A DNA stretch of 64,000 nucleotides from Leucoraja ocellata (taxonomy: Eukaryota), in NCBI GenBank assembly GCA_036785375.1, contig JAWMAR010000079.1:1116001-1180000 (forward strand), written 5' to 3'. The translations under genes were made by a program, and so were the position numbers. This document shows, in pieces, positions 1 to 64,000 of this stretch; positions within the stretch are counted from its first letter, which is position 1, and every line of letters starts with the position of its first letter. The notes beneath the pieces are model-generated. The model made no database searches. It was not told the origin of the DNA and saw nothing but the letters and a program-made list of their open reading frames with translations.

Positions 1-12295: not shown

Positions 12296-15200
12296 TTTGA
12301 CATGGGTACATTCAGCTAAGAATGGAAATCACTGTAGCAACTTTGCAAGTTTGTGGCAACTCCCAAACCCACAATTGCTGCCATAGAGAAAGACAAGGGG
12401 GTGGGCAGGAATCTGTTTGAAATCTAGTGATTCATGAAAGGTCTAGGGTGGATGTGGAAAGAATGTTTGCAGTAGTGGGAGAGTCTAGGTCCAGAGGGCA
12501 CAGCCTTAGAATAAAACAACGTACCCCTAGAATGGAAATTAAGATCTTTTTTTTTCCGCCAGAGGGTGGCGAATCTGGAATTAATTGCCACAGACGGCGG
12601 TGGAGGTGATCATTGGCTATTTTTAAAGCGGAGATTCATAGGTTCTTGCTTAGTAAGGGTGTCAAAAGTTGCAGGGAGATGGTGGGAGAAATAGGTTGAG
12701 AGGGAAAAATAGATCAGCCATAATCGAATGTCAGAGCAGACTCATTTGGTCGAATGGCCTAATTCTGCTTCTATGTCTTAAGCTCTTATGAATATGATCT
12801 AACTGACATTCCACACCTGTATCTGACTGAGCTTGGGGTGAGGACAACCCATCACAAACAACAAACTCTGGACACTGATCGAATCTGCTTCCTAACAGCT
12901 GTCTGAGGTCGAGTCAGTTACATTTTTTATGTGCTAAAGAAACACTATGTGTTTTGCAGGAGCTTTACTGAGCAATATTGGGGAATGTGAGGATGGGTGA
13001 TCAAAAGGTTGATCCGGTCTGAGTGGAGCATATTGGCTTTGGGGGAACTGGTGGTGAAAATTGGATGACAGGAATGCAGAGAGTACAAAGGGATATGGAA
13101 CACAGGTTAAATGTAGGAAGGGTTAAGAGCGTGGAAAGATTTGAAAGGGTTAAGCGCATGGACAGGTTCATCAAGATTATTTAAGTTACAGCTAGGAAGT
13201 GGAGCTCTTCGTTGAATGAGCTGAAGATGAATCTGAGAGGTAGTTGTACTTGGATGGCAGTTACGTAATTACTGTTGGAAGATGACAGGTCCCTTTTCCT
13301 TTATTGTTTTAATTTCATGACAATTCCTCTACCTTGTGTTGAAGCTGCTATCTTTCTGACATTTATTCCCCTCTCCCCCTTACATAGAAACATAGAAATT
13401 AGGTGCAGGAGTAGGCCATTCGGCCCTTCGAGCCTGCACCGCCATTCAATATGATCATGGCTGATCATCCAACTCAGTATCCCGTACCTGCCTTCTCTCC
13501 ATACCCCCTGATCCCCTTAGCCACAAGGGCCACATCTAACTCCCTCTTAAATACAGCCAATGAACTGGCCTCAACTACCCTCTGTGGCAGAGAGTTCCAG
13601 AGATTCACCACTCTCTGCGTGAAAAAGGTTCTTCTCATCTCGGTTTTAAAGGATTTCCCCCTTATCCTTAAGCTGTGACCCCTTGTCCTGGACTTCCCTA
13701 ACATCGGGAACAATCTTCCTGCATCTAGCCTGTCCAACCCCTTAAGAATTTTGTAAGTTTCTATAAGATCCCCTCTCAATCTTCTAAATTCTAGAGAGTA
13801 TAAACCAAGTCTATCCAGTCTTTCCTCATAAGACAGTCCTGACATCCCAGGAATCAGTCTGGTGAACCGTCTCTGCACTCCCTCTATGGCAATAATGTCC
13901 TTCCTCAGATTTGGAGACCAAAACTGTACGCAATACTCCAGGTGTGGTCTCACCAAGACCCTGTACAACTGCAGTAGAACCTCCCTGCTCCTATACTCAA
14001 ATCCTTTTGCAATGAAAGCTAACATACCATTCGCTTTCTTTACTGCCTGCTGCACCTGCATGCCTACCTTCAATGACTGGTGTACCATGACACCCAGGTC
14101 TCGCTGCATCTCCCCCTTTCCCCCTTTCCCAATCGGCCACCCTTGCCTCCTTCTTTCACCCTAGTCATTTAACCAATTCCACAGTTCACCACATTGTATC
14201 CCTCTTGAGATCATACCTTCCCATGCCATCAATGGGCCTATGCACCATCCTGCCTGAGGTAATTTGAAGCCAGCCCTGTTTGGTCTTTTCTCACCTCCAG
14301 CTCTTCATCATTCCCCCCCCCCCCCCTCCTACTTGAAGAAGGGTCCTGACCCAAAACACCATTTGCTTAACCAGTTCTACAACCATTCCACCTCTGTATT
14401 CAATGCAGGGCCACGAGGTCACTTATGCTGCATCAATAATGTTTTATTCTCACTCATCATCTGAATGGCAATTTCACAGACTGGCAATCAATTGGAAATT
14501 TTCCAAATATGTGGTGATTTGTTCAAAGCAAGTGTTCATTGTTTTAGCTGGGTACTTCACAGAGGGATATTAAGTATAGTACTTACAGAAATCTAATTTG
14601 CCATATACCAAAAGCTGCACATTCCATCAGGTCCTGGGCCTTAGTTGACCAAGGTCCATAGTTTTTATCTAGATAATAAAAAAACATTTTGATTAGTGCT
14701 GAGAATTAAAGTGTTTATGTCTTTAAAAATTGAATTTAAATTTTAATTGCCAAACATTCATACAGTATGAATCACAATATTTTTAGGTTATATACCTACC
14801 TTTAGGAATGAGTGTACAGGAAGTAAGAGCTGCAATTAGATTCATCCCTTTGAATCACTTTGGTATTCCCTCCAATTCTCTTTTAGTAGGGGCTATTGAT
14901 GAACATTTAACAGTGAAATCTCTCCCTTTCACAACATCAGCAACTGATACACCATGGCTGCAGTATCATGTACAATATCATGTTCAAAATGCTCTGTAAT
15001 TAGACTTGCAACAGCACCTTCCAAATACACAATCAGTGTCACTATTAAAGACGTGAACAGATTGTGCATGGATTCCCTCCTTCAGTAAAACAATAAAATA
15101 TTTGTTTAAATCTTGCAAATGTTAACTATCAGACCTTCACTGCTCCTCTGAGTAATGCCTTCAGTCACTTTAAACAGCCCATGAAATTCGAGACATTTGA

Positions 15201-18200
15201 TTTGTATAACTCTGTGAAGTTTTTTATCAAATGGCAAAGCTCTTTTTGCAGATCACTTTACCTTCTACTGGCAATCTATTCTGAGCTATGCAACAGGAAG
15301 AGATTACCAGGCTGACACAGGAAAATGTGAAAGGATGCTCTGAAAACAGCATTGAAAATGTTCAACATTTCCCATTTTCCCCTGGGAATCCCTGGCCCAT
15401 GACTGAAAGTGGAGAAGGAGCATTCTGGATGGTATTGAGAATCTCAAATCTGTGCTCCAGTGAAAAGCAGGGAAGAGATCAGGGAGTTTGCAGTTATTTT
15501 CTTTGACACAGATTTTACACTGGAGCACATATTAGTTTTTCTTTCAATATTTAATTGGTTACAGATATCTTTTTTTGTGCAATCATTCTTTTCAGTAATC
15601 TTACTAGCTGTGAAGGTTGGAATGTTATTTGGTAAATGTCAGTCACGATAATGCTTATTATTTAAATATCATATTCCCAGTGGTCTATTTAATTTGCTGG
15701 GTTGTTACTACATTTGAAATTTACAATATTTTTCTTTTATTTTTAAATATAGTGCGTAAAGGTTGCTATAAAGGACAAACAAGTGAAATACTTCATACAT
15801 TATAGTGGCTGGAATAAGAAGTAAGTATGAAATATTTTACAACAGAAATATGATGTGTGAAAGATATTAAATATTCCTGGCTGAATAAACACTGAAGATT
15901 TGAACAGTGGGATACAGTGGCAATAAATGGAAGCCAGCGTAATGAACACTTGCAGCAAGTGTCCAGATATTTTGAAGTAATGTATTATCTAAATAATAGA
16001 AAAATACTGTCAATGGCATTTAAATAACAGACCATCTATAAATTGGATGCACATTTCAAATAGACCAGGCATGTTCTCAATGTGATTTAGTTTATTCTGT
16101 CAGTGCTATGTTGGGTAAACATTGAACTTCCTTGCACCAGTTTGACCCTAGTATGCATCAGAGGGGTATAATATGATCTATGAAATGAGGGAGTTCTTTC
16201 TGAATATGCTGGAAATGTTTCGCTTTGGATGATGTAGAGGAAGAGTTATAAGAATGCAGTTGATAACGTAACGTATAAGTGCAATTATGTGTGCTGGCCT
16301 TTCGTTCGCGCCTCCAAATGGAACGTGGGCTTTTGTAATTGACTTTGGCAAAGTACAGGGCTGGGGTGGATTTGGAGGAGTATTGGTAGCAAATGATCAT
16401 GCGTAGTTTCGTTGGCTGGTCATATTTTAAGATGACATTTCTCATTGTCTAAATTGTTGGAAAGAGCTCTATGTCCCATCCACTTCACTTGAAACAATAT
16501 TTAAAAGTCACCATTGCTCCCTAAGACCAGAGGACATATAGAAACTATGAGTTAAAGTTGGCAGCGTTGATGTCATCTGTTCTATTTATTTTGCAAATTT
16601 GCCGGAATGAAGATCTCATGCAATGAGAGCCTGTTCCCCAAATATTATCAAGCAAATGCCACAAGAAACATATTTTTCAAGTGGCATTTTCTATGCAAGG
16701 CAGACTACAAATTACTAGATAATAATTAGTAACTAATGTTTTCATTGAAGAACAAATATCTCTTGGCGTAGGCTACAATGTAATGTGGGCAAGATTGGAA
16801 TTTTTTGTCTCTGGGCTGAAATAACATTAGTGGAAGAGATATGAATTTTGGTAAACTCATCCAGTGTTGGAAGATTCCTCTTGGTTATGCCAATTGTTTA
16901 TGGGAGAAATAACATTTGCAGCCTTTACAGATATTCATTCCTCCATTTACAAACCTTTACTCTCGATGCATTGACATGGTGTATAAACTGTAGAATGAAA
17001 TTGGGTGTCTGTGGCTTGGTTTGCAAATCTCTTCAAATAGCATTTGGGCTTGTCCCTTTATTTGATTGTTCTTCAATTGACGACTTTTCAGCTCCACACA
17101 GATAAATGGCAGAAAGCAGCATACTTAATTCTGTTATTACATGTGGAATTTGTGAGATGGAGAATTCTTAAAAATAGGGAGTTGTGCAGCCCATTGAGAT
17201 TGTGATAAGATTCATGCCTTACAACATTGCTATCATTTCCTTGCTCAACACTCGCCTCTCGATTCCCTTGTTCTCCCTAAAGGAATGACAGTCTCTGATT
17301 TGTATATAGGCAGTGCATGTACAGTTTCAGGGATAAAGACATGTTAAAAATTCCAAAGTTGTCCGTAAAATTTAAAAACATAGAAAAACATAGATTTGAG
17401 TTTAGGAGCAACGAGGTCCTACTGTAGTTGTATAGGACCCTGGTGAAACCGCACCTGGAGTATTGTGTGCAATTTTGGTCTCCTAATTTGAGGAATGACA
17501 TTATTGCGATTGAGGGAGTGCAGTGTAGGTTCACCAGGTTAATTCCCAGGATGGCGGGACTGACATATGAGGAAAGAATAGGTCAACTGGGATTGTATTC
17601 ACTGGAATTTAGAAGGGTGGGAGGGGATCTTATAGTTGAAACATATAAAATTCTTAAAGAATTGGACAGGCTAGATGCAGGAAAAATGTTCCCGATGTTG
17701 GGGGAGTACAGAACCAAGGGTCACTGTTTAAGAATAAGGGGACTGAGATTTAGGACTGAGATGAGTAAGAACATTTTCACCCAGGGAGTTGTGAATCTGG
17801 AATTCTCTGCCACAGAAGGCAGTGGAGGCTAATTCACTGGATGTTTTCAAGAGATAATTAGATTTAGCTCTTAGGGCTAAAGGACTCAAGGGATATGGGG
17901 GGAAAAGTAAGGAATGGGGTACTGATTTTAGATGATCAGCCATATTGAATGGCGGTGCTGGCTCGAAGGGCTGAATGGCTTACTCCTGCACCTATTTTTC
18001 TATGTTTCTAACTCTTAACAGGACAATTCCTACATCCCTGGAAGCACTTTTGGAGAACCCTGCTGCAATGACACTGAGGCGAGCATCTTTGCAAACAGAA
18101 ACCAAGCCTGCATGCAATACTGATGATATTGTCTCATCAAGCTCTGTACAATTTCAGCAAAGCTTCCTTAATTTGTGCACTAAGCTCCTCACAGTAATGT

Positions 18201-21200
18201 CCCATTTTTCTTCGTCATCATTTGCTGCACCTGTTTTTTTCATTTCATTTAAGCAGTATATCGATTCTTCTGCACAAACCATTATTGCTAGTTTGTCATT
18301 TAGAGAGCTATTTATGTACTATCAAGAATGAATAACCTTTACGTTTCTGCCCATAATACTCCATTTCACACATTTGTCCACTTGAGCTTTTACCACTCTT
18401 CCGACCTCCCCATTTCCCAACCAGTTTTATCATCAGCAAATATGATTGCAATACACATTCTTATAATTGGTCAATAATATGACCTGTCAAGATCTGAGGC
18501 CCAGTATTGATCTGTGTGGCATTCTATTAGTGAAACATTCTGGGCTGACAGATCCATTGGTTCTAAATGTTTTGTTGTTTTAATAATCTCTACTGCAAAT
18601 CCATGTGCATGTACAGAACTATTGAAGTGGCATAAAAAAATTAAGAATTTGCTGTCAGAAGTTTAGAATTTTGCAAGCTACACTCTTTTCTGCAGTTTAC
18701 TGCAGATTGTATCCGGTCCCTTTCAGTAAGTTGGTTTCCTTCCTTGTTATTGATCTTGGCCAATGCAGTGATTGGGCCTCAAATGGTAGAAGAATGAAAG
18801 GTGAGAAGATATGTCAGCTCTTGTCCATCCACCGTAACTGGTTAAAGGACAACCCTGGGCTTTGTTCACCTTTGTTCTCTTCTCCTGATGAATGATCAGT
18901 ACAGAGAGAAGTGAAGAGACGTAAGGCACTTTTGAATTAGCCATTTGGGAATGTGTTGGTTTTGGGTCTGCATGCCTTCTTCTGCTCTTTGCTCATGAGC
19001 TGAGTTGGAGAAACACAATGGAAGTGGTAGATTTTAAATCTAACAGTTTAAGGCATAAGGGGAAAGGACAAGTGAATAGGGTTGGGTCTGAAGAAGGGTC
19101 TTGACCTGAAACCTCACCCATTCCTTCTCTCCAGAGATGCTGCCTGTCCAGCTGAGTTACTCCAGCATTTTGTGTCTATCTTCAGTGTAAACCAGCATCT
19201 GCAGTTCCTTCCTCCACGTGGTGTTGGGTCATAGGTTAGATAAGATTTTAAATGATTGAACTAGTTTGAAAGATTGAATGGCTTGTTGTTCCATTGGTTA
19301 AAGCCAGAGTGTAGCTTGCCATAGGTGTGTCTCTACAATTTATTGCTTGGCAGAAAAAAATAAAGTCAACTCATTCCCTGAATTGGGGATACATCCCAGA
19401 AAATAAATTGTATAACTGCATATAAATTATTCTGGGTAGATAACTATCGCTTGCTCCAGTGATGTCAAGTATATAAATTTACTATACATAATACAAAATA
19501 TAAATTTGATTTTTTAAGATAAATTGGGACAATATAAAAGGCATTATTTCTTTGCACACATGGAAAATCATTAAATAAAATCAGAATTCATGATAGAATA
19601 TTTTTATATAATTATTGTAAAATGAAATAATTGACACAACAGTACAATTGTCAATTTTGGGCAACTGCGTGCCATTCTGAAGACACACTCTTGGGGGGTG
19701 AATAATGCCTTGTCACGGAGCCTATCATAAGTAGGCAACAACAAAAAATGCATTATATTTTTGCTGGGTGCTGAAAGTGCCTATTTTAGTGCTAAATGTA
19801 CATTTATAGGATAGGTTCATGAGAGAAAATGCCATATATGTAATTCTTTATTATTTCACCTATTCAAACAGCTTAGATGTGTGGTATCGTCAAGAATGCA
19901 GGTATTGTAAAGACTAGTTAGAATTTTTAATTAAGACTGAAAAAAAATACTGTTTTTGGTGTTTGGAATGATAAAAATCCCCCCAAAAATTCTCTAGAAA
20001 ATTAATGTTCACAGCGATTCAGAATTAAGTGGTGCAAGTTCTGTGATAGAAGTAACTTTAAAATAGTATGAATATTAATGTTACATTCTGAATTTCATAT
20101 TTGTTGCAGTCAGTTGTGTCAGAAATATATTTTCAGCCACTGTTGATTAAAGTCCCTGAATTTAGGAGCAAAATAACTACAATTTTCTGTTCCTGACTAG
20201 TGCTTGCACATGCCCGCTGACATGCTCTATCTAATGCAAATAATGGAAGGTTGTTGCTGCCTATGGTGCAAAGTGCCAGCACCATCGGGGAGCGCAATAC
20301 AAATTACCTTGGGAAGCTGAATTAACTTGAGAAATGAGCTTGTGGAAAACTCTTTCATTAATGACCAGGGCATCACAGTCATGCCGCCGGTAGAGCTGCT
20401 GCCTTACAACGCCAGAGATACAGGTTTCATCCTCGCCTTGGGTCCCCTCTTTTTTTTCATGTTCTCCATATGACTGTGTTGGTTTTCACTGGTTTACTCC
20501 CACATCCCAAAGACATGCAGGATTGTAGGTTAGTTGGGCTCAGTAAAATTGGCCCAATGTGTAGGGAATTGATAAGAAAGTGGGATAGTGTAGAATTAGT
20601 GAGAATGGGTGACCAATGGGCTGCATGGACTTGGTGGGCTGAAGAAGGTTTCGACCTGAAACTTCACCCATCCCTTCTCTCCGGAGATGCTGCCTGTCCC
20701 GCTGAGTTACTCCAGCATTTTGTGTCCATCTTTGGTGGGCTGAAGGGCCAGTTTCCATGCTGTACCTCAAAACTAATTGGGGTTAAATTAAAGTATTTTA
20801 AAGTCTTTGGCTGTAAAAATAATGTCATTAACAAGTTGATGTGAAGCTGAAAATGTAAAACTATTTAGTGTGCATGCTTGAGGGAGTGACTGATCCTGAG
20901 GGACTGACGCTTCTCTAATGCAGTGTCATATTACCATTAATGTTGATAAATGATTCTGCCTCTGCATTTTTCCACTACTGCTGAGTTCTTGATTTCATTT
21001 TGACTTTCAAATTGAAATACTTTATTAACTGCTGTATTTTAGTCTGGTAAAAATCAGTGCAGTTTCTTCATATAAACTGGCTTAAATCGGTTGAAATTAA
21101 TTCTGTGGCTATAGTATCCTGTAGAGCAATCTTTAATATTGTGAATCATCAATGCCAGTTTACACAGTGAGAAGATAGTGAGCCGATATGTATTCAAATA

Positions 21201-24200
21201 TCATAGTAGGATGTGATTTGATCCAATTTGACTGTCATAGTTTTTTGAAGTAACTGCTTTTCTATGTCCTTTTTCCATTGTCCAATGATTCCATCCCCAC
21301 CACAGACTTCAATCCAATTATATTTTTAGATCCCTTCTGAATGTTATAGAATCAACTTGTAGACAATGCACTCCAATCTGTAAATTGTTGCATTTAAACA
21401 ATAAAATAAACAATAAAATACCTCTCATCTGTTTTTCCTGTCACTACCTTTAAAATAGAATAAAGTTAAATGAGTAAATAATTTTAAGATTTGTGTGTTT
21501 TATGAGGGTGTGAAGATATGTAGAACAAGAAATAAGTGAAAATATCTGGTACCATAATTTTGAATTTGTTGTAGAAAATAAATGCTAAGTGGCTTTCTGG
21601 GTAGTGTTTGAGAAATAATAGCTAACTGGGATATGGAGCAACCTTGAATGTTGTAATGGAGTCTTCTAGTCAAGTGAGACTTTGTGACAGGAGCTCTGCA
21701 GGGCAAGTTGTCGGTGGCGCAGTGGCAGAGTTGCTGCCGTGCAGCACCAGTGACTTGGGTTTGATCCTGACCACGGGTGCTGTCTGTATGGAGTTTGTAC
21801 ATTCTCCATTTGACCGCGTGGGGTTTCTCTGGGTTCTCCAGTCTCCTCCCACACGCCAAAGATGCGCAGGTTTGTACATTAATTGGCTTCTGTAAATAGT
21901 CAGTTTGTGTAGGATAGAACTCGTGTCGGGGTGATCGTTGGTTGGCACAAACTCGGTGGGCCGAAGAGCCTCTTTCCATGCTGTATCACTAAACTAAGTT
22001 GAGTTTATTGTCATATGCATATGTACGGTGAAGTGCAGATGCAATGAAAATCTTTCTTGCAGCGACATCATAGGCATGTAGACTTGGATAATAATTTATT
22101 ATTTTCTTTACTGATCTTGTGTATATGTGAGTCGATGGCTGTTGTGTTTTGTTCTTTTTAAATCTTTTATCCTGTGTCTTCTGTGTACACACCGAAGGAG
22201 ATGCAATGGAATTTTGTTGTACAGTTGTTGTGCAATGACAATAAACGTATTCTATTCTATAAATCTTACATAATTTACACACAAAATTTTGAAGACAGTA
22301 AAAAGAAAGACTGCAAGAAAAAAAAAGACATTCGTGCAAAGCAGAATTGGGGGGGGCGGAAACAAATTAATGATAGTGCAAGAGGTAATCCATAGTGTTC
22401 AATTGTCGAGGTAGGATTAGGATTGTGCAACAGGGTTCAAGAACTTGATTATTGTAGGAAAGTACCAGTTCCTGAACCTGATGATGTGGTACTTGAGGAG
22501 CTGTACCTCTAACCTGACAGTAGCGGCGAGGAGTGAAGTTTGGCATATGCACAAGCACGTTGAGGTACTTGTACACTGAAAAGTAATGAGGGTCTTGCCC
22601 AGGTGGTGGGGATCCTTATCAATTGATGGCATTTTTTTGAGGCATCGCCTCATGTAAATGCTTTTGTTGATGGGAGGTCTGTGCCCATCTTGGACTGTGT
22701 TGAATCCACTAATCTCAGCAACTTATGATCCTGTGTGTTGGAATTACCGCATCAGACCATGATGCAACCAGTCAGGCCCCTTTTTACTGTGCATCTGTAG
22801 CCAATTTAGAGTATACAGTGGTATGCCAAATCTCTTTAAACTTCTAAGAAAGCAGAGGCATTGGTGTACCTTCTTCATGAATACAGGTCATTTGAAATGT
22901 TAATGCTCTCAAATCTGAAGTTGTTCATTCCCTCAACTGCCAACTGGCATGTGGCCCCCTGGCTTCCCCTTGTAGAAGTAAATGGTTGGTTTCTAAAACC
23001 CACGACTCTGTAACATGTATTGTCAATTTGCTGACACTAAACAATAATCCGTCCTCAGATTTGTCTGGTTGTTGGTGGTTTAGGAAGAAAATTCTAAAAG
23101 CCTAAAGCCTCTATTTAATCATCAATTTTAAGACCACAAGCTTATTTCGGTTCATATACTAGAATCTGCAGCCCCATTAATCTAGAAATATATTGGTTGT
23201 TAGAATTCTAGTGTCATTTCATCATACGTAATGATAGCAATGTAAATGTTTTCTCATTAACCCTGATTCTGTACAACTAGAAAAACCTGTCCTGAGAGTA
23301 GTTTGTTTTTATCACCAATATACTTGTTGTATCTTGATTTTACATTATTGCCTTTTGTTTGCATGTCCTTTTGTTTTACATGTACAGTACGGCTCTTGGA
23401 GGCGAGTCAAATTCTAGCATGCAGCCCAGATTAAATGCAGCTGCAATTAAATTAAATATTGACTCATTGGACTTTGCTGTGCAGGCAGTAAACTTTTGAA
23501 TTTTTCTGCCTTCATTGAGTTTATAGAAGAACTTGCTGTATCTGCTGTTCCAGGTGTGGCGAGACCAACCACAGACTCGGTGATTGTTTCGCTGAACACC
23601 TCCGCTCAGTGCACCTAGGCTTATGTGATCTCATGGTCGCTAAACACTTTAAAAATCAGATCTCTTAATCCTAGAATCATACAGGATGGAAGGAAGCCAG
23701 ATGGCCCACTCGTTCTGCTTTGTCACTTCCAGAGAAGCTACTTAATTTTTGGTTCAACTTCTCCCGTCATAATCTTCATGAAAATAAACCGCTTTGGCAC
23801 TCAATAGTTGATCGTATTGAGTACTGTGAGCTTTTGTCGGTAAAAATTGTGAAGAATTACTTCACTTTCGTTGCATTAAACTGCAGGAGACTGTGACTCA
23901 TCCTATACAAGGATGTTGGACAAAAACGTCTAGCTGTCTTGGGAGTAGTCAAGTTGGGAGACATAAATGGGTATTGTTTTCTGTATTCAAGTTATTGCCA
24001 GACAGCTGCACAATGAATAGAAGGGGATCAATAGCAGATTGCTGAGGCTCAACGGAAATGATAGGAATGCGTGCTGGGTGAGAAGTAGGATCATCTTTTG
24101 GAAGGATGCCAATGATGTTTGAAGAAAGCTTGATTGAATATGCAAGGTTGGAGCTTGGGATGGTTACAGCGAATGTTTGTGTGGGAATTGTACTAGATTG

Positions 24201-27200
24201 GATCACCGGCTGTGTAATGTATGGAATGATGTGGGGAATATGAGAGCAACCTCTTGATAGAACATGAGAGATTGAAGCAAACAGAGGCTGAATAACCTTT
24301 GTCTGCAGCAGGTCAAAAATATAATTGGGTAGCATGTAATTCCTGAGCAAAGGTTGGTAGCTCATTTGGGTTGAGAAAATAAGGAAATTCTGTATCCTGG
24401 GCCACTATGATTGCTGTTTAGCTGGTTCAATGTATGGAATGATCAATGCAGTGATGTGTAAGAATTAACAGTGCATGGAGTGGAATATTCTCTCTTCACC
24501 TGTTCAAGCTGTGAAGAGATATCATTTTGCTGATTTATGACCTGAACCCAACAACAAGGCCTAAATTCTTGCTGTTTTTAACCCGATGGTATTCGAACCA
24601 TCAGATACCATTGAGCCCTGTTCAATGATATTCCAATGCATTCTCTCGTTTAATCTAACTTTATCTTTCACTCAGTGTTTCCACTTTGAAGGAAATTACC
24701 CGAAATTCGGGTTTTCTTCGGGTAATTTTAGGGAAATTAAATAATTTCGGGAACTTTCCCGGCCCAGTAAGCCTTACCCACCTGCGCATGTGCGACTGCC
24801 GCCCCAACTGCGCATGCATACCGGTCCCACTGCGCATGCGCGGGGGAAGACGCGAAGGAGTCCAATCAGCGGCACGGGATGATTTGAGGGGGAAAAAAGT
24901 ATGTACCTGTATATTTATGACCATCTGTGCCTGCGCAGTTGGGGGAGCCCCGTCAGCCACGTCACAATTGAAAACGGTGGTGGTGACGCGGTAGGGACGC
25001 CGTCCCCTGCGCGCGAGCAGTGGGCCCGGTATCCGTGCGTGCGCAGTTGGGGCAGCAGTCGCACGTGCGCAGTTGGGGAAGGCTTACCGGGCCAGGAAGT
25101 ACCATCAAATTCCAGGTAATTTGGAATTCTATTTCAGGATTATTTTTTTTGAGGTGCGGAAGCACTATTATTCATTTGCTCCAATAGCCCATCCCCCGCC
25201 CTATCCACACGCATAGCCCCCAACTTTGCAGACGCGGCTAAAGAGAGGGAGGGTGAGTGGGGGCTGATAAGGAGGGAGGGGGGGCTGAGAGGGGGGGGGG
25301 GCATAGAGGGTGGTCCGCAGCAGCAGCCTCCCCACCAGGCGACGGGCGGGGGTCGACCCAAGGACCGTGAGTTTGGCCGCTCCAGTACAGGGCCCGACTT
25401 CAATTCCGGGCTCGTTCTTTATGCGTCCTTTGAATAACCTGGGAGGGAGGGGTTGGGGGTGATGTCACTTGAGGCGCGTGGAAGATTGTGTGCATGAGGC
25501 CATGCGAAGCAGACCCATTGTGACGTCATCAGAGCTGCTTGTTTAAATTCAGAGTCTTTTGATATTTTTAAACATTTTCAGTAATGTCAAGAAATAAAGC
25601 ATGACAGATAAGGTGATTTATTTTTTCTAATACTTTGCTTTCGTCTTGTCTTATTTATCTCTCTCTCTCTCTGTTTTTAGTTGGGATGAATGGGTTCCAG
25701 AGAGCAGAGTGCTGAAGTATGTGGACACAAACCTGCAAAAGCAGAAAGAACTACAAAAGGCTAATCAGTGAGTATGTGAATGGTACTGATGAAAGAAGAA
25801 ATTACACTTATTGGCCAAGGGACTTGGGGACTAAACATTTTAGGATAAAGCCAACTTTTTCTTCAATTTGTTGGGCAAGCAGCAATCTCTTTAAAACCTC
25901 TATAACATCATAAAATGCCTTCAAAACCATTCAGGAAGCGTTATAGAAAACTGGACACGCTGTTGCATGGAGTACAAGAAGAGCTGACCAAAATTATTTA
26001 TGCCATTCTATATCCGAATTGAAACTTGTCTGAGAAGTCTAAGGAAAAACAGCAATCATTAAACAGGAAGGCGGGCACGATGATTGGGACTGCTGTCTCG
26101 GTTCCAACAACTTTTGTTCAATTCTGATTTCTAGTGCTGTCTGTATGGAATCTGCACTTTCTCGTGAGATAGGTTTCTTCCCAGTGCTTACATTTTCTCC
26201 CATTTTCTAAGACTAGATTGGTAGATTAATTGGCTACTGTCAAATGGCTAACTCTGCTATGCAGGTGAATTATTGAAACTTGGGACAGTTGACAGGAATA
26301 ATGGAAGAATAAAATGAGATTGGAGTAAATGGGCACTTTGAGTTGAAGGACCTGTTTCTGGGTTGTGTAACTCAAATGAAAAAAACGAAATAATTTCCCA
26401 TCTTGAACCTTAGCATTATTAAGGACAGAATGCAATAGTAAAGTTATGTGAAGCAGGAGAGCATCCTATTTACACATTAACTTTCACAATGTCCATATCC
26501 CATATTGTTACAGACAACGGCGCTTTTTAAAATATGGCCGCTTGCAATACAACTTGCCTTATTGGCCGAGCATGTTATGAGCAGAATATGATTATACCGA
26601 GTTTGCCATAATGTACTTTCAATTTTAATGTGAACAAAACAGTTTATCGTGGATTTTTGAAGATGATGACGTGGAACTGGAATATTTAATGATGTATAAA
26701 TGAATGAATCGCCAAACTATTAATGCTGATATTTAAGCAGCGCCTCATTCCGTGTGATTTCATTTTTAACTCTTTAGAGAGCAATGGGCAGAGGGCAAGA
26801 TGAGGGGCGCTGCACCGGCCAAGAAGGCTTCCACAATGCAACAAAAGAATGTTGAAATGTAAGTGACTTGGATCTATCAATATATGATAATAAATTAATG
26901 GGCTAATTCAAGAGCATTTCTATAGTAATAAGACGCGAGAATTCACCTCCACATTGTGCGTTTGAGGCCATTGGCATGGCTTTAATATATAAAATGTAGA
27001 TAAATAAGGGCGAAAGGCTTGAAAGAAAATGGTGATGTTTTGAGATGAAGTGGAGTGGGAGATAACTCCTGCAGAGCGTTAATGTGGAAAGTTTGGATTG
27101 AATAGAGGCAGGTCAAGTGCTCAAATGTCATATGCATCAGGATCAGAACAATGAAATTCTTACCAGCCGCAACTCTACAAGCACATCAATGCAACAGCAC

Positions 27201-30200
27201 ATCAAAGAAATTATTGTAGTGGTAGCTGTGTGGAATGAGCTTCCAGTGAAGGTGGTGGAGGCAGGTTTGTTTTTATCATTTAAAAATAAATTGGATAGTT
27301 ATATGGATGGGAAGGGAATGGAGGGTTATGGTCTGAGCGCAGGTATATGGGACTAGGGGAGATTATGTGTTTGGCACGGACTAGAAGGGTCGAGATGGCC
27401 TGTTTCCGTGCTGTAATTGTTATATGGCTATATGGTTATATGGTAATCAAATAATAATTGTTTGTTGTATCTTTATCAGTTATTCTGGGTAACCAGACCA
27501 CAATAGTGCAAGCTGATATAAATAAATCAACTGTACGCAAAATCCATAGTGGTGCATTGTTGAGGAAGGTTTGTGCAGAGTGGTTCAAGAGCCTAATGGT
27601 TAATGGGGCGAGGCTGATCTTGATCCTGGAGGTAACTGTTCTCAAATCTTTGTACCATCTTCCTAACGGCTGTAGTGAGATGAGAGTGCGGCCAGGGTGG
27701 TGAGGATTTTTTAATATTAGCTGCTGCCTCGATGTAGTGTTTCCTGTAGATCCCTTTGTGGGCAGGTCAATACCTGTGCTGGATGGGGCAATGTCCACTA
27801 CTTTCTATAGCCTTGTTTGTTTTTCAACATTTGAGTTACTGAACCAGGCCGGTATGCTTTCCACTATACACCTGTAGGAATTCAAGAGATTATTCGACAA
27901 CATGCCAAAGTCTACTGAAGAATTAGGTTTGCATCCATTGTTAAAATATCCGCATACTTGCAGATTCATAATGCTCATCTGTGGTGGGTGAGATGGGTTT
28001 TTTAAACACTGATATTTGGGGCATCCTGATTTGAGGAAGGTTTTGCTTGGATTTTTAAATAAACTACTGAACAACTTTCAGAAAGTTCCTTTGAAACGTT
28101 CTTGTACTCTTCAAGCACTCAGCCAGTTGACCCTAATACGCAACTTAAACGTGTCTGCGACAGGAGAATGTTTTGAGACCCAGGCCTAGTGAATTTCAAA
28201 ATCAAATTTTTGCTGTTTCATTTGAAAACTCTTCAACGTAAGGAGTAAACATTTGATGTGTCCCATCATCATCCTTCTTTCCTTGCCTTCACGTAGGTAT
28301 ATAGATTGTCTGCATGTTCCAAATGCCAATATACTAGGATTAAAAAATTGTCACAAATATTGTTAACCTTGTAAGTTTGCTAGAATTGTTAAGTGGATGA
28401 TTTGAGGGAAAATGCAAACATTTGTAGAAATATTTTACTTGCACAAATATTTTACTTGCACATGTTGGAAAATGAACATCTTGCAACCGTGAGTTGAAAA
28501 ATGAGCAGTAACTTCAATAACTGAATATTTAAATGAAATGTAAAATCATAGTGAGAAAATGTTGTGAATGGAATTAAAGCATTTTGCACCCGTTCAAAGG
28601 TAGCACAAACGGGTTACTTGCTCATTAATGAGAATAATGTTAATGGAATGCATTCCAAGTGAATGTTTGCCCTGGCAGTCTCTTCAATGCCTATGGCTAT
28701 ATAAAGGATAGAGCGAGATATTTGAGGAATAGGAAGGAGAAATGTCTATTGTAGCAGTGACATAATCCTCGTGTCCCTAACCAACAGAAAGAAAATTAAG
28801 AACCTGTTTTTCAGCAAGATTATTAAATAAGATAACGTGTCTGTTGCAATGAAAACTATTAGTTTTGATTTCTCATACTAATTTCCTGCATACAGTGCAA
28901 GGTGCAAATGGCGGTGCCTTTTTTCACTTTGCAGTAAAAATCTATTTGTTGGCTCACTATTTGAAAGTGTTTCTTCATTGAGACTAAAGAATTGCATTTA
29001 TGTTTGACATACAATTCATAATGTTTTATTTCAGAAAAACAAAGAAGAATAAACAGAAAGGTAAGCTTGCTTAAAACATGATTCAAATCTTCGCTATTGT
29101 ATAGAACCTTCGAACAATTGACAAATGTTATGGCTTGCATACAAGATCTTGAGTTAGTTTCTTCCTTGTGTCAGCTGTGATTAAGGTGGGACCAGATACT
29201 TGAGCAATAAAAGCCTGAGACTGTCACTCTTACAAATGGGATGCTAACCAGAAGTCCCCATCTTGCTTCTGTCTAGATGTAATACATCCCCATATAATTA
29301 TTTTGAATTGGGTCATTTATTTTACTCTCGGTGACGTTTGATCTCAGAAATATAATTATGCCATTACTAACTGATGCCTTTGCAATGATACATAGAGCAA
29401 CATCCCAGTCTTTTCAAAATTATTAGTGTCTTCTGTGTATGACACTAACTGTAACCTACAGTGCTTAATTGATTTAGCTGTAGCACTGCTGTCAATTATT
29501 GAAATGATAGAGAACATTATTTCATTGTCTAGTTTTTAATTTTGAGGAGCATCCATTAGTGCATTTAACTCTTTTCTCAGTTGCATAGTCTTTTGCCATT
29601 TTGTTAATTCATTGATCTGTATAATACTGGGATTAATAGCTGAATACAGGTCTGACGCAGGTGATGTTAAAACCAGTTTGACGTGATCATCATTATCACT
29701 GCCTAACTGATTTCTTCATTTGTGTGGCTGAAGCTGTATATGGAAAAGATTGGTGACTGATGAATTTCTCTTAAAGCTTTCAGAAGGGCAAACGATATTG
29801 GCCTTTTTCAATATGTGATAGAATTAATAGAGAAAAACAATTCTCTTTGGAGAATGGATAATGGAGGTCAGATTATGAACTGCAGAAGAACAATTGGGAG
29901 AAACGTTTTAATGTAATTGTTAGGATCCAGAGGACTATCAGAAAAGTTGCTAATTATAATAAAGCTGGTGCTCTGGGACCAAACATGACTTGGAGCCAAC
30001 AGAGGTGATCAGGGGATGCAAGGGATCACAGATGCTGGAATATTGAGTTAAAAAAAACATGTGGGAGGAACTTGGCAGATCAGGCAGCATTGGTGGTGGG
30101 AATGGACAGATGATGATTTGGGTAGGAGCTCTTCTTCAGACTAATGGAACGAGGGAAAAAGCTGGAAAAGAGATGGTGTGGGACAAAGTCTGGCAAGCGA

Positions 30201-33200
30201 TCGGTGGATAAAGGTGGGGGGGATTGATTGGTAGATGGGTGGAGTAAGTGACAGTCTACAGGTAAAAAGGGGGCAAAAGGCTGTCAGATAAGGAAAGAGG
30301 AGTGAAATGTGAAGCCAGATATGGATGAAAGGGGATGGTAGATGAGCGTACAGAGGAGGGAAAAAGAACAGGGTGGCTTGGATGGGGTGGGAAATGCTGG
30401 GATACGTTTGTGTGCGACAGGGTGGTGGAGAGGGAAAGAAGGTGGGTGGGTATTACATGAAATTAGGGAATTCAAAGTTCATACCATTGGGTTTAAGCTA
30501 CTCAAGCTGAATACAAGGTGCTGTTCCAAGTTTTCCTGTGACCTCACTCTGGCAATGGAGGAGGCTGAGGACCAAAAGGTCAACATGGGAATGAGAAGGG
30601 GAACAAAAATGGTTAACAACTGGGAGATCCAGCAAGCCTTGGTGGGCTAAGCGCAGGTGTTTGGTTCATGCTTAGTCTTGCCGATGTAACAGAAAGCACA
30701 TTGAGAACAATGGATGCAGAGGACAGGGTTTGAAGAGGTGCATGTGAACTTCTGCTTCAGCTGGAAAAATTGCAGGGTCCCAAGATAGAGGTGAGAGGTG
30801 GTGTAGGGACAAGTGTTGTCTTAGGGGAACGTAGCTAGTCCCACCAGGTCCGTGCCAACCAGTGATCCCGGCACATTAACACCATACTACATCCACTAGG
30901 GACAATTTTTACATTTACCAAGCCAATTAACCTACATACCTGTACGTCTTTGGAGTGTGGGAGGAAACCGAAGACCTTGGAGAAAACCCACGCAGGTCAC
31001 GGGGAGAACGTACAAACTCTCCAGACAACACCCGTAGTCGGGATCGAACCTGGGGCTCTGGCAGTTGGCAGAAAGGTCAGGGAATGATGTATTGGATGCA
31101 GAGATTGGTGGGGTGAAAGGTGAGAACCAAGACCAGGGTAACTCTCTCCTTGTCCTTCTGAAGGGAGGGGGAGTGAGGATAGAACTACGGGACATGGGTG
31201 CAGGCTACATCCGCAGCGGGGGGGGAGGGGTGGGAACGCATGTTTATCAAATGGCAACTTCTTCTGTAGATTTCCAAGATCCAATAAATATTTTGGGCTT
31301 GGGGTTTGGAGGATTTACAGAATGAAGTAAGCTGACAAATATTGGATTCCTTTCTTTGGAATAGTCTTCAAACTACCTAGCTGATGTCTACTCGTATTAA
31401 TCAAGCACATTCAAGATTGATTGCTGGTATTCTTCTTGGGATGTGTGTATTCCGATGGCTACAGCTTCTTGATTGGTTTGACCATTTTTCTAGGCTGTTT
31501 GTGCAGCACTTCATCAGTGGTTAACCAGGTGATTGTACACATTATACTTTGGCCTAAACCTTTGACAGTCCTGTCTGCAAACTGTCGATGTGTTGTAACT
31601 TTCAGATGGATTAGACAATTACATTACAATTTTTTTTTTTTTTTAATTAAAAACATTTTAAGTACCAATGCTGTAAATTGCCTGCAAGTAAGCTGTTTAA
31701 CTTTTTATTTTAGCCCCCACAGCTGGTGATGGAAGTAGCACCAGTGAAACTCCACAACCACCCAGGAAGAAAAGGGCAAGAGTGGACCCCACAATGGAAA
31801 GTGTATGTAGTTTGTTGGAATGTGACATAGTGACTGAATGTGTGCCAAATATCCAGTAGCAACGCCAGAATTTAAGCTGGCATAAATTTAATTCTTAACT
31901 AGTGTATGACCTAAAAATCCAAACATGACTGCATTATTGCCTCGTTGTGCTGATATATATCAGTGTTGCCCAGTGGAGATGGGTCATTTAATGTGGGGTG
32001 TTATCTATCAAACAGTACATTGCAGAAAGATATGCATTTTAAAAACTGGTACTAGCGCACATACTTTCAAAATGTTGCATTTTAATGTTGGTTATTTCAG
32101 TAGTCAATTGGCCCACTTCCCTCTGTCTAAGAGCTTTGTCACATTGAGATACCCGATCAATCAAGATGTAGAGCTCAATGTTCTGGACTCAACTTTGAGA
32201 TAACTTATCTCAACTGTAGTGGGAATTGGCAATGTGAAATAAGTGGGAGTCCATGTCACAATTTGAATCTAATTCAGGAGATGACGAGTCACGGATGGTT
32301 TTGGCTCCTGATCACTGCCCAAAGACAGTTGCAAGTAAGCATGCTTATTTGGATGTTGTGCCTTGGCAGGAGGAGAAAAGACAGGGTGTTATTTCCCCTT
32401 GTCTTATGGTTCATGATCACTATGGCATGGGTGGCATAGAGCCCTACAAAATGTTAATACTTTCATCAGTCAAGGGGACTGGTTCACCACATTCTCTGAG
32501 AATAAATAAACACAGTTTGACGGTCGTAGAGTATACATAAACCCGGCAACTTACAAACGCCAAACTTGTGTACACCCAGTATTTGGGAGACTGGGTTTGA
32601 TGGTGGGAACTCGTTTAGCAATTTCTACGTGAACTGTTTGGGTTGCGAATAGTTCCTGGCAACTCCTGCAGTAACCTGGGGCGGACCTGTTAATTCCAAA
32701 GCAACACCAACAAATATTAATTTGTGATTAATTTTGTTATGACTGTCATTTGTTTATTGAGCTATTTACGTATACGGGATATTTACTTCATCAGTTATTT
32801 ACTTATACAGGACATTAAATTGAAAGATCCATATGCTGCTCATGGTGCAGTGTCCTCCACATCTGGAGACCAAACTTAGATTGGGTGACAGTTTTGGGGA
32901 ATGCTTTTATTCGTTCTGCAGATGTGACCGTGAACCTCTGGTAGGCAATGGAAGAGGGATTGTGTGAGTAAAATGTTATTCAAGTGATGTTGGTATCACT
33001 GGCCAGACCAGCATTTCATTCTAATATTTTACAGCCCTGGAACTGAGAGGTTAGTTGTGAGTCTGGAGTCACATAGACTGGACCAGATAAGAATGCCAAG
33101 TGAACATGCATTTTACAATAATTCTGAAACTTTTTTGGATAAAGTTCAGATGTATTTATTTAATTTAAAATTCCCAGCTCCAATGAAAGTATGTAGATGT

Positions 33201-36200
33201 GTGTGTATACAGATCAACAATGTGGCCTCTGGGCCACATTAGTCACATAAATTAATTACCATGCCCCATCAGCATATTCCTGATCCCTAATCCCGAGTGT
33301 TGGGATTTTCCGATGTCTCCCCTGACTCCGTAGCTCTGTGGGAAAAGAGAACTTTAGTTTTCTGCCTCCACCGTGTGAAAATATGCTTCCAGATCACCCC
33401 TGAACATAAGGCTCCAAGTTTCAGCAGGAATATAAAATGCATCTGAGCAACCAGGCCTCCAGCATTTCATTATTTCCAGTATGATTTTGGTAATGGCTCC
33501 TGCAGTCCATCACAAGGTGAAAATATCCTTCCTATAACTGAATAAAATAATGCAGGATGGATTCTAACCAGATATCTGTATACAGTGCTGGAGTACAGTC
33601 GTAGTATCCCTTCAAACTTATACCTGGTGCTTATACCTATGGACCCTCATCTGGTCACAGCTTTGAGAGAGCATGAGTGGGGATATTTTGTTTTCTAATT
33701 GTAGTAATGAACAAAAATAATTGCTATGTATGCGAATGGGGAATTTTGAAACGGCACTGCAAAATGGATGTCAAATACATCTCTGAGTGGATCATTAATT
33801 TGGCGATTCTTTGACTTCTGCAGGAGGAGACATTTATGAACAGGGTTGAAGTAAAGGTAAAAATACCAGAAGAGTTGAAACCATGGCTCGTGGATGATTG
33901 GGACCTGATCACTCGTCAAAAACAGGTTAGTACTGCACCCGTTTGCTTTAAACCTAAACGACAGAGTAAGACTTGCAGCTACAGGGAGTGTTTTAAATAA
34001 ATTATAAAAATGCATTTAATGGAAAGGTAGGTGGAGCTGCTACCTCATGTAATATTTTGTGATTTGAGTTTTTGTTTTATTCCTCTATTGGTTTACCTCA
34101 GATTGTCAGGCAGGATGAACTGTTGTGGGCACTGGCCGAGGATTCCTTGCATTTACTCTGTTGAAATGGGCTTCCCTATTAGGTGGGCCTCAAGTTAAAA
34201 AATAGGGTATTATTGTTTAGTAAGTATTGTCTTTCACCTTGGGTTCAGACTAATGAAATGGAGTGGAATGATTGCAGGGCTTCAGTCCTAATCCTAAGCA
34301 AAACTGCCATTAAATGTTTAAGCAGTAAAGACCACCAAACTTGCAATTTCCCTATAGCCACACGTTTTAACGACTGTCACAAATGCGTTGCAGGCAGTAC
34401 AGTTTGGTGGTGGCGTCACATTCTGGGGCAGGGTAGAAGAAGTCTCAAAACGCCTTGCCTCGTTGTAAACTTGTGAGCTATATGTGCCAATACTTCCTTT
34501 TATTTTCCAGCAGCTGCCCACATTTTTCCTTTCTCATTGTACATAGAAAGGTGAAATTCCAAATAACTTTGGTATTCAGTAATCTGTTTTTGCCTCTGAG
34601 ATCACACACTAAGCAAATTGTGTGGATTAAACATCGTGCAATTGATGACCGCTGTTCTTAAAGCAAAAGATTTCCCTAGGGATATTACATCTGATAAAAT
34701 GTATTAAATTCCACTCCCAGATCCAATTGAATCTAAAAAGTAATTTCATAAAATAGTCAGTTACTTAATAGGATATTACCGCAAATGTTCTTTGTCATCT
34801 AAATGCGCTCAATTTATTACTTCATAACATACAGTAAAATAGTCTTTGGTTTGCAACTGTGGATAAAAAAATAATTTAGAAATTATTAGTTCACAAGTTT
34901 CACTGAGTAAAACAAGCTTGGAATAATTCAGCAGGTCAGGCAAGATCTGTGGAGGCAATGAATAGGTGATATTTTAGGTTGGGCACCTTCTCTGGAGGAA
35001 CCTGAATGTTCCTACATCCGCAGTTCCTTGTCTCCTAATGTTTAGCTCAAAACAAGGGGGAGGGGACAGGACACGACTTACATTTTGAAACCAATCGTAA
35101 TATTGCTTTGTCAGTCTAATACCAATGGAGGTTTGAGCTTAGTACCTAATGTTTCTTTAGTCAGGGGGACAATAAAGAAGTTGACTTTGCACAAGCTATG
35201 GTCAAAGCTATTATACTTCTTATGGGCTTTACAGTGAGGGAGAGTAAGTTCAATATGTTGTTGAGGATGGATGTGTGTGAGCGTGTATGAATGATCAACT
35301 GTTGGGCATTGATATTGCTGTCCAAGTCGACGTATACGGTCCCTCCCTAATGGTCTCTTGAGCTGCATGATGCTTAGCTGTTTCACAGGTCAGAGGACAG
35401 GCTCTTAATCCTCAACTGTATAAGGATTACATTTTTTTTATTTGGAAAGGTAGTCAATGAGATAAGGTTTCAATAATATGTATCAACACGTGAATATGCT
35501 CCAATAGTTCAGATCTCTTTAGTTCAGTAACTAGACTAGAGCATAAAGCTCTTCAATTGACATTTGTAACATTATCAAACCATGTAACATAAATTGGCCC
35601 TTTAAAGCCATCAAAACTAGCCATTCAATGTGGGACCTTCTGATTCTGCACCATTGTAATGACACAGAAAGACAATAAATTCATTTTAATGTTAATCAGC
35701 ATTCATTGAAATTAGTTGTTTCTGACTTGCAGAAAAAGTAGTTCACAGACAGTTCTTGGGATAGACCTCTTGTAACCCAGAGACTCGCTGTACTATTACA
35801 ATGCTTAAAAGGCATTTGGATAGGAATAGCTTAACGCAGGCATTTGGAATTAGCATATTCCAGAACAAGGGGTCATAGTACAGAAGAAGGGGTCATAGTT
35901 TAAGGATAAAGGGGAAATCTTTTAGGACCGAGATGAGGAAAACTTTTTTCACACAGAGTGGTGAATCTCTGGAATTCTCTGCTGCAGAAGGTAGTTGAGG
36001 CCAGTTCATTAGCTATATTTAAGAGGGAGTTAGATGTGGCCCATGTGGCTAAAGGGATCAGGAGGTATGGAGAGAAGGCAGGAACAGGATACTGAGTTGG
36101 ATGACCAGCCATGATCATATTGAATGGCGGTGCAGGCTCGAAGGGCCAAATGGCCTACTCCTGCACCCATTTTCTATGTTTCTATTGGTAGCAGGGTCCA

Positions 36201-39200
36201 CAGAGATGAGATGGACAGTATGGGCCCTATCCTCTGATTCTTAATTCCAGGTACATTTCACTTGCAAGATGATATAAAAGTGCAACATGTTTGCAATTCC
36301 TTGACATTTTTTTAAATGTTCTATTAGTTAACACGTTTGAGGCATTGTTCGTAAACATTAGCCACTTTTTTTAAACATATTGTAAAACTGCTTTGAGTTT
36401 TGACCATTGTTACTACACTCTTTACATCGCGGAAAATCAACATTGCTGAGGTTGGATAAATAATAGATGTGATCGGTGAACTACAAATTTGTTTATATGA
36501 TTAGAATTTTAAATATGTTTGCAATTAATTGGTAGAGTAGATTGTTACTTTTAATAATTGAGAATGAATGTTGCAGGTTTGTATTGACCAACATTCATGT
36601 ATTTGTAATATGACTATACATCCTAACCAGCAATTATATGTCTTTAAAGCTGTTTCACTTGCCTGCTAAAAAGAATGTTGACACTGTTCTGGAAGAGTAT
36701 GCTAACTACAAAAAGTCACGTGGGAACACTGACAATAACAAGTGAGTGTATTTATGTTTGCTGTCTTGTATAACTTTAAAATACTGAGAAGCTAATACTG
36801 GAATTTTCATTGGGATCTCTAGAGAGGCTTGACCTTTCTCTGGAGCTCCCTTCCTCCTGGTTTTACTTGCCATGGTAAGGATAGCATTCTTGAAGATCGA
36901 AAATGTCTTTTGGCAACTTGAGATGCTCGAAAAAGACTGACCCATTAGGGTTGACAATCGGTGACCATTCCTTGAATCTGTTCCCCATCTCAACCTTGGA
37001 TGAATGGTTTTGCTTGAAAACAAAAATAAAATGGATGTTTATCTCTTTGTTTTTGAAAGAAACAAAAATGCTAGGAACTTTTAGCAGCCCAGAGAGCATC
37101 TGAGTGAGTGATGATAACATTTAATTTCAATGTTCTTTCATCAGAACTAAAATAAGTGTGTAGATATTATTACTGTCAAGATATCTGTGGATCACATTCT
37201 ATTGGTGTCACATAATGGAAGAAGGACCAAGTCTTAAATGCAAACATGGCTGTTCTTTTACTCTGGAGTTTGTTACTATACTAACCATATCCTTTGATTC
37301 TTCAATTAATCTATCTCTCTCTCTCTCAATTCCATTAATATCTCACACTCTGTCTCTTGAATTACTCACCCACTCACCCACAACCTTTCTCCAGAGCACT
37401 TGTTTTCTTGATCTCTGGTTCTACACACCAGAACTCTGCAATTTCCTTGTCAAACACATCAGAATTCTGTAGTTACCATAAGATAGCGATTGTTTGAGAG
37501 TCTGCACAGAACATTTCTGTATACTTCATGAAGACCAATGTTCTTAATTTCTCAGCCATTTCTTTATTTTCCCATATTGTTCTAAACTAAATCAGCTGCT
37601 GTTGGCTTTTATCTTTGTTTCATGCTTGACCATTCTCCTATTTGGATTTCCTTCACTTTATCAATGCTTTGTCCTCCCTCTACTGAATTCTTTGGAATAA
37701 AGGAACAGCTGCAACATTCTGATCAATTTTTTGGGAATTGTTGGCAAACAATATGGACTTGTATGGATTGGATTATTTTTAATATTGGAAAATTAGAAAA
37801 CCATTTGGCCAATTGACCCCTCCCATGTGCTCAACCTTTAATAATATTTTGGATAACTCAATCTTGGCTGCAGCACGACTTTCATATGACCCTTTGCTCT
37901 AGTTCAATTTGAATGTTTGTCAATCTCCATCTTGAATGTAATATAATGGAACTGCAGATGCTGGTTTATATGAAAGATAGACAGAAAATGCTGGAGTAAC
38001 TCAGCGGGTAAGGCTGCATCTCTGGAGAAAATGGATGTGATGTTTTGAGCTGGTACCCTTCTTCAGACTGATTGTAGTGGAGTGTGGGGGGGGAGACTGG
38101 ATACGAGAAAAAAACAGGACATATTTTAGTTAACTTCTACAAACCCCTCTCTTTCCTTTCTCCTTCTCCTTCTCCCCCCCCCCCCCCCCCCCACTAAAAG
38201 TCCATTAACTAGTTCTAAATTTCGCAATGATGTATCCCTCTTGGGCTCGCACCGTCTCTAGCCAACAATTAGCATAGCAGATGCCTGAGGTTATCTGTTG
38301 CTGGCCCCGATTTGTCATGTTTTTTTAAAACTTGCTTTCAGTTTCTCGCCCACCTCCCCACACTACAACACTACAATCAGTCAGAAGAAGGGTCCTGACC
38401 CAAAACATCATGAATCCATTTCCTTCAGAGATGCTGCCTGACCGGCAGAGCAACTCCAACTTGGATGTATTCCATTACTCCACCTCTGCTGTTCCTTGGG
38501 TTGGTGAATTCCGAGGTTCATGATCCCTCTGATAATAAATTCAGGAAAATATTGTCTCTCAATCTACCCGATAAAACTATCAAACTTCATCTTAGGGTTG
38601 CTCTGGTACCTTGATTATTTCCAATGAAAGAAACTGATTGCGGCGTTCTCCTGGTTGCTGAGTTGTGATTTTTCATTTTCAGGGAATATGCTGTTAATGA
38701 AGTAGTTGCAGGAATAAAGGAATACTTCAATGTGATGTTGGGGACTCAGCTGCTGTACAAATTTGAGCGTCCACAATATGCAGAGATCCTGGCAGATCAC
38801 CCTGATGCATCTATGGCACAGATTTACGGAGCACCACATCTCCTTCGATTGTTTGGCAAGTTTGATTAACGTCCTGAATTATTGTAGCTCTGCGCCGAGT
38901 CTTCAGAGTTTTGTTCCTTCATTCTGCAGAAGCTGGAGATGTTGGGGACAGTTGCAGCCCTCTGGAACCCAGTTCGATATTTCTCATTTGAAAGTAGGCA
39001 GCTCGTTCCACATACATACCACCCTCTGTGTGGAGAAAGTTGCCCTTGAGAAATGAGAAGTGAAATAAAATCAAAAACATCCGGTGCTAGAAACCTGTAG
39101 GCTGTGGGCCGAGGAGCTTTATTCTGCAGTTTCGTGACCCAAGTCACCAAACTACATGAAATTTTCACATATTGTGTAAAAATATTGATATAAATCACCC

Positions 39201-42200
39201 CTGAAACTCAATATGAAGAAAACTTGCACATTTTTATTAAATTAGAGCAAAACCGGAAAAATGTCGGGAATTTTTTAGTCCAATCAAAGCACGTTTAACA
39301 TTGAGTTGTCTGCCAGTTGGCCAATCACGCGCTTTGTTTCGGGCTAGCACACTAAATGGCTGAGGGGGCTTCACAGATGCCTGTTTTACTGGAGATTCCG
39401 ATTTGTTGTTCTGTGGAATAAATGTCGTGGAAACTTGCAGCAAGTTAATTGTATTTAGTGGGAAAAGCATTAAAAAAGGCTGAAGAAAGTGCTGCGAAGT
39501 GGATTAAAGTACAAGAAAGCCTTCAAAGTCCCTGCTGATTCCTGACATTTTTCCGGTTTTTCTCTAATTTAATAAAAATGTGCAAGTCTTCTTCATATAG
39601 AGTTTCGGGGTGATTTATATAAAAATGTTTACACAATATGTGAAAATTTCATGTAGTTTGGTGACTTGGGTCACAAAATCCTATTTCTAGACACATTTTT
39701 GATGCTCGGCCCACAGCCTACTGATGTAAAAATAGAAACAATCAACTTCATCCCATTTGCTTCTCGCTGGACCATTTAAGAGAAATTTGATTGCGTTCAC
39801 TTGATCAAATATGTGTGACGGAGTGAGTATCATTGTATTTTCCACGCTAAAAAATGTCCATTGTGCTGTTGCCAACGCTTTGATGTGTGAAGATAATAGC
39901 AGTAATAATAGCTCCTTTATCAGAGAAGGACGCACAAAGCAGAGCTGGCAGAAAACTGAAGGATGACTTGACCCCTTTTATATTACAAAAGGATTTGATC
40001 AGGTGGTTGCAGGGATATTTCAGTCTGAAGGCAAATCTAAATCAAGGGACTAAATATGTGGTTACTAAAAATCCAGTCGGAATTGAGGAGATTGCTAGTG
40101 CAGAGAATGTGGTGGAGCTTGCTGCCAGATGGAGTGAATGACAAGCATTTAGTTCAATATCTGAAAGAATTGGAGACACTGAGATGTTATTACTGAAGGA
40201 GAGTTGTGTGAAGCATGGGCAAACTGCTTTGATTAGCCCACTTCTGTTCTGTGGAATGAATGCTGTAACAATACTTTCTTCTAAAGTCCAGCTTCTCTCT
40301 AACAGTGCGAATAGGAGCAATGCTAGCGTACACACCTTTGGATGAGAAGAGTTTGGCCTTGCTGCTAAATTACTTGCACGATTTCTTAAAGTAAGTAACA
40401 TTTCAAAATACCTAAAGCCTTTAAAAATATACGCAAAATGCTGGAGTAACTCAGTGGAACAGGCAGCATCATTGGATAGAAGGAATGGGCGATGTTTCGG
40501 GTTGAGATCCTTCTTCAGACTTAAAACGTCACCCATTCCTACTATCCAGAGATGCTGCTTGTTCCGCTGAATTACTCCAGCATTTTGTGTTTAAGAAGGA
40601 ACTGCAGATTGCTGGAAAATCGAAGGTAGACAAATGCTGGAGAAACTCAGCAGATGAGGCAGCATCTATGGAGCGAAGGAAATAGGCAACGTTTTGGGTC
40701 TTCAGACAAGTCTTCAGGGTCTTGACCCGAAACGGTGCCAATTTTCTTTGCTCCATAGATGCTGCCTCACCCGCTGAGTTTCTCCAGCATTTTTGTCTAC
40801 CAGCATTTTGTGTCTATCTTCGGTGTAAACCAGCATCTGCATTTCTTTCCTACGCCTTAAAAAATACGGTGGATAATGGGGTGAATGTTCTTACAGCCTG
40901 GGCAACATATATAGGAAGTTGTGTGGAATGTCAGACTGTCAAACATTTAAAGTCTGGTCTGCATACCAGTGAAAATCAGTGTAAGGGAATAAATTCTGGG
41001 AAAATACTCGGGTCATCTGGAGAATGAACTGTTCTTACCTTGTAGTCTTTATTAGAAGTGGAAGATTGAAATTTTGAGCAAGTATAGAATTTAGCAAGGG
41101 ATTAAGGATTGGAAGTAAAGAATACACATACAATGTCAGATGAAGTGGTAGGTTGTTGGGATTAAGGGGAAACAAATGTCTTTTAAAAGTCATTGTGTCG
41201 ACTTCTATAATTTCCTCTGCAGCTCATTCCAGCTACGGGCCATCCTCTGAATGAAACAATTGCTCCTGACGTCCTTCTTAAATCTCCACCCTCTTGCCTT
41301 AAACTTCTGTCCTCTATTTTTACAATCCTCTACCCTGCAGAAAATACTGGTTGCTTACACTTTATTCATGCCCCTCCTGATACTGTACGCCTCAATAAAG
41401 TCACCCCCTGGGCCCCCATATTCGAAGAAAAAATGCCAGCCTATCTAACCTCTCCCCATAACCCATGTGTGCAAACCCAAGTAATATTCTGGGGCATCTC
41501 TTCTGACCCCTTCGACCTTAATGATATCTTGTAGCGGGCAACTGGAACTGCTCCCACCTCCTACACTTGCCCCCAGACGGAACATTGTCCATTGAACCTC
41601 AGTAGTGATGGGTCTTCCCCTTCCCCCTCTGTCAACCAGGTGAGAAGCATTAAGTTAATATCTCCCCCATCTTTTATGGCTCTACACACAGATGGCCATG
41701 TTGATCTTTAAGTGGATCTTCTATCCCAATCCCCTTTTTTACACTTAATATGCCTGCAGAATCTGTTAGGATTTACCTTTACATGCCAGCTCCATTTCAC
41801 GCCTTATATTTGCCCTCCTGTTTGCTGCCTTGAATGTGCAAAAATAGGGGGTCTTTCACAAATTTCCTTGCCATCCATATCTCTGGCTCAACAGCTTTTT
41901 GTGGTGTGGGTTGGAATAGCTGAGAGGTGGAGGATTTGGGGAGCATCCGACTTGCACAGAAATTGGAGGTGCAGTGTAAATGTGGGCTTCATCAGAGTCC
42001 ATGTCAGATTCAGATTCAACTTTCATTGTCAGTGTACAGTACAGAGACAACAAAGGCAAATATAGAGAAGGCAAATTGGGGTGTGACTAACCATCTTGGT
42101 AACTGAATTGTTATTCGTAACTCTATTTTCTTCAACCCCACGTCATTTTCAGGTACTTGGTGAAGAATGCTTCAAGTCTGTTCAGTCCAAGTGATTATGA

Positions 42201-42237
42201 AGTGGCACCACCAGAATATCATCGAAAGGCCGTGTGA
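6880..42237 (+). CDS. MORF4L1: MORF4L1/MRG15 whole gene span: 12 coding exons, 975 nt, 324 aa, chromo-barrel domain plus MRG domain
   Basis: Spliced exons give one open frame: [33 protein letters not shown]...[21 protein letters not shown]...[10 protein letters not shown]...[17 protein letters not shown]...[26 protein letters not shown]...[13 protein letters not shown]. All phases are consistent. Confidence 0.98.
8922..9440 (-). mobile_element. CR1/HER1 LINE 3' fragment
   Basis: ORF 8981..9220 [11 protein letters not shown]...[22 protein letters not shown]; (CATAAGA)-type tail at the left end. Confidence 0.8.
9840..10032 (+). mobile_element. Degenerate Deu-domain SINE (SacSINE1/AmnSINE1-like)
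   Basis: TTGCTGAGCACAAATTGGCAACCGTTTT..ACATAACAA..and TGTGAAGGATGTTATATTTGCAAGT resemble the Deu domain and its 3' end. Confidence 0.5.
10736..10782 (+). CDS. MORF4L1: MORF4L1 exon 2 (47 nt)
   Basis: tttcag| (G)[15 protein letters not shown] |gtatgt. Confidence 0.97.
11975..12190 (+). mobile_element. Penelope-like GIY-YIG endonuclease remnant plus terminal repeat
   Basis: Reads GHLLSV...[10 protein letters not shown].(S)HSHTD.SVLG.LH, typical of the PLE GIY-YIG C-terminus, then the CAGCATCTGCAGT tail. Confidence 0.65.
12266..12295. repeat. Poly-C tract (about 30 nt)
   Basis: Uninterrupted C run; a shorter one lies at 38174-38192. Confidence 0.9.
12425..12790 (+). mobile_element. CR1/HER1 LINE 3' fragment
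   Basis: [23 protein letters not shown]; tail TCTATGTCTTAAGCTCTTATG. Confidence 0.8.
13382..14140 (-). mobile_element. Young 5'-truncated CR1/HER1 LINE with an uninterrupted 211-aa RT C-terminal frame
   Basis: ORF 13474..14109 (QRDLGV.VH...[19 protein letters not shown]...RTRGHSLRI...WNSLPQ); (TTTCTATG)n tail. Confidence 0.93.
15753..15820 (+). CDS. MORF4L1: MORF4L1 exon 3 (68 nt)
   Basis: atatag| [22 protein letters not shown](N) |gtaagt. Confidence 0.97.
17378..18010 (+). mobile_element. CR1/HER1 LINE 3' fragment
   Basis: ORF 17428..17832 [21 protein letters not shown]...; tail TTTCTATGTTTCTA. Confidence 0.9.
19083..19120 (+). ncRNA. Minimal type I hammerhead-ribozyme-like motif at the start of a Penelope-derived repeat (repeat extends to ~19215)
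   Basis: TGGGT-CTGAAGA-A-GGGTC(TT)GACCT-GAAA-CC-TC-ACCCA: stem I TGGGT/ACCCA, core CUGANGA and GAAA, stem II. The ACGT stem III seen in other copies is mutated here. Confidence 0.6.
20368..20776 (+). mobile_element. HE1/V-SINE carrying an 87-bp Penelope-tail insertion
   Basis: tRNA-like head (GGTAGAGCTGCTGCCTTACAACGCCAGAGA), V-domain (TTACTCCCACATCCCAAAGAC), CR1-like tail; insertion at 20645-20731. Confidence 0.8.
21710..21997 (+). mobile_element. HE1/V-SINE
   Basis: GGTGGCGCAGTGGCAGAG A box, GGTTTGATCC B box, V-domain GCGTGGGTTT..CTCCTCCCACACGCCAAAGA, tail CCATGCTGTATCACTAAACTAA. Confidence 0.85.
22395..22975 (-). mobile_element. Rex1/Babar-type LINE 3' fragment
   Basis: Minus strand RRCLKK..SI.KDPHH...[15 protein letters not shown]. 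Confidence 0.7.
24673..25167. mobile_element. CpG-rich fold-back MITE (hAT-like degenerate ends) in MORF4L1 intron 3
   Basis: Internal inverted arms of about 95 bp (24753-24847 and 25003-25100); ends CAGTGTTTCC / GGAAGCACTA; no clean TSD visible. Confidence 0.7.
25180..25620. mobile_element. GC-rich interspersed repeat fragment (family uncertain)
   Basis: Abrupt G-run and CpG-rich block with TGACGTCA at 25521-25528, ending at the exon 4 polypyrimidine tract. Confidence 0.4.
25681..25767 (+). CDS. MORF4L1: MORF4L1 exon 4 (87 nt)
   Basis: ttttag| (N)[28 protein letters not shown](Q) |gtgagt. Confidence 0.97.
26778..26858 (+). CDS. MORF4L1: MORF4L1 exon 5 (81 nt)
   Basis: ctttag| (Q)[26 protein letters not shown](I) |gtaagt. 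Confidence 0.96.
27545..27915 (-). mobile_element. Rex1/Babar-type LINE fragment, with a CR1 tail at ~27220-27436
   Basis: Minus [44 protein letters not shown]. Confidence 0.7.
29035..29060 (+). CDS. MORF4L1: MORF4L1 exon 6 (26-nt microexon)
   Basis: tttcag| (I)KTKKNKQK(A) |gtaagc; needed to keep the frame between exons 5 and 7. Confidence 0.93.
30012..31270 (-). mobile_element. Penelope-like element remnant interrupted by an HE1/V-SINE (about 30836-31067, minus strand)
   Basis: Terminal repeat at ~30020-30140, GIY-YIG-like region ~30470-30780, linker-like region ~31070-31160; SINE with GGTTCGATCC B box and V-domain on the minus strand. Confidence 0.7.
31714..31802 (+). CDS. MORF4L1: MORF4L1 exon 7 (89 nt), includes the basic PRKKRAR NLS-like motif
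   Basis: ttttag| (A)[29 protein letters not shown] |gtatgt. Confidence 0.95.
32830..32945 (+). mobile_element. Penelope GIY-YIG remnant
   Basis: [10 protein letters not shown](G)[12 protein letters not shown]-like reading with one frameshift. Confidence 0.5.
33824..33925 (+). CDS. MORF4L1: MORF4L1 exon 8 (102 nt), start of the MRG domain
   Basis: ctgcag| [34 protein letters not shown] |gttagt. Confidence 0.97.
35860..36185 (+). mobile_element. Young CR1/HER1 LINE 3' end
   Basis: About 90% identical by eye to the reverse complement of 13382-13670; tail TTTCTATGTTTCTAT. Confidence 0.9.
36650..36741 (+). CDS. MORF4L1: MORF4L1 exon 9 (92 nt)
   Basis: tttaaag| [30 protein letters not shown](K) |gtgagt. 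Confidence 0.95.
38683..38855 (+). CDS. MORF4L1: MORF4L1 exon 10 (173 nt), GC donor
   Basis: tttcag| (K)[57 protein letters not shown](V) |gcaagt. Confidence 0.95.
39098..39720. mobile_element. Fold-back MITE with long inverted arms in MORF4L1 intron 10
   Basis: TA-GGCTGTGGGCCGAG ... CTCGGCCCACAGCC-TA outer inverted repeat; inner arms of about 138 bp (39134-39271 and 39538-39674) are near-complementary. Confidence 0.85.
40306..40390 (+). CDS. MORF4L1: MORF4L1 exon 11 (85 nt)
   Basis: taacag| (V)[27 protein letters not shown](K) |gtaagt. Confidence 0.97.
40426..40853. repeat. Nested fold-backs of Penelope-derived terminal repeats
   Basis: AAAATGCTGGAGTAACTCAG...CTGAATTACTCCAGCATTTT and AAATGCTGGAGAAACTCAGC...GCTGAGTTTCTCCAGCATTT inverted pairs. 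Confidence 0.8.
42153..42237 (+). CDS. MORF4L1: MORF4L1 exon 12, coding part (85 nt including TGA)
   Basis: tttcag| (K)[27 protein letters not shown]. Confidence 0.97.
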
Positions 42238-43935
42238 CTGTGCTAACTGTAATTTCACCTTTTGGTAATGATTTCTTTTTGTATTTAACTTTTTTTTGTA
42301 CAGGTTTTTTTTAACCAATTTGAAGTACAGCAGTTGTTGCCGCTGGTACCTGCAGCAATGAGGTTCCAAATGTAATTTGTAAACCATTTTAGTAGACTTT
42401 TACCATTGATGGTTTTTCATCCTCTGGTAGTCTTTTTGGCAAATGGAGTGTGGGTAGTGGAGCCAGTGTGGAGGAAACCAGATACTTTAATTCCTGAATG
42501 GTTTGGGTTTTATCCTTGGATACAAACATTAAAAATGTTCTTAATCATGGTTATGTTGTAAACATCCAGTTTATGCTTATTGGTTATATCATAGCCCTGT
42601 TTTTTGGGCTGATAAATTAGTTTGAACTTGGGTTCCATGATAACAAAGAACAAGTTTGTAATTTTTCAGCTCTTGATGATACAAGGAGGTGGATTTTAAC
42701 TGTATCACGTGCTGCATGTGGATTTCTATCCATTTGTGGAAAATGCATTTAATAGTCAGATTTTTTTTGTTTGTAAAAATGCACAGTTGAGTGCTTAATA
42801 CAGATGGAAAATGGAAGCAATTTCCATTCCAACACTTTCAACCCGGAGAAGGAAGAAAATTCCTGTAAAAGTGAGCTTTGAAAAGCTAATTAAATTACCT
42901 TGGCAGGAAAGAAGAAACATTTTTCTTCCTCCTTGCCTGAGGGTGCTGATCTGTCTGGGGTGCAGTCACACTCCACGTTTTTAGCAGTGTTCTGGCATCG
43001 TTCTGCGATAGCCGTTTTTCATGTGTGAACCATATCAAGGACACACACAACAAGCTCTGAAGTCATTAAACAGCATTTGGTTCAGATCTCTGTCGAACCG
43101 TCTGCTCTGGTTACTTGGGTTAGAAACCCTTCAGCCCAGACTGAAACGTCTTCCCTGTTGTGGATGTCAAGTCTACACTCGGGTAGTCTGTAGGGGAAGG
43201 GTGATGCATTGGGGAAGGTGATGTATTGTTTCCTCAAATTCTGTACAGAACTAACTTGTGTTGAAACTTTTGCTGGTTAATCAGAGTTTACTTTGCTGAA
43301 AGTCTTACGATAGTGATGCAGCTAACAGCTGATGGACTTCCTCGCCAATCTGCACAGAACTACAGGGAATCACAAAAGCATTGTCAAAAGCCTGTGCACA
43401 GCAGTGCGGGAGTGGGACAGAGCAGCCTAACCATATACAACTCAAGAAATCTCCATTCCTGCACAAATTGTATATAGAAAAACCTTTGTGGCACCAATGA
43501 CAGTGATATCACCAGGAAGGACAAAGTGCGAGATTCTACCAGAGAAATATATTGCCATCCCTGGTACATTGGCTTTGTACAGGAAACAGAGCTGTCACTC
43601 TACTACATAACATCAATAAATGGATCTTTTTGGGAGTCGATTTTCCAAAGATGCAGTTATGTAAAATCTTCTGTTTTTTTTAGATTCTTCTCTGCATTTG
43701 TATTTGATAATGTACAATATTCAAATTCATGTTCATTTTTTATACAACTTATTATAAGTAAACCTGTGGACTTTTCAAAGTCTGTTTCTGTTCATTGAAG
43801 ACTGGGCAATTCTAAGAACTTGTACCTGAGAATGGAAGGTCCAATCTGATGCTCACTTTCAACGCGCATCAGAACTTGATGAGACTTGCCTGTTGCTTGT
43901 GTACATAAATAAAAATTGTATCCTTGTGTTTGTAA
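42238..43935 (+). other. Probable MORF4L1 3' UTR with alternative polyadenylation signals
   Basis: AU-rich stretch with no repeat I recognise; ATTAAA ~42528, AATAAA 43615-43620, AATAAA 43908-43913 preceded by TGTA and followed by a GU-rich tract. Confidence 0.6.
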
Positions 43936-44914
43936 ATTCCAGTAAAATGTTGAATGATGTTTGGTTTCATGAGTGCTCTTTGTGGCCTGTTGGGGATGAA
44001 AGGAGTGTAAATGTTCCTCAGGAGAAAAGAGGTGGGAGTATGCCCTGGATCAATTCCAATAAGATCATCACTGATCATCTGACTTGCCTCCACAGACTCT
44101 CTGGACTGTCCTCTCGGTTCCCATGGTGCGTAAACATTTATTGTTGTTGAAACGTCACTATATTGAATATCTGAGGGTCTACAGATGCTGTGGTAGAAAA
44201 TTATGTAGGTTTACAGCCCTCTGGGCCTTTATGTGCAGGAAGGAACTGCAGATGCTGGTCTACACCAAAGATAGACACAAAAAGCTGGAGTAACTCAACG
44301 GATCAGGCAACATCTCTGGAGAAAAGGATTAAGTGAAGTTTTGGCTCAAGACCTTTTCCCCTGTGAGTCTTTAATTTGTTGTCCGACAGCAGAGAGATCG
44401 GCACTTCAGCCCAACTCGTCCATAGAATTTATCCTGTTGAACCCTCCGAGAATGTTATTTTGGAGGTATGGTTTGTATAATTGTGTGAAAGAATGAATCT
44501 GTATGGATCTTTATTGTGATTTACTGTGGCAGACAATATTTACTTGTCAGATTTTGTTAAGACTCAAAAGGACGCGTCTTGTTGCACTGATATATCTCAA
44601 CAGGTTAGTTAATGTTGCATTTATATATTAAAATAGAACCACTTAAGCTCTGCATTTTATGGTTGAGTTATGAGCTGTAATCCTATCCATGAAATGGCAC
44701 ATGCACAACACAGTTTAAAACACAGGCAAGAGTACTGGATGCTTCATCTGTAATTGCAAATTAAATTCTGAAACAAGAACTCCCTTGTTTCTGCTATTTA
44801 ATATCGATGTAGGCTTATGGACCAGAGGGAGGACACACCAAGCAAATGACGCCATTTTTTTCTCCTAGAATGAGATAAAACTGTTTAGGAAGGAACTGCC
44901 GTTGCTGGTTTATA

Positions 44915-45185
44915 GACAATAGGTGTAGGAGTAGGCCATTCGGCTCTTCGAGCCAGCACCGCCATTCAATGTGATCATGGCTGATCATCCACAATCAGTA
45001 CCCTGTTCTTGCCTTCTCATATCCCCTGACTCCGCTATCTATAAGAGCTCTATCTAACTCTTGAAAACATCCAGAGAACCGGCCTCCACCGCCTTTTGAG
45101 GCAGAGAATTCCACAGACTCGCAACTCTCTGTGAGAAAAAGTTTTTCCTCGACTCCGTTCTAAATGGCTTACTCCTTATTATTAA
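44915..45185 (-). mobile_element. CR1/HER1 LINE 3' end inserted into a Penelope-tail repeat
   Basis: TAGACAATAGGTG..GGAGTAGGCCATTCGG... tail; the host repeat continues on both sides (44888-44912, 45207-45305). Confidence 0.8.
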
Positions 45186-47329
45186 ACAGGCCAAAAATCC
45201 AAATGCAACCGAAGATAGACACAAAATCAGTGTAACTCAGCGGGACAGACAGCATCTCTGAAGAGATGTGATGGGTGACGTTTCGGGTCAAGACCCTACT
45301 TCAGAAAATTGTCGCTTTGTTCCCAGATTGCTTTTATCCATTTTGTTTAGATATGTGTAAATGTCTTAACAAAATATGATTGAAAGCATGAGCCATTAAC
45401 ATTACCTCTTGCAATGGTAGGAAACCCCATACTGATTGAGGTGAAGTCCATTTGGGGGACATCTTGCATACTGTCAGCTTCCACAAATACCCCAACGCAA
45501 TAATGAGCAGAACTTCTTGGTGTTTTGATTATTTATTTCTGAGTCGGTGTAATTAAAAATAGGTTAGTCGTTTTATTTTATTTTTATCTTTAGAGAAATG
45601 AAAGAATATTTAAGTATGTCAGAGTTGTGTACCCTTTATGCAAAAAAAAGAGCATCTGGAAAATAGATATTTTACTTCGCTCAGCTGTTGTAACTCGTTC
45701 CACTGCAGGATCTGGTTATATTGTCCAGTCTGAGTCACACAGCCAGGAACCAGGCCCTGCAGCCCAATTTGTCAACCAAGATCCCCATCTATGCTAGCCC
45801 CATTTGGTGCGTTTGGCACAACTCCCATGCATGTACCTGCCCAAAGGTCTTTTATATGTTATTGTACCTGCCTCAACTACTTCCGCTGGCAGCTAAATAT
45901 ATCATGTCACATTAAGTATGTGAACTTGAGGACACGGTACAATTTCCAAGTTTGCTGGCAAAACAGTATGCTGTGCGGAGAACAGAAATAAGGTAGAATA
46001 GTCTTGTCTACTATTTAAGCTGTTCATAGCATGTTCTGATGTGAAAGTCAGCACAAAGATGACATGCAGTATGTCAGGTCCAATTGATCCGACAGCCGCA
46101 TGCTTTCAATGCAATTTTATTTTTCCAAGCTCTTTTTCCAGTGCTTTTCTGAACCCAAATTGCCTTCTCCATTCCCCCAAGAAGAACATTCCAGACCCCA
46201 ACCACTTACCACCAAAAGCAATTTTGCCTTGATAAATTTTTAGTGGTTTTGCCAATCACTTTCATGGTATGTTCACGCTTCTTGGCCATTCCACTAACAG
46301 GAAGTGTTTCCATACACTCGCTCCAGATCGTTCTGGATTTTCAATACCTTTACTGGATCAATTTTCAACGTCCCTTGTTCCAAGAATCTCTAGCGTATCC
46401 AAATAATAAAAACTCCTAATCCCTACGATCATTCTAACAAATCTCTTCTGCACCTTCTCCCTCAGGTCTTCCCTAAAGTATAGCACCAAAAACTGGACTA
46501 TAGACTATGACTGTAGACTACTAGCTGTCTATAATGTTTCTCGGGCTTCCTTGCTCTTGTACTATATGCATCAATTTATAAAGCCTGAAATCTTGTTATT
46601 TTAACTTCTGTCTCAACCTGACCTGCCACTTTCAACAATTTACGCAAATAAATCGCAAAATTTTGGTTTTTGTACCTCTTGAAATTCTTTTTGTTTTTGT
46701 ACCTCTCCTCATTCTTCCTCTTGAAATGTGACACCTGACATTCCTGTGTTGGAAGGAATGTACCCGACATGTCCTCTGCTGTAGCCTCTCCTGTGATTCG
46801 GACTTGCTTTGAGCAACAACAGGTAAGACTGCTCTGCCTGAGATCCAGTTTCACCACTCATTGCCGTACCCACCTACAGAATGCCGGATCATCTTTATAT
46901 TATGGTCTTGCTCTGTGCTTAGTATTATTTTGCCATTTTGTGCCACAATCAGTCAATTTACACATATGTAAACTGTCAGGTTTGCTTTTAATTTTCACTA
47001 TGGTTTGGTGTGACAGAATAAGTCATGTCTGATTCCATTACATTTTGTTTTGGAAAATGCATTGTGTGATTGTGTCCATTTTTCCAGAGACCTTACCTGA
47101 TATTTGGAAAGAGGTTATATACTTCAGTGTGAATCTGGCACATGGTGGTTGAATCAGTCAGACTTTCTATTGTGTGAGATGCCATTTCCTCAGGATCGAT
47201 TAATCGGTCCCCGCTTCCTCTGTGCCGTAGGAAAAAGCACCAAAGAGACTTGGGATAAAGTGCTGGGGGTTAAGATAATAAAATCAAGAAACAAATTGAT
47301 AAGGTGCCACATTTGAGGCTGCAAAGGAA

Positions 47330-48437
47330 GATGAGAGCCCATGGTATCAAAGGGCAGATACTAGTATGGATAGCAGGTTAGCTGGATGGCAGAAGCCAGT
47401 GGCAATAAAGGGGGCGTTTTCTGGTTGGCTGTCACAGCTAGCAAAGTTCTGCAGTGGTTGGTGCCGGGGATGCTACTCTTCACTTATATTCGTGATTTGG
47501 ACGAGGGGATTGAATGTTTGGTGGTCAAGTTTGTGGATGATATGAAAATAGGTGGAAGCAGGGTATTGTAGAGGAAGCAGGGACTCTGCAGAAGGACTTT
47601 CACATGTTAGGAAAGTGGGCTGAGGAGTGCGAGATGGAATATACCATTTGTAGCAAAGTGTGGAGTCATGCATTTTGGCATTTAGGAATAAAGGCATGGA
47701 CTATTTTCTAGATGGGGAGATAATTCAGAAATCCGAGATGGAAAGGGACTTGGGAGTGCTGGTGCTGGTTCCAAAAAAGTTATCCTGCAAGTCGGAACGG
47801 TAGTAAAGAAAGCGAACTCAATGCTGGCGTTTATTTCAAGAGGGCTTGTATACAAAAGCGGATGTAATGCTGAGGCTCTAATGTGCTGGTAAGGCCGCAT
47901 TTAGAATATTGTGAGCAATTTTGGGCACAATATCTGAGGAAGGATGTGCTGGCTCTGGAGGAGGTTTACAAGATTGATCCCAGGAATGGGTAGGTTAACC
48001 TATGGTGAGCATTTGTTGGCACTGGGCCTGTACTCACTGGAGTTTAGAAGAATGAGGGAGGACCTAATTGAAACATACAGAATAGTGAAAGGCTTGGATA
48101 GAGTGGATGTGGAGAGATGTTTCCACTAGTTGGAGTCTGGGAGTAGAGGTCATAGCCTCAGAATTAAAGGGTGTTCTTTTATGAAGAAGATTAGGAGACA
48201 TTTCTTCGGTCAGAGGGTGGTGAATCTGTGGAATTCTTTGCCACAGAAGGCTGTGGAGGCAAAGTCTGGATATTTTTTAAAGCAGGGGTTAATTCTTGAT
48301 TAGTACAGGTGTCTGAGGTTATGGGGAGAAGGCTGGAGAATGGGGTTAGGGGGGAGAGATAGATTGGCCATGATTGAATAGCAGAGTAGACTTGATGGTC
48401 CGAATGGCCTAATTCTTCTTCTATCACTTATGACCTT
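47330..48437 (+). mobile_element. Degenerate CR1/HER1 LINE, about 1.1-kb 3' fragment
   Basis: LLF(T)YIRDLDEGIEC.V.KFVDDMKIGG (decayed FADD motif), [26 protein letters not shown]; frameshifted. Confidence 0.9.
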
Positions 48438-49077
48438 AAATCTTTTATAAAGTAGCAAGTTATCAAAATCTTGCAGACTGCTAACTAATTTTATCAGTGA
48501 TCTTAGTTCACTGGGCTGTCAATTGTTGACTCATTGATTCTTAATTGGCTAATTGATTGAACCCTGAAAACAGAAGAGTAGAAGTGTTCATCAGCCTGAG
48601 CGACTGTTGCCATCGTGGTCCCAAATGGGACATTGTTTTATTAATATCTTCAGCTGAGAAACAAACTTGTTTTAGAAATAAAGCAGAGCTCAACCAGGCA
48701 AACTCCAATGAATGGACACAAAGCTGGAGTAACTCAGTGGGTCAGACATCATCTCTGGAGGAAAGGAGTTGGTGACATTTCGGCATGATTGTGTTGTTCC
48801 CTCGGCACCCATGGCACCTGAGCAGAAGCCAGTCCCCTTCATCCCAACGGACTGACGACAGGTAACTTCCTGCGCGGTGGAGAGCAAACTGGATCAATTG
48901 GTCATTTTATTACACATCTAATCCTTTGTAAATCTATTGGGGATGGAAAAGCTTGAGATGCTGTAGGATATACAGGGGGTGTAGGTAATGTGATGTATAT
49001 CCTGGAGGAATCCCAGCAATGAAGTAGAGCTTTAACGAGACACATCAGCCTGATGCTGTCTCTTCATCAGACATAAG

Positions 49078-49256
49078 AGAGACACAAAATAATGGAGTAA
49101 CTCAGGGGGATAGGCAGCATCTCTGGAGAGAAGGAATGGATGACGTTTCTGAAACGCCACCCATTCCCTTCTCTCCAGGGATGCTTGGCCCGCTGAGTTA
49201 CTCACAGTATCTTGTGTCTATCTGGTTTAAACCAGCATCTGCAGTTCCTTCCTACA
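49078..49256. repeat. Fold-back of Penelope-derived terminal repeat
   Basis: AGACACAA..GAGTAACTCAG..GGAGAGAAGGAATGGATGACGTTTC mirrored by GAAACGCCACCCATTCCCTTCTCTCC..CTGAGTTACTC..TTGTGTCT. Confidence 0.8.
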
Positions 49257-52200
49257 CTCTTCATCACACCTTATCTATGACACTGCACGCTACCTTCTCA
49301 CAAGAAGTAGCAAGTGTCCTGTAACATTTTGCAAACCCCGAAGTGATGTAAATCGTAACCCCAGGTGGTAATGTGTAAGCCAGCTTTCTCCACATCTAGG
49401 TGCTCTTCTGCAGAACATCCTCTTCACCTTGTCAGTTGTCAGTGGGAAAAGATGCCTCGGGCATTAACTTAAACATGCAGGGGGCAGCAGATCACACAGT
49501 AAGTACTCGGACCTGCCCTGAACACTGCAAATGCGATCATAGCATGTATCATTGGAGCGCAGGCACGAGCAATTGCACTGTTGAATGTGATATTAACCCT
49601 AAAACAGGATGATCTCAACCGATGGTGTTAAGAATCTTTAAATTAATACCGCACACTTATTTTTCCCTAAAGGTAGTTAATTTGGTCTGGGCTGGTATCT
49701 GCTGGGAGTGCAACAGAGCAAAGGGGGACGTGATTGAAACATAGATACTGAGATGTCTGAGAGGGTGGGTGCAGGGAGAATGTTTCCTCTTGTGGAACCC
49801 AGAAATAACAGGTCACTATTTAAAAACCAAGTTCTCCCATTTAAGGTAAAGATGGGATGATTTATTTTTGGGGATCATTAGCCTTTGAAACTTTTTTTAA
49901 TTTTTTTTAAAAAGGTAATAATGCAGAATCTTTGATTAAAGTTAGAGATTTTTGATAAATAAGTGGGTGAAAGGTTAGATGGCAAATGTGGAATTGAGAT
50001 TACAATCAGATTGGCTGCGCTCTTATTAAATGACAGAACAGGTTGAACAGTGTGGAGAAAGTCTGAGGCCTGGAGTAGATCAGTCATAAACATATTGAGC
50101 AGCAAGTCGGCTATGAGAGTGTGCAGACATTGGGAGGCAGGAGATTGAGTTCCATTGCTATCCATGTACCTGTCCAAATGTCTTTTAAACATACGGTAAT
50201 TGTACTCGCCTGTACCACGTCCTCTGACAGTTTGTTCAATATATCCTCCACCCACTGAGTGAAAACCATCCCTCGGGTCCTCTTAAATCTTTCCTCTCTC
50301 AGCTTATATCAACACCTGACACTTCAAAAAAGAAGGTACACAAGAACAAGTACACAACCCTTCAAGAAGGGTTTCGGCCCAAAACGTTGCCTATTTCCTT
50401 CGCTCCATAGATGCTGCTGCACCCGCTGAGGAAGCAGTGCTGGCATATTCAAACAGTGTTGAGAAGGTAGCTGGATAAGCTGAAAGGAATGAATTTGCAG
50501 GGCATTTGGGAGAGGGCAGGATGTGGGACTAGTGGTATTGCTGTTGTGTGAGCTGGTATGGACAGAGGGGGGTGGGGGCTTCCTTCCCCACGGGAACGAT
50601 TTGGCGATTTAATGGCCCCCTAATTTGAGATTCTCCAACAGGGGAAACAGAGTTTCATCATTTATCCAATAAATTCTACTCAGAAATTTATATATTTTAA
50701 CGAGATCATCTCCCAAACTCTCAAAGGATCAGTCTTGTAGTATCTATTCGATCATTTGGATTGTGTTCACAAATGTAAGTAACATGTAGATCTATCAACA
50801 ACACATCCTTTATTGAAGAGACAAAAGACTGCAGATGCTGGAATCTGAAAAATAAAATGCTGGAGAAACTCAGCAGGTCAGGCAACATGTGTAGAGGGAA
50901 ATGGACAGATGATGTTTCAGTCTGAGAAGGCTGCTGACCATTTGTCCATTTCATCCACAAATGCTGCCCGACCTACTAAATTCCCCTTCCCTTTAGTGAA
51001 AGTAGTTAGCACTCATTGAACACCAGTGGCTGGCCCAGCAATGTTGCAAACAATTCATACCACATTGTGCATGCAGTTCTTGAAATTGTATTTGTGTTCA
51101 TTTATAAAACACTTGAATTTTGAAACCCAGTAAACCTTCATTGCACCACCCCTAAACCAATAATATGCTTTAAAATTGAGATCCAAATTAAAAATAAAAA
51201 ATAAAAACAGAAGTAGGAAATGAAACGGGTTTTAACTGCATTGGAAAGAAAGAAGGAACAGGGAGAATAGAAGGAATGGGTGTCGGGGAGAGAGAAAATA
51301 AGGGAGAATATGTTTCTCTGCTTTTCTGGTAATTTCAGATTTAGATCATCTATTCCTGCTCCTTCGGTCACACCTTCTCTCTGACAGCATCATAAACACT
51401 TCTGTCACCTAGGCACCACTATCCTCTAGCTGTCAAAGACCTTTGCGTTTATTCCCTCTGTCCCTCCATTCCCATTTATTCCCTCTGTCTATTCCCTCCT
51501 TCGTCTGCAGCTAACATTTGCTCCATATCTACTGTAACGTTAGATGGAATGTCAGTTTCTCTGTAACAATAACACTAAAAAGCTGTTACATTATATTCTG
51601 CTTTTCTCTTTACACTACCTACTGCGTGTGGCTCGATTATGCTTATAGTAAGATTTAATTGGATAGCATACACAAGTTGAAAATAATAAACCAAAAGTAA
51701 CAGCAAGGTAATTGAGTTGAAATGTAACAATTTCTCCTGGTGCTGCCTGACTGGTAACTTTTTATAAGATTTTCTGGCTTTATTTCAGATATCCAGCATT
51801 GACAATATTTTGTTTTTGAAAGCGAGAATTATGATTGGCCATAGAATTATTACTTCAATTAACAGTTTAAGAGACAGATCCCGTCTTCATTAAACATGGA
51901 GAGCTTATTTACCAGGCAAAAAGGGAAACGTTTTAATCACACACTAATTACATGCAATTTGTGTAAGCAAATTAGCATATTAAAGTCATATAATTATCTG
52001 ATTGTAAATAATACTGAATCTTGAGAATGTAGGCTATTAGAAACGATGTTAATTGAGGATGCTGATTGGAAATAAATTGCGAGTCTAATTGATTATGGGA
52101 ACTGTCGTATAATTCATTGTGGCAAGCACAGATAAGCTGTTTGGCATCAGCCACACATCAGCAAGTAGGGAATGGTGATCAATTTATTTCCTCTGTGCCT

Positions 52201-52263
52201 CCTCCAGGTTTTAATTTGAATGCATCATTTACATATCACCGTACACAATTCCTGCTTACAGTG

Positions 52264-52770
52264 CAGGAAGGAACTGCAAATACTGGTTTACACCGAAGGT
52301 AGACACTACATGCTGGAGTAACTCAGCGGGACAGGCAGCATCTCTGGAGAGAAGGAATGGGCGACGTTTCAGGTCCAGACGCTTCTTCAGAATGAAGGTC
52401 ACGGGAAAGGGTTATGGACGATGATGTAGAGCGATATAGAACAACGAATTAAAGATATGCAAAAAGTAACAATGATAAAGGGCACAGGCCGTGGTTAGCT
52501 GTTGGGTGAAAATGAGATGCTAGTGCGACTTGGGTGAGGGAGGGATGGTGAGAGAGGGGATGCCGGAGTTACTTTAGAGAAGTCAATGTTCATGCCTGTT
52601 CATATGTTGAGGGCTGTAAGCTGCTCAAGCGAAATATGAGACGCTGTTCCTCCAATTTGCGTTTAGCCTCACTCCGACAATGGAGTAGACCTAGGACAGA
52701 AAGGTCTGTGGGAATGGGAAGGAGATTCTGAATTAAAGTGTTCAACAACCGGGAGATCAGGTAGGGAGAT
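52264..52770 (-). mobile_element. Penelope-like element 3' end (GIY-YIG C-terminus plus terminal repeat with hammerhead-like core)
   Basis: Minus strand PDLPVVEHFNS...SHRPFCPR / EAKRKLEEQRLIFRLSSLQP; CTGAAGAAGCGTCTGGACCTGAAACGTC at ~52363-52390. Confidence 0.75.
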
Positions 52771-53389
52771 CACTGCCCTGTGCCACCCACAACTACATAC
52801 AATGTTTTATTTGCTGTTGTGCCATGTCTCATTTCCTGCGACATCTCCCCAGCCCCACTCCACTTCGAGCTGCCTCCTGCATCTCACATCTTGTCTCGAT
52901 TCAAATGCGTTTTGACAGTGGGATAATAATCTAAAGCATCTTGGAGGCTCCTCTTCAGATAAGTGTAGCACTTAATTACTGGTATTTCAATTTTGACTGC
53001 CACATGGGTACAATTACTCTACCATTCGTGCAGTAACTAAGTTTCACTTTGACTTCAAAAACATTACTGGACTTTAAAAAAAAATGTAAATACATCAGCA
53101 TTGAAACACTTGTTTAAGGTTATTTCAGTTAAGAGAAGGAAACTGACTATAATTATACTCAGCTGACATGAAATCAATCTCCCTAACATTAAACAGATCA
53201 TCACCTGATCTGACGAGACAAATCCAAATCCGAGCTCCGATCCAATAAACTTGAACAGGATTTGACACTTCAAACACACTCCCATTTTTCCTTCTGAGAT
53301 GACAAACCCACATGACATTCCTCACATGAAAATATTATGATGTACAACTGAAGGAGTGCCGTGTCTTCACTCTGCTGAGACTTTCCACC

Positions 53390-53635
53390 AGGGTCCCTGT
53401 GGCACTATTTTGGACAGTAGCACAGTGTTTCCTGAGGCCTGGTCAATGTCCCCCCCCTCAATCACCATCATTAGAAAGGTCACATCACTAGTCACTGTCA
53501 CTTTCCTGATAGTGGCAACTTGCTTTGTGTCAATTGGAGGCCAGATTACTTCCAACAATTGTCTGCACTTCAAGTTGTATTTCATTGAGCATACAGGATT
53601 TTGGGAAGTCCTGAGGTTCCAAAGCTACTAAATAA
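53390..53635 (+). mobile_element. Deu-domain SINE remnant (SacSINE1/AmnSINE1-like)
   Basis: GGCACTATTTTG...CCTGGTCAAT..CCCTCAATCACCATCA...CTTGCTTTGTGTCAATTGG...CACTTCAA..TTCATTG..TTTGGGAAGTCCTGAGG. Confidence 0.65.
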
Positions 53636-55059
53636 ACTGTTAGCGTCTCAATCACTTTGCAGGGAGTGCTCATTGATGACGGCTGTAAAATGCACTGATG
53701 ATGCTACTTTGTGCTACAAAATTATCATTTAGTGATACATTTATATTTTCTAAATCCATTTATATCGGGTTTTAAATGTTTTATAAATTCTCATCTGGAT
53801 TACTTTGAGCTTCCACATTCCACCTTCCGCCTGTGCCTGTAGTGTCAAATCTCCAAGTTCAGCAACTCACTTCTTAATCCTCTCTACACTCCTTCCTTAA
53901 AATTTACATCTTTAAACATATTTTCGGTCACCTCCTCTAATATCTCTCTCTCTCGGCTCCGTTTCAAGTTTTGCTTAAAATAGTTTCTTCAAAGTACCTT
54001 GAAATGTTTTTTAATGTTGTAAATGAGGGAAACTGTTCCTGCCCCGTGTTTCCTTCAGAAGAACATTACCTTGGAGAGATTACTCCACAGATAAACCCGA
54101 TACCCTGGCTTGGAGAGTGAACTATGAGGATAGATTTGATCAACGTAGCTTGTGCTCTTCTAATCCCTTTATCCCATTTAGATGCTGAAAACGTTCAAAG
54201 GATTTGAGAAGGTAGAAGTAGGAAAACTGATTGGGAAACTGTAATAACTTAAAAGTACCATTCAGAAGAGGCATGAGGTAGCAACTTTTCATTCAAATGT
54301 CTGAAGAAGGGTCTCGATCCAAAACGTCACATATCCATGTTCCTCATGGATGCTGCCTGATCTACTGAGTAACTCTATCACTTTGTGTCTTGGATTGTAT
54401 TATGTTGAGTACCATCAAAACACTGCACTCTTTCCTTTTCTTTTTTTTGTGTGCTGCCGATTGCACGGGTATGATTTGATTTTACTCATGTATGGTATGA
54501 TCTATCTAGATAGCAGGCAAAACAAAACCTTTCACTGTCTCTCAGTTCAGGTGACAATAATAAAAGGTGTGGAGGAAAGGCACGTAATGGGGTTCTAACG
54601 TACCAGGCTGATTATCCTGCTCCTGACCTAACTGAGAGCTTTAGCATCTTGGCACAAGCAGGGCACAAAATGCTGGAGTAACTCAGCAGGACAGGCAGCA
54701 TTTCTGGAGAGAAGGTATGGGTGAGATTCTGGGTCGAAACCAGAGTCTGAAGAAGGGTCTCGACCCAAAACGTCACCAATGCCTACAGAAGCGGAAAAAC
54801 TATCTTTAAATTCACTCACTTCTTCCACAATGGAAATTGGTCAGTGTGGATAAGGGTAAATTATTTTATTTTGGTTCTGCTTAATGGTCCTTCACCTCTT
54901 CTTTCCCCAGTTCATGGTGAATATACAAGATTGACTTTCTGTTCTCACCCTGAAGTTAAATCATGAATCGACCCTCCTACCAAATTCCTCCCCTCCATCA
55001 CCTGCACCTGGTCTGATTCTTTTTCCCCTTCTGCTATCTAGATTTCCTTGGATAGTCAA

Positions 55060-55310
55060 GCAGCCACATCCATTATATGTCAATGTTGCAACTAGATTGT
55101 GAAATCCGAGCCTACATCCCCACGTTCCACACCTATGCTTCTAAAATGTGTTTCTCCTCTGCTGAGGATTCTTCTCCATCGTCATTGACAGGAGCCTCAA
55201 TCCATTCATTCCATTTCTCGCAAGTCTCCTCCCGGCATCCTCCCTCCCAGAACCAGGACAGGGTTCCTCTTAGCCTGACCTTCCACACCTGCAGCCTCCA
55301 CACCCAGCTG
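55060..55310 (+). mobile_element. Penelope-like RT C-terminal remnant
   Basis: ORF 55077..55370 contains QNQDRVPLSLTFHT.SL. Confidence 0.6.
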
Positions 55311-57328
55311 TTCCTCGGTCATGTCTGTGAACCAGGGCTTGTGATGGAGACTCCGCTTCCCAATATTTAGCTGCAAGAGACCTCTGCTCCTCAACTACTG
55401 GAGTTCAGACGTGCAATCTGACATTTTGGAGAAATCGTAATCGAAAATCTCGGGTGACTGGGCACATTCAGTGCAGTATTTTCAATCATTACATACAACA
55501 GAGCAACAGAGCAACTGCCCTTCAGGGAAACAACTTGTTTGTACCAGTGTTTCTGGCTGATACATTCATTGATTTCTGGTAATCATTCTCGGCAGAGGTC
55601 TTTATCCAAGAACACGTCCACCTCACTCTTACTTGGTGATCCAGTCCAGTGTAGCATCACCTGCCACCAGTGTATATTCTAAACCAGTGTATTTACCCAA
55701 GCCTCTGAACGTGATTTTATTTTTTTGGTGAGTTCACAGACAAAACAGCCCACCTTGTCTTAATTAAAAATGGACTTAATTTAAATTGTTGAATCCTAGC
55801 ACTGTCTATAAAACTATTTGTGGGTAAAATTTGAGGTGCTTTGTGTTTTATTCTTTGCTCCTTTGAGCTTTGGGCTTTCTTTTTGTCTTTACACTTTTTT
55901 TTGTTTGTTTTTATATATTGAATGTCTGTTTCTTGTTTATTGCAGTGTCTACTTAGTACTATGTTTGCATATCTGTTGTGCTCCTGCAAGTAAGGGTTTA
56001 ATTGTTCCGTTTCGGGACCAATGACAATAGTGCACTCTTGACTCTCTTTAGGTCTGGGCACTGATCCAGAGAAATGAGTTGAAATCCCAGCTTGTCTCAT
56101 GAAGGCAAGATGCCAATGTTGGATGATCAGATCATCACTGCAGATAGGATGATTAGATCATCACTGTTTCTGGCCTTTCACAACCTCTCCAATGATTTCA
56201 ACCTGGAATTTACTCCCAGCATTTTAGTTTGGCTTCTGTTTATTAAAGTAATAGTTAATGAAAGGGGAGCGATATACTCATAGCCTCAAGGGACTGCAGA
56301 TGCTGGAATCCTGAGCAAAACACAAACTGCTGGAGGAACTTAGTGGGTCAAAAGCTTCTGTGGAGGGGGAAGGACAATTTATATTTTGGGTCGGGTCTCT
56401 TCTTCAGGCTTACAAGGAAGGACAAGTAGCTGTGGTAGCGAGTCTGAGTGAGAACACGTTAGCAGAGCAGCAGGAATCACAGATGGGGGGGGGGGGGGGT
56501 TGGGATGGGAGGTGGATTGTGAGAGAGGGTCTCGTCAGAGTGAGGAGGACAACTTATTCAAAGTGGCCATACTTTGCGGAGATTTCACTGTGGTGCCGTA
56601 ACATGGAACGTTCTTCAGTCTGAAGGGTCCTGACCCAAAACATTATGTCCTTTTCCCTTCACAGATGTTGCCTGACTTGCTGAGTTCCTCCAGCAATTTG
56701 TTTTTTTTTTGCTCAACACTAACAGCTACTTCATCAGTAAGCTATCAAAATAAACTTAGTTGATAATGTGTGTCGACCTTCAGATTTCTGACAGAGACTT
56801 GTGTGAAAGACATGCAACAAAGGTGAATGTTCATGAATCATTGATGAAATGCTAAATTGGACAGGGAATTGCTTTGACACGAAGAGGCAGAGAGCAATCA
56901 TTAAAGGGTTATTTAAATTGGGCTGCGGTGACTAATGGAATCCCAATGGGAAGGGTTGTACAGCCTCGGCTGTCCAGAATATTTATTAATGAGCCACAGT
57001 CTCAGTGGAGGATGTGTAATTTTGTGTGGGAATTAAGATATACTGAGGAGAAGGGCTTTGTTTAAAGAGCTTTGCACAATTCAGTGGTGTTTAGCATTCA
57101 GTTTTGATTGACATGATGCACAAAGGCACATAACAAATTGCAGTAGTCAGTGCGCTGGGTAACAATGAAGGCCACAGAGATGGAGAGGGTTGGAGTGCAG
57201 CATTGTACAACAACACAAAGGCAATAAACGGACTGGGTGGTTCCAAAGTTAATTTCCTTGTGCGCTGTTGGGTTAAAAAAAACAATAGTCAATCGCCATC
57301 CCTTGACGTTCATTGTCATTCTCATCAG

Positions 57329-57457
57329 CAGTGGCGGTCTGGCAAGGGTGTCAGCTTGCCCGATGGCAAGTGGGCCCCCTATATCAAGTGGGCCCCTGAT
57401 GAAGTGGGCCCCCTTTGTCTCCTGGCAACCAATATTTTTAGACCCAGACCGCCACTG
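57329..57457. mobile_element. 129-bp hAT-type MITE
   Basis: Perfect 14-bp TIR CAGTGGCGGTCTGG / CCAGACCGCCACTG; exact 8-bp TSD CTCATCAG (57321-57328, 57458-57465); three internal AAGTGGGCCCC repeats. Confidence 0.92.
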
Positions 57458-58264
57458 CTCATCAGCAAATCTCCCACCATTAATATGCTCAGATTCACCA
57501 CTGACAGGACACCTGATTGTAGCAGCTTCATAAAAGCTGCAACAGCAGCGGCAGATCACAGGCTCGGCAGCTACTCGCCTCCTGACCCGGCAAAGACAAT
57601 CCACTATTCGTGACAGTATTCTCTCTCGTTGCCTGGGTATGGGTCACTCCAACACCACAGTAACAACCTTTAGGCGGCCTTATGAGGAGAAAGCAGGAGA
57701 ATGGAGAGGATAAATAGATCAGCCATGATCATAGGCACGATGGGCCGAATGGCCTAATTTTGCTCCTCTGTCTTATGGTCTTATTTAGATAGGTATATGA
57801 ATAGGAGCTGCAGGGGATGGAGGGATATAAACCATGTGCAGGCAGATGAGTTCAGTTTAAATTGGCATCACCGCACATGGTGAGCTGAAAGGCCTGTTCC
57901 TGTGTTGTATTGTTGTTCATTCAACTTTCCTAGCGCATAAGCAGCTTGTCCTGATCCATGCTGAAGTAACATTTTGTATCAGTTTCCGATTCAGCACTTC
58001 AAATGTAACTCCTTTGACTATAGCTCATTGGTACGTTCTACAAGACACAATGCTGCTACACCAAGGCTTAGAGCCGTAATCATGTAAAATGTAAACACTG
58101 ATGGACCATCAAATATCCACTTGCATTAATCCCATTTTGTTCTCCCACATTCCCATCAATCCAGCCCTCCCTCCCCACTGTCTGATTCTACCACTCACCA
58201 ACACATGAGGGGCAATTATTTAGTGGCCAATTTGCCTAGGAATCTGCTGTCATTAGGATATGGG

Positions 58265-58472
58265 AGGTATGTGAGTGTTTGACGGTCCTGGGCCTGTATT
58301 CGCTGGAGTTTACAAGAATGAAACTTACCAAATAATGAAATGCTTGGACAGAGTGGATGTGGAGAGGATATTTCCACGAGTGGGAGAGTCCAGGACTAGA
58401 GGACATAGCCTCAGAATTAAAGGATGTTTCTTCGGGAAGGTGATGAGGAGGAATTTCTTTAGTCAGAGGATG
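58265..58472 (+). mobile_element. CR1/HER1 LINE fragment
   Basis: [33 protein letters not shown]. Confidence 0.8.
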
Positions 58473-59013
58473 GGTAGGTGATGGATGAGATCTTTATTCA
58501 TCCGAGTATCAGAATAATTCAAGGTATGCCTAAACGCTCGTCATCTCACTTTAAACTTGGAGCATTGATGCGTGTAGAGTTAAGGAAGTGTGCAAACGAA
58601 AATGTAAAACACACCATGAGGTGAATTTCTCTTCATCTGTTAGCTGCCATTTATTCATTTCGTTAAACATCTGAATTGATTATTGACAATTCAATCAAAT
58701 AATTTGGGCTTGACTGCCAGAAGTGAATGCATACAGTATATTTCAGTGAACTTACAAAGAGAAAATGCTGAACTGTCTGCAGTCAAGCATCACCTGTCGG
58801 AAAAACACTGAATGAATGCATGGATGCACAGTCATTCCCTCTTTCTCCACCATTTCCTCTCTCTGCTACTTAAAACCCCTTTGCACTTCTGATGCAGGGT
58901 CATTCACCTGGAATATTCACTCTGTTCCTCTCTCTACACACGCTGCCTGACCGGTTCAACATTTTCAGTTCATGTTTCAGATACCCATCTGAATTTCTTA
59001 GGAAATTCCATCT

Positions 59014-59225
59014 GTAGGAAGTAACTGCAGATGCTGGTTTAAACTGATTATAGACACAAAATGCTGGAGTAATTCAGCGGGACAGGCAGCATCTCTGGAG
59101 AGAAGGAATTGGTGACGTCTTGGGTCGAGACCCTTCTTCAGTCTGAAGAAACGTCACCCAGTGCCACTCCTTCTCTCTAGATATGCTGCCTGTCCCGCTG
59201 AGTTACTCCAGTGTTTTCTTGTATC
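59014..59225. repeat. Fold-back of Penelope-derived terminal repeat, followed by an HE1/V-SINE fragment (~59255-59435)
   Basis: CTGGAGTAATTCAGCGGGACAGGCAGCAT mirrored by ATGCTGCCTGTCCCGCTGAGTTACTCCAG around TTCTTCAGTCTGAAGAA. Confidence 0.8.
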
Positions 59226-61049
59226 TACTGGCACGAGCTCTTGCATATCTAAAAGGCAGCTCGTAGAGCATCAGGGACTTGGGTTCAACCCTGTCCATCG
59301 TTGCAGTTTGTGTGGAGTTTGCACGTTCTTCCTGTGGCCTCGTGGGTTTCCCCGAAGTGCTCCAGTTTCCTCCCACATCCAAAAGACAGGTGGATTGGTT
59401 GGTTAATTGGCCACTATAAATTGCTCCTAGTATGTCGGCGACGGATGGAGTGCCAATCATGCAGGCAACTTTGTCCTGGGTAGTGTCGAGCTTGTTGAGA
59501 GTTGTTGGAACTGCACTCGTCCTGGCCAGTGATTAAGATTCAGTCACACTCCTCACATTTCAATGGGGGAAAGGCATTGGGATAAGGTGAGAGACTTGTC
59601 AAATAATATTCCACCTTTGAATTACTGTTGCAACCACAGTATTTATGTGGCTGGTCCAGTTGAGTTTTTTGCTAATGGTGATCCCAAGAATGTAGTCAAT
59701 GGGAAACTTGCCACTTGTAATGGTATTGAATGTCAAGGTTCGGCTCATCGACTCCATGGTTGAAGATGGCAATTTTGGGGCATTTCCACGATCAACACAT
59801 GACTTGCCACTCCCTTTCCTGAACGTTGTCTTGAGCTGACGCCCAACACGATTGCATTTAGGTAGTATTATCATTGTAGTAAAAAGTCCAACAAGACATT
59901 GAAATTAAGACACACAAGGGAAAGAGGTGGATTTTAAAGAACACCTCGGAGGACCATAGAGTGATGGTCTGGATGTTTTGACATTTGGTTCTGAATTTCT
60001 GTTGAAACATTTACATCAAGAACCAGAAATTATGCTTGTTGGAACTAATTTATTTTACCATTAGGCACCTGTAACATATCACCACAGGAGCTGAACAGGA
60101 AACAAACTTAAGAAATGTACTTCATGTCACCAGCAGTCATGTCCCATCCTTTGTGATGTGAGCTAGGAACAGGACTCGTGCCTGAACTTGTCTGAATTGG
60201 GAATTATTCTAACTACAACAATATTAACCCTGTTGAAGTTTGTTTTCATTGTCAGGAAAGAAACGACATGCAAAATTAATCGGGCTGTGAATCAAGAAGG
60301 GAGTCAGTTCCCAAAGGCTGAGATGTTGCTTCGATCTGACACTATGTCTGATGCCAGGGAGCTAATCACCTGGCTTCAGTCATCCAAATTTCCAGATTTT
60401 TTAAAATTCGCAAATTGACCACGGAATTAATTAATTTTCTTCCCATCTTTCCCAGGAGAGGTTGCGGCTGTAGATGAGAGGGGAATATCTGTATCTCAAG
60501 CTACTGAATAGGACAGATTAATTAGACCAGAGAGATTTTCTCTCACTGTCAATCTGATTTCCGCAGGGAAGTGGGCGCTGGAGATTGTTGCTGAGAAATT
60601 AATTACTGATCAGTAGCACCAAGGGCACTGTGAGGTTGTGTCAGTACTTTATAGTCTGCCTCTGAAATTCAATATGTTGGCTTCAGTGACTTTCAGAAGC
60701 AGAGTGGGATGGTGCTGACAGATTGCAGAACTGGTTCGGAGGCAGAGGCTGGGCTGATGTTCTGTGCATGTCTCAGCACGTCTCGCAGTGATGCTGAGTG
60801 AGCGATAAATATTGGCTGGCATTGTGGGGTCTCTCCTGCTCTTCTATGACATGCTCATTGAGATACAAACAGGTCCTTGCCTCATTAAGTCCTCACTGTC
60901 TAACACACACCAATTTACAATAATAACATTCTCCACATTTTTTCATCTTCCCACATTACAGGTAATTTATACCACTAATTAACCTGGCAAACTGCATGTC
61001 TTTGCAATGCAAGAAGAAACCAGAGTACACAAGGGAAACCCAAATGGTC

Positions 61050-61250
61050 ACAAAGTGCTGGAGTAACTCAGCAGGTCAGGGAACATCTCTGGAAAACATG
61101 GATTGTGATGTTTCGGGTTGGGATCTTTCTTCAGACTGATCAAGGGTCCTGACCGGAAATGTCACATCCATGTTTTCCAGAGATGCTGCCTGACCCACTG
61201 AGTGACTCCAGCACTTTGTGTATTTTTGCATAAACCAGCATCTACAGTTC
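61050..61250. repeat. Fold-back of Penelope-derived terminal repeat inserted into a minus-strand V-SINE
   Basis: CACAAAGTGCTGGAGTAACTCAG...CTGAGTGACTCCAGCACTTTGTG; SINE parts at ~60950-61050 and ~61270-61380. Confidence 0.7.
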
Positions 61251-64000
61251 ATTGTTTTTACATTTTGACTTGTCACATGGTGGACATGCAAACTCCAGTG
61301 ACAGCACTTGAGGTCAGGATTGAACTTGGGTCTCTGGCGCGGGTGCAGCTTGCAGACTTGCACCAATGTACCACCCATGGTGCCATTTCCCCTGCTATGA
61401 GAGAGCATTCAGAACCTAATTCTAGCAGCTCACTTGATAGATACAATGTCAAACAGTGCAGAAGCTCCCTCACTACTGTACCTTAGTAACAGCCCAGATT
61501 TTGGGGCTCAAGTTTCAAGATGGGCTCGTCAACTCCACTGACCTTGGCTCTCCTCAATGAGGCAGGAGGCTGACATATCAGCAATGGAAAGTGGATTTTG
61601 AGACTGCGCAGAAGGCCATACCACTTGAATGAAAAGTGTATCCTGATGTGGCACTGGTGATGTTATGAAGCCATTCAGCATGAAATAGGCCCTTTGGCCC
61701 AACTCGACTGCGATGCCCAATTTACACTATTCTTGTCCATTACATTTGTTTTACTTTTCATTCTATTAAAGCAAAGAAACTCTAATGCAAATTAATCTGA
61801 ATTTGAACCAACCAACCCCCGTTGAGTTCTGCTTAGAATAAATTTACCTAGATAATCGTGTCTGCCAGATAAGTGGAATGAATTTACATGAACTTTACTG
61901 GAATAAAATGAAACCCATTTTTCTCTCACTTTATTGATATTCTCCTGTAAATGTGTTCCATTTTATTCATGTGAAGATGCAATCACCTTTGGCTGTGAAG
62001 CAACAAAACAAATGTAGAGAGAATTGAAGGGGAGAACAATTGCAAAAGGTTAAAGTACGAGTAATATTAGCACATCACCATTAGTGTTCATTAGTATAAA
62101 TTACTTATGTAAATACAAAAACAGCTTGCATTTATAGTTAACATTATCTCTAGTTTTACAAAAGGCACATCAAAGGAGTATTTCCAAACAAATTGCAGCT
62201 CTGGATCAACTGAGAAAGTATTAGTTTAGATTACCAAAGTCTGGTTAAATTAGCATGCTTTAGATGGGTGTCTTGAAGTATGAGAGAGAGGTGAAGAGGC
62301 TAAGGGAGGGATTTCTAGAGGCCAGGGTCCAAGCAGCTGAAGGCATGGCCACCAGTGTCGGAGTGACAGAATGGATGAAGTGCAAGTAGTTATGGAAGAG
62401 GAGAATGTTATGGAGGCTGAGACTATGGAGGGATGTGTGACTAGCTATAAGAATTATTTATTACATAGCACAGGGTCAATCCAGTAATAAGGGGTCTGAA
62501 GAGTGGTCCTGACCCAACAGTCGACTACCTGTCCATGTTCTCCAGATATGCTGTGTGACCTGCTGAGTTACTCCAGCACTTGGTGTCATTTAATAAGAAG
62601 TCTGGATTTCCGGTGAGCGAATAAGAACACTAGAAAATGAATAAAGACGGCTTGAATAATGAATATATGAATAAAAACTCCAAAACCTTGGAGTTTTGAA
62701 AAATATAGAGATCCTAGGAATAAAGAACATTTGTAATTTGCATTTAACCATAGTCCTGTCATTTATGGAAACTTGCTTTACATAAGCTCCATTCATTGTA
62801 ACTTACACTTGCATTAATAATAAGTAGGTGCAGAACTGACATTTCTCATTAGTGACAAGATCTGGCAGGAGATGACTGCCTGCTTACATTAGCAACGCTT
62901 CATCACAAATACTTGTCCATGACCTTGTGCAGTTAGGCCCTTCATGGTGATGAATGAGAGGTGTTATGCTTCCATTTGTATTGTGAATAACAGAGCTTGC
63001 CGTGTACTGCTTGCAGCTAAGAGTAGTATGGATAGGCAGCTCGGGTCATACTTTTCACCTCTGGTCTATGTCGCTATCTCTGCCCATGTGAAGATCAACC
63101 ATCTCACCCCACACCTGTATCCACCTATCACTTGCCATGCTCTGCCCTACTCATAGATCTCTTTTCCAATTATCTACTCCCCCCCCCCACTCATTCAGTC
63201 TAAAGAAGGATTCTGACCCAAAATGTCGCTAGTCCGTTCCCTCCATACGCGCTGCCTGACCTGCTGAGTTCCTCTGCAACTTTGCCTTCCCTTAACTGTT
63301 CCGCTGTTGCAATCTAACATTGGTTTTCCCTTTCTCTTTGAGACCGGATGCCTGAAGACTAAGTTTCCAAGTCCATTTTGGCGAGGAGGGAGGTTGGCTG
63401 TGCTAGAGCACATCGGAAAATTATCACTGTTTTCTCGGAAAACCTCAGTGGCTTCCTCTGACAAATGTTGACATTGGTTTGTGAAATCACAGTTGTAAAT
63501 ATGCAACTTACAGATGTGTGGCAGAACATTTTCAACCTCAAGTCATGAACTTCATTAGTCTGGATCAGAAATTCATTTTGTTTCCCATTCACAATGTTGT
63601 TCTTATGGAAAGAGGAAAGTGCAGGTCAAATAGCTTATTCACCGTCGTTAAGATAGACATCAAGACATTCATAATGGCTTCTTCAACATGAGTGACACCT
63701 TTGCATTGACCGAGACACCAGGGAAAATATCCTCAGTCTCCTTTGAATTGGTGTCGTAAAATTTGATATGACCACCAGGGAGAGCAAGGAGATGTCAGTT
63801 TAACAACTCATCACAAAGGCAATACCTCTGACTCCATGGCACATTGAGTCATGCACATTCTGTTCTGCATTGGGGCTTTAAACCTGCAAGAATTTTATGT
63901 GATTGTGAATGCGCTGTTGCCTGAGCTACCACCCCAGTATAATACTAATGGGAAATGCAGGAATACAGTGCAGGTAGGCTAGCTGGGGGATAAAGAACTA

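Follow-up and report, generated by a model that had tools for sequence, protein, structure and literature searches.

Minimal hammerhead motifs in the pseudo-LTR of skate Penelope-like elements, and short dispersed copies that probably derive from uncut RNA

The closest described relatives of the repeat studied here are the minimal hammerhead ribozymes (min-HHRs) located in the pseudo-LTRs (pLTRs) of metazoan Penelope-like elements (PLEs), including Xena, Poseidon and Neptune of fishes (Cervera and De la Pena 2014, PMC4209133). In vitro, cleavage by these minimal hammerheads is reported to be weak and to require dimers or trimers (PMC4209133). For PAc, a Poseidon element of the green anole, Frangieh et al. 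(2024, PMC11167929) report that reverse transcription (RT) starts internally at both tail ends, that hammerhead mutants leave insertion unaffected, that cleavage requires protein, and that no reads end at the cut site. Non-LTR retrozymes, which have been reported in one chondrichthyan, are a further related group, and among Xenopus retrozyme dimers one of nine was cleaved (Li, Clavereau and Pollet 2026, 10.64898/2026.07.22.740005). Hammerheads of this kind have been described since 2014, and what the skate Leucoraja ocellata adds is a correction to stem I, the scale of the family, and a pile-up of 5' ends. The literature search, from which subscription papers were mostly absent, returned no title or abstract opening on PLE hammerheads of sharks or rays or on such a pile-up, and the main text of the Squalomix preprint (10.1101/2025.06.08.657570) yields no whole-word match to Penelope, PLE, ribozyme or SINE.

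Several PLE subfamilies carry the repeat as their hammerhead-bearing pLTR. In the window, i.e. the whole stretch of 64,000 nucleotides that was analysed, self-comparison gives a repeat depth of up to 27 across segments of 100-250 bp. Family segments were called by alignment to natural reference copies (6 of 35 representatives, chimeric or of low complexity, were dropped from the reference set), giving 39 aligned segments with 17 gapless cores. The repeat family is real, and all six copies that the original prediction had quoted as examples were found in their places. The segments have no strand bias (21 plus, 18 minus). None of the 17 cores has the catalytic core, GAAA, stem II, the palindrome and the cleavage triplet all whole, and the window has no match to the minimal-hammerhead descriptor, in agreement with the earlier remark that no copy here is intact. 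Positions within the repeat are counted from C3 of CUGANGA as position 0, with the predicted hammerhead cut after +27. The features discussed below are as follows (TSD, target-site duplication).

19087..19222, plus strand: pLTR mini-insertion, from the 5' edge of the core through a tail of ~35 nt (alignment, TSD)
19088..19115, plus strand: core of the 19087 copy, CUGAAGA, with the predicted cut after 19115
19081..19088, no strand: left TSD, 8 bp, GTTGGGTC, the source of the 5' strand of the earlier stem I
19223..19230, no strand: right TSD, 8 bp, GTTGGGTC
20639..20751, plus strand: short copy starting at position 0 (self-comparison, alignment)
30019..30142, minus strand: old, diverged copy with native upstream tract (self-comparison, alignment)
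30459..30817, minus strand: broken GIY-YIG C-terminal remnant, upstream of the 30019..30142 copy (tblastn E 4e-21)
37935..38119, minus strand: copy in an intron of an MRG-domain gene, antisense to it, with an MRG exon on either side
38377..38462, plus strand: sense copy in the same MRG intron, core broken (U4 and G12 changed)
40423..40853, no strand: two adjacent head-to-head inverted pairs
45208..45305, minus strand: short copy starting at -1, A9 changed
49056..49258, no strand: head-to-head inverted pair, joined within the core
52260..52411, minus strand: copy with native upstream tract, stem II broken
52611..52767, minus strand: broken GIY-YIG C-terminal remnant, upstream of the 52260..52411 copy (tblastn E 4e-11)
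54299..54390, plus strand: diverged short copy starting at -2, G12 lost
54661..54784, no strand: head-to-head inverted pair, plus-arm core at 54747 without G12
59006..59226, no strand: head-to-head inverted pair centred on a TCAG-N-CTGA palindrome
61014..61264, no strand: head-to-head inverted pair

The core at 19088..19115 has GAAA, a G.U closing pair in stem II and a non-palindromic ACCU. Adjacency to GIY-YIG remnants, as previously proposed for several copies, holds for two of them (cores at 52390 and 30139); three further remnants (4798-4935, 12010-12105 and 23537-23656) have no core directly downstream. The MRG-domain exons lie on the plus strand at ~33821-33940 and 38690-38938, in a gene which we take, from its exon sequence, to be MORF4L1/MRG15; of the sense copies formerly assigned to its introns one stands (38377-38462, with its broken core), the other copy in the intron being antisense. 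The window also contains a tRNA-Lys(CTT) gene (3950-4022, plus strand, Rfam 65 bits) and a second dispersed family, with fragments of 300-600 bp at 13384-14003, 17393-18010, 35877-36185, 44912-45189 and 47886-48438, which are probably LINE 3' ends.

The proposal of a very large family is borne out genome-wide. The 3.44 Gb assembly contains 65,434 exact matches to a 32-nt core pattern and 0 to the reversed control; by comparison, ~4,000 motifs were reported for coelacanth and 9,000 for Xenopus (PMC4209133), against at least 65,434 exact cores here, the counting methods being different. The assembly has duplicated contigs, so these copy counts are somewhat inflated; the window locus itself is present twice (G000:C79 and C612, ~98% identity), either as unmerged haplotypes or as a duplication. 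An unbiased sample of eight 100-kb blocks (799,200 bases in total) holds 13 exact cores, 148 cores within four mismatches and 343 family matches, together with 20 descriptor matches versus 0 in each of five shuffles of the same bases. Extrapolation from these 799 kb suggests, very roughly and with the duplicated contigs included, some 600,000 cores within four mismatches.

Among the 148 cores of the unbiased sample, which were selected by pattern, the layout put forward originally, CTGAAGA-A-GGGT[CTCG]ACCC-GAAA-CG-TC, is the commonest form, and 97% carry the extra A at +7 before helix II. The G10.1-C11.1 pair is present in 87 of 97 copies; in the palindromic 15.1-16.1 segment the A-T pair is present in 92 of 97 and the C-G pair in 72 of 97, the remainder being mostly CpG decay. 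The CUGANGA, GAAA and NUH core of min-HHRs is thus found in the family in a minimal type I layout with palindromic ACGU, as had been proposed. The likeness to the PLE min-HHRs (PMC4209133) extends to the core, the extra nucleotide between 9 and 10.1, the G10.1-C11.1 pair, the palindromic 15.2-16.2, the pLTR position and the occurrence mostly as single dispersed copies. An alternative, which we consider extremely improbable, is that a SINE-like repeat with no relation to hammerheads resembles one by chance. Rfam hammerhead families have no match in the window (E up to 5) or in four intact loci (E up to 10), covariation is absent and structure prediction gives a fold other than the hammerhead, all of which would suit a chance resemblance. 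By contrast, the motif agrees with the published min-HHR traits in all its catalytic letters, in having an extra base ahead of stem II, in the G10.1-C11.1 pair and in the palindrome; the shuffles give no descriptor matches, and a Penelope-like element carries the motif in its pLTR.

The Penelope-like origin suggested earlier holds, in that the core sits in the pLTR of an element encoding RT and GIY-YIG domains. In long copies the order is the GIY-YIG stop, a pyrimidine-rich tract of ~115-230 nt, YCAG-T and the core, followed by ~65 nt, an optional tail of ~35 nt and then the ATG of the next ORF; young cores lie ~115 nt past the stop of a GIY-YIG-type ORF. Partial-tandem junctions at three loci (L102, L114/L115 and L116) run from the GIY-YIG end through tract, core and tail to the next ORF, whose ATG is ~160 nt after the core, and the partial tandems, inverted pLTRs and tail of 30-40 nt are traits of EN+ PLEs. 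Two ORF segments, of 763 and 759 aa, match RVT_1 at 30-32 bits, above the cut-off, while their C-terminal GIY-YIG matches, at 19.7 and 16.1 bits, are below the cut-off of 22.6. Homologues of the element ORF share PF00078, PF28514, PF26215 and PF01541, and among named proteins the nearest, at 62-69% identity, belong to sharks and rays. A CX4CXXC linker precedes GIY-YIG (CNHKKCNTC in the translation of locus L033), and a CX2-5CxxC linker in this place is described as a trait of Neptune and Nematis (PMC8557442), so that, judged from the linker motif, the element appears to be of Neptune/Nematis type. As in PAc (PMC11167929), the hammerhead is near the start of the ORF. The clade is a different one in that a linker zinc finger is present here, and the ATG is ~160 nt downstream of the core, whereas in PAc it is reported at stem II (PMC11167929).

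Two further observations concern this ORF. At loci L102, L103, L106, L110 and L114 its ATG, at ~+160, overlaps a strong donor-like site, AAG-GTATGC, such that the hammerhead unit is flanked like an exon, and the reading frame is open from just past the TGA of the core into the ORF. Locus L084 has, at 3428-4011, a 27-bp tandem repeat in the N-terminal part of the PLE ORF, the copy number of which varies among elements; L084 was rejected as a complete pLTR-ORF-pLTR element, its upstream pair being a separate TSD-bounded insertion of another subfamily.

With respect to stem I, the 4-bp GGGU/ACCC helix of the original prediction is largely refuted as the consensus. Upstream of the 65,434 exact cores, CAGT is found 38,300 times and GGGT 2,039 times (3.1%); upstream of the 148 cores of the unbiased sample the counts are 53 and 4. 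The native 5' side of the core is a pyrimidine tract plus CAGT, not GGGT, and helix I is therefore just 2 bp, as it is in 19 of the 20 descriptor matches. In 97 native-context copies, chosen by pyrimidine content only, C, A and G occupy -4, -3 and -2 in ~88, 86 and 85 cases, respectively, and YCAG is shared across otherwise dissimilar upstream tracts. Across 34 distinct natural copies, both inner pairs of stem I are present throughout and the two outer ones in 1 and 0 copies; 97.8% of stem II is paired. The covariation of stems I and II that was anticipated did not appear: the 34 copies contain 0 two-sided changes (score 0.139 versus 0.140 shuffled) and only one-sided ones (U-A/U.G and G-C/G.U), in a test of limited power because its rows were picked for upstream AGT and a near-consensus core. 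In alignment A1, AGT is invariant owing to this row selection and was excluded as evidence. Between the two main subfamilies, both helices show A-to-G changes at positions facing U, which is weak evidence of compatibility with a hammerhead structure.

The GGGT at 19083 falls inside the target-site duplication GTTGGGTC (19081-19088 and 19223-19230). The supposedly compensatory ATGT/ACAT pairing at 54297 belongs to a copy in which the family alignment begins only at -2, with 77% identity to the best reference and with G12 lost, and is therefore coincidental; it is host flank plus one substitution and not covariation. Helix I is 4-8 bp in the 25 GGGT copies examined, of which 8 derive GGGT from an inverted arm, 9 have a TSD and 8 have no TSD, while several repeat the element's own GAAGGGT. 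In a check for enrichment of long helix I by inversion, 81 exact cores were preceded by AATRGGT, at ~2x a rough chance estimate; these would have a long helix I and are candidates for accidentally completed hammerheads.

The 2,039 exact cores with upstream GGGT, the 81 with AATRGGT and the 4-8 bp of helix I in the examined copies are what can be said for a rival reading, in which the family consensus is a complete hammerhead with a covarying 4-bp GGGU/ACCC stem I and intact dispersed copies cleave host transcripts. We regard this reading as very unlikely, since GGGT precedes such a small share of exact cores, the examined cases have the mixed origins given above, the outer pairs hardly ever form, two-sided changes are absent, and the strands are balanced in the window.

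Compared with the described PLE min-HHRs (PMC4209133), helix I is thus 2 bp here versus 4-5 bp, helix II is 4 bp here versus 7-8 bp in the families of S. mansoni, and the skate family is uniform in sequence and without covariation. The resemblance to Penelope of D. virilis is closer in these respects, that element being described as having a 2-bp helix I, a 5' end abutting an acceptor-type AG and low sequence variation; the helix II bulge and the 2-nt helix III insertion of D. virilis are both absent from the skate motif (PMC4209133). By most defining features, the motif can be assigned to the minimal hammerheads of Penelope-like elements, of the type with a 2-bp helix I.

The ends of the copies bear on how they arose. 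The 5' ends were taken from 249 matches of the unbiased sample reaching +85 and starting at or before +55: 97 lie at -6..+1, 50 further upstream and 102 at +2..+55. By contrast with the pile-up at the 5' edge, the bin around the cut site, +26..+30, has 8 starts versus 9.4 expected of the 102 under uniform truncation (p 0.73). The earlier description of the family as ribozyme-tipped is right as to position, although it is upstream of the core, rather than at the cut site, that the copies begin. The sequence next to the 97 starts at -6..+1 is host flank in 53 cases, an inverted arm in 39 and a native-like tract in 5. Simulated uniform truncation gave 78 starts at -6..+1 versus 30 at +26..+30; the simulation recovered 18 of 24 cut-site starts and miscalled 33 of 187 longer copies into the -6..+1 bin, an inflation that is too small for the observed peak and that would appear as pyrimidine-rich flanks.

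Many copies are TSD-bounded mini-insertions of 95 or 130 bp, beginning at -6 to +1 against a TSD or an inverted arm and ending at ~+93 or ~+130. In a sample enriched for exact cores and including a few duplicated loci, TSDs of at least 8 nt are present in 39 of 115 host-flanked copies versus 12 of 457 mismatched pairs; the 3' ends of the 39 TSD-bounded copies are at +85..99 in 25 cases and at +120..139 in 13. The two preferred 3' ends, delimiting a tail of 30-40 nt, are shared with PAc, and the internal RT starts reported for PAc match the tail ends seen here (PMC11167929), the evidence being genomic in the skate and biochemical for PAc.

The reading we prefer, to which we assign a probability of roughly 0.72, is that the repeat is a PLE pLTR whose short copies were likely reverse-transcribed from RNA uncut by the hammerhead and are likely inert. 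Reverse transcription by the element's own enzyme would start internally at the two tail ends, ~+93 or +130, as in PAc, run back through an intact ribozyme and stop near -2, where the RNA may begin, so giving the mini-copies. Because sequence on either side of the cut site is retained in the copies, which have no pile-up there, the templates were probably uncut, as is reported for the RNA template of PAc (PMC11167929). The absence of starts at the cut site speaks only for the inserted templates being uncut, and cut RNA may be degraded. The ribozyme itself would work only as a dimer, via the ACGU palindrome, and probably only with the help of protein; if it has a role, this would be in the transcript of the parent element rather than in the dispersed copies. 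Stalling of RT on the folded ribozyme was rejected as the cause of the fixed 5' ends, since it would place them near +30.

The fixed 5' end can be accounted for in more than one way without altering the identity of the element. The explanation we favour, at a little under even odds, is an RNA start at YCAGT, an initiator-like sequence immediately 5' of the core; such a start would also account for the 2-bp helix I. The likeness of YCAGT is to the general initiator consensus. An Inr-like TCACT is described in rotifer pLTRs (PMC3846280). The base before AGT, looked at for a cap-derived G in the exact-core-enriched sample, is G in 11, A in 8, T in 2 and C in 21 copies. A downstream promoter element at ACGT was rejected, its spacing from a start at -3 being ~3 nt off the canonical one. 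The site has just five of the eight letters of the RGACGTGY motif (PMC2377424).

A second, doubtful explanation requires no transcription start at YCAGT and has the cDNA snap back at the TCAG-T-CTGA palindrome, the hairpin then priming the second strand, such that opening of the tip would give mini-copies and extension would give head-to-head pairs. Consistent with such a process, the palindrome centre (-1) is in the middle of the pile-up, several inverted pairs are centred exactly on the palindrome, and the neighbours among the 343 family matches comprise 66 head-to-head pairs versus 13 same-strand and 6 tail-to-tail ones; self-priming has also been inferred from palindromes at pLTR junctions (PMC3846280). 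By contrast, the stem would have merely 3 bp, with a loop of 3 nt, most inverted junctions are asymmetric with one arm from -3/-2, and A at -1 is unenriched in host-flanked copies (11 of 24 non-T versus ~10 expected from the composition of the flank).

Thirdly, YCAG-T may be an intron acceptor, with splicing lengthening helix I and so activating the hammerhead in the parent transcript, a possibility we consider unlikely. Preceded by a pyrimidine tract, YCAG-T suits a 3' splice site as well as it does a start site, the preference for CAG at -4..-2 in native-context copies is as expected of an acceptor, and the intron of D. virilis Penelope is reported to end exactly there (PMC4209133, PMC2377424); that intron has been shown (PMC2377424), its counterpart in the skate being a candidate. 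Against splicing, only 1 of 458 upstream GT/GC sites (6 long copies, up to 900 nt upstream) gives a helix I of at least 5 bp, and a splice completing helix I was not found. Nor was a recurrent precise splice seen when 76 genomic junctions, all lying no more than 60 nt from the GIY-YIG end, were inspected by eye, and a junction with the donor-like ATG site has 0 genomic matches (one subfamily, exact match). The absence of spliced DNA copies is weak evidence, because PLEs keep introns.

As for the inertness of the dispersed copies in the preferred reading, the core columns are 0.69-0.97 conserved, not above the unanchored columns 28-47, and G12 is changed to A in 20 of 106 copies. When natural copies are folded in silico, the hammerhead is outcompeted (z-scores near 0) by a purine/pyrimidine helix or, where copies form inverted pairs, by a long hairpin; the bare active dimer is also predicted to be less stable than competing folds. 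Since the core decays like adjacent columns and competing folds are predicted, most dispersed copies are likely inert. The clustering of insertion ends at the ribozyme's 5' edge, instead of at its cut site, lends support from a natural genome to the insertion of uncut RNA seen in vitro, with YCAG-T as a sharp landmark, whether as start site, snap-back point or splice acceptor.

The repeat resembles the non-LTR retrozymes (10.64898/2026.07.22.740005), which are described as non-coding derivatives of pLTRs that carry type I hammerheads and are probably mobilised by PLE proteins. Retrozymes, however, are head-to-tail tandem arrays, whereas the copies here are solo or head-to-head (13 same-strand versus 66), and the repeat is not a tandem retrozyme. 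More tentatively, the 95 and 130 bp units may be a self-contained, SINE-like class of Penelope derivatives, although we think this improbable on balance. The YCAGT initiator would then give rise to an RNA opening with the hammerhead as its first 31 bases, with RT start sites at the unit's own 3' end, and the strong-stop-type product could be transcribed and mobilised again. If so, several hundred thousand junctions would record bypass of the hammerhead during retrotransposition, genome-wide, and such bypass, if real, bears directly on the role of PLE hammerheads. Elsewhere in the assembly, three exact cores on the minus strand of G000:C1 (8664502, 8668487 and 8672472) are spaced by 3,985 bases, and likely belong to a tandem array of whole elements, a possible source of dimers.
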